Shown: positions 1-64,000 of the stretch, piece after piece
Layout: each line of letters begins with the position of its first letter
Position numbering within the stretch: the stretch's first letter is position 1
Source of the DNA: Dehalococcoidia bacterium
GTDB lineage: Bacteria; Chloroflexota; Dehalococcoidia; Bin125
Length of the DNA stretch: 64,000 nucleotides
Direction: 5' to 3'
Assembly (NCBI GenBank): GCA_022825265.1
Contig: JAJDXE010000004.1
Span: forward strand, 270,341-334,340
Notes under the pieces: model-generated
Databases searched by the model: none
What the model saw: the letters and a program-made list of their open reading frames with translations, nothing else
Told to the model about the DNA's origin: nothing
Program-made: the position numbers and the translations under genes

Positions 1-490
1 ACGCCGACGGCGCCGTCACCGTCAAGCCCAGCGACGCCTTGATGTCCGGCTGATCAAAGCAGGGCAGCAACCGGTGAGCGTCGTACGGCTCGAAGTGCGT
101 GTACAGATACTCCTCGCCGTCCTCGGGATCGACGAACTGGTGCAGCCCCGCGCCGATGTGGTCGTACTCGTTGGTGTAGGAGATCTCGACGACGTTCTCA
201 GCGGACAGGTCTCCCCCATCGAGATACAGCCGATTGCGCTCATGTTTGACCTCGACCGAGGCGCCGTTGACCGTGAGTGAGTCGATCGACTTTGAGGTGC
301 AGTCAAGGAACGTGCCCGCCTCCGGTTCGGCCAGGCTGAACCTGACCGTCAGCGCGCCCTCATAGGTCTCCGAGCCTTTGGTCAGGCTCAGCGCCAGCGT
401 GTAGCCAACATCCGAAACGCGTCCGGCCCGCTCCTGAGCTTCCGCCTCGCTGAGAACATTCAGCGTGTCCATCGTCGCTGCCTCGGCCAT
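1..490 (-). CDS. pepN: Aminopeptidase N (M1 family), N-terminal portion only; the gene continues leftward beyond the window.
   Basis: Minus-strand translation from an ATG at about 488-490 gives MAEAATMDTLNVLSEAEAQERAGRVSDVGYTLALSL...LHQFVDPEDGEEYLYTHFEPYDAHRLLPCFDQPDIKA, the conserved PepN N-terminus. The open frame runs to position 1. It is absent from the ORF track only because it has no in-window stop. Confidence 0.8.
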   Translation of the reverse strand, partial: MAEAATMDTLNVLSEAEAQERAGRVSDVGYTLALSLTKGSETYEGALTVRFSLAEPEAGTFLDCTSKSIDSLTVNGASVEVKHERNRLYLDGGDLSAENVVEISYTNEYDHIGAGLHQFVDPEDGEEYLYTHFEPYDAHRLLPCFDQPDIKASLGLTVTAPSA

Positions 491-606
491 GTGAAATCCC
501 TTCGCCCGGTCTCAGCGGATATCTCAGGCCGAGGGTATCAGCGAGCCTGCCGTACCATGCCGCACGACGACGCTTTTCCGTGATCGATGAGTGAGAGGCC
601 GAGACC

Positions 607-1371
607 ATGTCCGACGGATACACCGAGTCCAGCATCGAGGTCGCCGGCCTCCCGATCCAGGTCCGCCGGGGCGGCGAGGGACCCGGCGTCCTCGTCATCC
701 ATCACGAGACCGGCAATCCAGGCTGGCTCGAGTTCCACAACGCTCTCTCTGCCCAGCGAGACGTCATCCTGCCGACTCTCCCCGGCTGGGACGGCACCGA
801 GCGCGGCGACTGGATGCGCAGCGTCCGCGACATCGCCGCCGTCTGCTCGTTGCTGTTGGACGAACTTGGCGTCGGCGAGGCGACCGTGGTCGGACTCGGC
901 TTCGGCGGCTACGTCGCGGCCGAGATGGCGACCGCCAACCAGTCGCGCCTGAGCAGCCTGGTCCTGGTCAATGCGATGGGCCTGCAGCCGGAGGAGGGCG
1001 AGATCCGCGACCAGTTCCTCGAAGCCCACGCCGACTACGTCAAGTCCTGCTTCGCCGACCCGGCCAACTTCACCGACCTCTACGGCGAGGAAGTCTCGAC
1101 CGAGCAGCTCGTCGCCTGGGACGCTAACCGGGAGATGACCGCCCGGACGGCCTGGAAACCGTTCCTCTACAGCCAGACCCTGCCCCACCTGCTCAAGAAT
1201 GTCAGCGTCAAGACGAAGGTGATCAGGGGCGCGCAGGACACCGTCGTCCCAGCCGCCGTCGGCGAGCAGTACGTGGAACTTCTCGGAGACGCCGAGATGA
1301 TCGAGATTCCCGGAGGCCACAACCTCGAATCCGACGCCGCCGAAGCTCTCGCCGAGGCGATCGTCGGCTGA
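607..1371 (+). CDS. Alpha/beta-hydrolase fold protein.
   Basis: 254 aa. Contains the HHETGNPGW motif and a nucleophile-elbow-like GLGFGGYVAAE, typical of the alpha/beta hydrolase family. Confidence 0.75.
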   Translation: MSDGYTESSIEVAGLPIQVRRGGEGPGVLVIHHETGNPGWLEFHNALSAQRDVILPTLPGWDGTERGDWMRSVRDIAAVCSLLLDELGVGEATVVGLGFGGYVAAEMATANQSRLSSLVLVNAMGLQPEEGEIRDQFLEAHADYVKSCFADPANFTDLYGEEVSTEQLVAWDANREMTARTAWKPFLYSQTLPHLLKNVSVKTKVIRGAQDTVVPAAVGEQYVELLGDAEMIEIPGGHNLESDAAEALAEAIVG

Positions 1372-1381
1372 CCTCATATTC

Positions 1382-3757
1382 GTGCGCGCCGTTGGCATCG
1401 TTGCACTTTCGGCGCTGATGGCTGCCGCGCTCTGGGCGGCGCTCCCACTTTCGAAAGTCGAGGCCCAGGAGACGCCGGGTGCCGAGATTCGCCTGGCGGC
1501 GCGCGACTTCGGCAATGGTTCAGTCTCAGTCGGACTGCAACACCGTCAGGCTGGCGCCTGGCGATTTGTAACTCCGGTGCGAAACGTACTGCCGGCATCT
1601 GCCGGCTTCAATCAGTGGTACACGACCTCGGCGACCGAGATAGCGGTGGTTCAGGCCAGTGTCGAGGTCGGATTGCGCAATCGAGCCTGGACTGCCGTTG
1701 ACGGCCCAGACCAATTCACCGTCACCATCGGCGACACTCGCTATCACGCTCGCTGCGGACGCCTGATCCTCTCGCTTCATGATGACGGACTGGAGATGCA
1801 GACCGGCTCGAGAAACTGCGAAGATGTCGTCACCGTGGAACCTCCGGAGTTGGCAGATCCGACGGATGTCGGCATGCAGGTCCTCCGTGTTGCGGCTCGG
1901 CGCCTCTCCAACGTCGGCATCGAGCTCGGCGTGCAACGCCTGGTCGACGGTCGCTGGGAGGCGTTGCGGCAGCCGACCCGCCCGGTGTTGACTGGACTCT
2001 CGCGCAACACCTGGCGCTACACATCGGTGCTTGACTTGCCGGCGGCGCCTGCGCACGTATCCGGCGAGCTGCGGCGCGGAGCATCAATCTCGACCCGCGA
2101 CGGCGATTTCGATGTTGAGGTTGATGGACGCGCCTATCGCACACGTTGCGGAACCCTGGATCTACATATTCTTGCCGAGCACATCCTGGTCGACACCGGG
2201 GCTGAAGGATGCCATGAGAGCGCTCCGCTGCTCACGATCTGCCCGACCTCCGATTGCGACGTGCAGCAGAATGCCGCTTATGCCTGGGAATCGCGTCAGA
2301 TTGGCGCATCGCTGGATCAGATCGAAGTAACACACTCCGAGGCGCAGGCAGTCGTCAACGCCATCTTCGCCGACTTCTTTCCCCGCAGCAGAGCTCCAAC
2401 GGTCTCATTCAGCAGCGAACAGTCACACGGTCACGCCGGTCGGAGTGAGATTGTGCTCGGAACAAGAGTGCAAACTTTAGGGTCGGTCGTGCACGAACTG
2501 GCCCACTCACTGGTCGATCGAGCGAACGTCAGGGACGTCGGTCACGGCGGCGCGTTTACCGCGATGCTGCTGTACCTCTGGGAGCGGTACTTCCCGATCG
2601 CCGATGTGGAAGCCGCCCGCGATGATGCCGACCATCACGGGATCGAGATTGCTTCGCGTTCACCGATTCAAACAAGGTTTAGCGAGGCGCGCCAGGTGAT
2701 CGGTGAACTGTTCTGCGACCGGACAGATACATCGCCGGAGCTATGCGCTGCAGCGACCGGTGCCATGACGCAACTGCCTGATGCCGTGTTCTCCGGCAAG
2801 TACGTTGGCGGCGGCAGCCTGCCGAACGGATGGTACGGCGCGGGCGAGCGAGCTGGAGTCGGCTTCCGTTCATATCTTGCTGTCGAATCGAATGAGCCGA
2901 CAACTGGGCCATCCCGCGCGCGGCTCAGCATTGAGTGCAATACGGACGATGAGCTGGAGGTGGATGTGTGGTGGCGGCAGGCGGAAGAGCTTCCCTCAGT
3001 GCTGCAGTATCGATTCGGTCACGCTGAGTGGATTGAAGATCGTTGGTACACCATTAGCGGCGGAACCTGGAGCGACGACTCGTGGGCATTGCATCGTGCA
3101 CCTGATGCGCGAACGTTCCTGCAGGCTGCCTTGTGGCATACGCGCAACGGCGAACCCTTCACAGTGAGGTATGTCCTGGACGGCCGCTTTTTCACCGCAT
3201 CATTCGGTACCGACGGCATGTTCGATACACCGGTCCAGCCGAATCTCGTTCGGTGCGGCGAGAGTGATGTCGCTGTCGTCTCCGACGATCCAGTCATCGA
3301 CTGGGGCCGCTTCGGCGACAACCTCTTCTGGGGCGTCGACGAAGACGAGTTGCTGCTGAAGTCCTACGTCGCGATGGACGCCCTGATCGTGCAGACTGGT
3401 ACCACGGCGCGACTGTCCCTTCAGTGCGAGATGGGACAGTTGGAAGTCGATCTCTACTGGGAGGTCGACAGTGACTTGGACTGGACCATCCTGTACCTCA
3501 TCAACGATGGAACCGTGCAGACTGAAGAATGGTCGTCAGGTTGGGGACGCTGGGGAGACACAGAGTACAAGTGGACCGGCCTCGAGGAGGCCGCTGACTT
3601 GGTGGCGGCGCTCGCCTGGGCCGCGCAGACGGACGGAACTTTCACCGTCCAGTCGCACGCGCGAGACGACGCCAACAGCCCCTACACCGCCACCTTCGAC
3701 CTTGACGGCCTCTTCGACACCCCGGTCCAACCCAATCTCGCCCGTTGCGGCCGTTAG
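1382..3757 (+). CDS. Secreted 791-aa protein with an HEXXH zinc-binding motif (putative metallopeptidase-like), internal repeats, and the shared N-terminal GLQxR motif.
   Basis: Has a signal-peptide-like N-terminus (MRAVGIVALSALMAAALWAALPLSKVEAQE) and the motif VVHELAHSLVDR. Two C-terminal repeats of about 110 aa each end in F(D/G)xDG(M/L)FDTPVQPNL(V/A)RCG. Coding periodicity is strong across the frame. Confidence 0.7.
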   Translation: MRAVGIVALSALMAAALWAALPLSKVEAQETPGAEIRLAARDFGNGSVSVGLQHRQAGAWRFVTPVRNVLPASAGFNQWYTTSATEIAVVQASVEVGLRNRAWTAVDGPDQFTVTIGDTRYHARCGRLILSLHDDGLEMQTGSRNCEDVVTVEPPELADPTDVGMQVLRVAARRLSNVGIELGVQRLVDGRWEALRQPTRPVLTGLSRNTWRYTSVLDLPAAPAHVSGELRRGASISTRDGDFDVEVDGRAYRTRCGTLDLHILAEHILVDTGAEGCHESAPLLTICPTSDCDVQQNAAYAWESRQIGASLDQIEVTHSEAQAVVNAIFADFFPRSRAPTVSFSSEQSHGHAGRSEIVLGTRVQTLGSVVHELAHSLVDRANVRDVGHGGAFTAMLLYLWERYFPIADVEAARDDADHHGIEIASRSPIQTRFSEARQVIGELFCDRTDTSPELCAAATGAMTQLPDAVFSGKYVGGGSLPNGWYGAGERAGVGFRSYLAVESNEPTTGPSRARLSIECNTDDELEVDVWWRQAEELPSVLQYRFGHAEWIEDRWYTISGGTWSDDSWALHRAPDARTFLQAALWHTRNGEPFTVRYVLDGRFFTASFGTDGMFDTPVQPNLVRCGESDVAVVSDDPVIDWGRFGDNLFWGVDEDELLLKSYVAMDALIVQTGTTARLSLQCEMGQLEVDLYWEVDSDLDWTILYLINDGTVQTEEWSSGWGRWGDTEYKWTGLEEAADLVAALAWAAQTDGTFTVQSHARDDANSPYTATFDLDGLFDTPVQPNLARCGR

Positions 3758-4038
3758 GCGGCGACCTCGATCCGATCGATCTTCTCGCAGGAGCGCCGAA
3801 CGCGCGCCAGATCGTGCCGAGCCTGCGCTCTCAGCCAGAATTCTGCGGTGCTGCCGAAGGCTTGCTCGAACCTAAACGCCATGTCCGCTGTAATCGGCGC
3901 TCGTTCTTCGCAGATTGCCGCGAGCTCTTGTTCGTCAACCTTGAGATGCTTCGCTGCTGCCCCGACGGTCAAGCCGAGTGCGGCGATGCAGTCCTCGCGG
4001 ATCGTGGCCCCTGGGTGAGATGGGTTCTCGCGGCTCAT
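3754..4038 (-). CDS. higA: HigA-type antitoxin (XRE-family HTH).
   Basis: Sequence MSRENPSHPGATIREDCIAALGLTVGAAAKHLKVDEQELAAICEERAPITADMAFRFEQAFG matches the HigA/XRE HTH family. An AAGGAG Shine-Dalgarno sits 6 nt upstream of the ATG. It lies 10 nt downstream of the higB stop. Confidence 0.8.
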   Translation of the reverse strand: MSRENPSHPGATIREDCIAALGLTVGAAAKHLKVDEQELAAICEERAPITADMAFRFEQAFGSTAEFWLRAQARHDLARVRRSCEKIDRIEVAA

Positions 4039-4048
4039 GTTCCGCTCC

Positions 4049-4327
4049 TTAGTGATAGTCCACAAACCGTACGTCAACGATATCGCCCCCATCGAACTGA
4101 AAGATCAGCCTCCAATTGCCGCTGATCCGAATCGACCAGAATCCGGCCAACTCTCCCGACAGTTGGTGCAAGCGGTAGCCCGGTAGATCGAGATCCTGCG
4201 GCGCCCCTGCATCGTCCATGCGGTCCAGCACCACGCCCAGTCGCGGCAACAGATGAGGCGGCAGCCGGCGCCCATCGCCACGCAAGTGGAAGGCCTGCAG
4301 CCGGCGGTCTGCGAAATGGGTGATCAC
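4049..4327 (-). CDS. higB: HigB-type toxin (RelE/ParE superfamily plasmid-maintenance killer).
   Basis: 92 aa with a GTG start. The LHQLSGELAGFWSIRISGNWRLIFQFDGGDIVDVRFVDYH segment is typical of HigB. The toxin-upstream-of-antitoxin order is characteristic of higBA. Confidence 0.8.
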   Translation of the reverse strand: MITHFADRRLQAFHLRGDGRRLPPHLLPRLGVVLDRMDDAGAPQDLDLPGYRLHQLSGELAGFWSIRISGNWRLIFQFDGGDIVDVRFVDYH

Positions 4328-4387
4328 CGACGCAGACTAGCTCGGCCGCTAGACTGCCCGACGACACCGCATCGAACGGAGCCTCCT

Positions 4388-5641
4388 ATGCACCTGATGT
4401 ACTTCACCGAGCAGCCGATGTCGGCCTACGACGAGCACGCCGCCGAGGAGGGCGTGACCGCCCTGCTGTTCTCCAACTCCAACTTCGATCCCGTCGCCGG
4501 CTCGGAGCTCTACAACCATCGGCTGACCGAGTACAAGCTGGCCGAGGAAGTCGGCGTTGACGGGATCATGCTCAACGAGCACCACAACGCGCCTTTCTGC
4601 ATGCAGGCCAAGTGCAACATCTGGGCCTCGGTCCTCGCCGGCGCCACCGAGCGGGTCAAGATCGTCCTGCTCGGCAACCCCCTGCCGCTGGCCGACAACC
4701 CGATCCGCCTGGCCGAAGAGCTGGCCATGATCGACATGATCTCCGGCGGCCGGCTCGTCTCCGGCTTCGTCCGCGGCGGCGGCACCGAGCAGCTCGCCAC
4801 CGGCGTTAACCCGGCCTACAACCGCGAGCGCTTCGAAGAGGCCCACGACCTGATCGTCGAGGCCTGGACCCGTCCCGGCCCCTTCCGCTGGGAGGGCCGC
4901 CATTACCAGCACCGCGTCGTCAATCCCTGGGCCCTGCCGATGCAGCAGCCGCATCCGCGCATCTGGATTCCCGGTGTGCTCTCGCGCGAGACCGTGGTCT
5001 GGGCGGCCAAGCACCGCTACCCCTACATCGCGCTCAACACGACCATCGAGGCGACCAAGCGCATCTGGCAGACCTACGACGACGCAGCCCACGAGGTCGG
5101 CTATGACCCCGGTCCCGAGAACCGCGGCTACCTGCTCCGCGTCCACGTCGCCGACACCACCGAGAAGGCGATGGAGAACGCCTCGCAGTTCATGTGGATG
5201 CAGGGTGAGTTCACCGGCCTCGCGCACCCGGTCTGGTCAAACCCGGCCGGTTACGCCTCGCCCCGCAACCGCGAAGCGCTGGTCGAAGTCATGAACGGAC
5301 GCCGACCGCCGCCGCGCGCGCAGTCCTTCGACAACCAGATCGAGAACATGCAAATCATCGCCGGCACGCCCGACGAATGCATCCACAAGCTGCGCACCAT
5401 CCTCGAAGAGACGCGTCCCGGCATTCTCGCCCTCTGGGGCAACGACGGCCGCGTCACGCACGAGGACTCAATGCGCTGCATCGAGCTCCTCGGCACCGAG
5501 GTCATGCCCGCCCTCCGAGACATGGGGGCCGAGCTCGACCTTGACGGACCGTTCGACTCCGAGCCGCCGGTCAGCATCAACTACGACGAAGCCGCCAAAG
5601 CCCGCGTCGCAGCGGCGGCAGCCGCTGGTTCGGGCGACTAG
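4388..5641 (+). CDS. LLM-class (luciferase-like) flavin/F420-dependent oxidoreductase.
   Basis: Begins MHLMYFTEQPMSAYDEHAAEEG...NEHHN...GGRLVSGF..., a luciferase-like monooxygenase fold. The ATG at 4388 has a GGAG 7 nt upstream. The ORF-track N-terminal extension from 4253 is rejected. Confidence 0.8.
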   Translation: MHLMYFTEQPMSAYDEHAAEEGVTALLFSNSNFDPVAGSELYNHRLTEYKLAEEVGVDGIMLNEHHNAPFCMQAKCNIWASVLAGATERVKIVLLGNPLPLADNPIRLAEELAMIDMISGGRLVSGFVRGGGTEQLATGVNPAYNRERFEEAHDLIVEAWTRPGPFRWEGRHYQHRVVNPWALPMQQPHPRIWIPGVLSRETVVWAAKHRYPYIALNTTIEATKRIWQTYDDAAHEVGYDPGPENRGYLLRVHVADTTEKAMENASQFMWMQGEFTGLAHPVWSNPAGYASPRNREALVEVMNGRRPPPRAQSFDNQIENMQIIAGTPDECIHKLRTILEETRPGILALWGNDGRVTHEDSMRCIELLGTEVMPALRDMGAELDLDGPFDSEPPVSINYDEAAKARVAAAAAAGSGD

Positions 5642-5648
5642 CAACAAA

Positions 5649-5740
5649 GAGCTCCCCCTCTGGGGGAGCTGCCGCACCCATGTCCTCTCTCCCCCCGCGT
5701 AGCGGGGGGAGATGCCGAAGGCAGAGGGGGGTCCCCAGAA
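5649..5740. repeat. Intergenic palindromic repeat element of the CCCCCTCTGGGGG family, locus A.
   Basis: Sequence is gagctCCCCCTCTGGGGGagctg, then ctccccccgcgtagcggggggag, then gaggggggtcccc. The same family is seen at about 15468, 15894, 19730 and 40581. Confidence 0.7.
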
Positions 5741-5796
5741 GGAGCCAAGAACCAGAACCAACACGCGACCCAGCACGAGCCAAAGGACTCCTAGAA

Positions 5797-6570
5797 ATGG
5801 CAACCGTAGACATCCTCCTCCCCGGCTACTCGTTCGGCACCGACTCCGGCACGCCCGCCTTCTGCGCCGTGATCCTGGTTGAATCCGACGGCCGCCGCAT
5901 CCTCGTCGACACGGCCCACGTCGGCCGCCGCGTCCAGCTACAGGAACAGCTCGCCGCCCGCGGACTCGGCGTCTCCGACATCGACCTGGTCTTCATGACC
6001 CACGCCCACTGGGACCACGTCCAGAACTTCGACGCCTTCCCCGACGTGCCGATGGCGATCCACCCGCACGAGCGCAAGTACGCCTCCGAGCCCCATGTCA
6101 ACGACTGGGCCACCCCTCAGTGGACCGGCGCCGCCATCGAAACCCACCCGATGACCGAGGTCAACGACGGCGACGAACTGGCCAAGGGCGTCCGAGTGAT
6201 TCATCTGCCGGGGCACTCGCCGGGCAGTATTGGTCTGCTGGTCGAGACCGAAGCCGGCGTCGCCGGCCTGACCGGCGACGCGATGCACACCGCCGCCGTC
6301 GGCAAGGCCGGACGCAGCCCGCTCGTCTTCTACAGCGAGTCCCAGGCCAACGAGTCCATCGCCCGCGTGATGAGCGCCTCCGACCTGCTCTATCCCGGAC
6401 ACGACCGCCCATTCCGTATGGTCGACGGCGATCCGGAGTACATCGAGGAGTACAAGCTCACCCTCAGCGGAGTCCAGCCCGACATGGCCGGCCTCACGTT
6501 CGCCGATCCGCCGACCGAACTCGTCACCTGGGTCATGCCCGGCATCGAGGACCAGCCCACCTATCAGTAG
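5797..6570 (+). CDS. MBL-fold metallo-hydrolase (N-acyl-homoserine-lactonase-like).
   Basis: MATVDILLPGYSF...THAHWDHVQNF...HLPGHSPGS...GDAMH..YPGHD, giving metallo-beta-lactamase motifs HxHxDH, H and D. The start was chosen after the repeat element. Confidence 0.8.
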   Translation: MATVDILLPGYSFGTDSGTPAFCAVILVESDGRRILVDTAHVGRRVQLQEQLAARGLGVSDIDLVFMTHAHWDHVQNFDAFPDVPMAIHPHERKYASEPHVNDWATPQWTGAAIETHPMTEVNDGDELAKGVRVIHLPGHSPGSIGLLVETEAGVAGLTGDAMHTAAVGKAGRSPLVFYSESQANESIARVMSASDLLYPGHDRPFRMVDGDPEYIEEYKLTLSGVQPDMAGLTFADPPTELVTWVMPGIEDQPTYQ

Positions 6571-6571
6571 G

Positions 6572-7456
6572 TTGCGACTAGCACTCATCAACGGCCGCCG
6601 GGTCGCCTACGAAATCGGCGGCGACCCCAACGGCCGGCCCGTTCTGATCATCCACGGCGCCTGGGGCGGCCCATCCTCAACCCTGTGGAACGGCCCCAGG
6701 CTCCGCTGGCGGGTCCCCACCAACGGCCTCAAGCTGATCTACTACGATCGCCGCTGCGCCGGCCTCTCGCAGTACGACACCGAACCCTTCACCCTCGAGG
6801 ACCTCGCCAACGACGCCGTCGACGTCCTCGACTACCTGGACGTTGAACAGGCCGCAGCCATCGCCACATCCGCCGGCGGCCCAATCGGCCTGAGGCTCGC
6901 GCTCGACCATCCAGAACGCGTCGAAGCCCTGGTGCTGCTCAACACCGGAGCATCATTGATGTCGCTCACGCCGACCGGCATCGACCTTGACGACCCCTTC
7001 GTCGCGGACAGGCTTGCCACCGTAGCAAGGCGGCTCGCCCTCCTCAATCTGCTCGATCGCCGGGGCATCAACGCAGCCGTCGCCGCCTCAGAAGACGAGT
7101 GGCGGTCTCCGCCCCAGCCGGCGGAACCCGACCCGTCGCTGAAGACCTACCGACACAACCGCCAGGCAGCGGCGAAGAACCTGTCGGAGCCCGAACTCGC
7201 CCGCCTCGCGCACGGCGCGTTGCTCAACATGCGAGCGCAACGGGACGAAGACTTGAGCGACGAACTGTATCGAATTGGCTGCCCGGTCCTGATCGTCCAC
7301 GGCGACAGCGACACGACGGTGCCCCTGACCTTAGGCCAGGCATTGGCTTCCTCAACACCTGGCTCAGAAGTCACTATCCTTCGGGGAGTCGGCCACGGGC
7401 TGATCGTCGATCCGGCCGCGCAGGAGGTGGTCGTAACCTGGTTGAGACAGCGCTAA
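6572..7456 (+). CDS. Alpha/beta hydrolase.
   Basis: 294 aa with an alternative (TTG) start per the ORF track. Contains VLIIHGAWGG and a C-terminal HG. Confidence 0.65.
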   Translation: MRLALINGRRVAYEIGGDPNGRPVLIIHGAWGGPSSTLWNGPRLRWRVPTNGLKLIYYDRRCAGLSQYDTEPFTLEDLANDAVDVLDYLDVEQAAAIATSAGGPIGLRLALDHPERVEALVLLNTGASLMSLTPTGIDLDDPFVADRLATVARRLALLNLLDRRGINAAVAASEDEWRSPPQPAEPDPSLKTYRHNRQAAAKNLSEPELARLAHGALLNMRAQRDEDLSDELYRIGCPVLIVHGDSDTTVPLTLGQALASSTPGSEVTILRGVGHGLIVDPAAQEVVVTWLRQR

Positions 7457-7465
7457 GATGGTCGC

Positions 7466-7654
7466 ATGACGACCATTGAACCCAAGCGCAACGTACCTCC
7501 GGACCTGGACAAGCTCGCAGCAGAACAGGGTGTCAAGCCGATGACTGCGCAAGAATTCGCGCAGGCGCTACGCGATCTCTTCGAGGACGAGGAAGACAAA
7601 CAGAAGTTCCTGGAGAGGTTCGATCGCTTCTGGCCGAACGAGCCAGATGGCTGA
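7466..7654 (+). CDS. Small protein, putative antitoxin partner of the downstream PIN-domain protein.
   Basis: 62 aa, acidic C-terminus. Overlaps the downstream PIN gene by 8 nt, the usual translationally coupled TA arrangement. Confidence 0.5.
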   Translation: MTTIEPKRNVPPDLDKLAAEQGVKPMTAQEFAQALRDLFEDEEDKQKFLERFDRFWPNEPDG

Positions 7655-8102
7655 TTCCCTTCAGCGGGTCTCAGTCGACACGAATGTCGTTAGCTCCATC
7701 GTTCGGGACAATGCCTATAGCGCTCCCTATCTGCGCCTACTGCAGAGCTTCGCTCCAACGCTCACCTACTTTGTGCGAGGAGAACTCGCTGCCGCGAAGT
7801 GGAGTCAGCGCCGTCAAGAGCGATTCGATGCCCTACTCGCCGAGTACAGGTATCTTCCCGATCCCGATGAGCAGACAATCGACGCGTATGTCCAAGTGAG
7901 CGCAGCTGCTGTATCGCTCGGGTTTGAGGCCTCTCTGGGGTCTGACCTGTGGATACTGGCACAGACCCTTGCGCTAGGTCTTCCTTTCATGTCCCATGAC
8001 AGCAACGCGATTCGCACTGCTGAACGGGTAGGCATCGATTACCGGACATTGAACAGGCGCGCCCTTGACCGAATAGAACAGGATCGCGCTGCGCTCCGGT
8101 AA
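7647..8102 (+). CDS. PIN-domain protein (VapC-like toxin).
   Basis: 151 aa with an N-terminal VDTNVV. Acidic residues sit at about 11, 45, 100 and 118, matching PIN catalytic spacing. Confidence 0.6.
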   Translation: MADSLQRVSVDTNVVSSIVRDNAYSAPYLRLLQSFAPTLTYFVRGELAAAKWSQRRQERFDALLAEYRYLPDPDEQTIDAYVQVSAAAVSLGFEASLGSDLWILAQTLALGLPFMSHDSNAIRTAERVGIDYRTLNRRALDRIEQDRAALR

Positions 8103-8105
8103 GTC

Positions 8106-9359
8106 CTACAACTTGTCCAACACCTCGTCGGTGTGCTCGCCGAGCAGCGGCGGGCGACGGGTGATTGCCCAGCTTCCCTTCGTCAACTGATACGGCGCGC
8201 CGGGATAGATCACTTCTCGATCCAGCTCCGGATGCTCCACCCTGACCTGCATCCCGCGATCGACGAAGTGGGGATCCTCGAGCGCTTCCTCGGGGCTGTG
8301 GATCACACCGACCTGGAAGCCGAAGTTCTGGGCCTTGGTGAAGAACTCATAGGCCGTCAGTTTCGAGGCGAGCAGATCGAACGCCTCCCGACCGGCCCCG
8401 AAGATCGCCAGCAGCTCCTCGTTGTCGCCCCTGAACACGTCCGCCAGCGAGAAGCTTTCCAGCTCCGCTCCGACCAGCAGCAGCGCAGCCTCGGGCAACT
8501 GATCGAGCAGTCCCTCGTCCTCCAACCACTGGTAGCAGAGGCCGAACTCGGCCGGGCGACGCGGCGGGATGCCGGTGTTCACGTAGCGACCGTCGGCGCA
8601 CTTGATCTGCGAAGGCATCGATGGCGCGACGCCTGCGTGACGCCCGGTCTGGCGCTGCACGGTCGAGTGAGAGACCAGCCACGAATACGAGCCCGCCTCC
8701 GTTGTCACATTGACGGAGGCATTGATGTTGACGTTGATGTGCTGGCCGACGCCGGTCGCGTCGCGATGCAGCAGCGCCGTCAGGATTGACATGAACGCGT
8801 AGTTGGAACCCGTGTGATAGGCCTGCTGACCGCCGCCGCGGACTGGCGGCAGCGAGTGATCGTCGTAGCCGTTCATCCAGGCGAAACCGCCGTTGGCAGC
8901 GAGCGTCAGGTCGGTCTGCGGCTCGTCGTCGCGCACCGAGCCGAAGCCGAAGTTGGTGATCGTGCACCAGATCAGCCCCGGGTTGTCGGACATGATCTGG
9001 TGGTAATCGACTCCCAGGCGGCCGACCGGATCGTATGTATTGGTGTCGAAGATGATGTCCGCCGACCCGGCCAGCTTGAGGAACGCATCGGCGTTCGAGC
9101 GGTCGTCGAAGTCCATCACAATGCTGCGCTTCGACGTGTTGTAGTACCAGAAAAAGAGAGACCGTTCGTGGTGCGGCTCGTCGTCGGCAAACGGCTCGTA
9201 CTGTCGCGACGGGTCGCCTTCGGGCGGCTCGATCTTGATCACGTCGGCGCCCATGTCGGCCAGCAGTTTGCCGCACCAGGCGCCACGCTCGTCTCCGATC
9301 TCGAGCACGCGCAGGTCGTCGAGCGCCATCATCGCCAGGGGATTTGAGCTGGTTGTCAT
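8106..9359 (-). CDS. CoA-transferase family III (CaiB/BaiF) protein.
   Basis: 417 aa with LRVLEIGDERGAWCGKLLADMGADVIKIEPPEGDP, typical of family III CoA-transferases. Its start overlaps the stop of the next gene by 1 nt. Confidence 0.8.
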   Translation of the reverse strand: MTTSSNPLAMMALDDLRVLEIGDERGAWCGKLLADMGADVIKIEPPEGDPSRQYEPFADDEPHHERSLFFWYYNTSKRSIVMDFDDRSNADAFLKLAGSADIIFDTNTYDPVGRLGVDYHQIMSDNPGLIWCTITNFGFGSVRDDEPQTDLTLAANGGFAWMNGYDDHSLPPVRGGGQQAYHTGSNYAFMSILTALLHRDATGVGQHINVNINASVNVTTEAGSYSWLVSHSTVQRQTGRHAGVAPSMPSQIKCADGRYVNTGIPPRRPAEFGLCYQWLEDEGLLDQLPEAALLLVGAELESFSLADVFRGDNEELLAIFGAGREAFDLLASKLTAYEFFTKAQNFGFQVGVIHSPEEALEDPHFVDRGMQVRVEHPELDREVIYPGAPYQLTKGSWAITRRPPLLGEHTDEVLDKL

Positions 9360-10633
9360 TAGATCACGCCTTCTTCGTGCAGCCCGGCGATCTCGTCCTG
9401 GCTCAGGCCCAGCAGCTCGCCGTAGACGTAGTCGTTGTCCTCGCCCAGCGTCGCCGCGCCGCGAGTCATCGACCAGTCCGTCTTCGTGAAGTGGGCCGGA
9501 ATCCCGTCCACGCGCAAGCGGCCCATCTCCGCCTGCCGAATCGTCGGCCAGAGCCTTGCCTCGGATGAGTTGACGTCCTGGTCGATGCGTTGCTCGGGCG
9601 TCTGCACGGCGTTGGCCGGCACGCCGGCCTCACGCAGGATCTCGGCAGACTGGAATGGATCGCGGCGCAGGCACCATTCGGCGATCTGCGAATCCAGCTC
9701 GTCCTGCGCCGCCAATCGGCCGGAAAGCTGACCGTAGGCGTCGTTGGATGCCCAGTCGCAACCGTCGGCGGCCAGCACGTCGCGCATTTTGTGCCAGTCC
9801 TCGTCGTTGCGGCAGGCGATTGCGATCCAGGCCTCGTCGAACGAGCCCGGAACCGGTTTCGCCGCGTAGATGTTGTGCGGCGCCATCGCAGGAAACTGCG
9901 AGTGGTTGGCGTCGGGATATCCGTCGCGGCGCAGTGGGCGTCCATTGACGGTGTAGTCGAGCAGCACCGGACCGTTCAGCGTGAGCGCCGCCTCGGTGGC
10001 GGCCACGTCCACGTACTGACCCTCGCCCGTCCGGTTGCGGTGGTGAATCGCGAGCATGATCGCCATCGCCATGAAATACGCGCCGGTGTGATCCATGTAG
10101 GAGTATCCCCAGCCGGCCGGCGGCTGGTCTGGAATCGCCGACGACATCGTCAGTCCGCTGGTCGCCTGCACGATCGGTCCCCAGGTCTTGAACTTCTCGT
10201 ACGGCCCCGAGTGCCCGAAACCGCAGTTGGAGACGTAGATGATGTCTTCCCTGATCTGCTTGAGCGCGTCGTAGTCGTAGCCCCAGGAGCGCATCACGCC
10301 GGAGGAGAAGTTCTCGGTCACGCAGTCCGAGATCGCGACCAGCCGCTCGAACAGCTCGCGGCCCTTCTCGGTCTTGATGTTCAGCGAGATGCCCAGCTTG
10401 CCCACGTTGTGATTGTTGAACGGTCCGCCCAGTTCAGGGCCGCGCCGATCGTCCACATACGGAGGCATCCCGCGCAGGATGTCCCAGCGGCCGTGGTTGG
10501 ACGGATCCTCGATCCGGATCACCTCAGCGCCGAAGGCGGCCATGAACTTGGTCGCGCCTGCGCCGGCCAGTTGGCCGGTGAAGTCGCAAATCCGCAGGTG
10601 CGAGAGAGCCTTGCTCTTGACGTGATGGGGCAT
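9359..10633 (-). CDS. CoA-transferase family III (CaiB/BaiF) protein, tandem paralogue.
   Basis: 424 aa containing LRICDFTGQLAGAGATKFMAAFGAEVIRIEDP. Confidence 0.8.
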   Translation of the reverse strand: MPHHVKSKALSHLRICDFTGQLAGAGATKFMAAFGAEVIRIEDPSNHGRWDILRGMPPYVDDRRGPELGGPFNNHNVGKLGISLNIKTEKGRELFERLVAISDCVTENFSSGVMRSWGYDYDALKQIREDIIYVSNCGFGHSGPYEKFKTWGPIVQATSGLTMSSAIPDQPPAGWGYSYMDHTGAYFMAMAIMLAIHHRNRTGEGQYVDVAATEAALTLNGPVLLDYTVNGRPLRRDGYPDANHSQFPAMAPHNIYAAKPVPGSFDEAWIAIACRNDEDWHKMRDVLAADGCDWASNDAYGQLSGRLAAQDELDSQIAEWCLRRDPFQSAEILREAGVPANAVQTPEQRIDQDVNSSEARLWPTIRQAEMGRLRVDGIPAHFTKTDWSMTRGAATLGEDNDYVYGELLGLSQDEIAGLHEEGVI

Positions 10634-10716
10634 CGTGCTACTCCTCCAGCGGAAGTCTATATGGCAGGTATTCTGAGGCTCACGCCAAGCAATCAGACAA
10701 CTCGAGGAACATCATC

Positions 10717-11490
10717 ATGGCCAAAGTCGCATTCATCACCGGAGCCAGCCGAGGGATCGGCAAGCAGCTTGCCCAGGATTTCGCCATTGCCGGCTACGAC
10801 ATTGCCGCTGTCGCGCGGTCCACTGCGGACACGCCGACCAAGCTGCCGGGCACGGTCAACGAGACGGCCCAGCTCGTCGAGGAGGCCGGCCAGGAGTGCC
10901 TGCCGATCGGGGCGAACCTGGCCAAGGTCGAGGACCTCGACCGCGCGGTCGCGGCGACGTACGACCGCTTCGGCCAGATCGACGTGCTGATCAACAACGC
11001 CGCGATCGCGCCTCCCGGCAAGGCATTGGAGTCGGGCCGCAACCTCTGGAGCCTGGCCGTCGAGATCAACGTCAACGCGCCCTTCTACCTGACCCACGCG
11101 ATCGCCCCGAAGATGGCCGACGCCGACGGCGGCGCGGTGATCAACATCGGCTCGGGCGCGTCGGTCAGCCCCGACTTCGGCCGGGCCAGCTACACCACAA
11201 CCAAGCGAGCGCTCGAAGCGATGTCCGAGTCATTGGCCAGCGACCTCAAGGGAACCGGCGTCTCGGTCAACTGCCTGCGGTTGGAACTCTCGGTCTGGAG
11301 CGAGGGCTACGCCTTCACGCTCGGCGAGCAGGCCAAGCAGATGGACTTCGAAGACCCGATCATCATGTCCGACGCCTGCCTCTGGATGGTCGCCCAGGGC
11401 CCCGAGTGGACCGGCCGGATCGTCACCATCGCCGACCTGCGCAAGTACGGCGCCGTCCGCCCGAGGACTCGAAAGACCTTCGACGACTAG
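10717..11490 (+). CDS. SDR-family oxidoreductase.
   Basis: Has a TGASRGIG cofactor-binding motif and a YxxxK-type active site region. Confidence 0.8.
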   Translation: MAKVAFITGASRGIGKQLAQDFAIAGYDIAAVARSTADTPTKLPGTVNETAQLVEEAGQECLPIGANLAKVEDLDRAVAATYDRFGQIDVLINNAAIAPPGKALESGRNLWSLAVEINVNAPFYLTHAIAPKMADADGGAVINIGSGASVSPDFGRASYTTTKRALEAMSESLASDLKGTGVSVNCLRLELSVWSEGYAFTLGEQAKQMDFEDPIIMSDACLWMVAQGPEWTGRIVTIADLRKYGAVRPRTRKTFDD

Positions 11491-12908
11491 TCCGCCGCGT
11501 CTGCAGGATTGAGGTCACGCAGTTCTCGATGAGTCAGATTGCGTGTAGTGACGGCAAGCTCGTCGAGCTCAGGGGCGTCTTTGCCTTCCGTGCCACCACC
11601 GAGCTCCCGCATTCGACGCGCACCGACGAGCAAGTCGCCTTGCAGAGAGCCGACCCCGGTGTCGTAGGCCTTGGCCGTGCTTGAGATTGCGCGTCCCAAG
11701 CGGGCGTAGTGCTCGGCGTGTCGTCGAACCCCGTCATAGATCGTCTGGGCGTGCTGTTGAATCTCATTCGCCTTGTCATGAAAGCGTTCCTGTCGCAACG
11801 CCTCTGCCACTCCAGTCACCAAGGCGAGCATCGTGACCGGAGTCGCCAGCAACACGCGATGCTTTTCGAACGCCTCGGCGATCAAATCGGGACGGGCTCG
11901 GGTTGCCGCTTCGAGAATGCTGTCAGATGGAATCCACATAACGACCACGTCGAGGGCCTGGTCGATGTTCTCCGCATACTCCACGCGAGCCAGGTCGCGA
12001 GCGGTGTTCAAGACATTCGACGCATGACTCCTGAGCAGTTCCTGCTGTTGCGCTTCGTCAGTGGCGTCAAGCGCCGATCGATAGTCGTCAAAAGGGACCT
12101 TTGAATCGATCACAATCCTTCGTCCACCCGGCATGCGCACGACCACGTCTGCACGGCCCGACCCTTGATCGGTGTTGACCTGGGTCTGGTAATCGGTATC
12201 TGGTCGCATGCCTGCGAGCTGCAGGATGTTCTCCAGGGTTCTCTCGCCCCAATCACCGCGTAACTGACTTGAGCGCAGGATCTCTCGAAGGTCTCCAGTC
12301 TCAGAACTCAGTTGGCCGACTTGCTGCTGCGTGGCTTTGATGAGCGCGCTGACACCTTCGTACGCGCCCTCTCGCTGTTTCTCAAGGTCGGCAATCTGCT
12401 TCCGAAGCTCCGTCAGGCTCTCGCCGACCGGCTCGACTCGCTGTTTCAACTCCTGCTCGGCCAGTTCGCGCTGTCGCTTGAAGTCCTCGGCCGCCTGCTT
12501 GCGGAATTCCTCGTTGCTGGCTTTCGCGACATCGGCGGCGATGCTCTTGAACAGGGTGTCGATCTCCTGCTGCTTCTTGTTCAACTCCTCGATCCGCGCT
12601 TCCCGGTCCGACTCGACCTGTTTGAGTTCTTCGCGAGCCTCGCCCAGGCTGTCGCGCAGAGTAGAAGCGCGACCCCGCTCCGCCTCCAGATCGTGCGCAG
12701 CCTGCTGCAGTTGCGATGACCGCTCCTCCAACCGCGCGCTCGCCTCTGTTCGCTCCCGTTCGGCGTCTTGCAGCACTCCGCGAACTTGATCCAATTCCAT
12801 GCGCAGGTCCGCCGATTCAGCGCGCAAACCCGACGCCTCTCGCCTCACGAACCAGGCCGCTGCCGCGCCAACCGCTAACCCGACGATCAAGCCAATGACA
12901 ATTTCCAT
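11487..12908 (-). CDS. rmuC: DNA recombination protein RmuC.
   Basis: 473 aa with an N-terminal TM helix, a long coiled coil and a conserved C-terminal RmuC domain (RADVVVRMPGGRRIVIDSKVP...). Confidence 0.75.
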   Translation of the reverse strand: MEIVIGLIVGLAVGAAAAWFVRREASGLRAESADLRMELDQVRGVLQDAERERTEASARLEERSSQLQQAAHDLEAERGRASTLRDSLGEAREELKQVESDREARIEELNKKQQEIDTLFKSIAADVAKASNEEFRKQAAEDFKRQRELAEQELKQRVEPVGESLTELRKQIADLEKQREGAYEGVSALIKATQQQVGQLSSETGDLREILRSSQLRGDWGERTLENILQLAGMRPDTDYQTQVNTDQGSGRADVVVRMPGGRRIVIDSKVPFDDYRSALDATDEAQQQELLRSHASNVLNTARDLARVEYAENIDQALDVVVMWIPSDSILEAATRARPDLIAEAFEKHRVLLATPVTMLALVTGVAEALRQERFHDKANEIQQHAQTIYDGVRRHAEHYARLGRAISSTAKAYDTGVGSLQGDLLVGARRMRELGGGTEGKDAPELDELAVTTRNLTHRELRDLNPADAAD

Positions 12909-12956
12909 CGAGTCCTCCCGACTGCCGCTTCCGGGCGACCGTCTCGATGCTATCTA

Positions 12957-13769
12957 ATGGACGTAACGGCAGAGACGAAGATCGGAAGCGGCATGCCCTG
13001 GTTTCTCGTTCACGTGCTCTGGCTCGCGATTCTTGCCGGCGCGGCCTGCGCGACATTTGGATGCAGCTCGGGAGACTCGATCAGCGGCGAGGTCCGATTC
13101 CACCGAGAGGTCGACCTGCCCGACGGCGCCACCGTGACGGTCAAGCTGCTCGATACATCGCTGGCCGACGCGTCCGCGGTCGAGCTTGGCGCGGTAGTGA
13201 TTGAAGACGCCAAGAGCCTGCCCGTCGCCTTCAGCATCGAATACGACCCTGACGAGGTCGACAGTCGCGCCGAAATCACACTCCAGGCCAGGGTCGAAGT
13301 TGGCGACGACCTGCTCTACATCAACGACACCGTCCACCCCGTGCTGACCCGCGGCAATCCGCGTAACAGCGACGTTCAGGTGATCTCGGTGAGCGAGTCC
13401 GACCAGTGCGTCGAGCCGCTGCCGGGCCAGATTCACTCCAGCTTCTGGGAAGGCGACCTGCCCGATGATGCGGTCCTCGAAGTCCGGCTCTGGGACGTTT
13501 CCGAGCCAGGGGAGCGCTTCGTCGTGGTCGAGGCCAGCTTCGACAATCTCGGATCGTTCCCGATCGACTTCGAGCTACCGCACGAGGGCGTGGAGATCAG
13601 CCGTCATCATCGTTACGAACTCCAGGCCGACATCTGGTTCGACGGTGAGCTGCAATTCCATATCCCAAACCCCGAGTGGCGACGCACCATCCTGCCCTAC
13701 TGCCCCGACGGCGACGACCTGATGATCGTCAACGACGTCTTCCCAGTTTCCGAGTTCCCGGCTGAATAG
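12957..13769 (+). CDS. YbaY-like lipoprotein with duplicated domain.
   Basis: Signal/lipobox-like N-terminus (LAILAGAACATFGCSSG). Two repeats of the pattern VxLLDxSLADA...PVxFxIEYDP. The real start is possibly the internal Met at about 12993. Confidence 0.55.
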   Translation: MDVTAETKIGSGMPWFLVHVLWLAILAGAACATFGCSSGDSISGEVRFHREVDLPDGATVTVKLLDTSLADASAVELGAVVIEDAKSLPVAFSIEYDPDEVDSRAEITLQARVEVGDDLLYINDTVHPVLTRGNPRNSDVQVISVSESDQCVEPLPGQIHSSFWEGDLPDDAVLEVRLWDVSEPGERFVVVEASFDNLGSFPIDFELPHEGVEISRHHRYELQADIWFDGELQFHIPNPEWRRTILPYCPDGDDLMIVNDVFPVSEFPAE

Positions 13770-13870
13770 TCCGGGGATCGCCTCTATCCGAGTGCAATAA
13801 TGTTCCCGAATCCGCACCAGAATATGGGCGCTCGGTAGGTGCCCGCTGCGAATGATCGAGGGAGACGACG

Positions 13871-15460
13871 ATGGAAGTCCCGCTGCTAGTCAACGATTTT
13901 CTGCGCCGCGCATCGAAGCTCTACGGACCCTCCGAAGCCGTCATCGACGGCGACCGTCGCTTCACCTGGGCCGAGTTCAACGCCCGCGTCAACCAGCAGG
14001 CCCACGCCCTGCTCGACGCCGGCATCGGCAAAGGTGACCGGGTCGGCATCATCGCTCCCAACTCACACCAGTTCCTCGAGACGTTCTACGCCACGGCCGC
14101 GATCGGCGCGGTTGTGGTGCCGATGAACTACCGCCTGATCCCGGCCGACTTCGAGTACATGCTCGAACACTCCGGCTCGAAGGTCGTCCTGGTCGACGCC
14201 GAATTCACCCACCTCGTCGACGAGATTCGCGGCAACGTCAACACCGTCGAGCACTTCATCGCCATTCCCTACGGCGACGCGCCGATCAATCCCGGCTGGA
14301 CCAACTACGAGGACTGGATTACCGATCAGGCGACATCGCAGCCGCCCGACCCGGGCCTGAACGAGACCGACCTGCTCTCGATCAACTACACCTCGGGCAC
14401 CACGGCGCGGCCCAAGGGCGTGATGATCACGCACCGCAACGCCTACATCAACGCCTACAACTTCATCGCCCACCTGCGTATCTCGCAGGACGACGCCGAG
14501 ATGTGGACGCTGCCCATGTTCCACGCCAACGGCTGGGGTGGCCCCTATGCGATCACCGCGATGGGCGGCAAGCACGTCGTCCTTAGAGCGCCCGAGGCAG
14601 CCGACATCTACCAGGTGATCCAGGACGAGAACTGCACCTTCGCCTGCATGGCTCCGGCGGTTCTGGCGCGCATCCTCGAGTTCGAGCGCAAGGACGATTA
14701 CAACATCACGGTCCGCCCGCGATTCACCGTCGCCGGCGCGCCGCCACCGCAGGCCTTCATCGAGCGCCTGGAGAAGGAGATCGGCTGGGAGTTCATCCAG
14801 ATTTACGGGCTCACCGAGACCTCGCCGATCCTCACCGTCTCCGAGGTCAAGCCCTACCTCGGCGTCGACGATGACGGCTACTTCGGCACCAAGGTCCGCG
14901 CGGGACACGACGTGATCGGCGTCGAGGTCAAGGTCGTCCGAGACTCCGGCAAGGAAGTCGCCTGGGACGACGAGGAGGTCGGCGAAGTCGTCGCCCGCTC
15001 CAACGTCGTCCTGCGCGGTTACTGGCAGCAGCAAGAAGAGACCGACAAGGTCATCGTCGACGGCTGGTTCCACACCGGCGACATGGCGACGGTCAACCAG
15101 GACGGTTACATCAACATCGTCGACCGGGCCAAGGACGTGATCATCTCAGGAGGAGAGAACATCTCCAGCATCGAGGTCGAGGACGTGCTCTACGACCACC
15201 CGGCGGTGCTCGAAGCGGCGGTCATCGGAGTGCCTTCGGAGCAGTGGGGCGAGACGCCGCTCGCCCTGATCGTGCCTCGGGAGGGGCATGATGTCACGAG
15301 GGATGACATCGTGGCCCACTGCCGAGCGACGATGGCAGGCTTCAAGATCCCGCGTCGGGTGGAGTTCGTGGAGACACTGCCTCGCACGGCGACGGGCAAG
15401 CTCAAGAAGTTCGAGCTCCGTGAGGCCTACTGGGAAGGCGTCGAAAAGCGGGTCAACTGA
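13871..15460 (+). CDS. AMP-dependent acyl-CoA synthetase/ligase (FadD-like).
   Basis: Contains YTSGTTARPKGV (AMP-binding motif I) and a C-terminal GKLKK. Confidence 0.85.
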   Translation: MEVPLLVNDFLRRASKLYGPSEAVIDGDRRFTWAEFNARVNQQAHALLDAGIGKGDRVGIIAPNSHQFLETFYATAAIGAVVVPMNYRLIPADFEYMLEHSGSKVVLVDAEFTHLVDEIRGNVNTVEHFIAIPYGDAPINPGWTNYEDWITDQATSQPPDPGLNETDLLSINYTSGTTARPKGVMITHRNAYINAYNFIAHLRISQDDAEMWTLPMFHANGWGGPYAITAMGGKHVVLRAPEAADIYQVIQDENCTFACMAPAVLARILEFERKDDYNITVRPRFTVAGAPPPQAFIERLEKEIGWEFIQIYGLTETSPILTVSEVKPYLGVDDDGYFGTKVRAGHDVIGVEVKVVRDSGKEVAWDDEEVGEVVARSNVVLRGYWQQQEETDKVIVDGWFHTGDMATVNQDGYINIVDRAKDVIISGGENISSIEVEDVLYDHPAVLEAAVIGVPSEQWGETPLALIVPREGHDVTRDDIVAHCRATMAGFKIPRRVEFVETLPRTATGKLKKFELREAYWEGVEKRVN

Positions 15461-15467
15461 CTCCCGA

Positions 15468-15512
15468 GACCTCCCCCTCTGGGGGAGGTGCCCCGAAGGG
15501 GCGGAGGGGGCC
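15468..15512. repeat. Left inverted-repeat arm of the CCCCCTCTGGGGG-family element flanking the DUF559 gene.
   Basis: Sequence gacctCCCCCTCTGGGGGaggtgccccgaaggggcggagggggcc. It is an imperfect reverse complement of the arm at 15894-15938. Confidence 0.7.
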
Positions 15513-15528
15513 CGCCGAGGCACCGACG

Positions 15529-15888
15529 ATGGCACATCGCGAATACGAGTACGCGCCTCTTGAGCAGATCGACTTTGCAAGAACGCTACGCGCGAACGCC
15601 ACCGACGCTGAGATTTTGCTCTGGAGCAGGCTCCGCCGAAAGCAGGTAGGCGGCCATCGGTTCCGGCGACAGCACCCGATAGGCGGATACGTGGCTGATT
15701 TCACCTGCGTCTCGGAACGCCTGGTCATCGAACTCGATGGTGGGCAGCACTCAGAGCGCAGGCGCCGCGACGAAGCTCGTACCCAAGACCTAGAAGCGAT
15801 GGGATATCGCGTGCTCCGATTCTGGAACGACGATGTCTTCAATGATCTTGACAACGTCGTCGAGCGAATCGCGGCCGAGTTGACGTAG
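15529..15888 (+). CDS. DUF559 domain endonuclease (Vsr-like / very-short-patch-repair-like fold).
   Basis: 119 aa: ...ILLWSRLRRKQVGGHRFRRQHPIGGYVADFTCVSERLVIELDGGQHSE...DLEAMGYRVLRFWNDDV, a DUF559 signature. Confidence 0.8.
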   Translation: MAHREYEYAPLEQIDFARTLRANATDAEILLWSRLRRKQVGGHRFRRQHPIGGYVADFTCVSERLVIELDGGQHSERRRRDEARTQDLEAMGYRVLRFWNDDVFNDLDNVVERIAAELT

Positions 15889-15893
15889 CGGGC

Positions 15894-15938
15894 GGCCCCC
15901 TCAGTCGCTTCGCGACAGCTCCCCCAGAGGGGGAGCTC
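15894..15938. repeat. Right inverted-repeat arm of the DUF559-carrying element.
   Basis: Sequence ggccccctcagtcgcttcgcgacagctcCCCCAGAGGGGGagctc. Its reverse complement aligns to the left arm. Confidence 0.7.
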
Positions 15939-16103
15939 CTGACGTTCGGAATTTTAGTCGCCGAGTGCCAGAATCTCGATCACGGTGCACGTGACGCGAG
16001 ATTCTGCTCGTCCGTGTTGAGCCTCCGCATCCATCACACTGCACGCGCCTTCATCTCACGGCGCGGCGAACCGCGGCCCTTGAGCACCTATCTGGCGACG
16101 CGC

Positions 16104-16910
16104 TCAGGTGTTGCGGCGACGCCCGAGGCGGTCGAAGAAGCTATTGTCGAGTTGCAGCACTCTGCCCAGATCGTCGTCAATCACCAGTCCCAGCCCGTAG
16201 TCCCGAAGCAAGTCGACCAATTCCTCGCCGTCCACCAGCTCAATAGGCTTCGCGCCACCGCGCCGGTCCGCCTCTTCGCGGGCGGCCGCCGTGAACGTCC
16301 CCGTTGTGATCAACAGTCCTTGTCCCGTTCGCCCGTCGAGGACGCCCCGAAAGTCCCGCACCTCCGAGGGTCCGACCGACCTCTGGTACCGCTTGCATTG
16401 GAAATAGACGGGGAACGACTTGCGCAGAATTCGATGCTGGCCAACGCCGTCGATTCCCTGATCGCCCGACCCGCCGAGGACCCTGACTTCGGTCAGCCCA
16501 GCCGATTGCAGCAGCTTGGCGGCTAGGTATTCAAACTGCATCGGGTCAAGCTGTTGCAGGCGCGCTAGAAGCTGGCCTTGCCAATCAGTGAGCGCGACGG
16601 CCAACGATGCTGCGGTCGCGCGATCTTGGTGAACCGGAGGCGGGAAGCCATCCAATGCGCGCAGTTGGCGCTCGAGCTCGGTTTGGCGATCTTGAGATTT
16701 GTGCAGGAGGCCCTCTACCGACTCATACCATCCTCTGTCTGAACGACGACGAGACTTACTGTCTAACTCTCGCTTGGCGAGTACTCGTTCGTACATCTCC
16801 TGATTCGCCTGCTCAGACTTGATCTTCTTCTCTAGCCTGTCGCGTTCGGCGCGTTCGTTCGCTTGTTGCCAGGCGGTCTTTAGTCGATTGAAGGTGTTGC
16901 CCAGTCCCAC
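16104..16910 (-). CDS. Mrr-like restriction endonuclease (Mrr_cat domain) with N-terminal coiled coil.
   Basis: Segment FEYLAAKLLQSAGLTEVRVLGGSGDQGIDGV...YFQCKRYQRSVGPSEVRDFRGVL...GLLITTGTFTAAAREEA matches the Mrr catalytic core. GC is lower than in neighbouring genes. Confidence 0.7.
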   Translation of the reverse strand: MGLGNTFNRLKTAWQQANERAERDRLEKKIKSEQANQEMYERVLAKRELDSKSRRRSDRGWYESVEGLLHKSQDRQTELERQLRALDGFPPPVHQDRATAASLAVALTDWQGQLLARLQQLDPMQFEYLAAKLLQSAGLTEVRVLGGSGDQGIDGVGQHRILRKSFPVYFQCKRYQRSVGPSEVRDFRGVLDGRTGQGLLITTGTFTAAAREEADRRGGAKPIELVDGEELVDLLRDYGLGLVIDDDLGRVLQLDNSFFDRLGRRRNT

Positions 16911-16931
16911 GCAGCTTTACCTTACGCTTCC

Positions 16932-17861
16932 CTACCCCAGACACCCGCTCAAGAAGTTATTGATCCGGTTCGTCGCGTCCATCCCAGCCGGTGTCGGGAA
17001 CCCATCAAACCCGTGCGGCGCGTCCGGGAAGACGTGCAGCTCAGTCTCGTGACCCGCCGCCTGCCACCGAGCAGCCATGAACAGCGAATCATCCAGCAGT
17101 GGATCCAATGTCCCCACCGTGAAGATCGCCGGTGGCATTCCCGACAGATCAGCCAGCAGCGGTGTCACGTCCGGCAGGTCGCGCAGCTCCGGCTCCTCCG
17201 GTGTGACGTAGTGGTCGATGAACCACTCCATGATTGGCGAGGAGAGAATCAGGTTGCGCTCACCCCACAGACGGGCCGACGGCGAATGTCGCAGGTCGAA
17301 GACGCCATAGGTCAGCGCCGCGCCCTTGAAACCGGTGTAGCCGTGGTTGTCCCGCATCCGCAGCAAGGTCGTGGCCGAGAGATGACCGCCGGCAGATTCT
17401 CCGCCGATCGTGAACGCGTCCGTGCCGAATTCCGACTGGCCGTTCTCGACCAGCCAGACCGCTGCCGCTTCGCAGTCCTCGTTGGGACCGGGATACGGAT
17501 GCTCGGGCGAGAGCCGGTAACCGACTGACACCACCGCCTGTTGCGTTGTCTGGGCACGCTCCCAGAGCCGCTCATCCTGGCCGTCGTGCGTACCGATCAC
17601 CCAGCCGCCGCCGTGGATGTGCAGGTACACGCCGCGCACGACCGGCGGGATGAACACTCGGATCGGAACGTCACCGGCCGGACCCGGTACCGTCCGTTCC
17701 TGGGCGATGTCGTCCAGCTTGGGCGGCGGCGGACCGAACGGACCACCCTCGGCCAGCACGTCGCGCAACTCCTGCGCCTCCATCTCGTGCCAGGGCTTGC
17801 CCTGCACCGAGGCCTCCTCGATCATCACGTTCAGCGCCTGCGTCTGCGGATCGGCTTTCAT
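16932..17861 (-). CDS. Alpha/beta-hydrolase esterase/lipase (HSL family).
   Basis: Contains HGGGW and GESAGG motifs. Confidence 0.8.
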   Translation of the reverse strand: MKADPQTQALNVMIEEASVQGKPWHEMEAQELRDVLAEGGPFGPPPPKLDDIAQERTVPGPAGDVPIRVFIPPVVRGVYLHIHGGGWVIGTHDGQDERLWERAQTTQQAVVSVGYRLSPEHPYPGPNEDCEAAAVWLVENGQSEFGTDAFTIGGESAGGHLSATTLLRMRDNHGYTGFKGAALTYGVFDLRHSPSARLWGERNLILSSPIMEWFIDHYVTPEEPELRDLPDVTPLLADLSGMPPAIFTVGTLDPLLDDSLFMAARWQAAGHETELHVFPDAPHGFDGFPTPAGMDATNRINNFLSGCLG

Positions 17862-17966
17862 GTCGCGTTCCTAACTGAAATAGACGTGCTATATTGGCGC
17901 AGCGCAGGCTAACCTGAGTCCGCCCGCACAACCAGTCGGAGTATAGGAAGTAGTGAGGAACTGACG

Positions 17967-18437
17967 ATGGCTCTTGAGGGACCCGCCCTGCCCGCATTCG
18001 AAACCGCCTGCGATTCGATCGAACGCATCCTCGCCGCCGCTGACGGACTCTCCTCCGAGCAGCTCGACACCGCCCCTTGGGACGATGCCTCCACGATGTT
18101 CGTCCTCGCCACGCACGCCATCTCCGCGACCGAGTGGAACTTCGTCGAAGTGCTGGCCGGTGCGCAGCTCGATCGCAGCCGCCAGGCCGAGTTCGACTCG
18201 CGCGCCGCGTCCTTCGACGACCCCGAGCGTGTGCTCGTCGACGCCTGGGCCGGCGCGAAGGCCGCTATCGAATCGGCGCTCGCCGGACTCTCGGCCGACG
18301 CCTGGGACGGCCCGCACTACCACATGTTCATGGACAGAAATCTCAGTGGACACGAGCTCGTCGTCCGCGCGCTCTCGCACACCGCCGAACACGTCGGCCA
18401 CGCCGAGATGACCCGTCAGTGGTTGGACGCGCAATGA
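17967..18437 (+). CDS. DinB-family (DinB_2) protein.
   Basis: 156 aa with a C-terminal His cluster (HTAEHVGHAEM). Confidence 0.6.
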   Translation: MALEGPALPAFETACDSIERILAAADGLSSEQLDTAPWDDASTMFVLATHAISATEWNFVEVLAGAQLDRSRQAEFDSRAASFDDPERVLVDAWAGAKAAIESALAGLSADAWDGPHYHMFMDRNLSGHELVVRALSHTAEHVGHAEMTRQWLDAQ

Positions 18438-18792
18438 ACCGGTCGGCGTCTCCCTCCGCGGGCGAACGGAATCGAACAACCCCGAACGCTCGCGGACCTG
18501 GGGCCCGCCGAAAAAACCTGAAAAAACCTGAAAGTCCCAAATGCGCGATCCCCAGCAAAACACTGGAGATCGTGTCCGTTTTTCGCGGAATTCGGTCCAG
18601 AAAAAAAGTTCACCGAAAACCTGAAAGTCGCCGATGGTCGAACGCTCGGAGCGAAACCAATCCGGTCCCCGACTTGATCGGGGACCCGCTCGGCCCTCCG
18701 CCCAACGTCGGAACGCCTAGCGCTTATCCTGTCCGCGTTGCGCCGTGCAGCGCATCGAAGCCGAACACCACACACCGCACGAGGAGTGAACC

Positions 18793-19719
18793 ATGCCCCC
18801 AACCCCAGAGACCCAGGGACTGCTCGCCATGCTCGAGGAAGCCGGCGGCCCCGATATCTCCGAACAGACTCCCGAGGAAGCCCGCGCGGCGATCGCCAAC
18901 TTCGCGGCGATGCAGGCCGGCGCTCCCGAGCCCGCTCGTGTCGAAGACCGCACGGTGCCCGGTCCCGGCGGCGATATTCCCGTTCGCGTCTACGCCTCAG
19001 AGGGCGACAACCTGCCCGTCGTGATGTACTTCCACGGAGGCGGCTGGGTGCTGGGCGACATCGACTCGCACGACGGCACCTGCAAGCAACTGCTGGCTGA
19101 GCTGGGAGACGCTGCCGTCGTCTCCGTTCACTACCGGCTCGCGCCCGAGGCGAAGTACCCGGCAGCCGCCGACGACTGCTACGCCGCCGCTGCCTGGGTC
19201 GCCGAGAACGGCGCCGAGATCGGCGTCGACGGTTCACGCATGGCGGTCGCCGGAGACTCCGCCGGGGGCAATCTGTCGGCCGTCGTCTCGCAGATGGCGC
19301 GCGACAAGGGCGGCCCGGCGATTGCCGCTCAGGTCCTCCACGTCCCGGTCACCGACCACAACTACAGCTATCCCTCCTACACCGAGAACGCCGAGGGCAT
19401 GCTGCTCACGCGCGCCTCGATGGTCTGGTTCTGGGACCACTACCTGCCCAATGCCGACGCAGGCCAGGAAGCGTATGCGTCGCCGATCAAGGCCGCCGAC
19501 CTCTCCGGTCTCGCGCCGGCGCTGATCCAGACCGCCGAGTACGACCCGCTGCGCGACGAGGGCGAAGCCTACGGAGCCGCGATCGAGGCGGCCGGCGGCG
19601 ACGTCACGGTGCATCGCTACGACGGCGTCGTGCACGACCCGTTCATGATGTTCGCCGTGATCCCCACCGGCGTCGAATGCCTCAAGGAGGCCGCCGCCTT
19701 CATCAACGAGCGGATCTAG
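18793..19719 (+). CDS. HSL-family esterase.
   Basis: Contains HGGGW and GDSAGG, with a GGAG upstream of the ATG. Confidence 0.85.
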   Translation: MPPTPETQGLLAMLEEAGGPDISEQTPEEARAAIANFAAMQAGAPEPARVEDRTVPGPGGDIPVRVYASEGDNLPVVMYFHGGGWVLGDIDSHDGTCKQLLAELGDAAVVSVHYRLAPEAKYPAAADDCYAAAAWVAENGAEIGVDGSRMAVAGDSAGGNLSAVVSQMARDKGGPAIAAQVLHVPVTDHNYSYPSYTENAEGMLLTRASMVWFWDHYLPNADAGQEAYASPIKAADLSGLAPALIQTAEYDPLRDEGEAYGAAIEAAGGDVTVHRYDGVVHDPFMMFAVIPTGVECLKEAAAFINERI

Positions 19720-19729
19720 CGCGATCCTC

Positions 19730-19784
19730 GCTTCCCCCCTCTGGGGGGGAAGCTGTCCCGTAGGGACTGAAGGGGGGTCCCCGC
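19730..19784. repeat. CCCCCTCTGGGGG-family palindromic element, locus D, between the two esterase paralogues.
   Basis: Sequence gcttCCCCCCTCTGGGGGGGaagc, then gtcccgtagggac, then gaaggggggtcccc. Confidence 0.7.
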
Positions 19785-19817
19785 CGCGAACAGGGATCAG
19801 CCTGAAAGGAACCACTT

Positions 19818-20750
19818 ATGCCCGTCACCCCGGAAACCCAGGCCATCCTCGACATGCGGGCCGGCGCCACGCCGTTCAACGAACTCTCGGTGCAAGAGGC
19901 CCGCGAGGCGATGGCCGCTCTGCGACCGCAGGGCGAACCCGAGCCCGTCGCCCAGGTCCACGAGATGGTCATTCCCGGCACCGCCGGCGACATTCGGGCG
20001 CGCGGCTATCTGCCGACCGACGACCCGCGCGAACTCCCGACCATCGTCTACTTCCACGGCGGCGGTTGGGTGATCGGCGACCTCGACTCGCACGACGCAG
20101 TCTGCCGCGCTCTCTGCAACCGGGCCGGGATCAGCGTTTGCTCTGTCGACTATCGGCTTGCACCCGAGGCCACATATCCCGCCGCGGCAGAGGATGCGTA
20201 CGCTGCCGTCGCCTGGATGAACGGCATGTACGAACAGCAGGGCGGTCGGGCCGATCGGATCGCTGTGGCCGGAGACTCAGCCGGCGGGAATCTGGCCGCA
20301 GTCGTCTCGCAGATGGCCCGCGATCGGGGCGGGCCACGGATTGACGCGCAGGTGCTGATCTATCCGGTTACCGATTTCAACTTCGAGACGGAGTCGTACA
20401 AGGTCAACGGCCGCGGCGAGTACGGACTCTCCGAAGCCGGCATGCGCTGGTTCTGGGACCTCTACCTGAACGACGACTCGGAGGGCTCCCAGCCCTACGC
20501 CTCGCCGCTGCAGGCCGAGGATCTCTCGAACCTGCCGAGGTCTCTGACCATCACGGCCGAGTACGATTCGCTCCGCGACGAGGGCGAGGCCTACGCACAT
20601 GCGCTCGCCGCAGCGGGCGTCCAGTCCAGTTGCACCCGCTACGACGGCGTGATCCACGGTTTCGTCAGCGCGTTCGCAGCCGTCCCCGAGGGCAACCAGG
20701 CTCTCGACCAGATCGCCGCCGAACTCCGCGCCGCCTTCGACATGGACTGA
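19818..20750 (+). CDS. HSL-family esterase, tandem paralogue.
   Basis: Contains HGGGW and GDSAGGNLAAVVSQMARD, identical to the blocks in the upstream paralogue. Confidence 0.85.
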   Translation: MPVTPETQAILDMRAGATPFNELSVQEAREAMAALRPQGEPEPVAQVHEMVIPGTAGDIRARGYLPTDDPRELPTIVYFHGGGWVIGDLDSHDAVCRALCNRAGISVCSVDYRLAPEATYPAAAEDAYAAVAWMNGMYEQQGGRADRIAVAGDSAGGNLAAVVSQMARDRGGPRIDAQVLIYPVTDFNFETESYKVNGRGEYGLSEAGMRWFWDLYLNDDSEGSQPYASPLQAEDLSNLPRSLTITAEYDSLRDEGEAYAHALAAAGVQSSCTRYDGVIHGFVSAFAAVPEGNQALDQIAAELRAAFDMD

Positions 20751-20759
20751 GGCGCTCCC

Positions 20760-21134
20760 TTAACCGGGCATCTGCTTCTGGAACGAGGCCATGTCGAAGT
20801 AGTCGCGCCAACGCGCAATCTTGCCGTCGCGGATCTCGAAGACACCCATGACCTGTACCGACACCTCGGTGCCGCCCATGTCGAAGCGGTCCACTCGCTC
20901 GTTCAGCACCACGTCGCCGTTGGCCGCCGAGTGCAGTATCTCCCAGCCCTTCGACGTCATCTGGGTGACGCCGGCCAGCGCCGCCCTGACCGCCTCGATG
21001 CCCTCGGCCGGAGCCATCGGCATGTTGTGGTAGACCGCGTCGTCGGTGAAGTAGGACGCGAGTTGGTCCGCGTCGGGGTGTTCGACGTCAAACTCGGCCA
21101 TGAATGCGTTGACAATTGCTTCCGCGTCGGACAT
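20760..21134 (-). CDS. SnoaL-like / limonene-1,2-epoxide-hydrolase-family (NTF2 fold) protein.
   Basis: 124 aa with the pattern typical of LEH/SnoaL polyketide-cyclase-like proteins. Confidence 0.6.
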   Translation of the reverse strand: MSDAEAIVNAFMAEFDVEHPDADQLASYFTDDAVYHNMPMAPAEGIEAVRAALAGVTQMTSKGWEILHSAANGDVVLNERVDRFDMGGTEVSVQVMGVFEIRDGKIARWRDYFDMASFQKQMPG

Positions 21135-21178
21135 GGGTGGTTCCTTTCAATCGGATCTCGGGTGCGAGCCTTGAGGCA

Positions 21179-22237
21179 CTAGACGCCTGAGGACTCCTTC
21201 GCCAGGTCGGCCATCAGCTCCATCGCCTCCGGCTGGTTCGTCCTGACGGTTAGGCCGGTGATGTAACTGTCGGCCCAGGCCTGGTAGCGCTCCTTGATCC
21301 GCGCCGGCGGACCGAGCAGCGCCTGCTCGTCGAGGAAGTCCTCCGGGACCTCCTCGATCGCTTCTGCCTTGCGGCCTTCCAGGTACAGCTCCTGGATCCG
21401 CTCGGCAGCGTCGCCGTAGCCGCGGCGAATCATCGACATCTTGTGGAAGTTCAGCGTCTTGTGGCCCATCCCGCCCACATAGAGTGCAACGTTCGGCTTC
21501 ATCTTGCGGAAGGCGTCGCGCAGGTCGTCGGTGATCTCCACCTCGGCCGACGACTGCACCTCGAAGTCCGGCCACCACTTGGCGGCCCCGGTCTTGGCCT
21601 CCGAGCGCTTGAAGCCCTCTTCGACCCATGGCGTGAACAGGTCGGCGTTGTAGGGCGTCAGGCCCAGCGGCAGCCAGCCGTCGGCGACCTCGCCGGTCAT
21701 GCGCACGTTCATCTCGGTGCCGGTCCCCAACCAGATCGGAATGTTGGGATTCATGTGCAGGATCGACCGCAACGGCTTCGCCAGCCCCGCGCTGCCGGGA
21801 CCAACGTAGGGCAACGCAATCTCCTTGCCGTCATGCGTGACCGGCTCTTCGCGAGCGAGAATCTTGCGGATGATCGCCACATAGTCGCGAATCCGCGTGT
21901 TCGGCTTGCCCCACGGCTCGCCGTACCAACCCTCGACGATCTGCGGACCGGAGACGCCGATACCCAGGATCACGCGGTCGCCGCCGGCTAGCGCATCAAT
22001 CGTCGCCGCCGTCATCGCCGCGTTCGCCGGTGATCGAGCGGCAAGCTGGATCACGCCCGTGCCCAGGCGAATCTTGTCAGTCACCGCGGCCAGGTAGGCC
22101 AGCGGCGAGAACGCATCCGAGCCATACGCCTCAGCCGTCCAGACCGAGTCGTAGCCCAACTCCTCCGCCCTGCGAACCAGGTCGACCGGCAAGGCCATGT
22201 TCGCGCCCGAGTAACCAAGCGCCAGTCCGAGTTTCAT
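21179..22237 (-). CDS. LLM-class F420-dependent oxidoreductase.
   Basis: 352 aa of the luciferase-like family (MKLGLALGYSG...). Confidence 0.8.
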   Translation of the reverse strand: MKLGLALGYSGANMALPVDLVRRAEELGYDSVWTAEAYGSDAFSPLAYLAAVTDKIRLGTGVIQLAARSPANAAMTAATIDALAGGDRVILGIGVSGPQIVEGWYGEPWGKPNTRIRDYVAIIRKILAREEPVTHDGKEIALPYVGPGSAGLAKPLRSILHMNPNIPIWLGTGTEMNVRMTGEVADGWLPLGLTPYNADLFTPWVEEGFKRSEAKTGAAKWWPDFEVQSSAEVEITDDLRDAFRKMKPNVALYVGGMGHKTLNFHKMSMIRRGYGDAAERIQELYLEGRKAEAIEEVPEDFLDEQALLGPPARIKERYQAWADSYITGLTVRTNQPEAMELMADLAKESSGV

Positions 22238-22260
22238 GTTCTGTTCCTCTCCGCCGCGAC

Positions 22261-22890
22261 TCAGCGCAGCGTAATCTGGCCGTTCGGACCCTCAAGCACT
22301 GCAACCAGCGCTGGCTCAGGAGCCTCGCGCAGCTCAAGCTCAACACCGAGCGCCTCATGCGCCCGGCGAACTTCAGCAACGTCCGGATGTTCGCCGTGCC
22401 ACGAGACCAGGCTCATGCCTTTGACCGCCGTCGTCGAGGGATGACGCGCGTCGCCCCAGTTGATCACGAAGGGCATCAGCCCGCCCAGCAGCGGCGGCCA
22501 TCCGGCCACCGACAGGTGCCAATCCAACCTGGTGCCATCGGCGAGTACCCGGCCCAGCGGGCGCACTTCGCCGATATCGAAGCCGGCCTCCCTGGCCGCG
22601 GCGACACGTTCTTCAATCTCAGCGCCGGCTTTGCAGCACCAGTGAGGCACATGCGCACCCTTGTCGCCAAATTCGTGCATCCCGAACGGCAACGGCCCCT
22701 CGTGATCTGCCTGGTTCGGGTCTGGGCCAATGATCTCCAGGTAGGCGTCGTCCTGCAGTGCGATCAGGTGGTTGTAGACCCCCCGGCCCTGGAAGTGTCC
22801 GCCCAGTTCGGCGCGAATGCCGGTTGCAGCGGCGATCCGTTCAACCGTCGCCTGTACGTCGGGTGTGGCCAGCACGATGTGATCCAGCAT
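22261..22890 (-). CDS. VOC-family (glyoxalase/bleomycin-resistance fold) protein.
   Basis: Begins MLDHIVLATPDVQATVERI..., a VOC family signature. The internal Met at 22890 was chosen as start; the ORF-track extension is rejected. Confidence 0.65.
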   Translation of the reverse strand: MLDHIVLATPDVQATVERIAAATGIRAELGGHFQGRGVYNHLIALQDDAYLEIIGPDPNQADHEGPLPFGMHEFGDKGAHVPHWCCKAGAEIEERVAAAREAGFDIGEVRPLGRVLADGTRLDWHLSVAGWPPLLGGLMPFVINWGDARHPSTTAVKGMSLVSWHGEHPDVAEVRRAHEALGVELELREAPEPALVAVLEGPNGQITLR

Positions 22891-22901
22891 CTTGCGCCTC
22901 C

Positions 22902-24083
22902 TCAGTCTGCGTGGGTTGCTTCGAAATCGGCGAGCGCACGGTCTCGCAGGTCCGGATCGGTCAGCCAATCCAGCGCCGCGTGCGCCATCGCCTTGGTCGC
23001 CGTCAGCGTGAGTTGGTGTCCATCATCCGATGCTGCGGCAGCGGTGAACTGCGGCGTGTGATTCCCGCTCTCGTGCGGGATGAAGTACATCGGGTGGATC
23101 GAGGGCACGACGTGCGAGACATTGCCCATGTCGGTCGAGCCGAAACTGCCCTGGATGCCGCCGTCAAGGTCTGCTGCCCGGATACCCAGGTCCAACCAGC
23201 GATGACCATACGCCTCGGCCAATGGGCCGTTGTTGGCCATGTTGCTGTAACGCTCGCCGGCCTGCCAGTCGACCGACCACTCGCAGTTGGCCGCCTGCGC
23301 CGCACCGGCAAAGCAGTCCTCGACCCGCTTGATCATCTCGTTCAGACGCGACTCATACGGAGCGCGGACGTAGAACTCGGCCTGCGCGTAGTCGGGAATG
23401 ATGTTGGGCTTCTCGCCGCCGTGATGAATCTTGCCGTGAATCCGCACTGTCGGGTGCGACTGCTGACGCAACAGTCCGATCGCCTGATAGGCCAGCACCA
23501 GCGCATCGAGAGCATTGCGACCCTCCCAGGGTGCGCCGGCCGCGTGAGCGTTCTTGCCTCGGAACTCGACGAAGCAGGTGTCAATTGCCAGCACGAAGGG
23601 ATAGATGATGTCGCCGGTGCCGGGATGAATCATCATCGCCGCGCCGACATCCTCAAACGCGCCCTCGTCGATCAGGCGAATCTTGCCCCCGCCACCCTCT
23701 TCCGCCGGCGAGCCGAGCACACGAACCGTCCCCTCAACCCCCTCACGTTCCAGCGCCTCAGCAACGGCGAGTCCGGCGGCGACGCCGGAGATGGCGATCA
23801 AGTTGTGCCCGCAGGCGTGTCCAATCCCTGGCAACGCGTCGTACTCGCTGAGCACCGCAATTGTCGGGCCGCCTGAGCCGCGCGTTGCCTCAAAGGCGGT
23901 TTCCATCCCATACGCCGATGGAGTCACCTCGAAGCCCGAATCAGTCAGGAACTGAGTCAACGCCGCGTGGGCATGGACCTCCTGATAGTTCTCCTCGGGA
24001 TGGGAGTGGATGTCCAGGCTCAGAGCGCGCAGCGACTCGGATGCCGCATCAATCGTCTGCGAAGCGATGTCCCAGAGTGACAT
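22902..24083 (-). CDS. M20-family amidohydrolase/peptidase (M20D-like).
   Basis: Contains HACGHN...E...H motifs typical of the M20 aminoacylase / hippurate-hydrolase family. Confidence 0.8.
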   Translation of the reverse strand: MSLWDIASQTIDAASESLRALSLDIHSHPEENYQEVHAHAALTQFLTDSGFEVTPSAYGMETAFEATRGSGGPTIAVLSEYDALPGIGHACGHNLIAISGVAAGLAVAEALEREGVEGTVRVLGSPAEEGGGGKIRLIDEGAFEDVGAAMMIHPGTGDIIYPFVLAIDTCFVEFRGKNAHAAGAPWEGRNALDALVLAYQAIGLLRQQSHPTVRIHGKIHHGGEKPNIIPDYAQAEFYVRAPYESRLNEMIKRVEDCFAGAAQAANCEWSVDWQAGERYSNMANNGPLAEAYGHRWLDLGIRAADLDGGIQGSFGSTDMGNVSHVVPSIHPMYFIPHESGNHTPQFTAAAASDDGHQLTLTATKAMAHAALDWLTDPDLRDRALADFEATHAD

Positions 24084-24147
24084 GAGAGCCTCCTGGTGAT
24101 TCCGGTCCCGTTGTCGGCCGCGGATGCGCTCGGCTCGTGGGAGTCAT

Positions 24148-24954
24148 CTACTCGGTGAACCAGCCGCCGTCCGGGTGAATGATCTCGCCCGTCACATACG
24201 ACGCTTCGTCCGATGCCAGGAAGCAGGCCACCTTGGCGATCTCTTCCGGCTGACCAAAACGCCGCATCGGGGTCATGCTGAGCACCCACTGGTTGAGTTC
24301 TTCATGTCCCGAAATCGCGGCCGTCATGGGCGTCTCGATGAAACCGGGACCAATCGCGTTGACGCGAATACCGTCCTGGACCAGTTCCTGCGCCAGCACC
24401 TTGGTCAGCATCCAGACCCCGGCCTTGGAGACGCAGTAGTTCGCTGCGCCAGGCTGCGGGAACTTGGCCATGATCGAGGCAATGTTGATGATTGATCCCC
24501 CGTTGCCCAGCTCAATCATCTTGCGGGCACAGGAGCGGTCGGTCATCATCACCCCGGTCAGGTTGACCGACATGACTTTCTCCCAGTGCTCAACGTTCTG
24601 ATTGGTGATGAAGGACGCAGTCCGGTCGTCGCCCAGGTCCGTGGTCTCACCTGAGACATACTCGGCATTAGAGATGCCCGCCGCCGCGACGACCACATCG
24701 AGCCGTCCGAACTCGTCGACACACGCCTGAGCAGCAGCGTCATTGGCTGCCTCGGTCGACGTGTCGCACTCCACGACCACTGCGCGTCGGCCGAGCGCCT
24801 CAACCGCCGCCACTGTGTCTGCTGCGCGCTCCGGGAGTAGATCGGCCAACAGCACGTCGGCCCCCTCCTGTGCAAAACGGATCGCGCAGGCCGCGCCGAT
24901 GCCGCTCGCCCCACCTGTGATGAGCGCCGCCTGACCCTCAAGTGCTCCAGCCAT
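24148..24954 (-). CDS. SDR-family oxidoreductase.
   Basis: Has a TGGASGIG motif and an NYCVSKAG (YxxxK) region. Confidence 0.85.
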   Translation of the reverse strand: MAGALEGQAALITGGASGIGAACAIRFAQEGADVLLADLLPERAADTVAAVEALGRRAVVVECDTSTEAANDAAAQACVDEFGRLDVVVAAAGISNAEYVSGETTDLGDDRTASFITNQNVEHWEKVMSVNLTGVMMTDRSCARKMIELGNGGSIINIASIMAKFPQPGAANYCVSKAGVWMLTKVLAQELVQDGIRVNAIGPGFIETPMTAAISGHEELNQWVLSMTPMRRFGQPEEIAKVACFLASDEASYVTGEIIHPDGGWFTE

Positions 24955-25172
24955 ATCATCAGCCTCTCAATCCTGCCGCGTCGCCTCTCGGCGACTGGAT
25001 GTCCTCATTCCGCCGACGGCAGGATAAGCGCTCTTGGGAGCGCCGGTGCAGTTTGTGAGCGGTCAATCAAAAGTTCGACGAGCGCAGGCAACGGCGAGCG
25101 TCGCCTCCCTCGCGGGTTGTCTGTACGATACGCGTGCGGTCCTTTTACTAGACGTAACGAAGGAAAACGCCA

Positions 25173-26705
25173 ATGCGAAATCTGATGTTGGTCCTGCTCG
25201 GAGTGGTGATCGGCGTCGCGACTCTCGGCGCCGTCTGGGCAAACGTTGCCAACACGCCAGATGATCCCGATGGCGCCGTCGACGTACGCATCGTCCTTGA
25301 GCGTCTCGAAGACGGTCGTGTCGAGGCAGGCCTGCAGCAGCGCGAGACTGACGGTGGCTGGGGCGAGGTCTTGAAACCCGACTATCGATTCCTGGCGCCC
25401 GATGCCGAGGTGAACACGCCGCTGCACAGCTCCGTCATCGTCGTCGATACCGACAGCCGTTACGAGACCGTCGCGAACAACTACGCCGCCTACTTGTTCC
25501 AGTCGGGCCAGGAGTCAGGCATCAGGTTCCACGAACGCTTTGGTCGCGACGAAGATTTGCCCAAGATGCTCTGCATCAACGACCTCAACGACCCTGGCTT
25601 CGACCAGTACTGCGACGGAATTGAGACGGCCTACAACGGGCCGGTCGAACGTATGGAAGTCACCGACTACGAGGACTTCCGCCTCGAGCTTGAAACGCGC
25701 CTGCTCGAAGATCGCGAAGTCCGCGCCCTATTCGCGACCAGCCTGCCAACCGGAGCCATCGTTGACGAGGTTCGCGAAGCGACTGGACGATTTGTTCGCT
25801 GGAGCTACTGGATCGAACTCATTGATCCGCTCCTGCCTTCGCCCGACAACCTCCACTGCGTGATCAGTCACGGTAGCGACGAAGACCTCTTCTGGGGTCT
25901 GTCGGCTGAGACGTCGGTTGCGGCCGCAGGCATGCTCGGCATCAACGTACGCAGCGAGGTCTACCTGACCGGCGCCGAGCAGGCTGCCGCTGTTCGACGC
26001 TGCGCCGCCGATGGCGCCGTCGCCATCGCAACCACGCTCTCGGAGCCGGAGGTCCTGAAGCCGGCCGTCAAGGAGGCGATTGAGGCGGGTGTTCCGGTCA
26101 TCTCATTCAATTCGGGGGCGGAACAGGCTGCCGGAGTCGGCACCGCTTTGCATATTTCCCTCGATGACTACGAGGCCGGCCGAGTCGCCGGCAACGAGTT
26201 CAACGATCGCGGCATTGAGGGACATGTGCTCTGTGTAATCCACGAGCCTGAGAATCTAGGACTGCACGACCGCTGCGACGGACTCGAGGAATCATTCGTC
26301 GGTACTGTTGAGCGTTGGAGCATGACCGACCGCGAAACTACGGTTGAAGAGCTCTCGGCGCGGTTGCGCCAGGGCGATGTCAGCGCGGTGCTCGGCCTGT
26401 CGTCATCGATCGGCACCCAGGTCCGGAGCGCCATTTTCTTGACCCGTCGCGATGTCCAGGCAGCCACCTTTGGCTTCAGCCGCACGATCGCCGAGTACGT
26501 CTCGGATGGGCGATTGATGTTCGCGATCTTCGACCACCCGGAGATTCAGTCCTATCTCGCGGCGGTCGGGACGCTCCTGGCCGAACGCCTACGAATCGAT
26601 CCCATCGCCTACTTCAACAGCATGCAGATGCTGATTGTCCCCACCATCGTCAACGCTGAGGAAATGCAGCGCTTGCTCGACTCGCTCACGGCCTGGCAGG
26701 AGTAG
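25173..26705 (+). CDS. Membrane-anchored protein with N-terminal GLQxR motif and a periplasmic-binding-protein type I-like domain.
   Basis: N-terminal TM helix (MRNLMLVLLGVVIGVATLGAVWANV). C-terminal part resembles PBP-I sugar-binding folds (AIATTLSEPEVLKPAVKEAIEAGVPVISFNSG). Confidence 0.6.
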   Translation: MRNLMLVLLGVVIGVATLGAVWANVANTPDDPDGAVDVRIVLERLEDGRVEAGLQQRETDGGWGEVLKPDYRFLAPDAEVNTPLHSSVIVVDTDSRYETVANNYAAYLFQSGQESGIRFHERFGRDEDLPKMLCINDLNDPGFDQYCDGIETAYNGPVERMEVTDYEDFRLELETRLLEDREVRALFATSLPTGAIVDEVREATGRFVRWSYWIELIDPLLPSPDNLHCVISHGSDEDLFWGLSAETSVAAAGMLGINVRSEVYLTGAEQAAAVRRCAADGAVAIATTLSEPEVLKPAVKEAIEAGVPVISFNSGAEQAAGVGTALHISLDDYEAGRVAGNEFNDRGIEGHVLCVIHEPENLGLHDRCDGLEESFVGTVERWSMTDRETTVEELSARLRQGDVSAVLGLSSSIGTQVRSAIFLTRRDVQAATFGFSRTIAEYVSDGRLMFAIFDHPEIQSYLAAVGTLLAERLRIDPIAYFNSMQMLIVPTIVNAEEMQRLLDSLTAWQE

Positions 26706-26813
26706 CCGTGCCCCAACAGGCGGCCTGCGCACCTCCAGACGACCAGGGTCATTTGACCTATAGCTCTCACCAGTCACGCACGACGGTCTCGTGAATAGAA
26801 GAGGGATAGACAG

Positions 26814-28418
26814 ATGCGCACACTATTCATTTTGGTGCTCGGTACTCTGATCGGCGCAGCGGCCGTGGGCGCTGTCTGGTCCGTAGGACAGCCAGGTGAA
26901 AACGAGCAACTGGAAGTCCGCGCGACTGTTGAGCGCCTTGATGACGGCCGCGTCGAGATCGGTTTGCAGCGCCGCGGAGACGATGGCGAATGGAGCGAGA
27001 CGGAAAAGCCGCAGCATCGCTTTCTCGCTCCCGACGCCAAGAGCGGCGTGGTCAAATTCAGTTCATCGATCGCGTTTGATCTCGTCACGCGAGCAGAGCG
27101 CATCGAGGTCGAGTATCACGCTCAACTGGCCCAGGAAGGCCGCAGAGTAGGTAGCTACTTCGTCCAGCGATTCCACGCGGGCGACGATCCGCAAACGGTC
27201 GCGCCGGTGCTCTGCCTGGTTGATCCCAATCAGGCGGCGTTGCGCACTCTATGCGATGGAATAGCCGAAACGTTCCCAGCCGGCGTCGAAGTGCTCGAGT
27301 CGGACAGCTACAACGCCGTCGCCGACGAAATCGAACGCCGACTGATGGCCGGCGAAGTCTCGCAAATCATGGCGACTTCGAACCGCCTGCTTGAGACGGC
27401 TGTCTTCGCCCGCGACCACATCCTGCTCAACAATCCCGACCTTGGTTGGACCTGGGTCCATTACTGGTTCGAACTGCTCGATCCGCGCCTACCCGCCACG
27501 GACGACCTCTTCTGCATGATTAGCCACGGCGGTCGGGATCTGTTCTGGGGTCAGGCCTCCGACGCGGCAATCACAGCCGCCGCGGCACTCGGGATCAACA
27601 TGCGAGCCGAGTCGTATAGCGATGTCGCAGAACAGGCCGATGCGATTCGTCAGTGCGTCGAAGATGGCGCGGTTTCGATTGCCACGACGTTGGTCTCGCC
27701 GGACGAACTCGCCCCAGCGATTGCCGAAGCCAGAGCGGCAGGGATTCCCGTGATGTCGTTCAACTCCGGCGTCCAAGCCGCCGCTGAGGTCGGCAGCAGC
27801 TTTCACATCGGCCTTGACGATCGCCGAGCGGGAGAAATCGCGGGCGAACAGTTCAACCAGGAAGGCACCCAGGGCACGATTCTCTGTGTCATCCACGAGC
27901 AGAACAACACAGGCCTCCACGAACGCTGCGATGGCCTGGCAGCGACCTATGCCAACGGAGAAGTCGAGACCTGGAGTTATCAGGGCAGAGATGCCGCCGA
28001 TGAAGTGCTCGCACGCGCCGCCGAGGGTGACATCGCTGCCGTGATGGCGCTTTCCGACTCCGTTGGTCTCAGGATCCTGTTCGCCCAATGGCCCGACCCG
28101 GAGGTACCGCTCGCCACGTTCGGATTCAACCTGGGCTTCGCCAAGTGGGTCGAAGAGGGGAAGATCATGTTCGCCATCTACGACCACCCGCTCGTCCAAA
28201 CCTATCTGAGCGTGATGGGGGCCTTGCTGATCGACCGCATGAATCTCGACCCGGTCACGCTCTTCAACGGCATGGCCATGTTGATCGAACCTCAGATTGC
28301 CGACGCTGAACAGATGCGCAGGGTGACCAATCGGCTGATTCCGCAGGAGATTCAAGACCGCTACCTGGAAAGCGCTGAGGAGGACCGAAGCGATGATTCG
28401 AGGGATGACCCAGAGTAG
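26814..28418 (+). CDS. Tandem paralogue of the preceding membrane-anchored PBP-like protein.
   Basis: Same architecture and many colinear blocks (ERLDDGRVEIGLQRRGDDGEW; IATTLVSPDELAPAIAEARAAGIPVMSFNSG; MFAIYDHP). Confidence 0.6.
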   Translation: MRTLFILVLGTLIGAAAVGAVWSVGQPGENEQLEVRATVERLDDGRVEIGLQRRGDDGEWSETEKPQHRFLAPDAKSGVVKFSSSIAFDLVTRAERIEVEYHAQLAQEGRRVGSYFVQRFHAGDDPQTVAPVLCLVDPNQAALRTLCDGIAETFPAGVEVLESDSYNAVADEIERRLMAGEVSQIMATSNRLLETAVFARDHILLNNPDLGWTWVHYWFELLDPRLPATDDLFCMISHGGRDLFWGQASDAAITAAAALGINMRAESYSDVAEQADAIRQCVEDGAVSIATTLVSPDELAPAIAEARAAGIPVMSFNSGVQAAAEVGSSFHIGLDDRRAGEIAGEQFNQEGTQGTILCVIHEQNNTGLHERCDGLAATYANGEVETWSYQGRDAADEVLARAAEGDIAAVMALSDSVGLRILFAQWPDPEVPLATFGFNLGFAKWVEEGKIMFAIYDHPLVQTYLSVMGALLIDRMNLDPVTLFNGMAMLIEPQIADAEQMRRVTNRLIPQEIQDRYLESAEEDRSDDSRDDPE

Positions 28419-28804
28419 GCCGACAACTCCAAGGACGGCGACCACTGTCGGCAGGTACGGCAAAGGTCGCCGTCCGCAGCAAGGCCAGGCGCGCAGCCGC
28501 AGTTGCTCGGTCTTCCCGGACGACATCCCGTTTTCATTCGAGTTTACGAAATGACTTGCGGATAATGGGTCCGCAGGGGTAGCGTCCTAATCGACGGGGA
28601 TGTACCGGGAGTTACTGAATGACCGGCCCGCGTGGCGCGCAGTCCCCTGTTTTCTACAGTGTTCACCCTGGCATTGCGTATCCTGCACAGCACAGGTCTA
28701 TGGTGCGCACGGGAGCAGCTTGGGTGTCCACGTTCGGAGGCACCTTCCCCAATAGTCTGGGCGGTGCGCGCCATGCCCGCGCCGTCCGCGGAGGCCGTTG
28801 AGAG

Positions 28805-30688
28805 ATGACCACCACTTCAACGCAGGCGAACGGATCGGGCAACACCAGCGCTCCGATCCAGGAACGCGACCGAGTTACGGTCCGGTTTGCGGGCGACTCT
28901 GGCGACGGCATGCAGCTCGCCGGCAATCGCTTCGCCGATGCGACCGCGGTCTTCGGCAACGACTTCTCAACGTTGCCGGATTTCCCCGCCGAGATTCGGG
29001 CGCCAGCCGGCTCGCTCGCCGGTGTCTCCAGCTTCCAGATCTCGTTCTCGAAGCACCAGATCTTCACCCCTGGCGACGAGCCGGACACGCTCGTTGCGAT
29101 GAACCCGGCCGCGCTCAAGTCGCACCTCTCGGCGCTGACCAAGGGTGGCCTGCTCGTGGTCAACGAAGACGCCTTCACCTCGGGCAACCTGAAGAAGGCG
29201 AACTATCCCAGCAACCCGTTGAGCGATGGCTCGCTCGATGGGTTCCGAATCATCAAGGCTCCGATCACTACCGCTGCCGTCGCCGCGGTCGACGACCTCG
29301 GCCTCTCCAACCAGAACGCCGAGCGAACCAAGAACTTCTTCGCGCTCGGCCTGGTCTATTGGCTCTACGACCGCGACCTCCAACCCACGCTCGACTGGAT
29401 CGAAGACCGCTTCGGCCGGCTGCCCAATATCGCCGAGGCCAACCGCCGCGCACTCTTCGCGGGACATGCCTATGGAGAGACGACCGAGATCGCCGACGCG
29501 CATGTTCGCGTTCCACCGGCCGTCCTCAACCCGGGTGAGTACCGCACCATCACCGGCAACCAGGCGCTCGTCCTCGGTCTGATCACCGCCGCCCACCTGA
29601 CCGACCTCGAACTGTTCTATGGCTCCTACCCGATCACGCCGGCCTCCGATGTGCTCGTCGAACTCGCGGCTCTGCGCGAGTTCGGCGTGCGCACCTTCCA
29701 GGCCGAGGACGAGATCTCCGCTGTCGGCACCGCGATCGGCGCTGCCTACGGTGGGGCGCTCGGTGTCACCGGCACCTCTGGTCCCGGCATCGCGCTCAAG
29801 AGCGAGGCGATCAACCTGGCAGTGATGACTGAGCTACCCCTCATCGTCCTCGACGTGCAGCGCTCCGGTCCGTCGACCGGTATGCCGACCAAGACCGAAC
29901 AAACCGACCTGCTCCAGGTCATGTTCGGACGCAATGGCGAGTCTCCGCTTTGCGTGCTCGCTGCGAAGTCGCCGGGTGACTGCTTCTACATGGTGCTCGA
30001 GGCAGTCCGCCTCGCCTACCAGTTCGTCACGCCCGTCGTCCTGCTCTCCGACACTTACCTGGCCAACACCGCCGAGCCCTGGCCGGTTCCAGACCTGTCC
30101 CAGCTCAGCCCCATCGATGTCCCCTACCGACGCCTGGTGAACACCTCTCCCGAGGACTACCAGCCGTACGAACGCGACCCCGACACCCTGGCGCGTATGT
30201 TCGTGCCACCGGGACAGCCCGGCCTCCAGCACCGCATCGGCGGCCTGGAGAAGTCCGACATCAGCGGCGATGTTGCCTATTCGCCCGAGAATCACCAGCG
30301 CATGACCGATCTGCGCGCCGAGAAGATCCAGCGAATCGCCAACTTCATTCCCGAGGTCGAAATCGACGGCCCGGAATCCGGTGACCTGCTGGTGCTGAGC
30401 TGGGGTTCGACCTACGGCGCCGTTTTCACCGCCGTCAACGACGCGCGTGAAGCCGGGCACGAGGTCGCTCACGCGCACTTGCAGTACCTGAACCCGTTCC
30501 CGCGCAACCTTGGAGACGTGGTCTCCCGCTACAAGAAGGTGCTGGTCCCTGAGGCCAACACCGGCCAGCTGCGCATGCTGGTCCGCGCCAACTTCCTCGT
30601 CGACGCCAAGGGTTACAACGAGGTCACAGGCCAACCGCTCTCAGCACGATTGCTCACCGAGGCGATCAAGCAGTTGGCCGACGAATAA
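28805..30688 (+). CDS. korA: 2-oxoglutarate (2-oxoacid):ferredoxin oxidoreductase alpha subunit.
   Basis: 627 aa with pyruvate-flavodoxin/ferredoxin oxidoreductase domains. Architecture is like mycobacterial KorA. Confidence 0.8.
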   Translation: MTTTSTQANGSGNTSAPIQERDRVTVRFAGDSGDGMQLAGNRFADATAVFGNDFSTLPDFPAEIRAPAGSLAGVSSFQISFSKHQIFTPGDEPDTLVAMNPAALKSHLSALTKGGLLVVNEDAFTSGNLKKANYPSNPLSDGSLDGFRIIKAPITTAAVAAVDDLGLSNQNAERTKNFFALGLVYWLYDRDLQPTLDWIEDRFGRLPNIAEANRRALFAGHAYGETTEIADAHVRVPPAVLNPGEYRTITGNQALVLGLITAAHLTDLELFYGSYPITPASDVLVELAALREFGVRTFQAEDEISAVGTAIGAAYGGALGVTGTSGPGIALKSEAINLAVMTELPLIVLDVQRSGPSTGMPTKTEQTDLLQVMFGRNGESPLCVLAAKSPGDCFYMVLEAVRLAYQFVTPVVLLSDTYLANTAEPWPVPDLSQLSPIDVPYRRLVNTSPEDYQPYERDPDTLARMFVPPGQPGLQHRIGGLEKSDISGDVAYSPENHQRMTDLRAEKIQRIANFIPEVEIDGPESGDLLVLSWGSTYGAVFTAVNDAREAGHEVAHAHLQYLNPFPRNLGDVVSRYKKVLVPEANTGQLRMLVRANFLVDAKGYNEVTGQPLSARLLTEAIKQLADE

Positions 30689-30737
30689 CTCCGACGATCA
30701 CGTAGGATCGAGAGCAGAGAACCACAGGAGGCACGAG

Positions 30738-31790
30738 ATGGTACTCCAGACGCCGCCGCTTGAACCTGTCGAGTCCATCATCCCGCTCGCGGATGAAGAC
30801 CTGACTCGCAAGGACTACGCCTCCGACGTCGACACGCGCTGGTGCCCCGGCTGCGGCGACTATTCGATCCTCGCGCAGATGCAGCGAGGACTCTCCAACC
30901 TCAACGTCGCGCCCGAGAAGATGGTCTTCGTCTCCGGGATTGGCTGCTCCTCGCGCTTCCCCTACTACATGAACACGTACGGGATGCATTCGATTCACGG
31001 CCGAGCACCGACGATCGCCTCCGGCCTCAAGCTCTCACGTCCCGACCTGATGGTCTTCGTGATCACTGGCGACGGCGACGCGCTCTCAATCGGCGGCAAT
31101 CACCTGCTGCACGTCCTGCGCCGCAACGTCGACGTGAAGATCTTCCTCTTCAACAACCGCATCTACGGACTGACCAAGGGTCAGTACTCGCCGACCTCCG
31201 AGCTGGGCAAGGTGACCAAGTCGTCGCCCGTCGGCACGACCGAGCGCCCACTCAACCCGCTGTCGGTGGCGCTCGCATCCGAGGCGACCTTCGTCGCGCG
31301 CAGCTTCGACACCGACCCGCAGCACCTGACTGCGACGATTGAGCGAGCCGCCCGGCACCATGGCGCCGCGTTCGTCGAGATCCTGCAGAACTGCAACATC
31401 TTCAACGACCGCGCGTTCGCCGACTACACCGATCGCAACGTCCGCGACGAGCGCCTGCTCTACCTCGAACACGGCCAGCCGATGCTCTTCGGCGAGAACA
31501 AGAACAAGGGACTTGCAGTCTCCGCAACCGGCCTGCGAGTGGTTGACGCCGGCGGCCCCGACGCCGGCCTGATCCTGACGCACGACGCCACGCGGCCGGC
31601 GCCCGACGTGCATCAACTCCTCGCCCGCTGCGCCTACCCCGAAATGCCCGTCCCCATGGGAGTCATCCGCCAGGTCACCACACCGACCTACGGCGACTAC
31701 CTCGACAGCCAGATCGAGGTGCAGAAGTTCAAGAACCGCCACGACGTCACCCAACTCCTCCGAGGCCGCTCCACCTGGCAGGTGGAGTAG
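30738..31790 (+). CDS. korB: 2-oxoglutarate:ferredoxin oxidoreductase beta subunit (TPP-binding).
   Basis: Begins MVLQTPPLEP...WCPGCGDYSIL...GIGCSSRFPYY...GDGD, the TPP motif. An AGGAGG RBS lies upstream of the ATG at 30738. The ORF-track extension from 30510 is rejected. Confidence 0.8.
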   Translation: MVLQTPPLEPVESIIPLADEDLTRKDYASDVDTRWCPGCGDYSILAQMQRGLSNLNVAPEKMVFVSGIGCSSRFPYYMNTYGMHSIHGRAPTIASGLKLSRPDLMVFVITGDGDALSIGGNHLLHVLRRNVDVKIFLFNNRIYGLTKGQYSPTSELGKVTKSSPVGTTERPLNPLSVALASEATFVARSFDTDPQHLTATIERAARHHGAAFVEILQNCNIFNDRAFADYTDRNVRDERLLYLEHGQPMLFGENKNKGLAVSATGLRVVDAGGPDAGLILTHDATRPAPDVHQLLARCAYPEMPVPMGVIRQVTTPTYGDYLDSQIEVQKFKNRHDVTQLLRGRSTWQVE

Positions 31791-31827
31791 CACTCGACAC
31801 TCGCCAGTTCGAGAGATGTAGAGAGGC

Positions 31828-31857
31828 CGCCCAAACGGGCGGCCTCTTTCGTTCAGA
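31828..31857. terminator. Bidirectional Rho-independent terminator between convergent korB and the SDR gene.
   Basis: Sequence gaggccgcccaaacgggcggcctcTTTcgtt forms a GC-rich stem-loop followed by a T-tract. Confidence 0.6.
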
Positions 31858-31871
31858 TGGGCAGCTATCGC

Positions 31872-32648
31872 CTAGCGACCGCGGTTGCCGCCTCCGTCGA
31901 TGGTGTGCATGGCTCCGTTGATGTATCGGGAGTCGTCGGAGCAGAGCCAGGTGACCAGTGAGGCGACCTCTTCGGGTTCTCCGTAGCGACCGAGTGGGTT
32001 TGCAGAGGCGAACATCTCGTGGACGCCCTCCGGGTTGTCGGGGTCGAACTGGCGCTCGAGGCTGCGCATCATCCTGGTCTCGATCGGGCCGGGGCAGACG
32101 GCGTTGACCCGGACTGCGGGGGCGAGTTCCTGCGAGGCCGACTTGGTCATCCCGACGACTGCGTGCTTTGAGGCGCCGTAGGCGATGATCCCCGGCGTTG
32201 GCGCGAGGCCGGCGATTGAGGCGGTGTTGACGATAGCGCCGCCGCCCGACTCAACCATCGCCGGCGCAACGTGCTTCATGCCCAGCCAGACGCCCTTGAG
32301 ATTGACCGCGATCACTCGATCGAAGTCGGCCTCGTCGAGGTCGGTCAGGGCTGAACGGACGCCCTCGATGCCGGCGTTGTTGAAGAAGGCGTCGACTCGG
32401 CCGTAGGCCGACATGGCTTCGGAGACGTAGCGGGCGACGTCGGCTTCCTGGGTGACATCGGCTTCGACCGTGATGCATTCGCCGCCGGCGTTGGCGATCG
32501 CTGCGACGGTCTCGTCGAGGTCAGAGCCGGCCAGGTCGACCGCGACTACTTTGGCTCCGTCCTGGGCGAAGCGGACGCAGGCTGCTCGTCCGATGCCTCC
32601 CGCTGCTCCGGTCACGATTGCCACCATGCCTTCGAATCGATCGCTCAT
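31872..32648 (-). CDS. SDR-family oxidoreductase.
   Basis: Has a TGAAGGIG motif and a YGASKHA catalytic region. Confidence 0.85.
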   Translation of the reverse strand: MSDRFEGMVAIVTGAAGGIGRAACVRFAQDGAKVVAVDLAGSDLDETVAAIANAGGECITVEADVTQEADVARYVSEAMSAYGRVDAFFNNAGIEGVRSALTDLDEADFDRVIAVNLKGVWLGMKHVAPAMVESGGGAIVNTASIAGLAPTPGIIAYGASKHAVVGMTKSASQELAPAVRVNAVCPGPIETRMMRSLERQFDPDNPEGVHEMFASANPLGRYGEPEEVASLVTWLCSDDSRYINGAMHTIDGGGNRGR

Positions 32649-32716
32649 CGTCTGCCGTCCTCTCAGTCGAGTTGTTGTTCAGGTTCCTGCGGAGGATAGA
32701 GCGTCCGCCGGCGCGT

Positions 32717-33592
32717 TCAGAAGATGGGGGTGCGCCAGTTTGGGGCGGCCCAGGCGAGGGCGAGGAAGACGCAGAGGACTCCGAGGCCGAGGACCAGGAC
32801 CTCGGGCAGCGGTCGGAGGATCTTGATTTTGGTTGCGGTCTGGATAAAGCCGGTCCAGTTGGGGAAGGTCCAGAGGATGACGGCGGCGATTGCGCCGACG
32901 ATCATGCCGCCGAGGTGGCCGCCGATGCTGATGTTGGGCCAGAGGAAGGAGATGACGATGTTGAGGACGAGGAAGGCGAGGATGCCGGAGTCTCGCCAAC
33001 GGACTCCGGAGGCTCGCTCGGCGATGACGACGGCGCCGGCGAGGCCGAAGACGGCTCCCGAGGCTCCGGCGGTGAAGCCGTTGGGCTCGACCAGTAGCGC
33101 GCCGAGCGCTCCGCCGGTGAGGGAGACTCCGTAGAGCAGCAGCATCCGCCACCAGCCGATGGCGGGCTCGAGCATTCGGCCGAGGAGGACGAGGATGAAG
33201 ACGTTCATGCCCATGTGGAGCAGGCCGTAGTGGAGGAAGGCTGAGGTGACGAGCCGCCACCACTCGCCGTTGTCGACGAAGCGGCCGTGCAGGGCGTAGT
33301 CGTAGTGGATCTCGGTCAGGCCGCCGCCCCAGAAGGCAAGGGAGCCGGTGTAGAGGGCGACGAAGATCCAGATCAGCGCGTTGGCGGCGGCCAGGCCCTG
33401 GGTCACCCGGATCGGCGAGGCGGTCGACCACTGGCGGGTCCGTTTGCGACCTTCGGCGACGCATTCGGGGCACTGGAAGCCGACCGCTGCCGTGATCATG
33501 CATTCGGTGCAGATCGGTCGTGAGCAGCGCTGGCAGAGGACGCCGGCCCAGGTGTCGGAGTGCCGGTAGCAGGAGGCGTCGCGCGAGCTCAT
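32717..33592 (-). CDS. Rhomboid-family intramembrane serine protease with N-terminal Cys-rich zinc ribbon.
   Basis: Contains GASGAVFGL (catalytic Ser) and GGHLGG (catalytic His), several TM segments, and N-terminal CxxC...CxxC. Confidence 0.8.
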   Translation of the reverse strand: MSSRDASCYRHSDTWAGVLCQRCSRPICTECMITAAVGFQCPECVAEGRKRTRQWSTASPIRVTQGLAAANALIWIFVALYTGSLAFWGGGLTEIHYDYALHGRFVDNGEWWRLVTSAFLHYGLLHMGMNVFILVLLGRMLEPAIGWWRMLLLYGVSLTGGALGALLVEPNGFTAGASGAVFGLAGAVVIAERASGVRWRDSGILAFLVLNIVISFLWPNISIGGHLGGMIVGAIAAVILWTFPNWTGFIQTATKIKILRPLPEVLVLGLGVLCVFLALAWAAPNWRTPIF

Positions 33593-33610
33593 AGCCTCAG
33601 TGTATGAGGG

Positions 33611-33926
33611 GGTGGTCGGTGGTTAGGGAGGAATTTTTTTCTGAGGCCGCTGTGAGAAAAAGAATCGCGATCTCCAGTGTTTTACGGGAGATCGTGAGCG
33701 TCTGGGTGGTCGGAAGTGGTTGGGGTTGGAAGGTGTTGGAAAGCGGGGGTGTCCAGTTGAGCCTTGCTCGGCTTTGCTGGGCGTGTGGCGAGTGGCTGAA
33801 TGGTCGGTGGTCGGGCCGGAAATTTTTTCCTGAGCGCGCCGAGGAAAAAAGAGGCACGATCTCCTGTGTTTTGCAGGGAATCTTGGAGAGCGAGGTGGTC
33901 GGAAGTGGTTTGGAAGGTGTTGGAAC
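33611..33926. repeat. Two tandem direct repeats of about 130 bp separated by about 60 bp, each carrying an A/U-rich hairpin. Possibly a duplicated sRNA or integration-site remnant.
   Basis: Unit 1 runs about 33611-33741 and unit 2 about 33801-33926, with long colinear identity. The hairpin is tttttct...agaaaaa in one copy and tttttcct...aggaaaaa in the other, a compensatory change. Local GC is lower than the genome. Confidence 0.6.
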
Positions 33927-34026
33927 GTTGGCGGTCACTGCGGATTGCTTCTCTTCTGCCTGTCGAACCTGTGTGCGTTATTCTATCGTGATGGGCGATG
34001 GGCTGGGGGAGTCGTAGGATTCAGCT

Positions 34027-37000
34027 ATGCCAACTCCGGAGCTATGCGGCAAATTCGCTCAATACATCCTCGATCGGCACAATCAGGCCGCCGCCGAGGC
34101 AGACATCCGAGCGGCGGCGCGCGACTTTCTGATCGAAACAGGACTCGCCGATCGCGAAGAGATCGACATGGAACAGTCACCGGCGAGCGGTTGGTCGGGA
34201 CGGGTCGACCTGCGGACGCGTGACGTCATTGTCGAGTTCAAGGTGAGAATCGGCGATCGGATCAACCCGGACGAGAAGCACGTCAACCAGCTCGACGACT
34301 ATCTCAAGGCGGCAGTGGAAGGCGGACGACCACAGCGATTCGGGATCCTGACCGACGGCAAGTACTGGGTTCTGAGATGGCCGGGGATGGGGCTGGTGCG
34401 GACGCAGGCGCCGCACGCCTTCACGCTGAACAGTGCTGACCAGGGCCTGCTGCTGTACGAGTGGCTGCGCGACCAATCGCAGGCGCTGGAAGAGCGTGGC
34501 GTGCCGCCAACGGAGGACGAAGTCAAGAAGCGACTGGGCGAGGGCCCGCGATTCGAGCAGCACATTGCTGCGCTCAACGACCTCTACCAGGCCAAGCGAG
34601 ATGATCCGACGATTGCTCTCAAGCGCGATCTCTGGCGGAGCCTGCTGGCTGCCGCGCTGGGTCAGGTGGTGGAGGAGGAACCGGACCTTGACGAGCTCTT
34701 TGTGCGACATACCTATCTCTCGGTCGTGGTCGGACTGGCGGTGCAGGCGGCGTTCGGGATTGAAATCGAAGGGGCGGCTAACAGCGATCCCGTCGCGCTG
34801 CTGGGCGGTCAATTGTTCGTCGACCAGACCGGCGTCAGCGGCGTGGTCGAGTCGGACTTCTTTACCTGGCCTGCGGAAATCGGCGGGGACGAGTGGATCC
34901 GCGACCTGGCGCAGCGGATTGGCTGGTTCGACTGGAACGAGGCGGAGTCGGACATTGCGCGGATTCTGTACGAATCGGTGATTCCCGCCGACGACCGGCG
35001 ACGGCTGGGCGAGTACTACACGCCCGACTGGCTGGCGCGGGAGATTGTCGACGCGGTGGTGACCGACCCGCTGAATCAGCGGGTGCTCGATCCGGCCTGC
35101 GGATCGGGATCGTTCATCTTCGCGGCGGTGCGCAAGTACCTGAGCGCGGCCCAGGCCGACGGGCGGAGCTCGGCGCAGGCGGTGGACGGACTGCTGGATC
35201 ACGTGATCGGGATCGACGTGCATCCGGTCGCGGTGCATCTCGCCCGGGCGACCTGGACGCTGGCCGCCCGCGACGCGCTGGAAGGCGCGGTCGCCGAAGG
35301 CCAGTCGGTCAACGCGACGGTGCCTGTCTACCTGGGCGACTCGCTGCAATTGCGGGCCGAGACCTCGGGCATGTTCGCCCAGCAGACGGTGACGATTCCC
35401 GTGCCCGACCCGCCCGACTCAGACCTCGAGTTCAACCGAGAGCTGGAGTTTCCCCGAGCCCTGGTCGAGCAAGCCGACTGGTTCGACAACCTCATGACGC
35501 GAATGGCCAACGCGATCGAGAACGGTGAGGACCCGGCCTGGGCGCTGGACGACGAAGCGATCGGCAGCGGGCCGGAGCGGGAGATGCTGGAGAAGACCGC
35601 CGCCCTGCTGCAGCAACTCCACGAAGAAGGCCGCGACCACATCTGGGCGTACTACACGCGGAACCTAGTACGTCCGGTGGCGCTGCGGGCGGATCCGGTG
35701 GATGTGATCGTCGGAAATCCGCCGTGGATCACGTACAACAAGACGCAGGCGGTGATTCGTGAGGAGTTGGAGCGGCAGAGCAAGCAGCGATACGAAATCT
35801 GGGCGGGTGGTCGCTACGCGACGCACCAGGACATCGCGGGCATGTTCTACGCGCGCTGCGTGGAGCTGTACCTCAAGCAAGGCGGCATGGCGGCGATGGT
35901 GCTACCGCACAGCGCCTTGCAGACCGGACAGTACACGAAGTGGCGAACAGGTCAGTGGGGCGTGCTATCGGTTGACCTGGGCGTGCGCCCGCCGTGGGAC
36001 CTCGAACAGGTCGAACCGAACAGCTTCTTCCCCGTCCCATCTTGCGTGGCGTTTCTGCTGCGCAGGGAACCGAGCGGTAAGCCGCTCGCAAGTCAGGCGG
36101 AGCGGTGGTTGGGGGGTGCCGGAGGGCCGTTCTCGCGTGAGCGAGTTCGCCTATTCGACACATCCGGCGACTTTGCATCGCCATATGGGGGACGTGCCAG
36201 GCAAGGTGCAACAATCGTGCCTCGTGTTCTCTTTTTCGTCAACGAACAGTCTTCAATGGCCGCCGTCCAAGCGGCCAACACCGTGACCGTCTCTCCTCGG
36301 CGAAGCAGACAAGAAAAAGCACCCTGGAAACACCTTCAGCTACCAGAGCTGAAGGGTCAGACGATTGAAGCTGGGCACGTCTTCGACGTTCACCTCGGTG
36401 AGACCCTTGCCCCGCATGTGTTGTTGACGCCCCTAAGGGCAGCCTTGCCTCTTGCGAAGTCAACAAGAGTGTTGGCCAAGGCGGAGGATGGTTGGTTTGG
36501 AGTGGATCCGTTATCACTCGACGAGCGAATGCGTCGTCGCTGGAGACGAATCAGTGGTATCTGGGATAAGCAGAAGGGTGTGAACAACAAGCTAAGCCTG
36601 CTTGAAAGATTGGATTACGTCGGCAATCTCACTAACCAGAGAACGCTTGTCTCGCTAGGCACGAGGATCGCCTACACGAAGTCCGGCCGTCCGACGGCAG
36701 CTGTTGTCGATGATGATGCAGCCGTCATCGATCACACGGCCTATTGGGTTCAAGTCGGTTCGGAGACCGAAGCACATTATATTTCCGCAGTCATCAATAG
36801 CGACACTCTGGAAGCTGCGGTCGCACCGCTCATGTCGAAGGGTCAGTTCGGCGCGCGCGACATGCATAAGCACCTCTGGCGACTGCCTATCCCCGAGTAC
36901 GACGACACCGACCCGCTCCACGTCGAACTGGCTGAGGCCGGTGAGGCGGCGGCGATTGGCGCGAAGGCGCTCTGGGATGGGGTTCGGGTTGAGCGCGAGG

Positions 37001-37116
37001 GCAAGGGTCAGTCGACATCGGTGACGGTGGCTCGGCGTGAGATACGGAAGTGGTTGTCGGAGTCGGCGGAGGGTCGGCGGGTGGAGGAGTTGGTGTCGAG
37101 GTTGTTGGGGGGTTAG
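34027..37116 (+). CDS. MmeI-family Type IIL restriction-modification enzyme: single polypeptide with N-terminal PD-(D/E)xK nuclease, N6-adenine methyltransferase and C-terminal specificity domain.
   Basis: 1029 aa. The N-terminal RVDLRTRDVIVEFKV matches the MmeI VDLx8IEMK nuclease motif. Also has GEYYTPDWLAREIV, LDPACGSGSFIF (motif I) and IVGNPPWITYNK (motif IV, NPPW, gamma-class amino-MTase). A C-terminal region of about 400 aa would be the target recognition domain. Confidence 0.75.
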   Translation: MPTPELCGKFAQYILDRHNQAAAEADIRAAARDFLIETGLADREEIDMEQSPASGWSGRVDLRTRDVIVEFKVRIGDRINPDEKHVNQLDDYLKAAVEGGRPQRFGILTDGKYWVLRWPGMGLVRTQAPHAFTLNSADQGLLLYEWLRDQSQALEERGVPPTEDEVKKRLGEGPRFEQHIAALNDLYQAKRDDPTIALKRDLWRSLLAAALGQVVEEEPDLDELFVRHTYLSVVVGLAVQAAFGIEIEGAANSDPVALLGGQLFVDQTGVSGVVESDFFTWPAEIGGDEWIRDLAQRIGWFDWNEAESDIARILYESVIPADDRRRLGEYYTPDWLAREIVDAVVTDPLNQRVLDPACGSGSFIFAAVRKYLSAAQADGRSSAQAVDGLLDHVIGIDVHPVAVHLARATWTLAARDALEGAVAEGQSVNATVPVYLGDSLQLRAETSGMFAQQTVTIPVPDPPDSDLEFNRELEFPRALVEQADWFDNLMTRMANAIENGEDPAWALDDEAIGSGPEREMLEKTAALLQQLHEEGRDHIWAYYTRNLVRPVALRADPVDVIVGNPPWITYNKTQAVIREELERQSKQRYEIWAGGRYATHQDIAGMFYARCVELYLKQGGMAAMVLPHSALQTGQYTKWRTGQWGVLSVDLGVRPPWDLEQVEPNSFFPVPSCVAFLLRREPSGKPLASQAERWLGGAGGPFSRERVRLFDTSGDFASPYGGRARQGATIVPRVLFFVNEQSSMAAVQAANTVTVSPRRSRQEKAPWKHLQLPELKGQTIEAGHVFDVHLGETLAPHVLLTPLRAALPLAKSTRVLAKAEDGWFGVDPLSLDERMRRRWRRISGIWDKQKGVNNKLSLLERLDYVGNLTNQRTLVSLGTRIAYTKSGRPTAAVVDDDAAVIDHTAYWVQVGSETEAHYISAVINSDTLEAAVAPLMSKGQFGARDMHKHLWRLPIPEYDDTDPLHVELAEAGEAAAIGAKALWDGVRVEREGKGQSTSVTVARREIRKWLSESAEGRRVEELVSRLLGG

Positions 37117-38321
37117 GCAATCGGAGCCTTCCGAAGTTCCGCGTAAGGAATCTCAGGAATGTCAAGCAACGCAGACAAGTCAACACCCTCTGTCCAAAGC
37201 AACTGACCATCGTGAACGTGAGCCGACGCTACACTCAGGAGTTCTTTCGGGAGGTTCTGCTTGTAATGAGGGTTGAGAAACAGACGATCTCCGTAGCCAG
37301 TAGGCGTTGTCGCGACTGGACGTGCATTGCCGAACAGCCATACAGCCGCGAGATTCTCATTTCGAGCAACGCCGCTCTTATCGATCCAGACGCCTCTCTC
37401 AAGCCTTGGTTCTCCTAACTTTACATTCCAGTCAGGAGGCCCGTACTCTCGATTGCGAAGGCCGAAAAGTGATACAAGTCCTTCTTCAGCAAAGTTGTAG
37501 AAGCCATCTACTGTGCTGCACGCAACAACTAAAGGAGCGTCCAGCTGGCCTACTCGTTTCTCCCGCGCCTTCCTGTCGACCGCGGCACCAAGTGTAGGAG
37601 ATACATCCTTTGCGCCACCACCGAACCAAGCTGCTATCGTTCGCCCGGCAGAGATACCCCACTTTTCTCGCGGCTTGGGCCAAAGCCCTACATGGAGACT
37701 GCAGCCATCGAGCTCAATCGTCACTGAAGGAGCGTCGACGCGACGTGAATAACTACCGTCGACCTGCTGGAGAACTCTATCGGGGTCGCTATCCGCCATA
37801 AGACGTCGAATGCGCGATTGGATGTATCTTTTGGATGGTTGATTTGTAGGACAGCCGGATGGACGGACAGTGACCAGAAAGTGAGGGTCGTCGATTTCAT
37901 CGATCCACGTGTAAATCTGGTCTAGGATCGCGTTATCTGGTATCTCGGCGCTCGATGCCTGACTTACGGTTGCTTCGAGGTAGAATCGATTATCTCCCGA
38001 TCGGGCAAGGAAGTCTGGTTGGGAGTTAACACCCGGCACCCTTGGATGGACGGTGACAGCAAAGCCGAGGCGGCGTAGGAGCTCATGCACAACGAGCTCA
38101 AAGTACGCGCCAAGATGTTGGCCCTCGTCGTCTGACGTGAAGCGGCCGTGCAAATCGTCTCGATGATGATCCGTGGATGGATAGTCCTCAAACATAGCTT
38201 GGCACAAATCGCGGGATCGAATGGAGACATTCCAAGATGATCGATTCAGGAACTCGTACTCGCTCTCAAGGTGGTGTTTGGCCGAGGAATCCATCTGGAT
38301 ATCGTGTTCGAAGAGCTGCAT
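37113..38321 (-). CDS. Hypothetical 402-aa protein of unknown function, lower GC, convergent with and overlapping the 3' end of the Type IIL gene.
   Basis: Long ORF with coherent codon usage distinct from the host. Has a possible degenerate PD-(D/E)xK-like stretch (QPDFLARSGDNRFYLEATVS). No family recognised. Confidence 0.5.
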   Translation of the reverse strand: MQLFEHDIQMDSSAKHHLESEYEFLNRSSWNVSIRSRDLCQAMFEDYPSTDHHRDDLHGRFTSDDEGQHLGAYFELVVHELLRRLGFAVTVHPRVPGVNSQPDFLARSGDNRFYLEATVSQASSAEIPDNAILDQIYTWIDEIDDPHFLVTVRPSGCPTNQPSKRYIQSRIRRLMADSDPDRVLQQVDGSYSRRVDAPSVTIELDGCSLHVGLWPKPREKWGISAGRTIAAWFGGGAKDVSPTLGAAVDRKAREKRVGQLDAPLVVACSTVDGFYNFAEEGLVSLFGLRNREYGPPDWNVKLGEPRLERGVWIDKSGVARNENLAAVWLFGNARPVATTPTGYGDRLFLNPHYKQNLPKELLSVASAHVHDGQLLWTEGVDLSALLDIPEIPYAELRKAPIA

Positions 38322-38438
38322 GGCGGTCGATCCTCCAGCGATTGTTGTATCACGAAATCACGACGGTGGGTGGGATGTGGAGCGGCTATAGGTCGCGGTA
38401 GGTGGCTTCGTTGCGGCGGAGAACGTCGGTGATCGTGA

Positions 38439-38924
38439 TCAGGCGGGCGCGGCTTCAGTGAGCGTGACCGAGTGTGGGTTGTAGGAGAGGGCGAGGTCGA
38501 AGGAGCGGAGGGCGTCCTGGCCGAGGAGACTGGGGGCTTCCCAGTTGCTATCGGGCGTGGGTAGTGGGGTGGATGGCCGGGCGATCAGGATTGGTTGATC
38601 GACGACCACGGGCTTGTGCTCTTCGTCGCTGAAGGTCAGGCTAGCGGGCCGAATCACGTACTGACTCGCGCTGCCGCTGATCCCGTAGAGGTCGAAACGG
38701 GCGATGTCCCGGTCAAAGTCGATGCCCTGATAGGCCGCCCCCAGGACAGCACGCGCATGAGCTGGAGACAGCGCGGTGTAGTCCGCCCCGGTGTCGATCT
38801 GCATCCAGATCGCCGCGCTACGGCCCGCAATCTGAACCGATACGCGAACCACGGGCCGCAACACATTGCCGAGAAGCGGATGAAAGGAAGCTTCGCTCTC
38901 AAACTCCGCTCGAACCCGCGCCAC
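38439..38924 (-). CDS. Retropepsin-like (clan AA) aspartic protease.
   Basis: 161 aa with an IDTGADYTAL (DTGA) aspartyl-protease motif and a GTG start that overlaps the upstream stop (TAGTG). Confidence 0.65.
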   Translation of the reverse strand: MARVRAEFESEASFHPLLGNVLRPVVRVSVQIAGRSAAIWMQIDTGADYTALSPAHARAVLGAAYQGIDFDRDIARFDLYGISGSASQYVIRPASLTFSDEEHKPVVVDQPILIARPSTPLPTPDSNWEAPSLLGQDALRSFDLALSYNPHSVTLTEAAPA

Positions 38925-39222
38925 TACTGCGCTCGTTTGGGACGGGGGAAGGAATCAGCATGACGGAGCATCGGCCGCCGCCGAATGAAGTAGTGATAGG
39001 CGCCGCGCCGCTGTGAATCGGGCAGCGCTTCCAGCGCGGCGAACATCTCGGCAGGGTGGTCGAAGATGTGGATCGTCTCCGCGTCGTAGATCAGGACCCA
39101 TTTTCCGCGATTGTGAGGAGAGATTTCGGCGCTCTGCTCGGCCCAGCAAGCGACGTTGCGCTCGTACACGGCAAGATCCGCAAGTTGAGTCTCAACGTCG
39201 GACGCGTGCTGACTGCTGACCA
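38924..39222 (-). CDS. Small conserved hypothetical protein (about 99 aa, possibly DUF5678-like), translationally coupled to the retropepsin-like protease.
   Basis: Sequence MVSSQHASDVETQLADLAVYERNVACWAEQSAEISPHNRGKWVLIYDAETIHIFDHPAEMFAALEALP... It is embedded as the C-terminus of a long spurious antisense ORF in the track. Its stop overlaps the protease start by 1 nt. Confidence 0.5.
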
Positions 39223-39322
39223 TGATGAACGGCCTCCCTGTCGACGATGGTAATCGAACGTGTGCCCACCCTCTACACTGGCCCCAGACCTCCCGCGTAC
39301 CCCTCCGATGAAGGAGTTTCCG

Positions 39323-40561
39323 ATGAAGTTTCACTGGTTCAACCTGATGCCCTGGCCTCATCTTCCGGATGATTTCCGGGAGACGAATCGGTCGGTCTGG
39401 GTCGATGTGGACTCTCGGCTGTATGACCCGGTGGAGGGTCACCGGGTGTACAACGAGTACCTGGACCAGCTTGAGTTTGCGGCCGGGCTGGGCTTTGACG
39501 GGATCGGCGTGAACGAGCATCACCAGAACGCGTACGGGATGATGCCGTCGCCGCAGATCATGGCGGCCTCGCTGGCTCGGCGGACGAAGGACGTGACGCT
39601 GCTGCTGCTGGGTCAGTCGATTGCGCTGTACAACCCGCCGACTCGGGTGGCGGAGGAGATGGCGATGCTCGACGTGATGTCGGGCGGTCGGCTGGTGGCG
39701 GGATTCCCGGTGGGGACGTCGATGGACGACAACTTCTGCTTCGGCTCGAATCCGGCGACGCTGCGGGACAAGTACAGGGAGAATCACGACCTGATCCGTC
39801 GGGCGTGGGAGGATCCGGATGTCTTCTCGTGGAACGGCGAGTACAACAAGATTCGCTACGTCAACCTCTGGCCGCGTCCGATCCAGAAGCCGCACCCGCC
39901 GATCTGGATTCCCGGCGGCGGCTCGGTGGAGACCTGGGACTTCTGCGCGGAGATGGGCTACAACTACAGCTATCTCTCGTTCAATGGCTATGTCCGCGGT
40001 GAGGCTCTGATGCAGGGCTTCTGGAATCGGCTGGGCGAGATGGGCGTCGAGTTCAATCCGTTCCAGGGCGCGTTTGCGCAGCAGGTCGTGGTCGCCGAGA
40101 CCGACGATCAGGCCGAGCAGATGTACACCGAGCATCTGCAGTACTTCTTCGACAAGTGTCTGCATGTGTATCCCGGCTTCGCCGACGCGCCCGGGTACCG
40201 GACCGAGAACACAATCCGGGCCGGTCTGCGAGCCGGCGGCGCGCAGGGTCTGGGCATTGCGCACACGCTCGAGTGGAAGGACTGGGTGCGCGAGGGCTAC
40301 ATCGTGGCCGGCTCGCCGGACTCGGTGGCGGAGCAGATCGAGGCCCTGGCGACGAAGCTGCAGGTCGGCCACCTGGTGACTCTGCTGCACTGCGGCGACA
40401 TGCCGGACGACAAGGCTCGGGCGTCGACGAAGCTGTTCGCCGAGCAGGTGATGCCTCGGGTGAAGCACATCTGGGAAGACTACGAAGATCACTGGTCGCC
40501 GAAGCCGATCGGCTCGGAGCAGGTCGCGACGCCGGCTCCGGTGCTGACGGGCTCCAACTAG
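39323..40561 (+). CDS. LLM-class flavin-dependent oxidoreductase.
   Basis: Begins MKFHWFNLMPWPHLPDDFRETNRSVWVD...NEHHQN. An AAGGAG sits 7 nt upstream of the ATG at 39323. Confidence 0.8.
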   Translation: MKFHWFNLMPWPHLPDDFRETNRSVWVDVDSRLYDPVEGHRVYNEYLDQLEFAAGLGFDGIGVNEHHQNAYGMMPSPQIMAASLARRTKDVTLLLLGQSIALYNPPTRVAEEMAMLDVMSGGRLVAGFPVGTSMDDNFCFGSNPATLRDKYRENHDLIRRAWEDPDVFSWNGEYNKIRYVNLWPRPIQKPHPPIWIPGGGSVETWDFCAEMGYNYSYLSFNGYVRGEALMQGFWNRLGEMGVEFNPFQGAFAQQVVVAETDDQAEQMYTEHLQYFFDKCLHVYPGFADAPGYRTENTIRAGLRAGGAQGLGIAHTLEWKDWVREGYIVAGSPDSVAEQIEALATKLQVGHLVTLLHCGDMPDDKARASTKLFAEQVMPRVKHIWEDYEDHWSPKPIGSEQVATPAPVLTGSN

Positions 40562-40580
40562 GCGCATGCCTCTACTTGGT

Positions 40581-40722
40581 GAAGACCTCCCCCTCTGGGG
40601 GAGGTGCCCCGGAGGGGCGGAGGGGGCCTCTCTGCGAGCTGCGGACGTTAACGAATCTGACAGTGGGAGCCGAGCCCCCTCAGTCGCTTCGCGACAGCTC
40701 CCCCAAAAGGGGGAGGTCTTGC
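40581..40722. repeat. Complete but empty MITE-like copy of the CCCCCTCTGGGGG-family element: both inverted-repeat arms around a 44-bp core.
   Basis: Left arm is gacctCCCCCTCTGGGGGaggtgccccggaggggcggagggggcc. Right arm is gccccctcagtcgcttcgcgacagctcCCCCAAAAGGGGGaggtc. These match the arms flanking the DUF559 gene at 15468 and 15894 nearly base for base. Confidence 0.7.
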
Positions 40723-40787
40723 CTCGTGGTTGACGTGACCTGCTCGCGCATGGTGATCAGCAACGATGGACTTTTCGGACTGATCCG

Positions 40788-42038
40788 GTGAAGTTCCACT
40801 GGTTTCACGGGATGCCGTGGCCGCATTTGCCGGCCGATTTCCGTGAGCGCAATCGATCCGTGTGGGTTGACGCCGACTCGCGGTTGTACGAGCCGGTCGA
40901 GGGCCACCGGCTGTATCACGAATACCTGGATCAGCTCGAGTTCGCCGAGCGCGTTGGTTTCGACGGGCTGGTGCTCAACGAGCATCATCAGCACGTCTTT
41001 GGCCTGATGCCGTCGCCTCAATTGATGGCGGCGGCGTTGGCCCGGCGAACGTCGCGGGCGGCGATCGTTCTGCTGGGCATGTCGATCGCGCTCTACCGTC
41101 CGGCGACGCGGGCGGCGGAGGAGATCGCGATGCTCGACGTGATCTCCGGCGGCCGGATCGTGGCTGGATTTCCACTCGGCACGCCGATGGACGCAAACTA
41201 CGCCTATGGAGCGAATCCGGCGGAGTTTCGTCGCGTCTACCGCGAGCACCACGATCTGATCCTGCGGGCCTGGAAGGATCCGGACGTATTCACCTGGAAC
41301 GGCGAGTCGGCGAAGCTGCGCTACGTGAATGTCTGGCCGCGTCCGGTTCAGCAGCCGCATCCGCCGGTCTGGATTCCCGCGGATGGCGTCTCGTCGGAGA
41401 CGTGGGACTTTTGTGCTGAGCACAGGTACGCCTATGTTTGTCTCGCCTCTCGCGGATTCGCACCGGCGCAGTCGGCGATGGACGGATTCTGGTCGCGAGT
41501 TGAGTCGCGAGGGATCCCATGCAATCCGTACCAGGGTGTGGTTTCTCAAACGATTGTGGTGGCTGAATCCGATGAGGAGGCGCAGGAACGGTATCAGCCG
41601 CATCTGGACTACACGTCGCGGCACACGCTTGGCGACTTCCCCGGCTGGACCGAGGCGCCCGGCTGGCGCACGGAGCGGGGCATCCGCGAACGCGCCGTCC
41701 GAACGATGGCCGACCTGGGTAATCCAACTCCGCCGCGCATCCCGACGTGGCAAGAGCGAATAGACAGCGGCTCGCTGGCCGCCGGTTCGCCGGTGACGGT
41801 CACCGAGCACTTGGAGCACCTGGTGACAACGCTGCGCGCCGGCCACCTGGTCGGCGTGTTCCACGTCGGCGATATGCCGCACGACGCGACCCTGCGCAGC
41901 ACTCGACTGTTTGCTGAGCAGGTAATCCCACGTCTGCGACACTTGTGGGACGATTACGACGACCACTGGTCGCCGACCCCGATCGCGACCGAACCACTGA
42001 AACGAACGACTGAACCCGAACTCGCAGGAGTGAACTGA
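40788..42038 (+). CDS. LLM-class flavin-dependent oxidoreductase, paralogue of 39323-40561.
   Basis: GTG start. MKFHWFHGMPWPHLPADFRERNRSVWVD..., colinear with the upstream paralogue. Confidence 0.8.
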   Translation: MKFHWFHGMPWPHLPADFRERNRSVWVDADSRLYEPVEGHRLYHEYLDQLEFAERVGFDGLVLNEHHQHVFGLMPSPQLMAAALARRTSRAAIVLLGMSIALYRPATRAAEEIAMLDVISGGRIVAGFPLGTPMDANYAYGANPAEFRRVYREHHDLILRAWKDPDVFTWNGESAKLRYVNVWPRPVQQPHPPVWIPADGVSSETWDFCAEHRYAYVCLASRGFAPAQSAMDGFWSRVESRGIPCNPYQGVVSQTIVVAESDEEAQERYQPHLDYTSRHTLGDFPGWTEAPGWRTERGIRERAVRTMADLGNPTPPRIPTWQERIDSGSLAAGSPVTVTEHLEHLVTTLRAGHLVGVFHVGDMPHDATLRSTRLFAEQVIPRLRHLWDDYDDHWSPTPIATEPLKRTTEPELAGVN

Positions 42039-42832
42039 TGGCTGAACTGAAGACGCTCGACCTCCGCCCTGGCGGACAGACCGCCCACGTCTGGGAAGGC
42101 GGCGATCCCGGATCGCCGGCGCTGCTCTTTCTGCACCCGATCACGGGGATTCCTCGCTGGGGCGACGCGCTGGAGACGTTGGCTAACGACTTCCACGTGA
42201 TTGCGCCGTATCAGCCCGGCTGGGGTCCGGCCAAGGACGATCTGCCCGGAGCTCACGATGGGCTCGACCTCGTGCTCTTCAACGTCGACCTGCTCAACAC
42301 GCTGGGCGTCGGCTCGGCGCATGTGATCGGGGTCAGCATTGGCGCCTGGATCGGCGCGGAGATTGCGGCGATTCGGCCGGACGCGGTGCAGTCGCTGACG
42401 TTGGTCAACCCGCTCGGTCTGTGGTCCGAGCAGTACCCGGGCGAGGACGCGTTCGCCCAGCATCCGGGGTTCCCTACCGCCGTCCTGTTCAGTAATCCGG
42501 ACAAGCGCACCGAGCTCTTGATGGCCGACCGCGATCCGATGGACGCGTACGTCGGCGAGTTGCTCGATTTGCGCGCCTCGGCCAAGTTCCTCTGGCCGAT
42601 TCCGGACACGGGCGTCGGCCGGCGTCTGGTGCGGATCGACACGCGGACGCTGATCGCCACCTCCGAGCACGACAATATCGTGGCGACTGAGATGGGCGAT
42701 ATCTGGCGAGCGGCGATCCCGGGGGCGCAGTCGGTGCAGTTGTCCGACTCCGGGCACATCGCCGACCTGGAGATCCCGGAGGCCCTCGCCGACCTGGTGC
42801 GCAACTTCGCTCTGGAGGGCGTGACGGCGTGA
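42038..42832 (+). CDS. Alpha/beta hydrolase.
   Basis: 264 aa with LLFLHP, GVSIGAW (nucleophile elbow) and a C-terminal SGH. Confidence 0.75.
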   Translation: MAELKTLDLRPGGQTAHVWEGGDPGSPALLFLHPITGIPRWGDALETLANDFHVIAPYQPGWGPAKDDLPGAHDGLDLVLFNVDLLNTLGVGSAHVIGVSIGAWIGAEIAAIRPDAVQSLTLVNPLGLWSEQYPGEDAFAQHPGFPTAVLFSNPDKRTELLMADRDPMDAYVGELLDLRASAKFLWPIPDTGVGRRLVRIDTRTLIATSEHDNIVATEMGDIWRAAIPGAQSVQLSDSGHIADLEIPEALADLVRNFALEGVTA

Positions 42833-43788
42833 CCAAGTTTGGACTGACTCTGACCAACCGGGGGGTGGTGACTGGCGATTCCTCGCTTGAGGAGATGTAT
42901 GCGCTGACTCGGTTGGTGGATGAAGATGAGCGCTGGACTTCGGTCTGGGTTGGGGACTCGATCACGGCCAAGCCTCGGTTGGACGCGCTTTCGCTGATGA
43001 GCGCGCTGGCGGCTCTGACCGAGCGCGTGCGGATTGGGCCTGGTTGCTTTGCGACGACTCCGGTGCGCCCGGCGACGCTGCTTGCCTATCAGTTAGCGGC
43101 GATCGACGTGATTTCCAATGGCCGGTTGACCTTTGCCGCCTGTATGGGGGCGGCCGACAACTCCGAGTTTGAGCACTTCTGCGTCCCGGCCGTGACTCGG
43201 TCGGGACGGATGGAAGAGGCCGTCGAGATCATTCGCCTACTGACCTCGGAGGACAACGCGTCCTATCACGGCAAGTACAACGATTTTGACAACCTGACGA
43301 TCGAGCCTCACTCGATCCAGCGGCCGATCCCGATTCTGATCGTTTCCAATCCGAATCCCAATGATGCGCGAAATCGGGAACGCGGGTTGAGCCGCGTCGC
43401 CAGGTTGGGCGACGGCTGGATGTCGACGACTCTAACTCCCGAGTTGCTGGGCGAGTATCTCGGCGACATCCGACGCTACGCCGACGAGGCGGGACGCGAG
43501 TTGCGGGAGGACTTTGACGTCGTGGCTTTCCACTCGGTCATGATCGACGACGATCGGGATGCGGCCTTTGCTGAGGCCAAGCGGTTCCTGGACGAGTACT
43601 ACTTCCTCGACCATTCCGAGACCGCCGTGCGGCGCTGGTGCTCCTACGGTCCGCCTGAGCAGGCGGTCGAGGACATCCAGCGCTACATCGAGGCGGGGGC
43701 GACGACGGTGCTGCTGCGGATTTGCAGTGGCGACCAGACGACACAGTATCGGCGGATATCGGAGGAAGTGCTGCCGGCGTTCGTCTGA
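42829..43788 (+). CDS. LLM-class F420-dependent oxidoreductase.
   Basis: 319 aa. MTKFGLTLTNRG...VWVGDS... is typical of F420-dependent LLM proteins. Confidence 0.8.
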   Translation: MTKFGLTLTNRGVVTGDSSLEEMYALTRLVDEDERWTSVWVGDSITAKPRLDALSLMSALAALTERVRIGPGCFATTPVRPATLLAYQLAAIDVISNGRLTFAACMGAADNSEFEHFCVPAVTRSGRMEEAVEIIRLLTSEDNASYHGKYNDFDNLTIEPHSIQRPIPILIVSNPNPNDARNRERGLSRVARLGDGWMSTTLTPELLGEYLGDIRRYADEAGRELREDFDVVAFHSVMIDDDRDAAFAEAKRFLDEYYFLDHSETAVRRWCSYGPPEQAVEDIQRYIEAGATTVLLRICSGDQTTQYRRISEEVLPAFV

Positions 43789-43842
43789 CTTCATCGTCTT
43801 GCGGTAATCCCTACCCTGCGTTCGCATGAACGGGGGACTGGC

Positions 43843-44820
43843 ATGGTCAACTTTGGACTGACACTTTCGAATCGGGGCGTTGTGACGGGCGCTTCGACGC
43901 TGGAGGACATGATTGCGCTGGCTCAGCGGGCGGACTCGGATGAGCGCTGGGACAGCATCTGGGTTGGCGACTCGATCCTGGCAAAGCCTCGGCTGGACGC
44001 GCTGACGCTGATGGGCGCGCTGGCGGTGGTGACGGAGCGGGTCCGGATTGGGCCGGCGTGCTTTGCCTCGACTCCGTTGCGGGACGGGTTGTTGTTGGCG
44101 TACCAGTGGGCGTCGCTCGACTTCATGTCCAACGGACGGACGATCTTTGCGGCCTGTATGGGCCAAGCCGCGCCGGGCGGCGGCGACATGCTGCATGAGT
44201 TCGACGCGTTCTGCGTGGCGCCGGAGTCGCGGATGAAGCGGATGGAGGAGGCGATCGAGGTGATGCGATTGCTGACCTCGGAGGACGACGTCTCGTATCA
44301 CGGCGAGTACAACGACTTCGACAACGTCACCATCGAGCCGCGCTCGGTTCAGCGTCCGGTTCCCATCTGGGTGACATCGAATCCTCGGCCGAACCTGACT
44401 CGCAACCGTGAGGCGGGGTTGCGACGGACGGCTCGGCTTGGCGACGGTTGGATGACGACGTTCCAGCCTCCGGCGATTGTCGAGGAGTACCTGGCCGACA
44501 TTCGTCGTTACGCCGATGAGGAGGGTCGCAAGCTGGCGGATGACTTTGAGGTTTGCGTTTACTACAACATCAATGTTAATGATGATCGTCAGGCGGCGTT
44601 GGATGAGTCGCGTCGCTACCTCGAGGCGTACTACACGACGACCTACACGGACGAGGCACTGGGCCTGTGGGTGGCGATGGGGACTCCTGAGCAGTGCATT
44701 GGCGACATCCAGCGGTACGTTGACGCGGGGGCGACGACGATCACGCTGCGGCTGGTGGGCTACGACCAGCAGGCGATGTACGACCGTGTGGTGGACGAGG
44801 TCTTGCCGGCGTTCGACTGA
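43843..44820 (+). CDS. LLM-class F420-dependent oxidoreductase, tandem paralogue.
   Basis: 325 aa, colinear with 42829-43788. Confidence 0.8.
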   Translation: MVNFGLTLSNRGVVTGASTLEDMIALAQRADSDERWDSIWVGDSILAKPRLDALTLMGALAVVTERVRIGPACFASTPLRDGLLLAYQWASLDFMSNGRTIFAACMGQAAPGGGDMLHEFDAFCVAPESRMKRMEEAIEVMRLLTSEDDVSYHGEYNDFDNVTIEPRSVQRPVPIWVTSNPRPNLTRNREAGLRRTARLGDGWMTTFQPPAIVEEYLADIRRYADEEGRKLADDFEVCVYYNINVNDDRQAALDESRRYLEAYYTTTYTDEALGLWVAMGTPEQCIGDIQRYVDAGATTITLRLVGYDQQAMYDRVVDEVLPAFD

Positions 44821-44893
44821 GTCCTGCGCACGTCGAGTGTCTTCCTCGATCGCATCCCGCGCTAGCCTGCGGGGTGAGTGATTGGAGTTGGGG

Positions 44894-45940
44894 ATGGAGA
44901 CTCAGCGGGTTGATTCCAATGGGATTCGGATCAATGTGCTCACGGATGGGCCGTCGGATGGGCCTCCCGTTCTGCTGATCCATGGATTTCCTGAGACTTC
45001 CTATGAGTGGCGGAAGCAGATTCCGGCTCTGGTTGATGCCGGGTATCGGGTGATTGTTCCCGATACTCGCGGGTACGGCGAGTCGGACAAGCCTCCCGGG
45101 CCGGTGTCTCGGCGGACGCTGGCGGCGGACATGGTGGGGGTGCTGGACCACTTCGACGTTGACGAGGTTGCGCTGGTCGGGCATGACTGGGGTGGGATTA
45201 TCGGGTTCAAGGTGGTGATCGACTGGCCCGAGCGGATCTCGAGCGTGGCTCTGATGGACACGCTCTGCACGGTCTGGACGCCGTTTGCGGTGCATGGATT
45301 CTGGTTCAAGGCTCGGCCGCTGCCGGAGCACTTCTATGCGGAGTATCACGCGCAGTTCATCGAGGCGATCTTCACCGGCGAGTCAGACCCTGAGCTGCCG
45401 GGCTGGCCGGAATCGCCGTGGAATGTGAGCGGGCGACGGCTGACGCCGAATCGGTGGGCGACGGACGAGGATGTCGAGGTCTACAAGCGTGCGTTTTCGG
45501 ACCCGGACTCGCAGGCGGCGGCGATTTCGTACTACCGACACGCGCTGCCCTTCCATCGGATGCACGCCGACGAGAATGTCGCCGGCGGCTATCGCTGTGA
45601 GCGGCTGACGTCGGCGCAGGTCGGCGAGGTCTGGCGTCGGGGGCTGGACGACCATCCCTGGGGCCGGGAGTTCATGGAATACGGGCCGGAGGATCGGCAC
45701 AAGCGATTCGAGAAGCCGGCGCTGTGGATGTACGGGAACGCTCGGCTGGCGCCGGACAGTCCGCCGAGTCGGGAGACGCCGTCGGGCAATCCGTTCTTCG
45801 ACCAGTTCCCGATGTACTTCCCCGACCTGACATCGGTGGGCGTGCCGGGGGCGGGTCATTTCTTCCCGGAGGAGGCGCCGGAGTTTACGAACAAGACGCT
45901 GCTTGAGTTTCTCGCGAATGCGAGCCAGACGGAACAGTAG
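44894..45940 (+). CDS. Alpha/beta hydrolase (epoxide-hydrolase / haloalkane-dehalogenase-like).
   Basis: Contains LLIHGFPETSYEWR and GHDWGG. Confidence 0.75.
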   Translation: METQRVDSNGIRINVLTDGPSDGPPVLLIHGFPETSYEWRKQIPALVDAGYRVIVPDTRGYGESDKPPGPVSRRTLAADMVGVLDHFDVDEVALVGHDWGGIIGFKVVIDWPERISSVALMDTLCTVWTPFAVHGFWFKARPLPEHFYAEYHAQFIEAIFTGESDPELPGWPESPWNVSGRRLTPNRWATDEDVEVYKRAFSDPDSQAAAISYYRHALPFHRMHADENVAGGYRCERLTSAQVGEVWRRGLDDHPWGREFMEYGPEDRHKRFEKPALWMYGNARLAPDSPPSRETPSGNPFFDQFPMYFPDLTSVGVPGAGHFFPEEAPEFTNKTLLEFLANASQTEQ

Positions 45941-45946
45941 GACACC

Positions 45947-46405
45947 ATGACCAACACATCGGAATCGACGGAGCTGGCGCTCAGACTGCTTCGCCAACTG
46001 ACCGAGACGGTCGAGCAACTGTCGGGTCTGTCGGACGACGATTTGGCGTTTCCGACGGAGCATGGCTGCGCGATGAATGGCGGCGTTCGGCGGCTGCTGG
46101 TTCACAACGCGGAGCATGATCGGATGCATGCGGGGGCGGTCTCGACGGCGCGCTACACGGCGAAGCAGATGCAGGAGTCGCCGCTTTCGCATCTGACCCG
46201 CGATCTGATTTTCCAGCGGGCCGAGCTGGTGGGTCAGTTGCTGCATATGGACGACTCGTTGCTGGATGCGAAGGCTCCGAACGACGAGTGGTCGATCCGG
46301 GAGCATGTCGAGCACGTGCTGTACTGGGAGAACAACTCGATGTCGCAGGTGGCGTCGGAGATGAAGTCGCAGGCAGGCTCGGCGGCGGCGGGAGGTTTGG
46401 GATGA
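45947..46405 (+). CDS. DinB-family protein.
   Basis: 152 aa with LLVHNAEHDRMHAG and HVEHVLYWE His motifs. Confidence 0.55.
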   Translation: MTNTSESTELALRLLRQLTETVEQLSGLSDDDLAFPTEHGCAMNGGVRRLLVHNAEHDRMHAGAVSTARYTAKQMQESPLSHLTRDLIFQRAELVGQLLHMDDSLLDAKAPNDEWSIREHVEHVLYWENNSMSQVASEMKSQAGSAAAGGLG

Positions 46406-47595
46406 CATCGACTCAGCGATATGACGTGGCCGTTGTTGGACTGGGCGCGATGGGATCGGCTGCGGCCTGGCATCTGGCGCGGCGCGGACAGCGGGTGATC
46501 GGGTTTGATCGATTTCATCCGCCTCACATGATGGGCTCGACGCATGGCGATACTCGCGGGATCCGCGAGGCGTACTACGAGGGTCCGTCCTACGTGCCGT
46601 TCGTTCGGCGGGCGTATGAGTTGTGGGACGAGCTGTCGGAGCTGGTTGGGCAGCCGCTGTTCCGGCAGACCGGGTCGCTGACCCTGGGCACGGAAGGCTC
46701 GCTGCAGATCAACGGCGTGCTGGCCAGCGCTCGCGAGCATGACATTCCGATCGATTACATGGACGGCGCCGAGCTGAAGCAGCGCTATCCGGCGATCCTG
46801 GCGACCGATGACCTGGTCGGGATCCTGGAGCATCGGGGCGGGATGATCGAGATCGAACCGGCGCTCAAAGGTCAGCTCGACCAAGCGGCGAAGCACGGGG
46901 CGGAGCTGCACTTCGACGAGCCGGTCGAGCGCTGGCTGCCGCAGGAGATGGACGACGTCGAATCGCCGATCGTGATCAACACGGCCAAGGGGACCTACGA
47001 GGCTGAGCGGATGGTCGTGACGGCCGGCGCCTGGAACGCGGGCTTGGTGGGCAAGCTCAACCTGCCGCTTCTGGTGACCCGGCAGGTGATGTTCTGGTTC
47101 GAGCCGCGGGCCAATCCGGAGGCGTTCGAGGTCGGCGCGCTGCCCTTCTGGATGTGGGAGCGCGGACCGCAGGACTTCGCCTACGGATTCCCAAACGTTG
47201 GCAAGGGATTCAAGCTGGGGCATCATCAGCCGCTGGATGAGGTGGATCCGAACGGCTACAACCAGGAGATGACGGCCGAGGACGAGGCGAACGTCCGCCA
47301 GTGGCTCGAGCGCACGTTCCCGGATGTCGGCGGCAAGCTGCTGCGGGCCGAGACCTGCATGTACACCAGCACGCCCGACGCGCACTTCCTGATCGACATT
47401 CATCCGAAGCGTCCGAACATCGTGCTGGCCAGTCCGTGTTCGGGTCACGGGTTCAAGTTCTCGCCGGCGATCGGCGAGGCGCTGGCCGACCTGAGCATGT
47501 ATCGCAAGACCGAGCACGACCTTGGTCTGTTCCGCGTGGACCGGTTTGTCGAGCGGCCCGGCGAGCAGGCGTCGCAGTCGGCGGCGGGGGACTGA
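46402..47595 (+). CDS. FAD-dependent sarcosine oxidase / N-methyl-L-tryptophan oxidase family (MSOX/SolA-like).
   Basis: Begins MTSTQRYDVAVVGLGAMGSAAAWHLARRGQRV (a GxGxxG FAD site). C-terminal ASPCSGHGFKF is typical of MSOX. Its start overlaps the DinB stop (ATGA). Confidence 0.8.
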   Translation: MTSTQRYDVAVVGLGAMGSAAAWHLARRGQRVIGFDRFHPPHMMGSTHGDTRGIREAYYEGPSYVPFVRRAYELWDELSELVGQPLFRQTGSLTLGTEGSLQINGVLASAREHDIPIDYMDGAELKQRYPAILATDDLVGILEHRGGMIEIEPALKGQLDQAAKHGAELHFDEPVERWLPQEMDDVESPIVINTAKGTYEAERMVVTAGAWNAGLVGKLNLPLLVTRQVMFWFEPRANPEAFEVGALPFWMWERGPQDFAYGFPNVGKGFKLGHHQPLDEVDPNGYNQEMTAEDEANVRQWLERTFPDVGGKLLRAETCMYTSTPDAHFLIDIHPKRPNIVLASPCSGHGFKFSPAIGEALADLSMYRKTEHDLGLFRVDRFVERPGEQASQSAAGD

Positions 47596-47601
47596 CGGAC
47601 G

Positions 47602-48543
47602 ATGCCGCAGCGGGTCGCGGTGGTGGGAGCTGGCGCTGTCGGCGGTTACTTCGGCATGCGCCTCGCCGAGGCGGGCCATGATGTTCGCTTCCTGATGCGG
47701 CGCGACTATGAGGCGGTCAAGGCGGGCGGCCTGCACCTGAGCAGCCATCTTGGCGATATGTCGCTAGACTCTCCGACGATCGAGCGGACGCCCGAGGCGC
47801 TGGCCTCGCACGGTCCGGTCGACTGGGTCCTGGTCGGGCTCAAGGCGACCGCGATTCCCGACATTCCGAAGCTGGTCGGACCGCTGCTGTCTGAGGGCAC
47901 GCGAGTTCTTGCGATCATGAACGGCCTAACCGTCGACGACGAGATCGCCGCCCAGTTGCCCGAGGGCACGTCGCTATTCGGCGGGCTCGGTTTCATCGGC
48001 GTGATCCGCGGCGAGCTAGGGCGGATCCTGCACCAGGAGTTCGGCGCCATCAACCTCGGACATCACGGCGACGACCCCGACGAGCTGCAGCGCGGCGTCG
48101 ACCTGTTCGCCGGCAGCAAGGTCGAGATCCGGCCCGAACCGAGCCTGCTGCGGGCGCGCTGGGAGAAGCTCTGCTGGAACATTCCCTTCAACGGGTTGTG
48201 CGTGATCGCGGGCGGCGTGCCCGTCGACCAGGTGATCGAGGAGCCGCCGCTCTACGACGCCGCCTACGAGATCATCCGCGAGATCGTGGACGCCGGCAAC
48301 GCCGACCTCGAAGCCCACGGCGAGACCGTCCGCATCGACGGCCCCCGCATCGCCAACCAGTTCCTCACGCAGACGCTCGGGATGGGCGCGTATCGGCCGA
48401 GCACGGTGATCGACTACAACGAGGGCCGGCCGCTGGAGCTGGAGGCGATCTTCCGCCAGCCCGTGCAGCGAGCGAGTGAGTTGGGGGTGGGGGTTCCGAT
48501 GATGTCGATGGTGGCGTCGCTGGTTGGGAAGCTGGGTGGTTAG
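47602..48543 (+). CDS. panE: 2-dehydropantoate 2-reductase (ApbA/PanE family).
   Basis: Begins MPQRVAVVGAGAVGGYFG (Rossmann fold). Contains the conserved ...KLCWN... Confidence 0.75.
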   Translation: MPQRVAVVGAGAVGGYFGMRLAEAGHDVRFLMRRDYEAVKAGGLHLSSHLGDMSLDSPTIERTPEALASHGPVDWVLVGLKATAIPDIPKLVGPLLSEGTRVLAIMNGLTVDDEIAAQLPEGTSLFGGLGFIGVIRGELGRILHQEFGAINLGHHGDDPDELQRGVDLFAGSKVEIRPEPSLLRARWEKLCWNIPFNGLCVIAGGVPVDQVIEEPPLYDAAYEIIREIVDAGNADLEAHGETVRIDGPRIANQFLTQTLGMGAYRPSTVIDYNEGRPLELEAIFRQPVQRASELGVGVPMMSMVASLVGKLGG

Positions 48544-48701
48544 GCGGTGCTGAGGATGTGCCTGTTGTATCGGGAGGGGAGGGTGCTGAGTCGGGGGTTG
48601 ACAGTGTCGGAGGTGGCTTGGTTCTCGGAAGTTGCGCGCCGGGCTCAAATGACTCTATCTATGTCAGAGAGCAGCTAAGCCTCGCTCACGGAGCTGTCAG
48701 G

Positions 48702-49814
48702 ATGCACATGGGACACAAGCTTTCTCAAGTCGGTCGCTGGCTCGCTCGAAACGCATTACGGCACCGACGGTGGCTCATCGCAATCCTTATTGTGTATGTG
48801 ATTGTTCGGGGCCTGTCATACGTCGATTTGGCTGCCGACATACCATGGGGATGGGCAGATCACCTCAAGTCGTGGATCACGGAGAATTCGTCTGGACGAG
48901 AGTCTGGAAGCACAACCATACGCAATGTAGGGTTAGTTGTAGGTGGCTTCTTTGCGCTCGTACTCGCGTGGTGGCGAACTCGAATCGCGCAACGAGAAGC
49001 GCAGACAGCACAGCAGGGCCTTTTAAATGAGCGCTACCAGGGTGCCGCAGAGATGCTCGGAAGCGATCAACTGTCGGCCCGCTTAGGCGGGATTTACGCA
49101 CTTGAACGTCTACTTGAGGACGATCTTCAGCGATACTACCCAGAGGTTGTGCGGTTGTCTTGCGCATTCGTGCGCCGCCCGAAGGATGATGAGTCCGCGG
49201 AAATAGCCGATCGATTACGTGAAGATGTACAGGCGGTTCTCGACCTGATCGGTCGCCGAAACAGTGCGGTGGATGCTGAGATGCGAAGGATAATCCCGGA
49301 CGAGCCGAGGGAAATGTTCTCTATGCGCGTAGGGGTCTTCGACCTTTCCGGTGCTGTTATTCGCAAGGCGATTGTGATGGTCCCAAATTTTACCGGAGTG
49401 ATATTCACGAATGCAGATATGACAGGGATTATAAGCTATCAACCCATATTCACAGATGCAGAGCTAAATGGGGCAAGACTGACCGAAGCGAAGATTTTCA
49501 AAGGCAATTTCACTAAAGCAGACCTTTCTGGCTCCGACTTATCCGGTGCGCAACTGCCTGAGGCGAATCTTACAAATGCGGAGTTCACCGAGGCAAAGCT
49601 AGCAAACGCCAATCTGATTGAGACCAACCTGAGCGGTGCAGTTCTGCAAGCGGCAGACATTTCGGGTGTGCAGTTCTCGCGTGATGGTGAGAGGTGTGCG
49701 ACAGGTCTAACACAGCAGCAATTGGACGAGGCGATCGCGGATCCTGACAATCCCCCAGTGATCGTTGGCGTTGTGGATGCGGAAACCGACTTGCCTTTGG
49801 TATGGCGGGATTGA
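48702..49814 (+). CDS. Pentapeptide-repeat protein with N-terminal transmembrane anchor, encoded in a low-GC segment.
   Basis: Two TM helices (WLIAILIVYVIVRGL; VGLVVGGFFALVLAWW). The C-terminal half is built of A(D/N)LxG-type pentapeptide repeats. The track starts it at 48558; an internal Met at 48702 with GGAG upstream is preferred. Confidence 0.7.
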   Translation: MHMGHKLSQVGRWLARNALRHRRWLIAILIVYVIVRGLSYVDLAADIPWGWADHLKSWITENSSGRESGSTTIRNVGLVVGGFFALVLAWWRTRIAQREAQTAQQGLLNERYQGAAEMLGSDQLSARLGGIYALERLLEDDLQRYYPEVVRLSCAFVRRPKDDESAEIADRLREDVQAVLDLIGRRNSAVDAEMRRIIPDEPREMFSMRVGVFDLSGAVIRKAIVMVPNFTGVIFTNADMTGIISYQPIFTDAELNGARLTEAKIFKGNFTKADLSGSDLSGAQLPEANLTNAEFTEAKLANANLIETNLSGAVLQAADISGVQFSRDGERCATGLTQQQLDEAIADPDNPPVIVGVVDAETDLPLVWRD

Positions 49815-49830
49815 TGCATCCAGCGCGCTA

Positions 49831-50175
49831 TCATCTCTCCCCTCTGGCCGCGCGTTCAAGCCGCTTGATCGCGCAGGTCGTCTTGCGGGCGCGGGCCAGA
49901 TCGTAGGCGTTCCGGAGGCGGAGCCGAGTTTCGGCGGTGCCGCCGCCGAACGCAACCTGGGCGGCACCACCCAGCGCTCCAATAGCAGCCATGTCTGCAT
50001 ACAATGGATGGCGCTCAACAATGAGCGTCGACTCCGGCGAGCGAGCCATGTATCCGCGACCGCGGCACACAGCCCCGGCGACAAGTCTGGACCTTCCTGG
50101 ATTCACCCGGACAAACACTGCTGAAATCGAGAGAAATCGGGACGGATCTGGACTGATCAAGACAAATCTGGACAA
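49831..50175 (-). CDS. Questionable small ORF (hypothetical).
   Basis: 114-aa ORF. Only the C-terminal about 70 aa lie in GC-typical sequence. It may be non-coding. Confidence 0.2.
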   Translation of the reverse strand: MSRFVLISPDPSRFLSISAVFVRVNPGRSRLVAGAVCRGRGYMARSPESTLIVERHPLYADMAAIGALGGAAQVAFGGGTAETRLRLRNAYDLARARKTTCAIKRLERAARGER

Positions 50176-50229
50176 ACCTGAACACCTTGACGCCGAATTC
50201 CTAGCTCACAGCGCCAAAGCCGCCCGATC

Positions 50230-50736
50230 TCAGCGGAATCTCAGCGCCTCGCACCACTCCGACAGCGCCGCTGACCTCGAGGCCTCCGTGTTCCAGTGGA
50301 GGGGGCGGGGGCTCGTGCTGGGGAGGGGGATGAGGTCGGCTTTGAGGTTGGGGAAGGCTCGGCGGAACTCTCGGAGGCGTCGGCCGTTGAGGAGGATGGG
50401 GAACGGGCCGCGCGAATCCAACAAATTTCCGACCTCGTTCGGCACCGCGTCCTGGATCTTGTCGTCGCCGGAACCTTCTCGGCGGACCTGATGGTAGAGG
50501 TCCCAGATGGCTAGTTGATTGGCCTGGACCTGAGCGATTCGGTCTTCGTATGGCGCGGTGGCGTCCTCGACGACGTTGCAGTGCTGGAGGACTCGCCAGA
50601 ACCAGTTCTGGGGATGGGCGTAGTATTGCTGCTTCTCCAGCGACTGGACGCTGGGGAATGAGCCGAGGATGAGGGCTCGGATGGGGCCGTCGGGCAGGAT
50701 CGGCGGGAGGCCGTTGAGGAGCGGGTCGGGAGGCAC
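50230..50736 (-). CDS. DNA-deoxyinosine glycosylase (hypoxanthine-DNA glycosylase, UDG superfamily).
   Basis: 168 aa with LILGSFPS...YYAHPQNWFW, diagnostic of the deoxyinosine glycosylase family. Confidence 0.75.
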   Translation of the reverse strand: MPPDPLLNGLPPILPDGPIRALILGSFPSVQSLEKQQYYAHPQNWFWRVLQHCNVVEDATAPYEDRIAQVQANQLAIWDLYHQVRREGSGDDKIQDAVPNEVGNLLDSRGPFPILLNGRRLREFRRAFPNLKADLIPLPSTSPRPLHWNTEASRSAALSEWCEALRFR

Positions 50737-50739
50737 CCG

Positions 50740-51972
50740 CTACTTCGCAGGGAAGACCGGTTCTCCGCCGATGATGCCGGCGGCTTCCATCTCCTGGAGG
50801 TCTCCGGCGCTGAGGCCGAGGTCGTCGCTGAGCACCTGGGACGTGTGCTCACCGAGGAGAGGGGCACGGACGATGGGCACATCGCTCTTGGACATTCGCG
50901 GGGCCCAGCCGAGCAGGCGGATCTTGCCGTGCGCGGGGTGATCGAGGTCGTGGACGAAACCGCGCTCCTCGAAGTGCGGATTGTGGAAGAGGTCGTAGGT
51001 GTCGAGCACAGCCGAGCAGGGCACGCCCGCCTCGCCCAGGATCTCCATCACCTCCCACTTGGTCCGCGTCTTGGTCCACTTTGAGATCTCGGCGTACAGC
51101 TCGTCGCCGTTCTCGTTGCGCTTCCACATGTCCTCGAAGCGCGGGTCGAGCAGCAGTTCGGGCCGGTCGATGGTGGCGCAGAGGGTGTCCCACATGCGGC
51201 TGGTCACGACCATGATGTAGACCCACTCGTTGTTGCCGCCGCGCTCCTCGCTCTCGGGCGTGGACTTGCAGGGATAGAGATTGGTCGGCGCGCCGGCGGC
51301 GTTGCCGTTGCGCGGCGCGACGCGCTCGCCCCACTGCGAGTAGGCGATGCGAGTGCGCATGAAGTAGGTCATCGCCTCCTGCATCGTGATCTCGATGAAC
51401 TGGCCCTCGCCGGTGCGCTGACGCTGGACGTAGGCGGCCGTGATCGCCAGTGCGAGCTCGGTGCCGGTGCCTGAGTCGCCGACGGTGGAGCCGGGCATCA
51501 TCGGCGGTCCGTCTTTCTCACCAGTCACCGAGAACGCGCCGGCGGCCGCCTGGGCGACCATGTCGTAGCACTTGAAGTCCTGCCAGGGACCTGAGAGGCC
51601 GAAGCCCTTGAGCCGGCCGTAGATGATCGCCGGATTGATCTCCTTCATCACCTCGTAGGTGAGATTGAGCCGCTCCATCACGCCGGGGCCGTAGTTCTCG
51701 ACGAAGACGTCGTAGTGGGGCAGCATCTCGAGCAGCAGCTCGCGGCCCTTGGGGTCCTGCAGGTTGATCGTGACCGAGCGCTTGTTGGAGTTCCAGTTGA
51801 TGAAGTAGGGCGAGTTCAGCGTCCCCGTGCGAACGCCCCGTCCAGGGTCGCCCACGCCGGGCTGCTCGACCTTGACCACATCCGCCCCAAGCCAGGCCAG
51901 CGCCTGCGTGCAGGAAGTCCCCGCCTCGTACTGAGTCATGTCCAGAACGCGCATTCCATCAAGAGCGGGCAT
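50740..51972 (-). CDS. CoA-transferase family III (formyl-CoA-transferase-like).
   Basis: Begins MPALDGMRVLDMTQYEAGTSCTQALAWLGADVVKVEQP. The ORF-track N-terminal extension is rejected. Confidence 0.8.
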   Translation of the reverse strand: MPALDGMRVLDMTQYEAGTSCTQALAWLGADVVKVEQPGVGDPGRGVRTGTLNSPYFINWNSNKRSVTINLQDPKGRELLLEMLPHYDVFVENYGPGVMERLNLTYEVMKEINPAIIYGRLKGFGLSGPWQDFKCYDMVAQAAAGAFSVTGEKDGPPMMPGSTVGDSGTGTELALAITAAYVQRQRTGEGQFIEITMQEAMTYFMRTRIAYSQWGERVAPRNGNAAGAPTNLYPCKSTPESEERGGNNEWVYIMVVTSRMWDTLCATIDRPELLLDPRFEDMWKRNENGDELYAEISKWTKTRTKWEVMEILGEAGVPCSAVLDTYDLFHNPHFEERGFVHDLDHPAHGKIRLLGWAPRMSKSDVPIVRAPLLGEHTSQVLSDDLGLSAGDLQEMEAAGIIGGEPVFPAK

Positions 51973-52087
51973 CGTCAAGTCCTCCTGCGGGCGCGGCGCC
52001 GAGCAGACGCCATCGCTGGTCAGATTCTCCACCATCATAGGGAACGCGGTCTGGCCCAGATTTCATCGAGCGGTCTAGGCCTTCTCG

Positions 52088-52663
52088 CTAGCGGCCAAGC
52101 CGTTCGCGCTCCTCGCGTATCTCACGTGGGCAAGCGCAAACGCCGTCCGTGCGACCCCTGGGTATTGTGGCGCCCTTTGCAAGATTGCACGGTTCACAGA
52201 GCAGCTGGTAGCTGCAGATGCAGCTGACGCCGCCCTTTGAACGAGGCCAGACATGGTCGATCTGCAGCTTGCGTCTGACGTTGACCGCATCGAGCTCGGC
52301 AACCCACCAGATGCGCCCGTGGCACAAGGTGCATTTGTTGCCTTGATCGCGCAGCTGTTGGATGAGCCAGCTCGGTTCCACACGGTACGTACTACATAGA
52401 CTGCGAAATCGTCGCTGCACAGGAGTCAGGTGTTTGTGGTAATGGTCGCTCCGCGCGTCTCGGATAGCCTGTTGATCCGCCCCTTCGGTTTGCAGCGATG
52501 CGAAGTCCCAGTCCACGTCTTCGGGCTCGCTCGTTCCCCAGGCCAGTTCGCTTACGCTGTACCGCGGATCTCCCTGCTGGTACTCATCCCAGACCTCGAA
52601 ATCGCCCCAGCGTTCGTGCTGATGATCGTCGGTAGAGCTCTCGTCTGGAGGATGCTGGCTCAC
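52088..52663 (-). CDS. HNH endonuclease domain protein.
   Basis: Contains CTLCHGRIWW...IDHVWPRSKGG...CEPCNLAKG, an HNH motif with flanking Cys. It has an acidic, Trp-rich N-terminus. Confidence 0.75.
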   Translation of the reverse strand: MSQHPPDESSTDDHQHERWGDFEVWDEYQQGDPRYSVSELAWGTSEPEDVDWDFASLQTEGADQQAIRDARSDHYHKHLTPVQRRFRSLCSTYRVEPSWLIQQLRDQGNKCTLCHGRIWWVAELDAVNVRRKLQIDHVWPRSKGGVSCICSYQLLCEPCNLAKGATIPRGRTDGVCACPREIREERERLGR

Positions 52664-52806
52664 TTCGCGATCTCGCTTACGGCAGTGCGGAGAGGGCGTG
52701 GTCGGCCGATGTCACGTCTGCACACACCCACACCGAGGATTCGCGTCATACGACGTAACACGACGAGGTGACGATGCCCGGCGCCCCACCTCGTGAAACG
52801 ACGCAT

Positions 52807-54018
52807 CTAGCGGCTGCTAACGATGCCCTCGGCCTCAAGCCTGGCGAACTCTTCGCCCTCGATGCCGAGGTCGTCGCAGAGGACTTCTCGGGTGTGCTCG
52901 GCGAGGAGCGGAGCGGCGGTCATCGGGACGTTGCTCTTGGACATCTTCGGCGCCCAGCCGAGGAGGCGGATGGGGCCCCACTCGGGATGCTCGATGTCCT
53001 GGATGAAGTTGCGCTCGTCGAAGTGGGGGTTGTGGAAGAGGTCGTAGGTGCTGTGCGTGGCTGAGCAGGGGACGCCGGCCTCGCCGAGGATCTGCATCGC
53101 TTCCCACTTGTCGTGTTGGATCGTCCAGGCGCGGATCTCGGCCTTGAGCGCGTCATTGTTGTCGATTCGCGCCTGTTCGTCGGCGAATCGGGGGTCGACG
53201 ACCATGTCGGGCCGACCCATGGCAGCGCAGAAGGTGTCCCACATCCTCGTGGTCAGCGCGATGATGTAGAGGTAGTCGTCTGCGCCGTTGGAGTCGGGCA
53301 GTGGTTTGCAGGGGTAGAGGTCGGTGGGACCGTTCCAGCCGTTGCCTCGGCGCTCGGCGGCGACGTCGCCCCAGCTCTGGGTGCCGGCGACGGGCGTGCG
53401 GACGTAGTAGGTCATCGCTTCCTGCATCGAGATCTCGATGTGCTGACCCTCGCCGGTGCGCAGCTTCTGGACGTAGGCGGAGGTGATCGCGAAGGCGAGC
53501 TGCATGCCCGTCCCGCTGTCGCCGACGCAGGCGCCGGGCCGCATCGGCGGACCGTCGGCTTCGCCGGTGACCGAGAACGCGCCGGCCGCGTTCTGGGCAA
53601 CCGGGTCGAAGCTCTTGAAGTTGGCGAACGGACCGGAGAGACCGAAGCCCTTGAGTCGGGCGTAGATGATGCTGGGGTGGACTTCCTTGAGCGCCTCGTA
53701 GGTGAGGCCGAGTTTCTCCATCACGCCGGGGCCGTAGTTCTCGACGAAGACGTCGTAGTGCGGGAGCATCTCGAAGAGCAGCGCCTTGCCGCGCTCGTCG
53801 CGAAGGTTGATCGTGACGGAGCGCTTGTTGGCGTTCCAGTTGATGAAGTAGTGCGAGTCGATCTCGGCACCGCTGCCGACGCCGCGGCCGGGGTCGCCGA
53901 CGCCGGGCTGCTCGATCTTGACGACGTCGGCACCGTGCCAGGCCAGCGCCTGGGTGCAGGACGTGCCCGCTTCGTACTGGGTCATATCGAGGACTCGAAG
54001 TCCGTCGAGTGCTGGCAT
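52807..54018 (-). CDS. CoA-transferase family III, paralogue of 50740-51972.
   Basis: Begins MPALDGLRVLDMTQYEAGTSCTQALAWHGADVVKIEQP, colinear with its paralogue. Confidence 0.8.
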   Translation of the reverse strand: MPALDGLRVLDMTQYEAGTSCTQALAWHGADVVKIEQPGVGDPGRGVGSGAEIDSHYFINWNANKRSVTINLRDERGKALLFEMLPHYDVFVENYGPGVMEKLGLTYEALKEVHPSIIYARLKGFGLSGPFANFKSFDPVAQNAAGAFSVTGEADGPPMRPGACVGDSGTGMQLAFAITSAYVQKLRTGEGQHIEISMQEAMTYYVRTPVAGTQSWGDVAAERRGNGWNGPTDLYPCKPLPDSNGADDYLYIIALTTRMWDTFCAAMGRPDMVVDPRFADEQARIDNNDALKAEIRAWTIQHDKWEAMQILGEAGVPCSATHSTYDLFHNPHFDERNFIQDIEHPEWGPIRLLGWAPKMSKSNVPMTAAPLLAEHTREVLCDDLGIEGEEFARLEAEGIVSSR

Positions 54019-54138
54019 TGTGGTGTCCTTCCGCGGCCGGGATGAAAGTCCTCACCATCATAGGGAAGGAGGGATCTGCCTCGGCAGCGCTTACCATGGC
54101 TCCAAGCCAAACCAGAGCGCAGGGATGGAGTCGATGAC

Positions 54139-54960
54139 ATGACGACCGCCACCGTTGGAGTTTCACCCGATGCACCGCCCGAGCCGGACAGCTACGACTG
54201 GCCGGGGATCGTCGCCGGATTGCAGCGCTACCTGCGTCTGACGGCGACGCCGGTCGGAATGAAGATGTTCGAGACGATCGAGGAGATGCAGGAGGTCGAG
54301 CGGATCCGTCGGCCGCAGTTCAAGCATGCACTTGATCAGTTGGTGGCGCAGGCTCGCTGGTTGAACTTCACTCTGGGCGTGACGATGGACGACCTGATCG
54401 GGGCGCAGTGCGGGGCACCGGTAGGTCTGTATCCCAATGAGGACGACGGTGAGTGGCGTCTGCGGACGACGATGACCAATGTCTGGTTCGAGACCGACGA
54501 GGACTCGATCCTGCACCAGCAGGCGATGGATGTGATGCCGTATGGGCGCTATGCCGCGTTGGCGCTCTCGCCGATCGCGACCGGTCGGTTGGATCCGCCC
54601 GACGTGGTGCTGCTGTATGGGACTCCGGGGCAGATGATCATCCTGATCAACGGGCTGCAGTTTTCGGGCTTCAAGAAGTTTGAGTTCGCCTCGGTGGGTG
54701 AGTCGGCTTGCGCCGATAGCTGGGGCCGGGCGCTGCGGACGGGCGAGCCATCGCTGAGCATTCCCTGCTACGCCGAGCGGCGCTTTGGCGGCGTCCAGGA
54801 CGACGAGCTGCTGATGGCAATTCCTCCGAGGTATCTGCCGAAGCTGCTGGACGGCCTGGACAAGCTGTCGCGGAATGGTCTGAGATACCCGATTCCACCA
54901 CTGGGAATCCAGGCGGATCCGTCGGAGTCGCTGGCGAGGTCGTACCAGGACCGGTTCTAG
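54139..54960 (+). CDS. DUF169-family protein.
   Basis: 273 aa, soluble. The pattern resembles DUF169 proteins. Low certainty on family. Confidence 0.45.
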   Translation: MTTATVGVSPDAPPEPDSYDWPGIVAGLQRYLRLTATPVGMKMFETIEEMQEVERIRRPQFKHALDQLVAQARWLNFTLGVTMDDLIGAQCGAPVGLYPNEDDGEWRLRTTMTNVWFETDEDSILHQQAMDVMPYGRYAALALSPIATGRLDPPDVVLLYGTPGQMIILINGLQFSGFKKFEFASVGESACADSWGRALRTGEPSLSIPCYAERRFGGVQDDELLMAIPPRYLPKLLDGLDKLSRNGLRYPIPPLGIQADPSESLARSYQDRF

Positions 54961-55012
54961 GTGGGCTGGTGGAGTCTCTGTGATCGTCCAGCTGCGGTCC
55001 AGCGAGTCTGTA

Positions 55013-55042
55013 AAGCGCTTGTTGACAGGCGGATCGGGGCGC
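55013..55042 (+). promoter_or_regulatory. Sigma-70/sigma-A-type promoter for the 23S rRNA transcript.
   Basis: TTGACA, then 18 nt, then TAACAT (cttgTTGACAggcggatcggggcgcgggTAACATtgc), about 380 nt upstream of the mature 23S 5' end. Confidence 0.5.
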
Positions 55043-55425
55043 GGGTAACATTGCTCCTTGCACCCCTAGTTCAGCAGCCCTCGTTCTGACGCGAGGCGAC
55101 CGACCTCGGGATGCGCCTTTACAAGGGACATAGTGATTGAGATGCGTCCACAGCATCCCCCCGGAAGTCGGCGACGGCGCCGGTTTCCAACGACATCAGG
55201 GGGGCTGCGGGAAACTCTCGCGACGGCTGGTTGCTTGCTGCAGCTGGACGGGCGCGGGAGGTACGTGTGTGGTTCTAGATGACATGCAAGATGACTGCGC
55301 TGGTCCCCGGATTTGCCTCGGGGACGTAACCAGCGCGGCGCGCGGCACGATCGGGAGCCTCGAGGAGCGCAACTACCTCGGGGACTGGCTCTCGATCAGA
55401 AGTGCATGCGCGTGGCGTAGCGCAG

Positions 55426-58420
<2,995 letters not shown>

Positions 58421-58548
58421 ACGCCACGCGCAGCAACTGCAGCACGTACCTAATGCGCAGCACGCGTTGCAACGTGCTGTGAGGCGGAATGCAGCATCAG
58501 GCATGCGTCAACTACACACGAACGCATCTCTTCACTATGACCCCGCGT

Positions 58549-58623
58549 TGCGGGATAGAGCAGCGGTAGCTCGTCAGGCTCATAACCTGGAGGTCGTGGG
58601 TTCGAATCCCACTCCCGCTACCA
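58549..58623 (+). tRNA. tRNA-Met (anticodon CAT), fMet-like sequence.
   Basis: TGCGGGATAGAGCAGCGGTAGCTCGTCAGGCTCATAACCTGGAGGTCGTGGGTTCGAATCCCACTCCCGCTACCA folds as a cloverleaf with a CTCATAA anticodon loop and an encoded CCA. It is highly similar to bacterial initiator tRNA, but the 1:72 pair appears to be U-U. Confidence 0.8.
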
Positions 58624-58689
58624 CTCCCAAACCAACCGGCCGATGCTCAGGCATCGGCCGGTTGTTGTATCTGCCTGTTTGATGGAAGG

Positions 58690-59334
58690 TTAGCTTCGGC
58701 CGTCGAGTGGTTCTCCGAGCTGCTCGTCCAGGGCGGAGAAGACGAAGCGGTCGCCTACCTGCACCTGCTCGGACATCACCGGGTTGAGCAGGACTTCGTC
58801 GCCTCGGACGACGGCGATCAGCCGGCGGTTGCCGGCTCGCTCCAGCGCCCATTCCACGGTCTGATTGACCCAGGTCGCGGGGATCGGGAAGACGCCGATC
58901 CCGTAGCTCGCGGTTAGCGGCAGGAAGTCGCTGGCCGATGCGACCTGGATGATGTGAGCGAAGCGTTCGGCTCCGTCGCGCTCGGGACGGATGACCCGTT
59001 TCGCGCCCAGCAGTCGCAGGATCCGCGCGTGACGGTCGGTCGATGCCTTGGCGTAGACCATCTGAACATTGAGTTGTTGCAGGTTCATCATTGCCAGGAC
59101 TGAGGCCTCGAGGTCAGCGGTGGCGACGACCGCAACGTCGACTTCGGCCAGCGAGAGGGCACGAAGCGCGTCGATGTCGGTGATGTCGGCGATGCGGGCG
59201 TCGGTCACTTTTGGCGCGAGTTCGTGGACGTTGCCTTCGTCGAGGTCGATCGCCAGGACCTCGTGTCCCAGGTCGTCCAGCGCCTCGGCCAGGTGCGAAC
59301 CGAAGCGTCCCAATCCTAAGACGGCCACTTGCAT
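58690..59334 (-). CDS. trkA: Potassium transporter peripheral NAD-binding subunit TrkA (KTN domain).
   Basis: Begins MQVAVLGLGRFGSHLAEALDDLGHEVLAIDLDEGNV... (a Rossmann GxGxxG). The track fuses it into a 693-aa ORF; the true start is the Met at about 59334. Confidence 0.8.
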   Translation of the reverse strand: MQVAVLGLGRFGSHLAEALDDLGHEVLAIDLDEGNVHELAPKVTDARIADITDIDALRALSLAEVDVAVVATADLEASVLAMMNLQQLNVQMVYAKASTDRHARILRLLGAKRVIRPERDGAERFAHIIQVASASDFLPLTASYGIGVFPIPATWVNQTVEWALERAGNRRLIAVVRGDEVLLNPVMSEQVQVGDRFVFSALDEQLGEPLDGRS

Positions 59335-59342
59335 GTCGGCTC

Positions 59343-60767
59343 CTAACCGATCCGGACCGCTTCGGTGGGGAAGCGGAAGCGTTCGCGCGGACGGTCCGGG
59401 ATCAGGCTGGTGATCACGAGCGGTCCCAGGCGTCCGACGAACATCATCATGATCAGGATATTGGCCCCTGCCTGGGTTGCGGCCTGCGAGGCGCCCTGCG
59501 ACCAGCCGCAGTTGGCCAGCGCCGACATCACGTCGAAGGCGGCCGGCAATACTTCGATGTTCGGATCGACCGCGATGAAGAAGAGCAGCCCGAAGACGTA
59601 GCCGCCCAGCGCGATGAGGACGAGCGCGTTGGCCCGCAGCACGACGGAAGCTGGAATCTCGCGGCCGAACGCGACCACGCGCGGGGAACCGATCAGCGCT
59701 GACACGACGCCGAATGTGACGACCATGAACGAACCGATCTTGATGCCTGAGGCTGTCGAGGTTGAGGCGCCGCCGATGAACATGAGGATGATCATGACCA
59801 GGGAGGTGTCGTCGCTGGCCTGGTCGAGCGGCGAGGTGGTCATCCCGGTGGTGCGGTTGACCGAGAGGAAGAGGGAGTTGACCAGCTTGGAGCCGACGCT
59901 CTGATCGGCAAACATCCGTGACCAGTCTGCGATGAGGAAGAACGCGGCGCCGACCACGAGCAACAGGCCCATGCCGGTGACGACGAGCTTGGTGTCGAGT
60001 GTCCAGCGTCGGCGCGGCTGTCGCAGGTTGAACACGGTCAGGAAGGAGAGCGAGCCGAGAAACGCGGAGATTCCCATCACGACCATCGGCCAGGCGTCGT
60101 GAGCCTGTCCAATGAAGCTTCGGCTGCCACCCATGAGGTCGAACCCGGCATTGTTGAAGGCGGAGATTGCGTGATACCCAGCCAACCATACGGCGCGTCC
60201 GTCGGAGACGCCTCCGGGTTGCTCGATCATGAACCAGGGCAGGAGCAGGATGAACGTCGTGAACTCGACGAGGGCGGTGTAGATCATTACTCGGCGCAGG
60301 AGCACTGAGGCGCCTGAACCGTCGATTCCGGTCGTCATCAGCTCGAGCCCGAAGAATGCGCGACCGCGAATCCCCAGGCGCTGTCCCGCAAGCACAATCA
60401 GGACGCCTGCGTACATCGTCACGCCCAGCCCGCCGAGCTGGAACAAGGCCAGGGTGATGAACTCGCCGAAGTTCGAGAATGTCTCCTCTGTGTCGAATCG
60501 GGTCAAGCCGGTCACGCTGACCGCGGAGACGGACGTGAACAGCGCGTCGAGGAAGGGGATGGATTGACCGCTGGCCGATGAGATCGGCAGACTGAGCAGG
60601 GCTCCGCCGGCCAACATCACGAGGGCGAAGAGGACAACCACCATCCAGGCGCGCGGTGTGATCCGAATGCGACGCTGACGCGTGGCCCTGACACGTTCCG
60701 GCTGCAGGCGTACCCGTCGCAGCACCACATCGCCAGGCCGCCGACGGTAACCGCGTCGCTGGCTCAT
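59343..60767 (-). CDS. trkH: TrkH/KtrB-family potassium uptake membrane protein.
   Basis: 474 aa, polytopic, with recurring GFD/GGS selectivity-filter-like loops (NNAGFDLMGG). Confidence 0.8.
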   Translation of the reverse strand: MSQRRGYRRRPGDVVLRRVRLQPERVRATRQRRIRITPRAWMVVVLFALVMLAGGALLSLPISSASGQSIPFLDALFTSVSAVSVTGLTRFDTEETFSNFGEFITLALFQLGGLGVTMYAGVLIVLAGQRLGIRGRAFFGLELMTTGIDGSGASVLLRRVMIYTALVEFTTFILLLPWFMIEQPGGVSDGRAVWLAGYHAISAFNNAGFDLMGGSRSFIGQAHDAWPMVVMGISAFLGSLSFLTVFNLRQPRRRWTLDTKLVVTGMGLLLVVGAAFFLIADWSRMFADQSVGSKLVNSLFLSVNRTTGMTTSPLDQASDDTSLVMIILMFIGGASTSTASGIKIGSFMVVTFGVVSALIGSPRVVAFGREIPASVVLRANALVLIALGGYVFGLLFFIAVDPNIEVLPAAFDVMSALANCGWSQGASQAATQAGANILIMMMFVGRLGPLVITSLIPDRPRERFRFPTEAVRIG

Positions 60768-60913
60768 CCACAGCCCTCCATGTCGGAGTGTATGCCCCTA
60801 CGAACCGTTGACGGGAAGCGCGTTCCGGTGTGCGGCAGCCGCGTTAGCATGAGCCTCGTTCCTCTCCTCAATCATTCAGCGAGTCACCGCGGGCCAGCGG
60901 AAGCGTTTCATCG

Positions 60914-62515
60914 ATGACACACCTCCGCGTCGCGGCGAACGATTCGCCTTCTTCCATCGGGTGCCGCTGGATAACTGTGTTGCTCTTGATGGCGGTGTTC
61001 CTTGGCGCTTGCGACTCGTCGCAGCCGCAGCGGAGCGAACAAGACGCCTCCGTCACAGCCACAAATGAGGCGGCGACGTCCGAGCAGTCGCAAGCGCGCA
61101 CCAGCCGGGAGCCCACCGCGTCGGATGCGCCGGATGGTGAGGAGCAGAACAATTCGCAATCGGAGGATGCCCCTGGCGTGGGTGCTTTAGAGCCGGCGAA
61201 CGGAATCTGTGACCGGCACGAACACATCCAGGGCGAGATCCTCTGGACGCTCGGCAAGGAAGATTGCGCCGATGTGTCGGATGCAGACCTGGCGGGTATC
61301 ACCGGGCTGCTCGACCTTTCTGATCACTTCGCGTTCAGATCTCTGGATCTCGGGGACCTTCAGGGCTTGACATCCTTGGAGCGATTGTTCATGGATCTGA
61401 GTCTTGACCGGCTTCCGCTCGGCATCTTCGACGACCTGACCAGCCTGCGAGAACTACGCCTCTATCACACGAGAATCATTGACGACTCCGACCACACCGT
61501 CACCCTGCCGAACGGGATTTTCGACTCTCTGTCGAGTTTGGAGTCATTGCATTTGATGATCGCCCCAACTCAAGCCGGGCTGTTCGATTCTCTACAAAAC
61601 CTGACTCAACTCACGATCTCTACGACGAGTTCAACCAATCCGCCCCAAGGTCTCTTCGATCGATTGCATAACCTCGAGGAACTGCTCGTAGGCTATGGCG
61701 ATCTCAGTAGCCTCGATGCCGGAATCTTCGATGAGTTGCATAATCTCAAAGTGCTAGAGCTCGGCAACAACGAGTTGGTCGAGCTGCCAGCCGGTTTGTT
61801 CGACAACCTCACGCAGCTTCGATTCTTAAACCTGCGCGGGAACCAACTGACAGCATTGCCCCGCGGTGTCTTCGATAACTTGCACCAGCTTGAAAGGCTG
61901 TGGCTCTACGAGAACCCACTCACAGCGTTGCCGCCAGGGGTGTTCGATGACCTGAACAGCCTGACCCACCTGTCGCTTGGTACTGGAATGATGGAGTCGC
62001 TAGAGCCCGATGTCTTCACCGGCTTGGGCGGTTTACGTGAGTTGGCACTGTTCGGCGACAATCTGAGTGAGCTGCCGACCGGCTTGCTCGCGCCTCTCTC
62101 CAATCTGTATTGGTTGGATCTCCGATGGCCGGGGACGTCTGGCCTGCCGCCGGAACTGTTCGTCGGGTTAGAACAGCTGACGATTGTGCATTTATCGTCA
62201 TACGCGGAGTCGTTACCGCCGTTGACAGTGGCGCTGCGGAAGATCGACTCCACTTCCTTTGTGATCGACGTTGCTGAAGCCGCGCCATTTCAACTCGCCG
62301 TCTACCTCAAGGCGGACGGCGGGACTCTGTCCAGTAGCAGAGCGACGGTTCCCGCAGGACAAACGAGCAGTGAGGTCGTGCATATCGAGCCAGGCGAAAG
62401 CGGTACCGTCCAGATCTCCGTTAGCTCCTGGTCGCTTCCTGAGAATTATGTGTATGACGGACTCACGGTGCCGCCGCCGGAGGAGTGGGAGCCGCTGGTC
62501 TTTTCATTTGAGTGA
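60914..62515 (+). CDS. Leucine-rich-repeat (LRR) lipoprotein, low-GC gene.
   Basis: Lipobox LMAVFLGAC|DSS. Then a Ser/Glu-rich linker. Then about 12 LRRs (LxxLxxLxLxxNxLxxLPxGxFDxL). Then a C-terminal beta-rich domain. Confidence 0.75.
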   Translation: MTHLRVAANDSPSSIGCRWITVLLLMAVFLGACDSSQPQRSEQDASVTATNEAATSEQSQARTSREPTASDAPDGEEQNNSQSEDAPGVGALEPANGICDRHEHIQGEILWTLGKEDCADVSDADLAGITGLLDLSDHFAFRSLDLGDLQGLTSLERLFMDLSLDRLPLGIFDDLTSLRELRLYHTRIIDDSDHTVTLPNGIFDSLSSLESLHLMIAPTQAGLFDSLQNLTQLTISTTSSTNPPQGLFDRLHNLEELLVGYGDLSSLDAGIFDELHNLKVLELGNNELVELPAGLFDNLTQLRFLNLRGNQLTALPRGVFDNLHQLERLWLYENPLTALPPGVFDDLNSLTHLSLGTGMMESLEPDVFTGLGGLRELALFGDNLSELPTGLLAPLSNLYWLDLRWPGTSGLPPELFVGLEQLTIVHLSSYAESLPPLTVALRKIDSTSFVIDVAEAAPFQLAVYLKADGGTLSSSRATVPAGQTSSEVVHIEPGESGTVQISVSSWSLPENYVYDGLTVPPPEEWEPLVFSFE

Positions 62516-62549
62516 TGCGGCTCGATCCTGTCTTGCGTAGGCTGAACCC

Positions 62550-62963
62550 ATGCGCGTCCTGGTGATCTGCACTGGCAACCGGGCTCGGTCACAGATGGCT
62601 CACGGCTGGCTGCGACGAATCGGTGGGGACCGCGTTGACATCTACAGCGCGGGGACCGAGCCGAAGGGCGTGCATCCGATCGCGATCCAGGTGATGTCCG
62701 AGGTCGGCATCGACATTTCCTGTCACACATCCGACCATGTCGACCGCTACCGGGAGGATGACTTCGACCTCATTTTGACCGTCTGTGACTCGGCGAGGGA
62801 AGCTTGTCCGGTCTTCCCCGGCGCTCGCCGAGTGATTCACCGCTCGTTCGAAGATCCCGATTATCCAGACCATAGTGAGAGCGAGCTGACGGAGGTCTTC
62901 CGCCGACTTCGCGATGAGATTGGCGACTACTGTCGCGAGCTGCTGTGTGAGGTGCTGGAGTAG
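62550..62963 (+). CDS. arsC: Arsenate reductase, LMW-PTP/thioredoxin-coupled type.
   Basis: Has a CTGNRARS P-loop (CX5R) and downstream Cys pair CDSAREAC. Confidence 0.75.
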   Translation: MRVLVICTGNRARSQMAHGWLRRIGGDRVDIYSAGTEPKGVHPIAIQVMSEVGIDISCHTSDHVDRYREDDFDLILTVCDSAREACPVFPGARRVIHRSFEDPDYPDHSESELTEVFRRLRDEIGDYCRELLCEVLE

Positions 62964-63013
62964 CCTGCTCAAGAGGTTCCATGCGGCGAGCTGGAGGGTG
63001 ACGATGGCGATTG

Positions 63014-64000
63014 CGTCTGACATTGAGCGGGCGATGGAGGACAGTTCCTGGATTCGTCGGATGTTCGAGCTGGGCATCCAGCTCCGACAGGAGCGTGGAC
63101 CCGAGAACGTTTTCGACCTCTCGTTAGGCAACCCGATCGCCGAGCCGCCGCCGCAGTTCTTCGACGAACTACGCAGCTACGCCGGCGCCGACACGCCCGG
63201 CGCGCATCGCTACATGCCTAACTCCGGCTATGTCGAAACTCGGCAGGCCGTGGCCGACGCGCTTTCCGATGAGACCGGACTGAGCTACGGCCCCGACCAC
63301 ATCGTCATGACCGTTGGGGCTGCTGCGGCGCTGAACGTCGTCGTGCACTCGCTTTGCGACCGAGACGATGAGGTCATCATCCTCACGCCGTTCTTCGCCG
63401 AGTACCTGTTCTATGCCAGTAACCACACCGCCAAGCCGGTGGTCGTCGGATGCGACGACGAGTTCATTCCCGACCTTGATGAGCTTGAACGCAAGCTCTC
63501 CGAACGCACCAAGATTGTGATCGTCAACTCACCGAACAATCCATCGGGCGCGATGTATCCGGGCTCGTTCATCGAGGCGCTTGGCGACTTGCTGCGCCAG
63601 AAGTCGACTGAGTTTGGTTCCGAGATCTTCCTGGTCAGCGATGAGCCGTACCGCAAGATCCTGTTCGACGAACACGTCTACCCATTCCCTCAGCTCGCCT
63701 ATGAGCGGACGATTACGGTTACCTCTCATGCGAAGGACCTGGCGCTGCCGGGTGACCGGATCGGCTACATCGCGGTCCATCCCGGCTACGACGACGGCGG
63801 TCAGCTCATGGACGCGATGATCTTCTGCAATCGCGTCCTGGGATTCGTCAATGCGCCGGCGATCATGCAGCACCTGGTGCGCAACCTGCAAACGGTGACC
63901 ATCGACACGGCCGACTACCAGCAGAAGCGGGACTATCTCTACGGCGTGCTGACCGCCGCCGGCTACGAGGTGCGGAAGCCTGAGGGGGCGTTCTACATGT
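63014..64000 (+). CDS. PLP-dependent aminotransferase (class I/II), 3'-truncated at the window edge.
   Basis: Contains LSLGNP, NSPNNPSG, SHAKDLALPGDRIGY (with the K in SHAK as the probable PLP lysine). A GGAGGG lies upstream of the ATG at 63014. Confidence 0.75.

Follow-up and report, generated by a model that had tools for sequence, protein, structure and literature searches.

A probable single-chain restriction-modification enzyme of the TspDTI family encoded by a Dehalococcoidia bacterium

The window analysed here, that is, the whole 64,000-nucleotide stretch of DNA from a Dehalococcoidia bacterium, encodes a protein that very probably belongs to the TspDTI/Tth111II/TsoI family and acts as a stand-alone, single-chain restriction-modification (RM) enzyme. 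This would class it as Type IIS/IIC/IIG, and also as 'Type IIL' if that term is taken to mean protection of a lone strand. To judge from its sequence, this single protein probably both cuts and methylates DNA. It is an ordinary addition to an already known enzyme family and would not surprise a restriction-enzyme specialist.

Domain organisation and family relationships

The RM gene (Table 1) begins with ATG in the ORF listing of the window and encodes 1029 aa, with an estimated mass of ~114 kDa. One 100%-identical entry and hundreds of full-length homologs in the protein database rule out a chance ORF; the label given to these homologs by NCBI is merely 'N-6 DNA methylase'. The ORF and the four motifs quoted in an earlier note on this DNA are all genuine, since the translation places RVDLRTRDVIVEFKV at aa 59-73, GEYYTPDWLAREIV at aa 328-341, LDPACGSGSFIF at aa 354-365 and IVGNPPWITYNK at aa 561-572, with ~390 aa C-terminal to the methyltransferase domain. 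The Pfam models N6_Mtase and Eco57I exceed their gathering thresholds and the PADLOC model REase_MTase_IIG matches at 1e-69. The AF2 full-chain model (pLDDT 83), which has DrdV as top full-length structural match, and the domain boundaries give the order R - helical - MTase - S. Models, Pfam and alignments thus bear out the description of a single polypeptide in which an N-terminal PD-(D/E)XK nuclease is followed by a helical linker, by a gamma-class m6A methyltransferase and by a target-recognition domain (TRD).

Table 1. Features of the RM gene and its immediate surroundings (window coordinates)
Feature	Coordinates	Strand	Basis or remark
Divergent promoter region (rhomboid left, RM right)	33593..34026	.	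Holds repeat units
Complete RM gene	34027..37116	+	1029 aa; ORF list, translation, full-length homologs, TspDTI homology, AF2 model
N-terminal PD-(D/E)XK endonuclease domain, aa 1-156	34027..34494	+	Domain model, Foldseek, hhalign to TspDTI nuclease domain
Putative catalytic motif D61-X8-E70-X-K72, VDLRTRDVIVEFK	34207..34242	+	Conservation, hhalign to TspDTI
QxxxY motif, Q88-L-D-D-Y92, after the ExK strand	34288..34302	+	Conservation, TspDTI alignment
Helical connector, aa ~157-320	34495..34986	+	All-helical in AF2 model; aligns with TspDTI helical linker
Gamma-class N6-adenine methyltransferase domain, aa ~321-640	34987..35946	+	Pfam, PADLOC, BLASTP to TspDTI
Motif X, GEYYTP	35008-35025	+	Translation; motif X at aa 328
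Motif I, LDPACGSGSF, aa 354-363	35086-35115	+	Translation
Motif IV, NPPW, within GNPPW aa 563-567	35716-35727	+	Translation
Target-recognition domain, aa ~641-960	35947..36906	+	Conservation profile, BLASTP to TspDTI, TspDTI loop proposal
Motif VIII, F667/F668	36025-36030	+	Within TRD span
C-terminal helical bundle, aa 961-1029, after conserved LPIPEY turn	36907..37113	+	AF2 secondary structure; TspDTI C-terminus
orf402, convergent 402-aa orphan ORF	37113..38321	-	4-bp overlap with RM stop codon

The family assignment relies on comparison with TspDTI, the sequence of which we reconstructed from the supplement of the paper describing it. A profile of 30 homologs retrieves TspDTI with E=4.4e-65 (hmmsearch, PDB-sized Z), the match consisting of three colinear segments, N-terminus included. 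With a profile of 74 family sequences, E falls to 2.5e-116 and a single alignment spans 18-1021 against 15-1101. With hhalign, the match has a probability of 100 and E=6.7e-50 over 884 colinear columns (18-977 against 18-1060) and pairs D61, E70 and K72 with D66, E75 and E77 of TspDTI. Pairwise BLASTP yields two colinear segments, one with E=1e-39 (29% identity over 267-634, insertion included) and another with E=3e-11 (880-1028 against TspDTI 960-1103). 'Close homologues' of TspDTI have been delimited at E<1e-40 (Zylicz-Stachula et al. 2012, PMC3384240), a cut that the pairwise BLASTP value narrowly misses, so that our protein is, as far as sequence can tell, a distant member of the TspDTI subfamily. 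The hallmarks of this subfamily are DPACGSG as motif I and NPPW as motif IV, as opposed to DPA(V/M)GTG and NPPY in the TspGWI subfamily (PMC3384240, Table 1); the nuclease motif is D-X8-E-X-E in the Thermus enzymes and D-EXK in other homologues, within one ~120 kDa polypeptide of order R - helical - MTase - S (PMC3384240). DPACGSG, NPPW and D-X8-EX(E/K) are all three present in our protein. The family is large (1994 clusters at 50% identity with E<=1e-30, from many phyla). TspDTI matches all 74 aligned members, best those carrying D-EXE, which are five in number and its nearest relatives; from one of these (L082), a search of a large protein database returned no Thermus protein or named enzyme among the best 120 matches.

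It is on the nuclease domain that a competing reading has to be weighed, namely that of a protein that is only a methyltransferase, either orphan or PglX/BrxX-like, with an N-terminal domain that is non-catalytic or serves protein-protein contacts. PADLOC and Pfam models gave nothing above threshold in the N-terminal 260 aa, and a profile of aa 1-160 retrieved only designed helical proteins (E>0.2) among solved structures, so that this domain is tied to known structures through the comparison of folds. The isolated domain (model pLDDT 88) has a helix-helix-strand x3-helix-strand x3-helix topology and models as a PD-(D/E)XK nuclease nearest that of DrdV, its top Foldseek match (E 2e-3, prob 1.0, 18-19% identity), which is followed by BsaXI, BpuSI, Cas4 and Hjc. 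The D, E and K residues, on the conservation of which the earlier note had staked its nuclease, are invariant among 30 homologs and nearly so among 74, of which 71 have a residue at these positions (D61 in 70/71, E70 in 71/71 and K72 in 66/71, the other five having E; many phyla). Q88 and Y92 are likewise invariant in the 30-homolog alignment; the corresponding stretch of TspDTI reads QQVKDY, and we take this motif to resemble the QxxxY of RecB/HsdR-type nucleases. In the 74-homolog alignment, the D/E/K, QxxxY and TDG residues are kept across phyla down to 25% identity, a pattern that looks like that of an active site under selection. Moreover, the homologous Thermus enzymes are proven endonucleases. 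BrxX/PglX proteins do figure among the strong Foldseek matches, with the highest TMq (0.40-0.43), and PglX models of NCBIfam and PADLOC match weakly, but the NCBIfam BREX scores amount to 44.6 against 400, 32.9 against 500 and 30.4 against 900 bits, and neither PglZ, BrxC, BrxL nor a helicase is encoded in the ten flanking ORFs (28.8-42 kb) or in five homolog contexts. Even with the bare methylase label given by NCBI and the syntenic chromosomal site of the gene in related genomes on its side, we consider the methyltransferase-only reading very unlikely.

Residues 201-320 of the connector are 88-98% identical to those of the closest relatives (P0006, P0012 and P0014). The methyltransferase motifs follow the gamma-class order, with X at aa 328, I at 354, IV at 564 and VIII at 667, and a ~100-aa insertion shared with TspDTI separates motifs III and IV. 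NPPW had been taken to announce a novel specificity, which does not follow, because this motif IV is common to the whole TspDTI subfamily (73 of 74 family members) and its contact is with the flipped adenine rather than with the recognition sequence. In the TRD, to which Pfam TaqI_C has a sub-threshold match, aa 841-920 form the most variable stretch of the conservation profile, and YTKSGR (883-888) and IDHT (901-904) align with WTRLAK968 and PQET987, the specificity loops proposed for TspDTI. The C-terminal bundle aligns with the ends of the PADLOC models PDLC03580/03630. The recognition sequence is probably not yet in the catalogue, and the protein, whose specificity is probably different, could thus become a new reagent enzyme of Type IIS/IIG.

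Genomic context and allelic variation

The neighbours of the RM gene encode a 2-oxoacid:ferredoxin oxidoreductase, an SDR, a rhomboid protein and LLM monooxygenases. A scan of the 64-kb window for ORFs with (D/N/S)PP(Y/F/W) revealed no companion methyltransferase, the sole other match being an SPPF on the minus strand at 43839 that resembles a shadow ORF, and five homolog contexts contain neither a companion methyltransferase nor a conserved partner. The region upstream of the RM gene holds two copies of a ~130-bp unit, 189 bp apart and with two hairpins per unit, and is possibly regulatory. An Rfam scan of this repeat region returned nothing, its RNA folding z-scores are only -1.1 to -2.3, and promoter and terminator scans of the upstream region and of the RM 3' end were uninformative.

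Downstream, orf402 has no match in Pfam, NCBIfam, PADLOC, PHROGs or PDB and is possibly a degenerate PD-(D/E)XK protein. Its family is very rare (seven clusters in the protein database) and adjoins an RM homolog in three of seven distinct contexts, the window included. This rarity, the 4-bp overlap of orf402 with the RM stop codon and the nuclease-like appearance of its conserved PDFL...YxEATV core would suit two genes acting together as a module, as would the same convergent pair with a 4-bp overlap at a second locus (L088) and, at a third (L086), an adjacent and convergent pair at 36% (orf) and 55% (RM) identity amid different surrounding genes. We nevertheless judge such a module highly improbable: the convergent orientation speaks against co-transcription, orf402 is missing from the first five RM-homolog contexts examined, and ParE, AAA_15/21 and AIPR genes are housed in this variable islet too, where adjacency may simply reflect shared occupancy of a hotspot. 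Four other orf402 contexts (L089/L090, L087, L091 and L092) lack an RM homolog, which excludes orf402 as an obligate partner of the RM enzyme.

The RM alleles at the conserved chromosomal hotspot are mosaic, their methyltransferase core having diverged far less than the nuclease domain and the TRD. That alleles at this site, between the rhomboid and LLM-monooxygenase genes of this Dehalococcoidia lineage, swap whole modules (TRD and nuclease), with orf402 as a functional accessory, is a proposition that we regard as doubtful; if true, exchange of the nuclease module would point to the nuclease as a target of selection in its own right, for example through phage anti-restriction proteins or partner-specific oligomerisation. 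The natural mosaic alleles, with a near-identical methyltransferase core and a diverged TRD, also provide a data set for mapping specificity determinants, as with MmeI. The few family members studied so far are closely related Thermus enzymes (TspDTI, TsoI and the isoschizomers Tth111II/TthHB27I), all of them with D-EXE, whereas the present protein stands for the canonical D-EXK branch, which is much larger and extends over Dehalococcoidia, Acidimicrobiia, Streptomyces and Alphaproteobacteria, among other groups; its own clade holds no biochemically studied enzyme. The current 'N-6 DNA methylase' annotation misses the conserved nuclease domain of these proteins.

Expected mode of action

TspDTI (ATGAA), Tth111II/TthHB27I (CAARCA) and TsoI (TARCCA) cleave at 11/9; Tth111II is stimulated by SAM, methylates one strand only (CAARC(m)A) and requires at least two sites for efficient cutting. 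It is from these relatives that we infer the enzymatic activity, one-strand methylation, multi-site requirement and cut distance of the Dehalococcoidia protein. By homology with Tth111II and structural likeness to DrdV, the methyltransferase domain and the TRD would jointly bind a short asymmetric site, and one adenine would be flipped into a pocket made of NPPW567, Y330/Y331 and F667. SAM-dependent methylation of this adenine, on one strand, would then protect the host DNA. The documented precedent of Tth111II and the absence of a companion methyltransferase nearby make such one-strand, 'Type IIL'-style protection plausible. On unmodified DNA with at least two sites, enzymes bound to different sites would assemble and their N-terminal PD-(D/E)XK domains (D61/E70/K72 with Mg2+) would cleave the two strands a short way downstream, at a constant distance that the helical connector sets and that is probably near 11/9 nt. 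This distance, which replaces the ~20 nt expected in the earlier note, is an extrapolation from TspDTI, Tth111II and TsoI and may not transfer to our protein, because both the protein and its connector are shorter than in TspDTI.

The longer distance belonged with an assignment to the MmeI family proper, that is, to Type IIL enzymes cutting 20/18. Domain order and kinds of motifs are indeed alike, and MmeI is among the Foldseek matches of the full model (E 7e-11). The invariant residues E24, E49, D61, E70 and K72 occupy secondary-structure positions like those of E25, E51, D70, E80 and K82 in MmeI, but the spacing is D-X8-E against D-X9-E in MmeI, the MmeI_N alignment is non-significant and the MmeI nuclease is unresolved in 5HR4. 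Among the Pfam models, MmeI_N (E 0.018; five of 30 relatives below E 1, the best at 7.7e-4) scores 15.8 against a gathering threshold of 27 and MmeI_Mtase 26.9 bits against 27, with a partial match, whereas MmeI_hel, MmeI_TRD and MmeI_C have no match; phmmer finds no MmeI match in the PDB at E<=1. The TspDTI paper also reports very limited similarity to MmeI, mainly in the methyltransferase core. Members of the MmeI family are defined by similarity with E<1e-20 over the entire length (Morgan et al. 2009, PMC2731913), and the 30-homolog profile aligns with MmeI (5hr4) at E=1.3, with 10 bits over 35 residues, against 4e-65 for TspDTI with the same profile, which leaves the MmeI assignment with a barely perceptible chance of being right. 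The 'rationally reprogrammable specificity' once attributed to the protein goes with that assignment, having been demonstrated for the MmeI family only.

Comparison with known systems

PglX/BrxX proteins (PDB 8C45, 9EWZ) have a related methyltransferase and TRD fold, but PglX has no nuclease active site and acts as part of a BREX cluster of several genes, whereas a cluster of that kind does not surround the RM gene. MmeI (PDB 5HR4) resembles our protein in its succession of a PD-ExK nuclease, a helical arm, a gamma-class m6A methyltransferase, a fused TRD and C-terminal helices, without a second methyltransferase in either case; it differs in its 20/18 cleavage and its D-X9-ExK spacing. DrdV from Deinococcus (PDB 7LO5/7LVV), a Type IIL RM enzyme likewise of 1029 aa and with the same four-domain layout, is the best whole-chain structural match (Foldseek E 1e-15, about 1150 alignment columns), ahead of BpuSI, MmeI and BrxX; its whole-chain TM-score is low (0.37) because the orientations of the domains differ. 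Beyond the fold, the PDB profile search does not list DrdV at E<=10, its motif IV is NPPY (N448...Y451) instead of NPPW, and its spacing between motifs X and IV is much shorter. DrdV nonetheless supplies the best mechanistic model: its nuclease is domain-swapped, and it cleaves DNA only in assemblies that join several sites.

The TspDTI/Tth111II/TsoI enzymes share with our protein the nuclease, helical linker, methyltransferase and TRD in full-length colinear homology, together with LGEYYTPDWLA, DPACGSG, NPPW, the D-X8-E-X-(K/E) spacing, the insertion between motifs III and IV, the C-terminal ...IP.Y..TDP.H..LAE... segment and the absence of a companion methyltransferase. Identity with TspDTI is only ~28%, the protein is at 1029 aa shorter than the Thermus enzymes (1106-1121 aa), by 83 aa in the case of TspDTI, and the connector (about 160-320 against 160-360) is roughly 40 aa shorter. 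In contrast with the atypical D-EXE of these Thermus enzymes, the protein from this member of the Dehalococcoidia (Chloroflexota) carries a canonical D-EXK.

A predicted restriction-modification gene of the TspDTI family

The restriction-modification (RM) gene lies exactly where the earlier note had placed it, and its translation contains all four peptides quoted there (see the table of features). Public data contain one 100%-identical protein and >100 full-length homologs (52-81% identity), and an exhaustive profile search delimits a family of 1994 clusters (50% identity) at E<=1e-30, mostly about 1000-1090 aa long; among GTDB genomes the nearest relatives come from Dehalococcoidia MAGs. By these comparisons the gene is real.

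The Thermus TspDTI subfamily (TspDTI, Tth111II/TthHB27I, and TsoI) is characterised by motif I DPACGSG, motif IV NPPW, and a nuclease D-X8-E-X-E, with D-EXK recorded instead in uncharacterised homologues (Zylicz-Stachula et al. 2012, PMC3384240). Using a 1112-aa TspDTI sequence reconstructed from Additional file 2 of that paper, BLASTP retrieved two colinear HSPs with the RM protein, one at 29% identity (aa 267-634, E 1e-39), within which both proteins carry an unusual ~100-aa insertion between motifs III and IV, and one at 28% (aa 880-1028, E 3e-11). In hhalign, the family alignment matched TspDTI with probability 100 and E 6.7e-50 over 884 columns (18-977 against 18-1060), pairing D61/E70/K72 with TspDTI D66/E75/E77, QLDDY with QVKDY, and GILTDGKYW with GVAFDGRYL. 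A 30-homolog profile recovered TspDTI at E 4.4e-65 (hmmsearch), and a 74-sequence profile at E 2.5e-116 in a single end-to-end alignment; TspDTI as query matched all 74 family members, the nearest being exactly the five with D-EXE. These matches place the RM protein in the TspDTI family, and not in the MmeI family, as a distant (about 28% identity) yet unambiguous member of the canonical D-EXK branch.

The earlier note had instead assigned the protein to the MmeI family, membership of which is defined by E<1e-20 to MmeI over the whole length and aligned D70/E80/K82 (Morgan et al. 2009, PMC2731913). The RM protein query found no match to the MmeI chain with phmmer and, with the profile and database size used for TspDTI, MmeI (5HR4) reached only E=1.3 over 35 residues. 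Among Pfam models, MmeI_hel, MmeI_TRD, and MmeI_C never matched, and MmeI_N remained sub-threshold (E 0.018; E below 1 in 5/30 relatives). On these grounds we reject MmeI-family membership. The TspDTI authors likewise limited the likeness of TspDTI to MmeI to domain order and the methyltransferase core (PMC3384240).

Domain architecture and the predicted N-terminal nuclease

The Pfam models N6_Mtase and Eco57I scored above threshold in the RM protein, and MmeI_Mtase, matching over one third of the model, stopped at 26.9 bits, just short of its cutoff of 27. The top PADLOC model, the Type IIG RE-MTase family PDLC03630 (1e-69), spans the methyltransferase and, in a second stretch, the last 100-140 residues, leaving the first 260 residues uncovered. 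An AlphaFold2 model built from 30 homologs (mean pLDDT 83) had as its top PDB match in Foldseek the Type IIL enzyme DrdV (E 1e-15, full-length alignment), followed by CamA, BrxX/PglX, BpuSI, and MmeI. On architecture and lifestyle the reading in the earlier note was correct.

The earlier note had named loss of the N-terminal D/E/K residues as grounds for giving up the nuclease reading; these residues are conserved. Our 74 homologs from GTDB genomes (identity down to 25%) span Dehalococcoidia, Acidimicrobiia, Streptomyces, Alphaproteobacteria, Planctomycetota, an archaeon, and others; 71 have residues at the three positions, with D61 conserved in 70/71, E70 in 71/71, and K72 in 66/71 (E in the other five). 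E24, E49, D61, E70, K72, Q88, Y92, and D110 are invariant across 30 homologs. Modelled on its own (pLDDT 88), the segment aa 1-160 shows the helix-helix-strand-strand-strand-helix-strand-strand order of a PD-(D/E)XK core, in which strand 2 carries D61 and E70/K72 lie where strand 3 ends. In the PDB, this model matched the endonuclease domain of DrdV best (E 2e-3, probability 1.0, 18-19% identity), followed by BsaXI, BpuSI, Cas4, bunyaviral cap-snatching endonucleases, and Hjc resolvases. With this conservation and these fold matches, the reading of the N-terminus as a predicted nuclease stands. Family members of 1200-1300 aa (P0276, P0295, P0301, P0303, P0308, P0316, P0321, P0038, and P0074) have an additional 215-270-residue N-terminal extension before this domain.

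Features of the RM gene, its protein, and its surroundings (nucleotides of the window, or aa of the RM protein; domains from the AlphaFold2 model)
Feature	Position	Strand	Remarks
Divergent intergenic region	33593-34026		434 bp, upstream of RM gene
Variable islet	~33600-39250		between rhomboid protease gene and first LLM gene
Repeat unit, copy 1	about 33610-33745		~130 bp
Repeat unit, copy 2	about 33798-33930		~130 bp; copies 189 bp apart
RM gene	34027-37116	+	ATG start; 1029 aa
N-terminal domain	aa 1-156		mixed alpha/beta
Peptide RVDLRTRDVIVEFKV	aa 59-73		
Connector	aa about 157-320		all-helical
Methyltransferase	aa about 321-640		Rossmann
Peptide GEYYTPDWLAREIV	aa 328-341		
Peptide LDPACGSGSFIF	aa 354-365		
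Peptide IVGNPPWITYNK	aa 561-572		
TRD	aa about 641-960		beta-rich
C-terminal helices	after TRD		three
orf402	37113-38321	-	402 aa
161-aa ORF	38439-38924	-	
~98-aa ORF	38924-39220	-	possible; precedes 161-aa ORF
547-aa ORF	38924-40567	-	
LLM monooxygenase gene	39260-40561	+	
LLM gene run	39260-45940		four paralogs, alpha/beta-hydrolase genes interspersed
SPPF match	43839	-	

A variable islet with mosaic alleles

Housekeeping genes flank the RM gene. Those upstream encode a 2-oxoacid:ferredoxin oxidoreductase, an SDR, and a rhomboid protease; downstream is the run of luciferase-like (LLM) monooxygenase genes, whose arrangement is conserved in L001. In the related genomes L001 and L005 the RM gene occupies the same place between rhomboid and LLM genes, and in other relatives the hotspot lacks an RM gene. 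The small genes that follow vary (ParE toxin, AAA_15/21 fragments; AIPR in L088). The islet is variable in the lineage (window, L001, L005, L087-L091), containing, depending on the genome, the RM gene, orf402, a ParE toxin pair, AAA_15/AAA_21 fragments, an AIPR abortive-infection protein, and small orphans. Among the window, L001, and L005, identity of the flanking proteins is mostly 90-97% (about 82% for the rhomboid protease), against only 81% and 63% for the RM protein. The 161-aa ORF has sub-threshold retropepsin-like aspartyl-protease matches (PF13975, E 8e-5) and a 50%-identical copy in the L005 islet. The 547-aa ORF, arginine/histidine-rich, low-complexity-looking, and without family match, almost certainly shadows the real LLM gene at 39260-40561, whose ortholog in L001 is 97% identical.

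The orphan orf402 lies in a local GC dip (0.57), convergent with the RM gene, whose stop codon it overlaps by 4 bp. Searches of Pfam, NCBIfam, PADLOC, PHROGs, and PDB gave no match, and just 7 clusters represent it among 5.8 billion proteins; it adjoins an RM-family gene in three of seven distinct contexts (window, L088, L086) and is absent from the remaining RM contexts checked. Its conserved core, FEL...VTxHP...PDFL...YxEATV...KAxxK, hints at a degenerate PD-(D/E)XK fold. Upstream of the RM gene, each repeat unit contains an A/T-run hairpin (TTTTTTTCT...AGAAAAA), and copy 1 also an 11-bp GATC-containing hairpin (CGCGATCTCC...GGAGATCGTG); syntenic L005 carries a single copy of the unit, and L001 just a degenerate version. 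Rfam gave no match for this region, and the z-scores for folding reach only -1.1 to -2.3; the unit may be a small mobile repeat or serve as a regulatory site.

We compared the RM gene with its syntenic L001 allele (10001-13102). Codons 251-550 and 951-1029 are 88-97% identical in nucleotides, with third-position identity of 0.77-0.92 within conserved residues, whereas for codons 1-200 (nuclease domain) and 651-950 (TRD) these values drop to 57-78% and 0.35-0.61; codons 551-650 fall in between (77-79% and 0.52-0.55). Silent sites in the nuclease and TRD segments are near saturation, far under the housekeeping baseline (82-92% nucleotide, 0.60-0.81 third positions). Because silent sites differ too, this pattern suggests a mosaic gene shaped by segment exchange between alleles, nuclease domain included, and not by selection alone. 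The most variable stretch, aa 841-920, holds the positions aligned with the specificity loops proposed by the TspDTI authors (PMC3384240), namely WTRLAK968 with YTKSGR (883-888) and PQET987 with IDHT (901-904).

Predicted recognition, cleavage, and strand protection

The earlier note had taken NPPW as a sign of novel specificity. This motif occurs in 73/74 family members and is, from its distribution, a family trait that would bind the flipped adenine without information on the recognition sequence. Nor do the expected cut at about 20 nt and reprogrammable specificity carry over: all characterised TspDTI-family members cleave at 11/9, not 20/18, and reprogramming was shown for MmeI only. For the RM protein 11/9 is itself a prior only, since its connector is about 40 aa shorter than that of TspDTI. 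The gene's value lies in a probable new specificity, and the mosaic allele series is a natural set for mapping specificity in the TspDTI family.

By analogy with Tth111II, which methylates one strand only, CAARC(m)A, the idea of one-strand ('lone-strand') protection survives. Across the 64-kb window, a search for further (D/N/S)PP(Y/F/W) ORFs yielded none that is credible; its one additional match, SPPF, looks like a shadow ORF. No companion methyltransferase or recurrent partner lies beside the five homologs examined. Efficient double-strand cleavage by Tth111II requires two or more sites and is stimulated by SAM. The methyltransferase and TRD of the RM protein would recognise a short asymmetric site, and the adenine would be flipped into a pocket of NPPW567, Y330/Y331, and F667 for SAM-dependent methylation. 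Several site-bound molecules may join their N-terminal domains to cut unmodified multi-site DNA, as in DrdV, where multi-molecule assembly of site-bound enzymes has been visualised, and in Tth111II, where multi-site cooperation has been shown kinetically.

Follow-up and report, generated by a model that had tools for sequence, protein, structure and literature searches.

A predicted PD-(D/E)xK-type nuclease of a large unnamed family, encoded tail-to-tail with a Type IIG restriction-methylation gene in a Dehalococcoidia bacterium

In the genome of a Dehalococcoidia bacterium (Chloroflexota), a gene for a Type IIG/IIL-like restriction-methylation enzyme and a convergent gene for a 402 amino acid protein interlock at their stop codons. 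Both are located in a variable defence-type island, as a first-pass annotation of the DNA had already recognised, within a stretch of 64,000 nucleotides that was analysed here as a whole and is referred to as the window. This arrangement raises the question of whether the 402-aa protein belongs to the restriction-modification (RM) system, as a control protein, an antitoxin or another required partner, or whether it is a second nuclease or an abortive-infection effector in its own right.

The 402-aa gene and its tail-to-tail neighbour

The 402-aa protein is encoded on the minus strand (37113..38321) by an ORF with an ATG start, as annotated, and the adjoining 1029-aa Type IIG/IIL-like gene (34027..37116; PADLOC, Pfam) is located on the plus strand. 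The sequence at the junction reads TTAG (37113..37116), in which TAG is the stop codon of the plus-strand gene and TTA the complement of TAA, the stop codon of the minus-strand gene; the annotated 4-nt overlap of the two convergent stops is thus confirmed. A Shine-Dalgarno-like GGAGGA (38331..38336, minus strand) precedes the ATG by 9 nt and lies within the 117-nt intergenic gap 5' of the gene, which indicates an independent translation start. Between 36800 and 39000, the minus strand gave no match to a sigma-70-like promoter and neither strand a terminator-like site, also not at the junction between the 402-aa and IIG genes.

The ORF is a real gene and not a chance ORF, because it has full-length homologues with invariant residues, its AF2 model reaches a mean pLDDT of 86.6 (pTM 0.84; core pLDDT 91-98), and its dN/dS of about 0.2 against an orthologue reveals purifying selection. 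The gene forms the GC minimum of the whole window (0.536 for the gene itself and 0.547 for the 1-kb bin 37001-38000, compared to about 0.63 for the window), in agreement with its description as the most AT-rich part. Its GC3 of 0.533 differs from that of the IIG gene (0.757) and of the housekeeping flanks (0.82-0.90). AT-richness applies solely in comparison with the host, which has about 63% GC, and not in absolute terms. The protein had also been called Lys/Asn/Ser-rich, which is incorrect, as K, N and S account for 3.0%, 3.5% and 7.5% of the residues and L, D, A and R are the most frequent ones. Atypical GC is a persistent feature of the family gene.

The co-oriented 161-aa gene upstream (38439..38924, minus strand) has a retropepsin-like match that is weak and below threshold. 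L002 and L006, two loci of other genomes, share the gene in synteny, but it is missing at other family loci, and a functional tie to the 402-aa gene is therefore unlikely. An operon of the 402-aa gene with two upstream ORFs, of 547 and 161 aa, was also dropped, since the 161-aa gene is syntenic in the closest relatives only and the 547-aa ORF, like a 428-aa ORF, is the antisense shadow of a luciferase-like monooxygenase gene. In the surroundings of the 402-aa gene, neither terminal repeats nor target duplications were found as marks of a mobile cassette, and the window holds no multiple copies of it.

The neighbouring gene is a complete fused enzyme, in line with its annotation as Type IIL. 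It matches the PADLOC model REase_MTase_IIG (1e-69) and the Pfam domains N6_Mtase, Eco57I and MmeI_Mtase, and its product combines an N-terminal D61-x8-E70-x-K72 nuclease motif, which is also present in four homologues, with an N6-adenine methyltransferase domain of the gamma class (NPPW) and, at the C-terminal end, a part for target recognition. These are the features of the single-polypeptide MmeI/Eco57I-type IIG/IIL enzymes, and none of them is shared by the 402-aa protein. Because the IIG enzyme keeps its own nuclease motif, it does not need the 402-aa protein; it is complete alone, and the 402-aa gene is not part of its functional unit. An origin of the 402-aa protein as a split-off IIG domain was rejected as well, because a tblastn search with the IIG protein finds no similarity.

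Family, predicted fold and putative catalytic residues

The 402-aa protein had been described as having no recognisable family, which holds true for curated libraries. At E<=0.1 it matches no entry of Pfam, NCBIfam, PADLOC or PHROGs; the profiles for Shedu DUF4263, NucC DUF6602, Mrr_cat and Cap4 and the PADLOC candidate profiles give no match, an HTH match is absent, and PDB sequence and profile searches, with the single protein or an 80-sequence profile, assign no family. Phage and viral collections yielded no relatives of the protein, phrog_8571 (unknown function) is matched by two longer family members, and a literature search on the protein accession of a plasmid family member returned no match. 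As an overall statement, however, the description is misleading, because the protein belongs to a very large uncharacterised family. A profile search retrieved 5,965 related cluster representatives at E<=1e-3 (clusters defined at 50% identity) and a word-index search 45 homologues; a scan of a genome collection gave no match with the single protein and 14 loci with the family alignment. The members are stand-alone proteins with a uniform length of about 390 aa and are patchily distributed over Chloroflexota, Actinomycetota, Proteobacteria, Acidobacteria and others, including plasmids of Pseudomonas and Acinetobacter. Across about 6,000 clusters, the family has no name, no Pfam model and no entry in a defence database.

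The annotation had suggested an AlphaFold and Foldseek search, and the predicted model contains a restriction-endonuclease-like alpha-beta-beta-beta-alpha-beta core. Among the PDB matches listed at the top, nearly all are PD-(D/E)xK nucleases, with R2 endonuclease domains as the best ones listed, and the relevantly named BFVD matches belong to the same class; all of these matches are weak and local. The names returned from PDB and BFVD include R2 endonuclease, Hjc, cap-snatching endonucleases, Bax1, FokI, VRR-NUC, DUF2726 and 'restriction enzyme'.

Residue conservation was scored over 80 diverse family members, and the canonical PD-(D/E)xK residue positions were taken from the literature (PMC3424549). 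The stretch that had been noted as weakly PD-(D/E)xK-like, QPDFLARSGDNRFYLEATVS (residues 101-120; 37962..38021, minus strand), turned out to be a conserved hairpin of predicted strand 2, a turn and strand 3, which carries the putative catalytic residues D103 and E116. Within this stretch, P102-D103-F104 is kept in at least 90% of the 80 sequences. D103 is located where core strand 2 begins, and E116, invariant in all 80, lies in strand 3, with a D-to-E spacing of 13 residues. The also invariant E75 (codon 38097..38099, minus strand) resides in the long helix before the beta-meander, which corresponds to core helix 1. The Asp of strand 2, the acidic residue of strand 3 and the helix-1 Glu thus all fit the DSSP elements of the model. 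The canonical ExK lysine is missing, because residue 118 is Thr in this protein and mostly Thr family-wide, with Lys in only 1 of 31. Instead, an invariant lysine, K251 (codon 37569..37571, minus strand), is found in helix 241-254, preceding the hydrophobic strand APLVVA. A catalytic lysine on helix 2 is documented for the R2 endonuclease (PMC4838377), and a relocation of the lysine to helix 2 was described for Pa4535 (PDB 1y0k; PMC3424549). On the basis of the model, K251 is proposed to be the relocated catalytic lysine of a PD-ExX...K variant.

The closest parallel to the predicted structure is therefore the variant seen in the R2 RLE endonuclease and Pa4535, which shares the helix-strand-strand-strand core, the helix-1 Glu, the PD at the start of strand 2, the E of strand 3 and, in place of the absent ExK lysine, the invariant lysine of a later helix. 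The 402-aa protein also differs from R2/Pa4535 in several respects. About 120 inserted residues separate its strand 3 from the lysine helix, its N-terminal part of about 60 residues is helical, its C terminus is extended by about 115 residues, and it has no detectable sequence similarity to R2, Pa4535 or any named family. Unlike R2, it is a stand-alone bacterial protein and not part of a retrotransposon polyprotein. The insertion (approximately residues 121-239) is poorly conserved, and neither it nor the C-terminal region has recognisable relatives; Pfam, PADLOC and Foldseek revealed neither a sensor domain nor one that reads modified bases (SRA, winged helix, EVE/YTH, DUF262). The 402-aa protein is very probably a second, separate nuclease of the PD-(D/E)xK type, which was one of the candidates originally put forward.

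Linkage to the IIG gene and alternative explanations

The tight tail-to-tail pairing is not confined to the window. The same stop-to-stop junction is present in L002, in L006 and in the B copy of L024, and in L006 it is still exact although the homologue is only 34% identical. IIG remnants are located just downstream of the homologues in L005 and in L007, which has a different genomic context, and of both tandem paralogues of L024. In related Chloroflexota, the junction is thus the ancestral state, and the IIG gene was lost or decayed there on several occasions while the 402-aa gene stayed intact. The striking persistence of the junction within the clade of the window, even beside IIG remnants, might point to a tie in function or regulation.

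Nevertheless, neither gene depends on the presence of the other. L024/L025, from a close relative, share the same flanking genes and the syntenic site and have kept the homologue but lost the IIG gene; in these loci as well as in L005 and L007, the IIG gene is gone or broken, while the 402-aa homologue is intact with its catalytic residues. In L003, L026 and L027, the homologue occurs without even an IIG remnant, three intact IIG homologues (L029, L030 and L032; 45-50% identity) have no 402-aa-type neighbour within 6 kb, and an IIG/IIL gene is nearby in only one out of 20 independent family loci examined. Thus, what would be expected of obligate partners, a two-way co-occurrence and a methyltransferase protein that is nuclease-less, is not observed. 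A role as a partner that the RM system requires, like the earlier proposal of a control or antitoxin component, conflicts with the persistence of the gene after IIG loss in L024/L025; a controller or antitoxin was also rejected because the protein has 402 residues and no HTH and because its convergent gene is not co-transcribed with the RM gene.

These observations also bear on a two-gene module, in which the 402-aa nuclease would be an accessory to the IIG enzyme that completes cleavage or degradation, or would be coupled to it in expression via convergent overlapping transcription. Such a module could explain the exact junction in L002 and the diverged L006, the remnants in L005, L007 and both L024 paralogues, the absence of a terminator-like site between the genes and a distant family member that is convergent to an MmeI-like gene (L017). 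We consider it unlikely, because the IIG enzyme has its own conserved D-x8-ExK motif, the homologue stays intact at no fewer than three loci that have lost the IIG gene, the three intact IIG homologues lack a 402-aa-type gene, 19 of the 20 independent loci have no IIG gene nearby, and the GC3 values are unlike (0.53 versus 0.76).

The surroundings of distant family members are diverse and frequently related to defence or mobile elements. Family genes are found beside a Type III CBASS operon (L009), beside Type I hsdRMS (L023), near HEPN and IS elements (L008), near a TOTE primase-helicase (L020) and near AIPR (L014), with SIR2, AbiEii and integrase neighbours (L033), near type IV secretion system genes (L034) or a TrwC relaxase (L022), and, on one plasmid, directly after the NucC of a CBASS operon. 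RM genes do recur close to the family, in disagreement with the possibility, raised at the outset, that the gene never occurs with RM genes elsewhere; they recur as part of a defence-island neighbourhood and not as a fixed pair, and an adjacent methyltransferase is absent at most family loci. At about 12 of 17 independent family loci, the gene is convergent with its downstream neighbour. Several more specific associations were rejected: the suspected McrBC-like partner at L011 consists of a MoxR-like ATPase and a GNAT acetyltransferase, a tandem paralogue at L033 was not accepted, and the three-gene cassettes downstream in L003 and L007 have no mutual similarity.

In L011, L013 and L027, by contrast, the family gene lies among plain housekeeping or metabolic genes. 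This would be compatible with a housekeeping or accessory nuclease for repair, recombination or structure-specific cleavage (Hjc- or VRR-NUC-like) that has no role in defence and adjoins the RM gene by accident, and the Holliday-junction resolvases and VRR-NUC among the Foldseek matches point in the same direction. Rates of evolution speak on both sides. The dS of the 402-aa gene (0.92) is similar to that of the flanking SDR gene (1.01), which argues for vertical descent here and would suit a long residence of such a nuclease. Its dN, however, is five-fold higher than that of the flanking gene (0.19 versus 0.04), the protein shows 64-68% identity where flanking proteins reach 90-94%, and its cluster has a single member, whereas the flanking genes have 18-150 near-identical relatives. 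Together with the patchy distribution, the occurrence on plasmids and the frequent defence or mobile-element neighbours, this renders a housekeeping function slightly less likely still than the two-gene module.

Alternatively, the gene could encode a nuclease of the selfish, homing or mobile-element type and propagate on its own, with a tendency to lodge at the 3' ends of other genes or operons. Single-gene insertions in varied contexts, the prevalent convergent orientation, the two L024 paralogues that each abut an IIG 3' remnant, the persistently atypical GC and the R2-type endonuclease as top PDB match listed would agree with this explanation. It is nonetheless improbable, because terminal repeats, target duplications and multiple copies are absent from the surroundings and the window, respectively, phage and viral collections give no matches, and the dS equal to the flank favours vertical descent.

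In Type II systems, R and M genes are commonly arranged convergently. This layout and the predicted PD-(D/E)xK core notwithstanding, a restriction subunit of a classical Type II system, whose toxicity is checked by the neighbouring methyltransferase, is largely refuted and very improbable, because such an enzyme would be lethal without its methyltransferase and yet the homologue is intact where this gene is deleted or broken (L024, L005, L007), because an adjacent orphan methyltransferase is missing at nearly all family loci, and because the neighbour is a complete IIG enzyme.

A candidate stand-alone defence nuclease

On balance, we favour the explanation that the 402-aa protein is an autonomous, metal-dependent PD-(D/E)xK DNA endonuclease of the defence island and not an RM subunit, regulator or antitoxin. 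In the proposed mechanism, the catalytic Mg2+ would be held by D103 and E116, a second carboxylate would come from E75 of core helix 1, and K251, moved out of strand 3 into the core helix that follows, would position and activate the water. The substrate may be recognised by the insertion and the C-terminal region (approximately residues 286-402). Residing in a fast-evolving defence island, the nuclease would most likely act alone against foreign DNA, and the overlap with the IIG gene would reflect a physical linkage inherited in the Chloroflexota lineage, with complementary protection at most.

A more far-reaching version, which we regard as possible but clearly less probable than the autonomous endonuclease, assumes a new and widespread single-gene anti-phage restriction nuclease with a PD-ExX...K site that, in the Chloroflexota lineage of the window, is inherited together with the IIG gene as a convergent, stop-interlocked module, so that the two enzymes provide complementary protection. 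The IIG enzyme would then cut unmodified DNA and the 402-aa enzyme those molecules that escape, such as modified phage DNA, while overlapping convergent transcription and rare codons would hold the level of the nuclease low.

By analogy, the autonomous endonuclease that we favour could work in a Type IV-like mode, dependent on modification or structure, or as an abortive-infection-type effector; as no modified-base-reading or sensor domain is recognised, either mode would be guilt by association. Type IV enzymes occur beside methylation-based systems, as exemplified by Mrr in the immigration control region of E. coli and by BrxU inside BREX (PMC8565348). Like Mrr and BrxU, the 402-aa protein is a single-gene predicted nuclease without a cognate methyltransferase, and its gene has, within a defence island, a direct neighbour that encodes an N6-adenine-methylating defence enzyme; complementary coverage is proposed as the advantage. 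In contrast to Type IV enzymes, the protein gave no match to Mrr_cat, GmrSD/DUF262, SRA, a winged helix or any other domain that reads modifications. With Shedu SduA/DUF4263, NucC/DUF6602 and Cap4 it shares the predicted nuclease chemistry and the residence in defence islands, but it matches none of their profiles (Pfam, PADLOC) and has no consistently associated signalling genes.

For the window, the result is thus a negative one, in that the overlapping neighbour is no hidden subunit or regulator of the complete IIG enzyme. For the family, the nuclease-type set of invariant residues, the occurrence in defence islands and on plasmids and the fast evolution make these roughly 6,000 nameless clusters a reasonable candidate for a novel type of stand-alone nuclease in defence or restriction.

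The 402-aa gene and its Type IIG neighbour

The 402-aa gene occupies positions 37113..38321 on the minus strand, with an ATG start, a TAA stop, a GGAGGA motif 9 nt upstream of the ATG and a gap of 117 nt to the preceding gene. Its TAA interlocks with the TAG of the plus-strand IIG gene (34027..37116) in a 4-nt overlap at 37113-37116, which reads TTAG on the plus strand. The ORF, its length and this convergent overlap, as described in the first-pass annotation, can be read directly from the sequence. The claim that it lies in the most AT-rich part also holds, because the gene has the lowest GC content in the 64-kb window (GC 0.536, GC3 0.533), whereas GC3 is 0.757 in the IIG gene and reaches 0.82-0.90 in the neighbouring genes for a rhomboid protein and a short-chain dehydrogenase. 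That description was largely right except for amino acid composition, because the protein is not rich in Lys, Asn and Ser (K 3.0%, N 3.5%, S 7.5%).

Comparison with the closest orthologue, which is located at L002 in a related genome and is 68% identical, revealed a dN of 0.19 and a dS of 0.92. The resulting dN/dS of about 0.2 indicates purifying selection. Since the dS equals that of the flanking dehydrogenase (dS 1.01, dN 0.04), the gene descended vertically with the locus, while its dN is about 5-fold higher than that of the dehydrogenase and similar to that of the IIG gene (dN 0.21). The 90%-identity cluster of the 402-aa protein contains a single member, compared with 18-150 members for the flanking proteins, which cluster at ≥90% identity with proteins from Chloroflexota MAGs and so assign the window to an uncultured member of this phylum. 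In all close relatives, the GC3 of the homologues is 0.05-0.25 below the level of the locus, despite their long residence; one possibility is that rare codons and weak expression were selected because a nuclease could be harmful.

The IIG gene encodes a Type IIG/IIL-like enzyme of 1029 aa in which restriction and methylation functions are fused. It matches REase_MTase_IIG in PADLOC (E = 1e-69) and N6_Mtase and Eco57I in Pfam, with MmeI_Mtase just under the cut-off and weak similarity to BREX PglX. Its N-terminus contains VDLRTRDVIVEFK, corresponding to D61-x8-E70-x-K72, which is kept in the homologues at L002, L006 and L007; an NPPW methyltransferase motif and a C-terminal recognition region are present as well. 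Judged by these motifs, the enzyme looks self-sufficient. In the target-recognition region (36127-36727, residues ~700-900), GC3 is 0.57-0.59 compared with 0.79-0.87 mid-gene; this stretch just precedes the part that is least conserved relative to L002 (columns 801-1000), which is consistent with recognition-domain exchange.

Between the starts of the rhomboid and IIG genes (33613-33925), two direct repeats of ~190 nt are present, which are 74-83% identical and each contain a GATCTCC-N10-GGAGATC hairpin and an A/T-rich hairpin. No Rfam match was found for this stretch, of which 224 nt align at 85% identity with the gap upstream of the rhomboid gene in L024, a locus without the IIG gene. A 137-aa ORF spanning these repeats (33604..34017) is probably spurious. 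On the minus strand, a 161-aa gene (38439-38924) shows a weak, sub-threshold match to retropepsin-like aspartyl proteases and overlaps the stop of an upstream gene of ~98 aa; its homologues in L002 and L006 occupy the same position and are 42-46% identical, and a 30-aa remnant is left in L024. Two minus-strand ORFs of 547 aa (38924-40567) and 428 aa (40680-41966) are antisense shadows of two plus-strand luciferase-like monooxygenase genes (39260..40561 and 40788..42038; Pfam Bac_luciferase 1e-36/1e-37), and only the last ~98 codons of the 547-aa ORF (38924..39220) match a called small gene in related contigs.

Co-occurrence of the two genes in other genomes

At L002, where flanking proteins are 90-94% identical, the IIG gene is intact (1031 aa, 71% identical) and forms the same 4-nt overlap. 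This overlap is also found at L006, where the 402-aa homologue is 34% identical and the IIG gene, 58% identical, contains three in-frame stops that may be errors of the long-read assembly. L024 and L025 share the rhomboid/SDR/POR synteny of the window (flanking proteins 94% identical), and the IIG gene is absent except for remnants. They contain two tandem family paralogues, A and B, which are 33% identical to each other (913-3900 in L024). After copy A (34% identical to the 402-aa protein and 57% to its L006 homologue), 60 terminal codons of an IIG gene remain, which are 83% identical to the IIG gene of the window. After copy B (64%), 27 terminal codons of an IIG gene remain, and the 4-nt junction is the same. 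This locus looks like two former nuclease-IIG modules from which the IIG genes were deleted. At L005, an intact homologue (38%) is located just upstream of a ~100-aa methyltransferase fragment and a C-terminal trace of the IIG gene. L007, which has a different genomic context, carries a homologue (32%) together with an N-terminal 227-aa piece and a C-terminal trace of the IIG gene, separated by unrelated ORFs, and L003, L026 and L027 carry homologues (32-39%) with no IIG trace. In the reverse comparison of five metagenomic loci with IIG homologues, three had an intact gene, 45-50% identical, and sequence extending 6 kb downstream, and none of these three has a family member within the 6 kb.

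Thus, the convergent junction is ancestral in this Chloroflexota lineage and oddly persistent, yet each gene survives without the other. Co-occurrence, raised as a question in the first-pass annotation, holds for the junction shared with L002 and L006, but not where the IIG gene is lost or degraded, nor for the intact IIG homologues. If the IIG methyltransferase were lost, a restriction subunit guarded by it could not be maintained, and the persistence of homologues at L024/L025, L003, L026 and L027 therefore argues against such a partner. A controller or antitoxin, also proposed initially, would likewise not be kept once its target is lost. The 402-aa gene does not represent a new kind of RM system. 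A ParE-toxin gene and an upstream gene of ~178 aa (180 aa at L024), a putative antitoxin, are located directly upstream of the 402-aa homologue in three relatives (L002 9119-9930; L006 7175-7989; L024 124-938) and are absent from the window.

Family size, predicted fold and conserved residues

The 402-aa protein has no match in Pfam, NCBIfam, PADLOC or PHROGs, nor by sequence in the PDB, and to this extent the initial statement that it has no recognisable family was correct. A word-indexed search revealed 45 homologues, none of them annotated, but an exhaustive profile search covering 1.84 billion cluster representatives retrieved 5,965 proteins at E<=1e-3 and 2,560 at E<=1e-30. Almost all of them stand alone and are 340-430 aa long; they are labelled 'hypothetical protein', and no Pfam domain was found in 10 representatives or in any match of a second profile search. 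The family is found in Chloroflexota, Actinomycetota, Alpha- and Gammaproteobacteria, Acidobacteria and Zixibacteria, and on plasmids of Pseudomonas aeruginosa, Acinetobacter, Cellulosimicrobium and Mycolicibacterium; no members were found in phage or viral collections. A few members, such as P0183 (772 aa) and P0199 (774 aa), have an N-terminal extension of ~385 aa with a winged-helix-like segment by eye and no Pfam match; a genuine fusion would hint at an added DNA-binding part. P0183 and another long member, P0081 (736 aa), match phrog_8571.

The AlphaFold2 model, based on a 31-sequence alignment, has a mean pLDDT of 86.6 and a pTM of 0.84, with confidence of 91-98 at residues 60-120 and 240-270 (counted from Met1, which is missing from the model and from alignments A1 and A4, so that their numbers are one lower). 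Three N-terminal helices precede a long helix (66-84), which is followed by strands at 88-91, 104-108 and 111-121, a less conserved alpha/beta insertion (~121-239), a helix (241-254), a hydrophobic strand (264-271) and further helices and strands up to the C-terminus. E75, L76, P93, D103, F104, E116 and K251 are invariant in the 31 sequences. In an alignment of 80 much more diverse members, E75, E116 and K251 remain invariant and P102, D103 and F104 are conserved in at least 90%. The weak PD-(D/E)xK-like stretch noticed initially, QPDFLARSGDNRFYLEATVS (residues 101-120), holds both D103 and E116.

In the model, the long helix carries E75, and D103 marks the N-terminal edge of the second strand. 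E116 follows 13 residues later on the third strand, and K251 is found on the helix after the insertion. The arrangement of E75, D103 and E116 matches that described for the PD-(D/E)xK superfamily, with an Asp at the N-terminus of core strand 2, a Glu in strand 3 and often a Glu on helix 1 (Steczkiewicz et al., PMC3424549). The canonical lysine position, two residues after E116, is occupied by Thr, and the lysine is instead found on a later helix, as in Pa4535, where its move to the second core helix gives PD-EXX-K (PMC3424549), and in the R2 retrotransposon endonuclease, where mutagenesis placed the catalytic lysine on helix 2 (PMC4838377). Foldseek found no global match, and the top local matches are nearly all PD-(D/E)xK nucleases. 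In the PDB, these include R2 endonuclease domains (best E 0.025; one at probability 0.96 with an rmsd of 2.6 Å over 53 columns), Hjc resolvases, bunya- and arenavirus cap-snatching endonucleases, Bax1, FokI and DdmD, and in the viral library BFVD a 'restriction enzyme' (E 0.003), VRR-NUC and DUF2726. The conserved E/PD/E/K set thus occupies the secondary-structure elements expected for it in a restriction-endonuclease-like core that is predicted with confidence, and together with the local matches this supports the earlier suggestion of a second nuclease.

Genomic neighbourhoods and proposed function

On the Acinetobacter baumannii conjugative plasmid pWM98-2 (NZ_CP116388.1, locus L009, 4804-9158), a type III CBASS operon (cyclase, HORMA, TRIP13, NucC) ends with the NucC effector gene, and a family member starts 4 nt past it in the manner of a fifth gene of the operon. 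A recombinase and a zeta toxin come next. Other members are located near a HEPN gene and IS elements (P. aeruginosa plasmid, L008), a convergent Type I hsdS-hsdM operon preceded by another large ORF of 713 aa (Acidobacteria, L023), or a TrwC relaxase (Rhodospirillaceae, L022). Alphaproteobacterial members neighbour a convergent MmeI-like enzyme at 1.4 kb distance (L017), a TOTE primase-helicase (L020), an AIPR gene (L014), or an SMC-like ATPase, NucC and a transposase (L018). Two metagenome contigs carry an integrase, an ISL3 transposase, SIR2, DprA-like genes and AbiEii (L033), or Type IV secretion genes and transposases (L034), and only metabolic genes are found at L011 (Chloroflexota), L013 (Actinomycetota) and L027 (NCBI assembly). 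NucC is present near family members at both L009 and L018. No constant partner gene was found across the loci compared, and the picture is that of a single-gene unit living mainly in defence islands and mobile elements. The 402-aa gene is independent of the IIG gene, and its protein evolves fast.

The 402-aa protein may cleave DNA in an Mg2+-dependent manner. D103 and E116 (and E75) would then bind the metal and K251 would act as a general-base or transition-state lysine, while the variable insertion and the C-terminal region would select the substrate. Its role would be that of a stand-alone defence protein. Because almost all family members lack an adjacent cognate methyltransferase, self and non-self would be distinguished by DNA modification or structure, as in Type IV systems, or the enzyme would be activated by infection. 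The closest functional analogy is to Type IV nucleases that sit next to a methylation-based system and complement its coverage, such as BrxU within a BREX locus (PMC8565348). No modification-reading domain was detected in the 402-aa protein, and the likeness to Type IV enzymes is therefore an analogy rather than membership. The 402-aa gene belongs to a large, uncharacterised branch within a known superfamily; its architecture is unusual and its lysine has been relocated. It represents a candidate new stand-alone defence nuclease of moderate interest.

Follow-up and report, generated by a model that had tools for sequence, protein, structure and literature searches.

A divergent DUF5678-type protein and a retropepsin-like aspartic protease form a coupled, recurrent gene pair in a Dehalococcoidia bacterium

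Retropepsin-like proteases are best known from retroviruses. To our knowledge hardly any of the free-standing relatives in prokaryotes has been characterised, and we know of no function assigned to the small-protein family DUF5678. In the literature we found no functional paper on DUF5678, and no paper linking retropepsin-like proteases to toxin-antitoxin or anti-phage roles. Little is known about the prokaryotic clan AA peptidase families (PMC2642776). Here we describe a locus at which a gene of either kind stands next to the other. It lies in a window of 64,000 nucleotides (the whole stretch of DNA that was analysed), and the following features are relevant:

34027..37116, plus strand: Type IIG restriction-modification enzyme of 1029 aa, convergent with the pair (PADLOC REase_MTase_IIG 1.1e-69; Pfam N6_Mtase, Eco57I)
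37113..38321, minus strand: ORF of 402 aa, 3' of the protease gene, in the variable slot and outside the conserved pair
38386..38454, minus strand: 3' remnant of a ParE toxin gene (SRARLITITDVLRRNEATYRDL*), in another frame and beginning within the last codons of the protease
38439..38924, minus strand: gene for a retropepsin-like (clan AA) aspartic protease of 161 aa, GTG start, TGA stop
38922..38926, minus strand: stop/start overlap TAGTG, read from the sequence
38924..39223, minus strand: small gene, 99 aa plus TAG stop, encoding a divergent DUF5678-family protein
39233..39238, minus strand: Shine-Dalgarno sequence GGGAGG, 9 nt 5' of the ATG of the small gene, read from the sequence
39265..39280, minus strand: intergenic motif CAGTGTAGAGGGTGGG between the small gene and the divergent monooxygenase gene, from an alignment of 8 loci
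39323..40561, plus strand: luciferase-like (LLM) monooxygenase, divergent from the pair; the conserved left flank, with 90-98% identity across loci

On the minus strand the small gene reads from ATG (39223..39221) through 99 codons to TAG (38926..38924), and the protease gene from GTG (38924..38922) through 161 codons to TGA (38441..38439). Without the stop codons, the coding parts are 39223..38927 and 38924..38442, respectively. Since the protease GTG begins at 38924, one G is common to the stop of the first gene and the start of the second. A strong Shine-Dalgarno sequence is present before the small gene only. The preliminary description had proposed a translationally coupled two-gene module with one shared nucleotide, and this can be read directly from the TAGTG. 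It had rightly given the small gene an ATG of its own, but the start it placed at about 39222 has to be moved: the ATG begins at 39223, and the frame from 39222 runs into a stop. The small gene had also been described as hidden in a spurious antisense frame. Indeed, it forms the 3' part of an ORF of 547 aa on the minus strand (38924..40567) that is antisense to the plus-strand monooxygenase gene (Bac_luciferase family, Pfam 1.4e-36). Upstream of the pair, the CAGTGTAGAGGGTGGG motif marks the border at which, in the 8 aligned loci, the conserved flank ends and the variable segment starts; a role as common promoter or 5' region is conceivable. A search of 38000-39700 turned up no consensus for a sigma-70 promoter or an intrinsic terminator, and an Rfam scan for RNA elements returned just sub-threshold miRNA-like noise. 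Almost certainly the locus is a self-contained two-gene operon: the DUF5678-type protein of 99 aa comes first, the ribosome restarts at the overlapping GTG, and the retropepsin-like protease of 161 aa comes second.

It might be argued that the small ORF is no gene at all, but simply the end of a fortuitous antisense frame, or else a leader that is not translated. The region is rich in GC and long spurious ORFs are abundant; the ORF is without a direct Pfam or NCBIfam match, and a word-indexed search gave 3 homologs only. Nonetheless, a conserved small ORF is present at every related locus (identities in relatives are 86%, 68% and about 54%), and the ORF in the window starts at an ATG of its own behind a Shine-Dalgarno sequence. 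Between the window and locus L022 the differences on codon positions 1/2/3 amount to 4/8/14 for the small gene (dN/dS 0.32), mostly at third positions, and to 11/6/35 for the protease gene (dN/dS 0.16). Purifying selection acts on both genes. Conservation and codon periodicity in relatives had been named in the preliminary description as decisive for the small ORF; it is conserved, and the codon-position bias is seen. With a confident AlphaFold model and strong profile-level homology to DUF5678 added, the non-coding explanation is refuted, and we give it practically no chance.

The AlphaFold (AF2) model of the small protein (pLDDT 85.6) has a long helix at the N-terminus, then a beta-hairpin, two helices and a beta-strand, and ends in a basic tail that is disordered (residues 80-99). 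Searched directly, the protein has no Pfam match at E<=1 and does not reach the gathering score of DUF5678 (PF18929; 23.2 bits). It has no match in NCBIfam, PADLOC or PHROGs either, and the best Pfam DUF5678 match among its 15 close relatives has an E of 0.21. Out of 1.84 billion proteins, a profile of the small-protein family retrieves 128 (E<=1e-3). Pfam DUF5678 is matched by 40 of 87 of these profile-found proteins (best E 5.2e-10), and nine out of ten that were checked individually exceed the DUF5678 gathering cutoff. Comparison of the family with DUF5678 by hhalign yields a probability of 98.9% (E 3.2e-17), which is partly circular because the comparison set consists of the profile's own matches. 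In a fold search of BFVD, two Pandoravirus models named 'DUF5678 domain-containing' rank 2 and 3 (E 0.025 and 0.073, probability 0.99-1.0, rmsd 2.5 A). Neither Foldseek nor HMM search found relatives in the PDB, and no DNA-binding family or fold was found in Pfam, NCBIfam or the fold search. The small protein is acidic to neutral (pI 4.5-6.6). The suggested DUF5678 membership of the small protein thus holds by remote homology (profile, hhalign and fold), though not at Pfam's own threshold.

Pfam DUF5678 and the window protein are alike in having a helix, then the hairpin motif (K/H/Q)W(V/I/L)x(I/V)(Y/H) and then another helix, and also in their genomic habit, directly 5' of a retropepsin-like gene. 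The window protein differs in its longer N-terminal helix and at its C-terminus, where the usual '...W-I-L', as in the canonical pair of L020, is absent and the window's clade has a basic disordered tail of 20 residues instead. Any tail-docking mechanism is therefore not universal.

The second protein had been described as a retropepsin-like protease with a DTGA active site, and both its motifs and its fold agree. IDTGAD occupies residues 43-48, with D44-T45-G46-A47 as the catalytic motif; among 26 protease homologs D44 and T45 never vary, and conservation of G46 is at least 90%. In the second motif, PSLLGQD, residues L133, L134, G135 and D137 of LLGxD are invariant in the 26 sequences, and the window's clade carries Gln at the usual Arg position. 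A beta-hairpin at the C-terminus, FDLALSYNP(P/H)SVTLTEAAPA, is conserved too. The AF2 model of the monomer (pLDDT 91.8, pTM 0.85) has the FIV, HTLV-1 and M-PMV proteases as top Foldseek matches in the PDB (E 4.7e-5 to 1e-2). Pfam gag-asp_proteas is matched at E 8.2e-5, below cutoff, and the curated cutoffs of PF13975 and PF13650 are not met (23.6 bits vs 28.2, and 20.2 vs 24.3); NCBIfam, including TIGR02281 and TIGR03698, gives no match. The window protease is a divergent subfamily of clan AA.

A near-invariant 30-nt core, TTCGACCTCGCCCTCTCCTACAACCCACCC, had raised the suspicion of a nucleotide-level element or integration (att) site in the 3' end of the protease gene. Codon entropy at this core is modestly lower than elsewhere (synonymous diversity of about 0.5-1.1 bits, vs 0.6-2.1 at other conserved columns). 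A second copy of the protease 3' tail occurs in L006 and L008, and the window has none. We claim no DNA element here; conservation of the C-terminal beta-hairpin as protein, together with local duplication of ParE cassettes, explains the tail.

The two families are found together wherever this could be followed. A DUF5678-like ORF lies directly 5' of the protease in all 17 genome loci and in 28 of 29 metagenome loci, the lone exception having too little upstream sequence; the metagenome loci were found with the protease alignment, and their proteases are 24-43% identical. Starting from the other side, a D-T/S-G protease comes next in 7/7 of the sampled distant DUF5678 genes. A stop/start overlap (TAGTG or an equivalent: GTGA, ATGA, TGATG, TAATG) is present in 36 of 52 related junctions, and all but one of the 52 are within 18 nt. 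The preliminary description had stated that such pairs of a small protein and a retropepsin recur without assigned function, which the genome, metagenome and distant loci confirm. It had also asked whether the protease is widespread without the partner; where upstream sequence exists, the subfamily was never found partnerless. Frameshifts occur in L008 and L016, perhaps marking decayed proteases, perhaps long-read errors. Partner subtype and protease subtype shift together, and 14 of the 128 profile matches are tandem double or triple DUF5678 fusions. Both observations are hints, at the level of sequence, of a 2:2 complex. DUF5678 and these retropepsin-like families are an essentially obligate, coupled and co-diversifying pair across bacteria, and probably also across archaea.

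Among the related genomes the pair occupies the same locus in all 18, with no presence/absence polymorphism. It stands at the edge of a variable slot of 1.4-5 kb that contains restriction-modification genes and ParE toxin-antitoxin cassettes. In the window the slot measures about 5 kb and holds the Type IIG enzyme, the 402-aa ORF and the ParE remnant, with metabolic genes on both sides. The remnant is identical in 15/19 residues to the C-terminus of an intact ParE (L006:7046-7321; Pfam ParE_toxin 5.9e-8), and the same protease/remnant junction is present in L001, L002, L004, L010 and L014. The 402-aa ORF, which has no Pfam, NCBIfam, PADLOC or PHROG match, was rejected as a part of the module since it has no homolog at any related locus. 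The pair had been said to sit in a defence island. It does border a slot with a Type IIG gene and a ParE remnant; however, the slot is small and flanked by metabolic genes, and distant pairs occur in unrelated contexts. The latter lie on contigs of 27-66% GC with unrelated neighbours, those in L029 and L032 among metabolic or ribosomal genes, and no third conserved gene was found in their neighbourhoods. ORFs beside the distant pairs often read as PIN- or Fic-like, a reading taken from N-terminal sequence and not from a library scan.

Differences are pronounced when the pair is compared with its surroundings. Flanking genes are 80-98% identical between genomes, whereas the protease is 40-71% identical there and the small protein 29-55% or undetectable. 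In this lineage the pair behaves like a conflict gene, with rapid divergence inside a frozen neighbourhood and beside restriction-modification and ParE cassettes.

As the likeliest reading, quite possible if short of probable, we tentatively propose a toxin-antitoxin-like module in which the small protein, translated together with the protease, inhibits its dimer. The protease carries a single DTG and would therefore have to form a homodimer to build its active site. Through coupled translation the small protein would be made alongside the protease; it would bind the dimer, probably with two copies per dimer, and hold it inactive in the manner of a cognate inhibitor or antitoxin. If the partner were lost, displaced or cleaved, the cytoplasmic protease would be released and could attack proteins of the cell or of an invader. 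A module of this kind, serving addiction or conflict, would explain why the pair persists in every related genome despite diverging far faster than its neighbours. The 1-nt overlap, the Shine-Dalgarno sequence before the first gene only, the obligate pairing, the hints of a 2:2 complex, the fast divergence under purifying selection, the adjoining variable slot, the Type IIG gene beside the pair in another context (L034) and the PIN- or Fic-like readings near distant pairs suggest such a model. The preliminary description, too, had considered a toxin/antitoxin or protease-activated effector role plausible. Pointing the other way, no link was found to PADLOC, NCBIfam toxin-antitoxin models, PHROGs, plasmids, phages or viral contigs: PADLOC-DB v2 returned 0 families for either protein at E<=1, neither matches a known toxin or antitoxin family (Pfam, NCBIfam TA models, PADLOC), PHROGs have no match for the pair, tblastn found nothing for the protease in plasmids and phages or for a DUF5678 protein in plasmids, and no relatives were found in IMG/VR viral contigs. 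Moreover, no DNA-binding domain could be recognised in the acidic to neutral small protein, which would hence seem to be missing the autoregulatory half that is usual in type II antitoxins. We know of no precedent for a retropepsin-like toxin. A wider version would make DUF5678-retropepsin pairs widespread, unrecognised toxin-antitoxin/abortive-infection modules in bacteria and archaea, with a cytoplasmic homodimeric aspartic protease as effector and a co-translated DUF5678 inhibitor, the pair in these Chloroflexota being a hypervariable allele that anchors a restriction-modification/TA hotspot; this we regard as rather doubtful.

Regulated proteolysis of a housekeeping kind has to be weighed against this inhibitor model. 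Here the DUF5678 protein would serve as a dedicated adaptor, activator or chaperone for folding, dimerisation or substrate recognition of the protease, with no toxicity or conflict role. The single fixed syntenic position in the 18 related genomes, where the missing presence/absence polymorphism also fits such a role, is in its favour, as are the purifying selection and the silence of mobile-element and defence databases, and coupling and co-variation would suit any obligate complex. What makes it rather unlikely is the extreme divergence relative to the flanking core genes, the rarity and patchy distribution of the family (128 clusters out of 1.84 billion representatives, in the diverse contigs described above), and the failure to find a conserved third gene resembling a substrate. 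ImmR/ImmA-type pairs are a model for the signal-triggered cleavage of a partner by a protease, and by analogy the protease might, on stress or infection, cleave a DUF5678 partner that otherwise restrains another process. The gene order (small partner, then protease) with its tight coupling, the disordered C-terminal tail of the partner and the co-diversification would all be in keeping with such a switch. Nevertheless, we judge it clearly unlikely: DUF5678 yielded no effector domain, DNA-binding or otherwise, no conserved target genes were found downstream, and there is no link to mobile elements.

Finally, the pair might be an accessory of the Type IIG system next to it, or of the island as a whole, for instance an enzyme-level controller or an island-stabilising factor. 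The pair is convergent with the Type IIG gene in the window and in L022, and in L034, where the chromosomal setting is another, with a Type IIG gene that is 63% identical; apart from L022 and L034, homologs are present at 9/17 related genome loci, and remnants in L008 and L023. On the other hand, L001, L002, L004, L005, L009 and L014 keep the pair with no Type IIG homolog, the distant pairs of L029 and L032 have other company, and neither protein matches PADLOC, which leaves this accessory role very unlikely.

Summarizing, the pair yields a specific hypothesis on two proteins that can be tested at little cost. If the protease is a partner-controlled toxin or defence effector, a new enzymatic class would be added to toxin-antitoxin and immunity biology; as a toxin it would be the first of the aspartic-protease type, and with either role the origin of retroviral proteases would gain a context in prokaryotes. 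If the two form a housekeeping adaptor-protease pair, two 'unknown' families can still be annotated together. The analysis also corrects systematic gene-calling errors, the small gene being often missed and the protease start called 40 codons too late.

In comparison with type II toxin-antitoxin operons, the pair matches no known toxin or antitoxin family, no DNA-binding domain was found, and there is no presence/absence polymorphism among close genomes. Nonetheless, it resembles such operons (e.g. the ParDE-type cassettes in related loci) in its two small co-directional genes with the smaller one first, the stop/start overlap, the fast evolution and the location among TA and restriction-modification genes. 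With the prokaryotic single-domain clan AA peptidases (COG5550/COG3577; TIGR03698, TIGR02281; PF13975, PF13650) the window protease shares one DTG(A) domain of about 120-160 aa, the hydrophobic-hydrophobic-Gly-x-Asp motif, a cytoplasmic location and, presumably, action as a dimer. It differs from them in falling below every curated cutoff, in its N-terminal beta-hairpin extension, in the subfamily-specific C-terminal hairpin FDLALSYNPPSVTLTEAAPA and in its obligate DUF5678 partner. The best structural matches are the retroviral proteases (FIV, HTLV-1, M-PMV, HIV; Foldseek E 4.7e-5 to about 1e-2, probability 1.0), which share its catalytic DTGA and its G-(R/Q)-D helix motif. Compared with these, the window protease is only 17-20% identical (TM-scores 0.4-0.6) and about 60 residues longer, and it is encoded outside any polyprotein or retroelement, together with a separate partner protein.

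The small gene and the protease gene of the window form a coupled operon, laid out as follows.

39238..39233, minus strand: GGGAGG ahead of the small-gene ATG
39223..39221 (ATG) to 38926..38924 (TAG), minus strand: small gene, 99-codon frame
38924..38922 (GTG) to 38441..38439 (TGA), minus strand: protease gene, 161-codon frame
38386-38454, minus strand: ParE remnant (…LITITDVLRRNEATYRDL, then stop), beginning within the final protease codons in another frame
34027..37116: Type IIG restriction-modification enzyme (PADLOC 1.1e-69)

As the preliminary description stated, stop and start share one nucleotide (TAGTG): the G of TAG at 38924 is the first base of GTG. The small-gene start it placed at 39222 was wrong by one base; the frame from 39222 meets a stop, that from 39223 is open. 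Its wording of a gene hidden in a spurious antisense ORF is correct, because the gene forms the 3' end of a minus-strand ORF of 547 aa (38924..40567) that runs antisense to a luciferase-like monooxygenase gene on the plus strand (Pfam Bac_luciferase 1.4e-36). Among 52 junctions, 18 show a 4-nt overlap (ATGA/GTGA), 14 a 1-nt overlap (TAGTG, TGATG, TAATG) and four a larger one; two abut, and the remainder, with one exception, are at most 18 nt apart. About 45 nt 5' of the small-gene ATG, the motif CAGTGTAGAGGGTGGG (39265-39280, minus strand) is kept in 8/8 aligned loci, whose sequence differs sharply downstream of it. It may be part of the divergent monooxygenase promoter or 5' region, or a shared regulatory site. 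The spacer separating the two luciferase-like monooxygenase genes holds an inverted repeat (40582-40601 and 40701-40720; 20-nt arms, 90% complementary, 99 nt apart) that gives sub-threshold miRNA-like Rfam matches on both strands.

Both genes are real. Compared with the related locus L022 (86% identity for the small protein, 91% for the protease), the small ORF carries the codon-position bias of a coding gene, with 4/8/14 differences at positions 1/2/3, in keeping with its initial description as a gene; the protease gene has 11/6/35. dN/dS (Nei-Gojobori, same comparison) is 0.32 for the small gene and 0.16 for the protease gene, and the AlphaFold models are confident (pLDDT 85.6 and 91.8, respectively). 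A word-indexed protein search found 43 protease homologs and just three of the small protein (99%, 86% and 68% identity), the latter because the small gene is miscalled or uncalled publicly; wherever a source is named, it is a Chloroflexota/Dehalococcoidia metagenome-assembled genome. Public calls begin the protease at an internal ATG (121 aa; L023:8456-8821, L024, L025; protein P0020) and not at the overlapping GTG (161 aa), and frequently omit the small gene or lengthen it upstream (P0003, 110 aa).

Pairing characterises the family as a whole, and co-occurrence is obligate. A scan of 185,579 species genomes yielded 17 loci, and every one has a small ORF with the motif ERN..(F/W)...(K/H)W(V/L)LI(Y/H) directly 5' of the protease. 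Among metagenome loci (proteases 24-43% identical to the query), a DUF5678-like ORF (HMM E 1e-6 to 1e-24) ends at the protease start in 28/29; the sole other locus has <90 nt of upstream sequence. For distant DUF5678 genes picked from profile hits, the next gene encodes a D-T/S-G plus LLG-x-D/E protein in 7/7. The recurrence of the pair across genomes, claimed at the outset, is thus borne out. Partner and protease subtypes vary together across loci; neighbours vary by locus, with no third conserved gene around the pair. In two loci (L008:5816-6360, L016:5880-6363) a frameshift breaks the protease and the upstream DUF5678-like ORF is intact, the L008 break being an apparent 1-nt deletion immediately 5' of the IDTGAD codons. 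This may be the decay expected of a toxin; both are long-read assemblies, so the shifts are possibly errors.

Direct searches of Pfam, NCBIfam, PADLOC and PHROGs gave no match for the small protein. A profile (A4) of it and 18 relatives, searched against 1.84 billion cluster representatives, retrieved 128 proteins at E<=1e-3. Pfam DUF5678 is matched by 40 of 87 scanned hits (best E 5.2e-10), and its gathering score is exceeded by nine of ten checked one by one. Using hhalign, the window family aligns to verified DUF5678 members with 98.9% probability (E 3.2e-17, 78 columns), a figure that is partly circular because those members were drawn from the profile's own hits. In the model, a helix (4-37) and a beta-hairpin (42-54) are followed by two helices, then by a strand (76-79) and a disordered tail (80-99). 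It has no structural relative in the PDB; two viral models, both of 'DUF5678 domain-containing' proteins, match it (probability ~1.0, rmsd 2.5 A). Judging by profile search, profile-profile comparison and predicted fold, the small protein is a divergent DUF5678 relative under the curated threshold; the membership suggested earlier stands on these grounds but not by direct Pfam match. Tandem double or triple DUF5678 fusions make up 14 of the 128 hits, which suggests that the functional unit has two partner domains, in line with the symmetry of a protease dimer. One tandem double gene (P0063, 203 aa; L026/L034:10001-10612) lies ~300 nt 5' of a normal pair, as an additional copy of the partner without protease.

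The protease matches Pfam gag-asp_proteas (8.2e-5) and Asp_protease_2 (1e-3), each under the gathering cutoff, and no NCBIfam model. In an alignment of 26 homologs (identity down to 38%), D44, T45, L133, L134, G135 and D137 are invariant and G46 nearly so. These columns correspond to the DTG and 'ILG-R-D' motifs of retropepsins, and the closest PDB structures to the model are the FIV, HTLV-1 and M-PMV proteases (E 4.7e-5 to ~1e-2, probability 1.0), in agreement with the retropepsin-like assignment of the preliminary description. Retropepsins with one DTG per chain are active as homodimers; since each chain here has a single DTG, activity would require a homodimer. Strikingly conserved in the same alignment are the last 20 residues, FDLALSYNP(P/H)SVTLTEAAPA, modelled as a beta-hairpin (E142-148, E151-157), and the dimer interface of retropepsins is located at the corresponding C-terminal position. 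Remoter relatives weakly match NCBIfam TIGR03698 and TIGR02281, prokaryotic single-domain clan AA groups (COG5550/COG3577) of which 'little is known' (PMC2642776).

The pair combines purifying selection with unusually fast divergence.

Protein identity to the window in the 17 genome loci
Left flank, two luciferase-like monooxygenases and a hydrolase: 90-98% (monooxygenase divergent from the pair)
Small protein: 29-55%, or undetected by tblastn
Protease: 40-71%
Right flank, rhomboid: 80-95%
Right flank, short-chain dehydrogenase: 88-95%

Between protease and rhomboid genes lies a slot of variable content (1.4-5 kb) holding, by genome, a Type IIG restriction-modification enzyme, other methylase/nuclease sets, DUF4917, or a putative antitoxin and ParE cassette. 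In these Dehalococcoidia genomes the slot acts as a small hotspot for defence and TA genes. In the window it spans 33600-38440, with counterparts in L001-L017 and L023 and the conserved rhomboid/short-chain-dehydrogenase pair on the far side. A 402-aa ORF (37113-38321, minus strand) gave no match to Pfam, NCBIfam, PADLOC or PHROGs and lacks homologs in all related loci; L022 has an unrelated 292-aa gene at this position. The stops of the ORF and of the convergent Type IIG gene overlap by 4 nt (37113-37116).

In the window, the 57 nt past the protease stop encode, in a different frame, the C-terminal 19 residues of a ParE toxin, 15 of which are identical to an intact ParE. The deletion junction (TGA joined to TCAC.ATCACCGAC) is identical in L001, L002, L004, L010 and L014; other loci have an intact ~178-aa putative antitoxin and ParE at this spot. 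An extra copy of only the last ~25 protease codons occurs 1.3-1.4 kb downstream in L006 (7833-7909), L008 (7600-7655), L024 and L025, followed by a second antitoxin and ParE cassette in L006 and by a ParE remnant in L008; an unrelated 119-aa TIGR03698-like aspartic protease lies between the copies on the opposite strand. The arrangement resembles a local duplication of 'protease tail + ParE cassette' units.

The pair thus sits next to restriction-modification and TA cassettes, and in this lineage one may fairly speak of a 'defence island', albeit a small one with the pair at its edge. Distant pairs are found in unrelated settings, such as near genes for ribosomal protein S21 and heme synthesis, or an aldehyde dehydrogenase; some adjoin candidate PIN- or Fic-like ORFs (judged by eye from N-terminal sequence). 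Searches of plasmids, phages and viral contigs gave no homologs. In L034, where DAO and ApbA genes form the flanks, the pair (38% identical) likewise converges on a Type IIG gene (63% identical). That the pair is an accessory of the Type IIG system is highly unlikely.

Our tentative reading is that small protein and protease form a stoichiometric complex, in which the former would control the dimeric protease, most likely by inhibition in the style of a type II toxin-antitoxin, with released protease as output. The catalytic motif set is intact. Against a TA-like reading, however, the small protein has no detected DNA-binding domain, no known TA or defence family was matched (NCBIfam, PADLOC), close genomes show no presence/absence polymorphism, and an aspartic-protease toxin is without precedent in the literature searched. 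A housekeeping pair, with the small protein as adaptor or activator of the protease, is somewhat unlikely, and a switch based on cleavage of the small protein by the protease is rather improbable.

Summarizing, the original observation is confirmed and its interpretation partly supported. The pair is indeed recurrent without assigned function: DUF5678 and prokaryotic clan AA peptidases are catalogued and uncharacterised, and our literature search on DUF5678 function found no paper. What is new is the almost universal coupling between the two families, together with the hypervariable allele within a fixed slot and an inhibitor-protease hypothesis open to test. The pair appears a solid lead on two uncharacterised families, cheap to test, with a proposed function and no strong surprise so far. 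Compared with known systems it is a divergent member of a recurrent module, both proteins falling under curated thresholds, and not a new kind of system.

Follow-up and report, generated by a model that had tools for sequence, protein, structure and literature searches.

A 23S rRNA gene without neighboring 16S and 5S rRNA genes

We analyzed a 64-kb stretch of DNA, referred to here as the window, from an uncultured bacterium of the Dehalococcoidia (Chloroflexota). The window carries a full-length 23S rRNA gene of 2992 nt on the plus strand (55425–58416), which matched the Rfam model LSU_rRNA_bacteria (RF02541) over model positions 1–2925 of 2925 with a score of 2632.8 bits against a gathering threshold of 50; its 5′ landmark, GGTGGATGCCTTGGC, was located at 55446, in agreement with the original prediction. 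Upstream, the locus is bounded by a DUF169 protein gene (54139–54960, plus strand), which lies outside the unit described below and ends where it had been predicted to end. Downstream, the 23S gene is followed by a tRNA-Met gene at 58549, also as predicted, and then by the convergent genes trkA (58690–59334, minus strand) and trkH (59343–60767, minus strand), which form the other boundary.

The original prediction described this 23S gene as an orphan, with no 16S rRNA gene upstream and no recognizable 5S rRNA gene downstream. Consistent with this description, no 16S gene was detected at the Rfam gathering threshold anywhere in the 64 kb, that is, in the 55 kb upstream (including the DNA immediately before the gene) and the 5.6 kb downstream of the 23S gene. 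No 5S gene was detected in the whole window at the gathering threshold, and a covariance-model scan of both flanks of the 23S gene (58350–59400 and 54900–55500) found none at E ≤ 10, leaving the 23S–tRNA spacer empty even of a divergent 5S. The 5S core of the related clade had no match anywhere in the window when up to three mismatches were allowed. The gene order and the lack of 16S and 5S genes in the window are direct observations. The 23S gene is therefore not part of a canonical 16S–23S–5S operon, having no 16S upstream and no 5S directly downstream, and the 16S and 23S genes of this bacterium are unlinked as surveys define the term: they are farther apart than an internal transcribed spacer (ITS), with genes between them.

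A promoter was predicted on the plus strand at 55008–55051 by a consensus scan and an alignment of 18 loci (the window and 17 relatives). It consists of a conserved upstream block, CTGTAAAGCGCTTG (55008–55021), a −35 element TTGACA (55022–55027), an 18-nt spacer, and a −10 element TAACAT (55046–55051). The existence of this TTGACA-N18-TAACAT promoter had been proposed previously and was supported by our alignment, in which the −35 element was invariant while the upstream DNA differed; its hexamers, however, lie at 55022–55051 and not at about 55013. The match in the window (10 of 12 consensus positions) was by itself at chance level, with one such site found and 0.9 expected. The promoter is credible because of its conservation across 18 species, not because of this match alone: TTGACA was present in all 18 loci, and the −10 element kept the form TAnnnT at a fixed spacing, again in 18 of 18. 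Conservation started sharply at CTGTAAA, and farther upstream the sequences were unalignable and the upstream gene varied. The hexamers, whose 18-nt spacing falls within the usual 16–18 nt and which are conserved in relatives, predict a promoter of the sigma-70 type. A possible second promoter at TTTACA/TTGACA within the boxA-like element described below was rejected, as no −10 element was found at a suitable spacing.

The DUF169 gene has the same orientation as the 23S gene, and its stop codon is 61 nt from the −35 element. As no terminator-like site was found in this interval, some read-through could occur. It is quite improbable, however, that the 23S unit lacks its own promoter and is expressed by read-through from DUF169, since the promoter block does not vary among the 18 aligned loci, whereas DUF169 lies directly next to it in just 5 of them, other DNA intervening in about two-thirds of the relatives.

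Predicted leader–trailer helices, initiator tRNA, and terminator

Transcription is predicted to start at ~55058–55062, giving a transcribed leader of ~365 nt (55058–55424, plus strand) that was 75–86% identical across the relatives and contained long invariant blocks. Near its 5′ end, a hairpin (~55077–55097) whose arms change compensatorily among relatives (CCTCG/CGAGG, CCCCC/GGGGG, and CCCGC/GCGGG) precedes the element GCGCCTTTACAAGGG (55113–55127), which was conserved in the aligned relatives and resembles the Escherichia coli boxA consensus. The 16S leader of a related locus has GCCTTAACAA at a similar position. Together, the hairpin and this boxA-like element may represent an rrn antitermination site of the boxA type, at which Nus factors might act.

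The 23S gene is followed by a 132-nt trailer, or spacer (58417–58548, plus strand), that contains no 5S gene. RNAalifold and pair counts indicated that leader strands at 55133–55146, 55264–55274, 55337–55341, and 55402–55420 pair with trailer strands at 58419–58432, 58456–58463, 58505–58520, and 58523–58535, forming nested helices contiguous with helix 1 of the 23S rRNA. The complementarity of leader and trailer is evident directly from cofolding, which gave −52.1 kcal/mol compared with −14.4 ± 3.6 kcal/mol for shuffled trailers (z = −10.5; 0 of 200 shuffles reached the observed value). Nearly every pair was kept in 16–18 of the 18 sequences. Variation in the relatives was one-sided only (G–C to G–U), because the leader strands are invariant, and covariation therefore provides no proof of the helices. 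The perfect 7-bp stem cagcacg/cgtgctg noted in the original prediction is present as a hairpin internal to the trailer (58459–58480, plus strand). RNAalifold also paired 55056–55062 with the 5′ acceptor strand of the tRNA; this pairing was set aside, as it would compete with tRNA folding. These results suggest that the spacer supplies the 3′ strand of a long leader–trailer processing helix, a predicted RNase III substrate.

The window spacer is close in size to a 5S rRNA and contains a stem, raising the alternative that the spacer or the leader conceals a 5S that is divergent or degenerate and that the unit is really 23S–5S–tRNA. Besides the empty scans of both flanks, the lengths of the homologous spacers argue strongly against this: they range from 74 to 132 nt and, at 74–106 nt in most relatives, are too short to hold a 5S of ~118 nt. 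A 27-nt insertion repeating GCGCAGCA is present in the spacers of the window and of one relative (L020). In addition, the conserved parts of the spacer are those complementary to the leader, and the relatives encode a normal 5S (88–99 bits; Rfam) elsewhere, the core of which is absent from the window. A hidden 5S is therefore extremely unlikely.

The tRNA-Met gene (58549–58623, plus strand; anticodon CAT/CAU) was identified by both ARAGORN and Rfam (66.6 bits), and its CCA end is gene-encoded. In the Rfam alignment, its D stem (GAGC/GCUC) has the A11:U24 pair characteristic of initiators, and positions 1 and 72 are unpaired, both being U in every one of the 18 sequences; the usual 1:72 mismatch of initiator tRNAs is C·A. 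The three consecutive G–C pairs typical of the initiator anticodon stem (29–31:39–41; GGG/CCC) occur in 14 of 18 sequences, and the stem reads A29–U41/G30–C40/G31–C39 in the window and three relatives (L004, L023, and L027), A29–U41 being a two-sided change that preserves the pair. When compared with E. coli sequences, the tRNA shared 63–65 of 77 bases with tRNA-fMet versus 49–52 of 77 with the elongator. Judged by its sequence, the tRNA-Met is of the initiator type.

An intrinsic terminator was predicted at 58633–58674 (plus strand), between the tRNA gene and convergent trkA. It comprises a 14-bp G+C-rich hairpin (58633–58664) followed by TTGTATCTG, and a hairpin occurred at the equivalent site in 17 of 17 relatives, with arms changing compensatorily. 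Since the tRNA is initiator-type and the predicted terminator directly follows it, the unit would consist of 23S and tRNA-fMet.

Conservation of the layout and location of the 16S and 5S genes in relatives

The order promoter–leader–23S–short spacer–tRNA–terminator was conserved in 17 complete related loci, and 8 further truncated contigs displayed the downstream part of this layout; the shared synteny was DUF169…leader–23S–spacer–tRNA–hairpin–trkA–trkH. A metagenome scan with the 3′-terminal 25-mer of the 23S gene retrieved only two contigs, both of the same clade and with the same layout. The conservation of the 23S–tRNA arrangement in relatives is a matter of direct observation. The loci come from uncultured Dehalococcoidia/Chloroflexota, and since several belong to chromosome-level assemblies, the layout is not a misassembly. 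Closed relatives include the records OZ219765.1, OZ242034.1, and OY760135.1. A short-read assembly of the window organism breaks ~30 nt into the 23S gene and inside the tRNA, as might be expected if the 23S gene had been mis-joined at conserved sequence between unrelated flanks. Nevertheless, the flanks on either side were the same in 17 independent assemblies of different species, including chromosome-level ones, and the leader and trailer, which lie on opposite sides of the gene, are complementary to each other, leaving the chance of such an artifact negligible. Exact look-ups of the spurious ORFs inside the 23S gene returned no record and did not recover the contig that carries this gene in the short-read assembly.

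The window 23S gene was 95–98% identical to those of the 17 relatives, compared with 72–88% for the flanks, and all of the relatives' 23S genes matched the Rfam model over its full length (2618–2649 bits). This greater conservation, together with the full-length matches, indicates that the 23S gene is under constraint. In 14 related 23S loci scanned with Rfam, the 23S and tRNA genes were present, no 16S gene was found, and no 5S gene was found except in L018, where one lies ~7 kb downstream. The distance between 23S and 5S thus varies, although L018 is a short-read contig and its junction, with the order tRNA-Glu–glyoxalase–5S, could also be an assembly join.

We also located the other rRNA genes of the relatives. 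In all 10 related contexts examined, the 5S gene lies just upstream of rpsA–clpB, and in three of them 16S–tRNAIle–tRNAAla lies upstream of the 5S gene by 2.7 kb (L089), 5.2 kb (L090), or 7.4 kb (L088); in L086, tRNAAla lies 97 nt before the 5S gene. These positions of 5S and 16S were observed directly. The relatives' 16S locus runs from tRNAIle–tRNAAla through protein genes to the 5S gene and contains no 23S gene. The 5S gene has a putative extended −10 element, TGCTAAGAT, ~8 nt before its mature end and its own predicted terminator, and the promoter and boxA-like motif of a related 16S locus resemble those of the 23S unit. On the assumption that coordinates agree between the two versions of each chromosome record, the 23S and 5S genes are separated by ~1.01 Mb in a 2.46-Mb closed chromosome record and by ~0.71 Mb in a 3.28-Mb record, which places the 16S gene, in the rpsA/5S neighborhood, 0.7–1.0 Mb from the 23S gene. 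Look-ups of S1 homologues, aimed at the 16S and 5S genes of the window organism itself, all led to other samples and did not locate them. No cluster of DnaA boxes was found at the GC-skew switch.

The window covers only 64 kb of the genome, and its 23S gene might in principle be an extra or decaying copy, with a canonical rrn operon elsewhere supplying the ribosome. We consider this very unlikely, as the match to the model is full-length, the gene is more conserved than its flanks, conservation extends to its predicted promoter, processing helices, and terminator, and the 16S locus of the relatives lacks a 23S gene. Together, these results very probably identify the region as a self-contained unit for 23S rRNA and initiator tRNA in a Dehalococcoidia bacterium with three dispersed rRNA genes.

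The promoter and start site of this unit, its cleavages, and its termination are predictions, which combine as follows. Transcription would start at ~55060 from the sigma-70-type promoter (55022–55051), and the leader hairpin and boxA-like element would recruit Nus factors for antitermination. The ~365-nt leader and the 132-nt trailer would then pair, their nested helices running on into 23S helix 1, and a double-strand-specific RNase of the RNase III type would cut this processing stalk, releasing pre-23S rRNA. RNase P would free the 5′ end of the tRNA, 13 nt past the outermost helix, with CCA already encoded, and the hairpin at 58633–58664 would terminate the transcript. In the relatives, 5S rRNA would be made from its own small gene upstream of rpsA–clpB. 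The 23S rRNA would accordingly be regulated and processed separately, as the original prediction had suggested.

Comparison with known systems and implications

The alphaproteobacterial rrn operon has the order 16S–tRNAIle–tRNAAla–23S–5S–tRNAfMet. Both systems place an initiator tRNA distally in an rRNA transcript and, in the relatives of the window organism, tRNAIle–tRNAAla after 16S; unlike here, however, the alphaproteobacterial genes form one operon, with a 5S gene between 23S and tRNA-fMet. The arrangement 16S–tRNAIle–tRNAAla…5S in the relatives looks like an old rrn operon minus its 23S gene. Most likely, the 23S gene of an ancestral 16S–tRNAIle–tRNAAla–23S–5S operon was lost from it and came to lie elsewhere, through either translocation or duplication with reciprocal loss, and the relocated gene would now be coupled to tRNA-fMet. 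The 23S leader and trailer shared only noise-level sequence with the 16S and 5S loci of relatives, and these two routes are therefore not distinguishable.

Surveys of unlinked rRNA genes have covered Dehalococcoidia along with other free-living phyla (Brewer et al., 10.1101/705046; PMC7761764). The distance between 16S and 23S was the only one scored there, and the split was drawn as 16S | 23S–5S; our literature search found no description of the position of 5S in Dehalococcoidia or SAR202. The present locus belongs to the same class, with 16S and 23S apart and the trait conserved in a clade, but here 23S stands alone, coupled to an initiator tRNA, and 5S lies on the 16S/tRNA-Ala side in relatives. 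Separation of 16S from 23S is an established trait of Dehalococcoidia, and 23S alone with an initiator tRNA is an unusual conserved variant.

Related arrangements occur in distant groups. In Leptospira interrogans, rrs, rrl, and rrf are reported to be dispersed, with two copies each of 23S and 16S (PMC8467490, citing Fukunaga & Mifuchi 1989). This species, from an unrelated phylum, likewise has 23S without adjacent 5S and three separate rRNA transcription units. We know of neither a relic 16S–tRNA–tRNA…5S order nor a 23S–tRNA-fMet unit in Leptospira. [quoted passage not shown] Helicobacter pylori has a separate 23S unit with a leader of hundreds of nucleotides, and RNase III cutting of its stalk has been shown (PMC6582327). 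The long leader and the leader–trailer stalk flanking 23S are alike in both cases, but in H. pylori 5S lies downstream of 23S and processing is demonstrated, whereas here it is predicted.

We tentatively propose a broader reading, which in its joint form we regard as possible but rather doubtful: the split layout is ancestral, the 23S/tRNA-fMet coupling was selected, and the vacated slot is a hotspot. The arrangement 16S–tRNAIle–tRNAAla…5S | 23S–tRNAfMet may be ancestral in a large group of marine and sponge-associated Dehalococcoidia and not a local oddity; in that case, the usual textbook depiction of unlinked rRNA genes (16S | 23S–5S) would be wrong for this group. Selection may have favored cotranscription of the initiator tRNA with 23S as a way to couple the production of 50S subunits to the capacity for initiation, with release of the tRNA linked to the stalk's base. 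The slot between tRNA-Ala and 5S may collect defense and toxin–antitoxin genes.

Because the former 23S gap is still visible between tRNA-Ala and 5S, the locus offers a rare readable history of operon break-up. The layout also affects how these bacteria are surveyed: profiling with 16S–ITS–23S long amplicons misses the clade, adjacency cannot link a 23S gene to the 16S gene of the same organism, and, since short-read assemblies break at rRNA genes, metagenome-assembled genomes of the group tend to fail rRNA completeness criteria. A genome of free-living size (2.5–3.6 Mb) here would make its ribosomes from three rRNA genes in separate transcription units. Such dispersal raises the question of how the cell keeps its three rRNAs in equal amounts, and the similar promoter and boxA-like motifs of the 16S and 23S genes suggest a possible answer.

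The 23S gene and its conserved neighborhood

The 23S rRNA gene occupied 55425-58416 on the + strand and matched the Rfam bacterial LSU model from end to end (positions 1-2925; 2632.8 bits). The sole other RNA gene detected by Rfam across the 64-kb window was a tRNA at 58549-58620, identified by ARAGORN as tRNA-Met(CAT) at 58549-58623. The original prediction of an orphan 23S gene, without a 16S upstream and followed by tRNA-Met instead of a 5S, was borne out: Rfam found no SSU or 5S at threshold in the entire window, and at a permissive cutoff (E<=10) no 5S-related matches turned up in either 58350-59400 or 54900-55500, so that the covariance-model scan of the 3′ flank, put forward there as a refuting test, found no 5S. 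The DUF169 protein ORF upstream (54139-54960) ended exactly as predicted, and the 7-bp stem noticed in the spacer lay at 58459-58480. In all 18 genomes (the window and 17 relatives), the 23S matched the full model with 2618-2649 bits; its identity among relatives was 95-98%, against 75-86% for the leader and 72-88% for neighboring protein genes at the DNA level. Because of this full match and conservation above that of the leader and neighboring genes, the 23S is probably functional, and a decaying extra copy is an unlikely identity for it.

Exact protein matches placed the flanking genes in the ENA metagenome ERZ23491399, in which a 178-kb scaffold stopped ~30 nt inside the 23S and a 5.7-kb scaffold stopped inside the tRNA. 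Since these short-read scaffolds break at the 23S and the tRNA, that assembly does not support the joins, and misassembly needed to be excluded. With the downstream TrkH as query, 24 close relatives (72-95% identity) were recovered among species-representative genomes, all of them MAGs of uncultured "Dehalococcoidia bacterium" or "Chloroflexota bacterium" and several of them chromosome-level assemblies. The order DUF169 ... leader - 23S - short spacer - tRNA-Met - hairpin - trkA - trkH was identical in 17 of 17 fully flanked loci, and its downstream part recurred in six truncated contigs and two JGI metagenome contigs, which excludes misassembly of the 23S junctions. The layout is known within a clade whose 23S genes are at least 95% identical, which was the reach of the metagenome scan. 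Rfam searches of 14 related loci (~21 kb each) detected no RNA genes other than 23S, tRNA-Met, and tRNA-Glu in 13 of them, the exception being locus L018.

Several other features were observed around the unit. Between trkH and an LMWPc phosphatase gene, 60914-62515 (+) encoded a leucine-rich-repeat protein of 533 aa (LRR_8, E = 6.6e-32), an insertion absent from relatives such as L018; eukaryote-like repeat proteins are common among sponge symbionts. Synteny of all 23S loci stopped exactly at a tRNA-Glu(TTC) just beyond window position 64000 (L018 7998-8073; the same tRNA-Glu in L004-L027), with different DNA past it, and the window organism's short-read scaffold likewise stopped there; this site could be a hotspot for integration or rearrangement. 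The + strand GC skew changed sign at 31500-34000 whatever the gene strand, from -0.03 to -0.14 over 1-31.5 kb to +0.05 to +0.23 over 32-60 kb. Although this polarity is origin-like, neither a dnaA gene nor a DnaA-box cluster was found at the switch; if it is an origin, the 23S would lie ~22 kb away, co-oriented with replication. The intergenic region 33600-33930 held two direct copies of ~190 nt, each with an A/T-run inverted repeat (GGAATTTTTTTCTGAG...GAGAAAAAGAATC) and a GATCTCCwGTGTTTTrC motif, just upstream of an N6-methylase/Eco57I-type (type IIG-like) gene (1029 aa, 34027-37116); G+C was lower (0.55-0.59) in the adjacent 36-38.5 kb.

A predicted 23S-tRNA-fMet transcription unit

The promoter-like site TTGACA-18-TAACAT is present at 55022-55051, slightly to the right of the position originally proposed (about 55013). 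In the window alone such a match is at chance level (1 found vs 0.9 expected). We therefore rest the prediction that the 23S unit has its own promoter on a phylogenetic footprint across 18 loci, not on the consensus match. When the 520 nt preceding each of the 18 23S genes were aligned, similarity began abruptly at CTGTAAAsCGCTTGTTGACAt, and no alignable sequence was found further 5′ among these loci. The -35 hexamer was invariant (18/18), the -10 retained TAnnnT at unchanged spacing, and the following bases, TTGyTTCTTGCACCCC, were conserved; roughly two thirds of loci had differing DNA between DUF169 and this block. The predicted transcription start lies at about 55058-55062.

The leader, of ~365 nt, contained a hairpin at ~55077-55097 with compensatory arm changes among relatives and a conserved GCGCCTTTACAAGGG (55113-55127) resembling the boxA consensus of rrn antiterminators. 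The spacer was 132 nt long in the window and in the related locus L020; in the other 16 relatives it measured 74-123 nt, and in most relatives a 5S would not fit. RNAalifold analysis of leader plus trailer from the 18 sequences predicted nested long-range helices pairing 55133-55146 with 58523-58535, 55264-55274 with 58510-58520, 55337-55341 with 58505-58509, 55402-55410 with 58456-58463, and 55412-55420 with 58419-58427, the last continuing directly into 23S helix 1. Almost all pairs were standard in 16-18 of the 18 sequences, and the sole variation, in the trailer strand, changed G-C to G-U; as the leader strands were invariant, this represents conservation, not covariation. The leader-trailer interaction energy in the window was -52.1 kcal/mol, compared with -14.4 +- 3.6 for shuffled trailers (z = -10.5; 0 of 200 dinucleotide-shuffled trailers as low). 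These helices and this energy indicate that the spacer is the 3′ strand of an RNase III-type processing stalk, at which the transcript would be cleaved; RNase III cuts a stalk of this kind in E. coli and B. subtilis, as well as in H. pylori with its split operons (PMC6582327). A 27-nt trailer insertion at 58428-58454, common only to the window and L020, contained a repeat of the processing-helix motif GCGCAGCA, creating alternative pairings.

The tRNA-Met had A11:U24 and a gene-encoded CCA, and its positions 1 and 72, both U, were unpaired. The three anticodon-stem G-C pairs typical of initiators were present in 14 of 18 sequences; in the window (58577/58589), L004, L023, and L027, A29-U41 replaced G29-C41, a double change that kept the pair. 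Compared with E. coli sequences, the tRNA matched tRNA-fMet at 63-65 of 77 positions and the elongator at 49-52 of 77, and a different, elongator-like tRNA-Met was present elsewhere in one relative. Ten nt past the CCA began a 14-bp hairpin rich in G+C, with a T-rich stretch after it; this hairpin was kept in all relatives with compensatory changes, with convergent trkA next. Together, the initiator features and this conserved terminator-like hairpin before trkA indicate a predicted transcription unit of 23S and tRNA-fMet, and nothing else.

Location of 16S and 5S in relatives

In L018, a full 5S (91.5 bits) was located 6,987 nt downstream of the 23S, past convergent trkA-trkH, two more genes, and tRNA-Glu; after this 5S came a terminator of its own and then rpsA (ribosomal protein S1) and clpB. 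The 23S-5S junction in this locus could be an assembly join. Using the L018 S1 as starting point, we obtained 5S neighborhoods through contigs of close S1 homologues, and a 5S (88-99 bits) lay immediately upstream of rpsA-clpB in 10 of 10 distinct contexts. Two of these contigs (L089, L090) carried tilS - 16S (full length) - tRNAIle(GAT) - tRNAAla(TGC) - variable protein genes - 5S - rpsA, the variable genes spanning 2.2-4.7 kb. The 16S-tRNAIle-tRNAAla-5S elements were spread across 7.4 kb in L088, and 97 nt separated tRNAAla from the following 5S in L086. This arrangement is the standard 16S-tRNAIle-tRNAAla-23S-5S operon order minus the 23S. Two of the 5S contigs equal in length two chromosomes on which a 23S locus was found (2,459,283 and 3,278,079 bp); provided that the records of each pair have common coordinates, the distance from 23S to 5S is 1.01 Mb on the first and 0.71 Mb on the second. 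An extended -10 (GTGCTAAGAT) preceded the mature 5′ end of the 5S by ~8 nt, and both it and the 5S terminator were conserved; upstream of this -10, the DNA was unrelated even among strains with identical S1.

The tRNA-Ala-to-5S gap, the usual 23S slot, was hypervariable even among strains with identical S1 (L088 6067-8306; L090 4814-9899; L091 909-1523; L095 1-9986; L018 5690-7958). It carried defense- or toxin-antitoxin-like genes (PIN/AF2212, AbiJ_NTD4, UvrD-type helicases with PDDEXK, DNA methylases, DUF4062), with a weak TIR-like match too. In L088, a cobalamin riboswitch (2442-2652; 95.7 bits) with a FecCD/periplasmic-binding/ABC transporter interrupted the former operon between its tRNA-Ile and tRNA-Ala genes, and L090 had a second tRNA-Ala copy (5843-5916).

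Origin, known split arrangements, and possible co-regulation

Either the 23S moved beside a tRNA-fMet gene or an operon was duplicated with complementary losses; the flanks of the 23S retain no sequence similarity to the 16S/5S locus, so the two routes are indistinguishable by sequence. Unlinked 16S and 23S genes have already been documented in Dehalococcoidia (10.1101/705046; PMC7761764), in surveys that scored the 16S-23S distance only, with the split depicted as 16S apart from 23S-5S (10.1101/705046). A 23S apart from the 5S, reported in CPR genomes, is described as "very unusual in bacteria" (PMC8172020), and all three rRNA genes of Leptospira interrogans are scattered (PMC8467490). None of the literature searched, as distinct from GenBank annotations, gave the 5S position for Dehalococcoidia or SAR202. 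The splitting of rRNA genes is a well-known trait, and Dehalococcoidia are listed among its examples. The predicted 16S promoter, TTGACT-17-TAATAT-TGTTTTCTGCGC, resembled that of the 23S unit, and a GCCTTAACAA motif in the 16S leader resembled the 23S-leader motif. This likeness hints at a possible route by which the separate units may be co-regulated.
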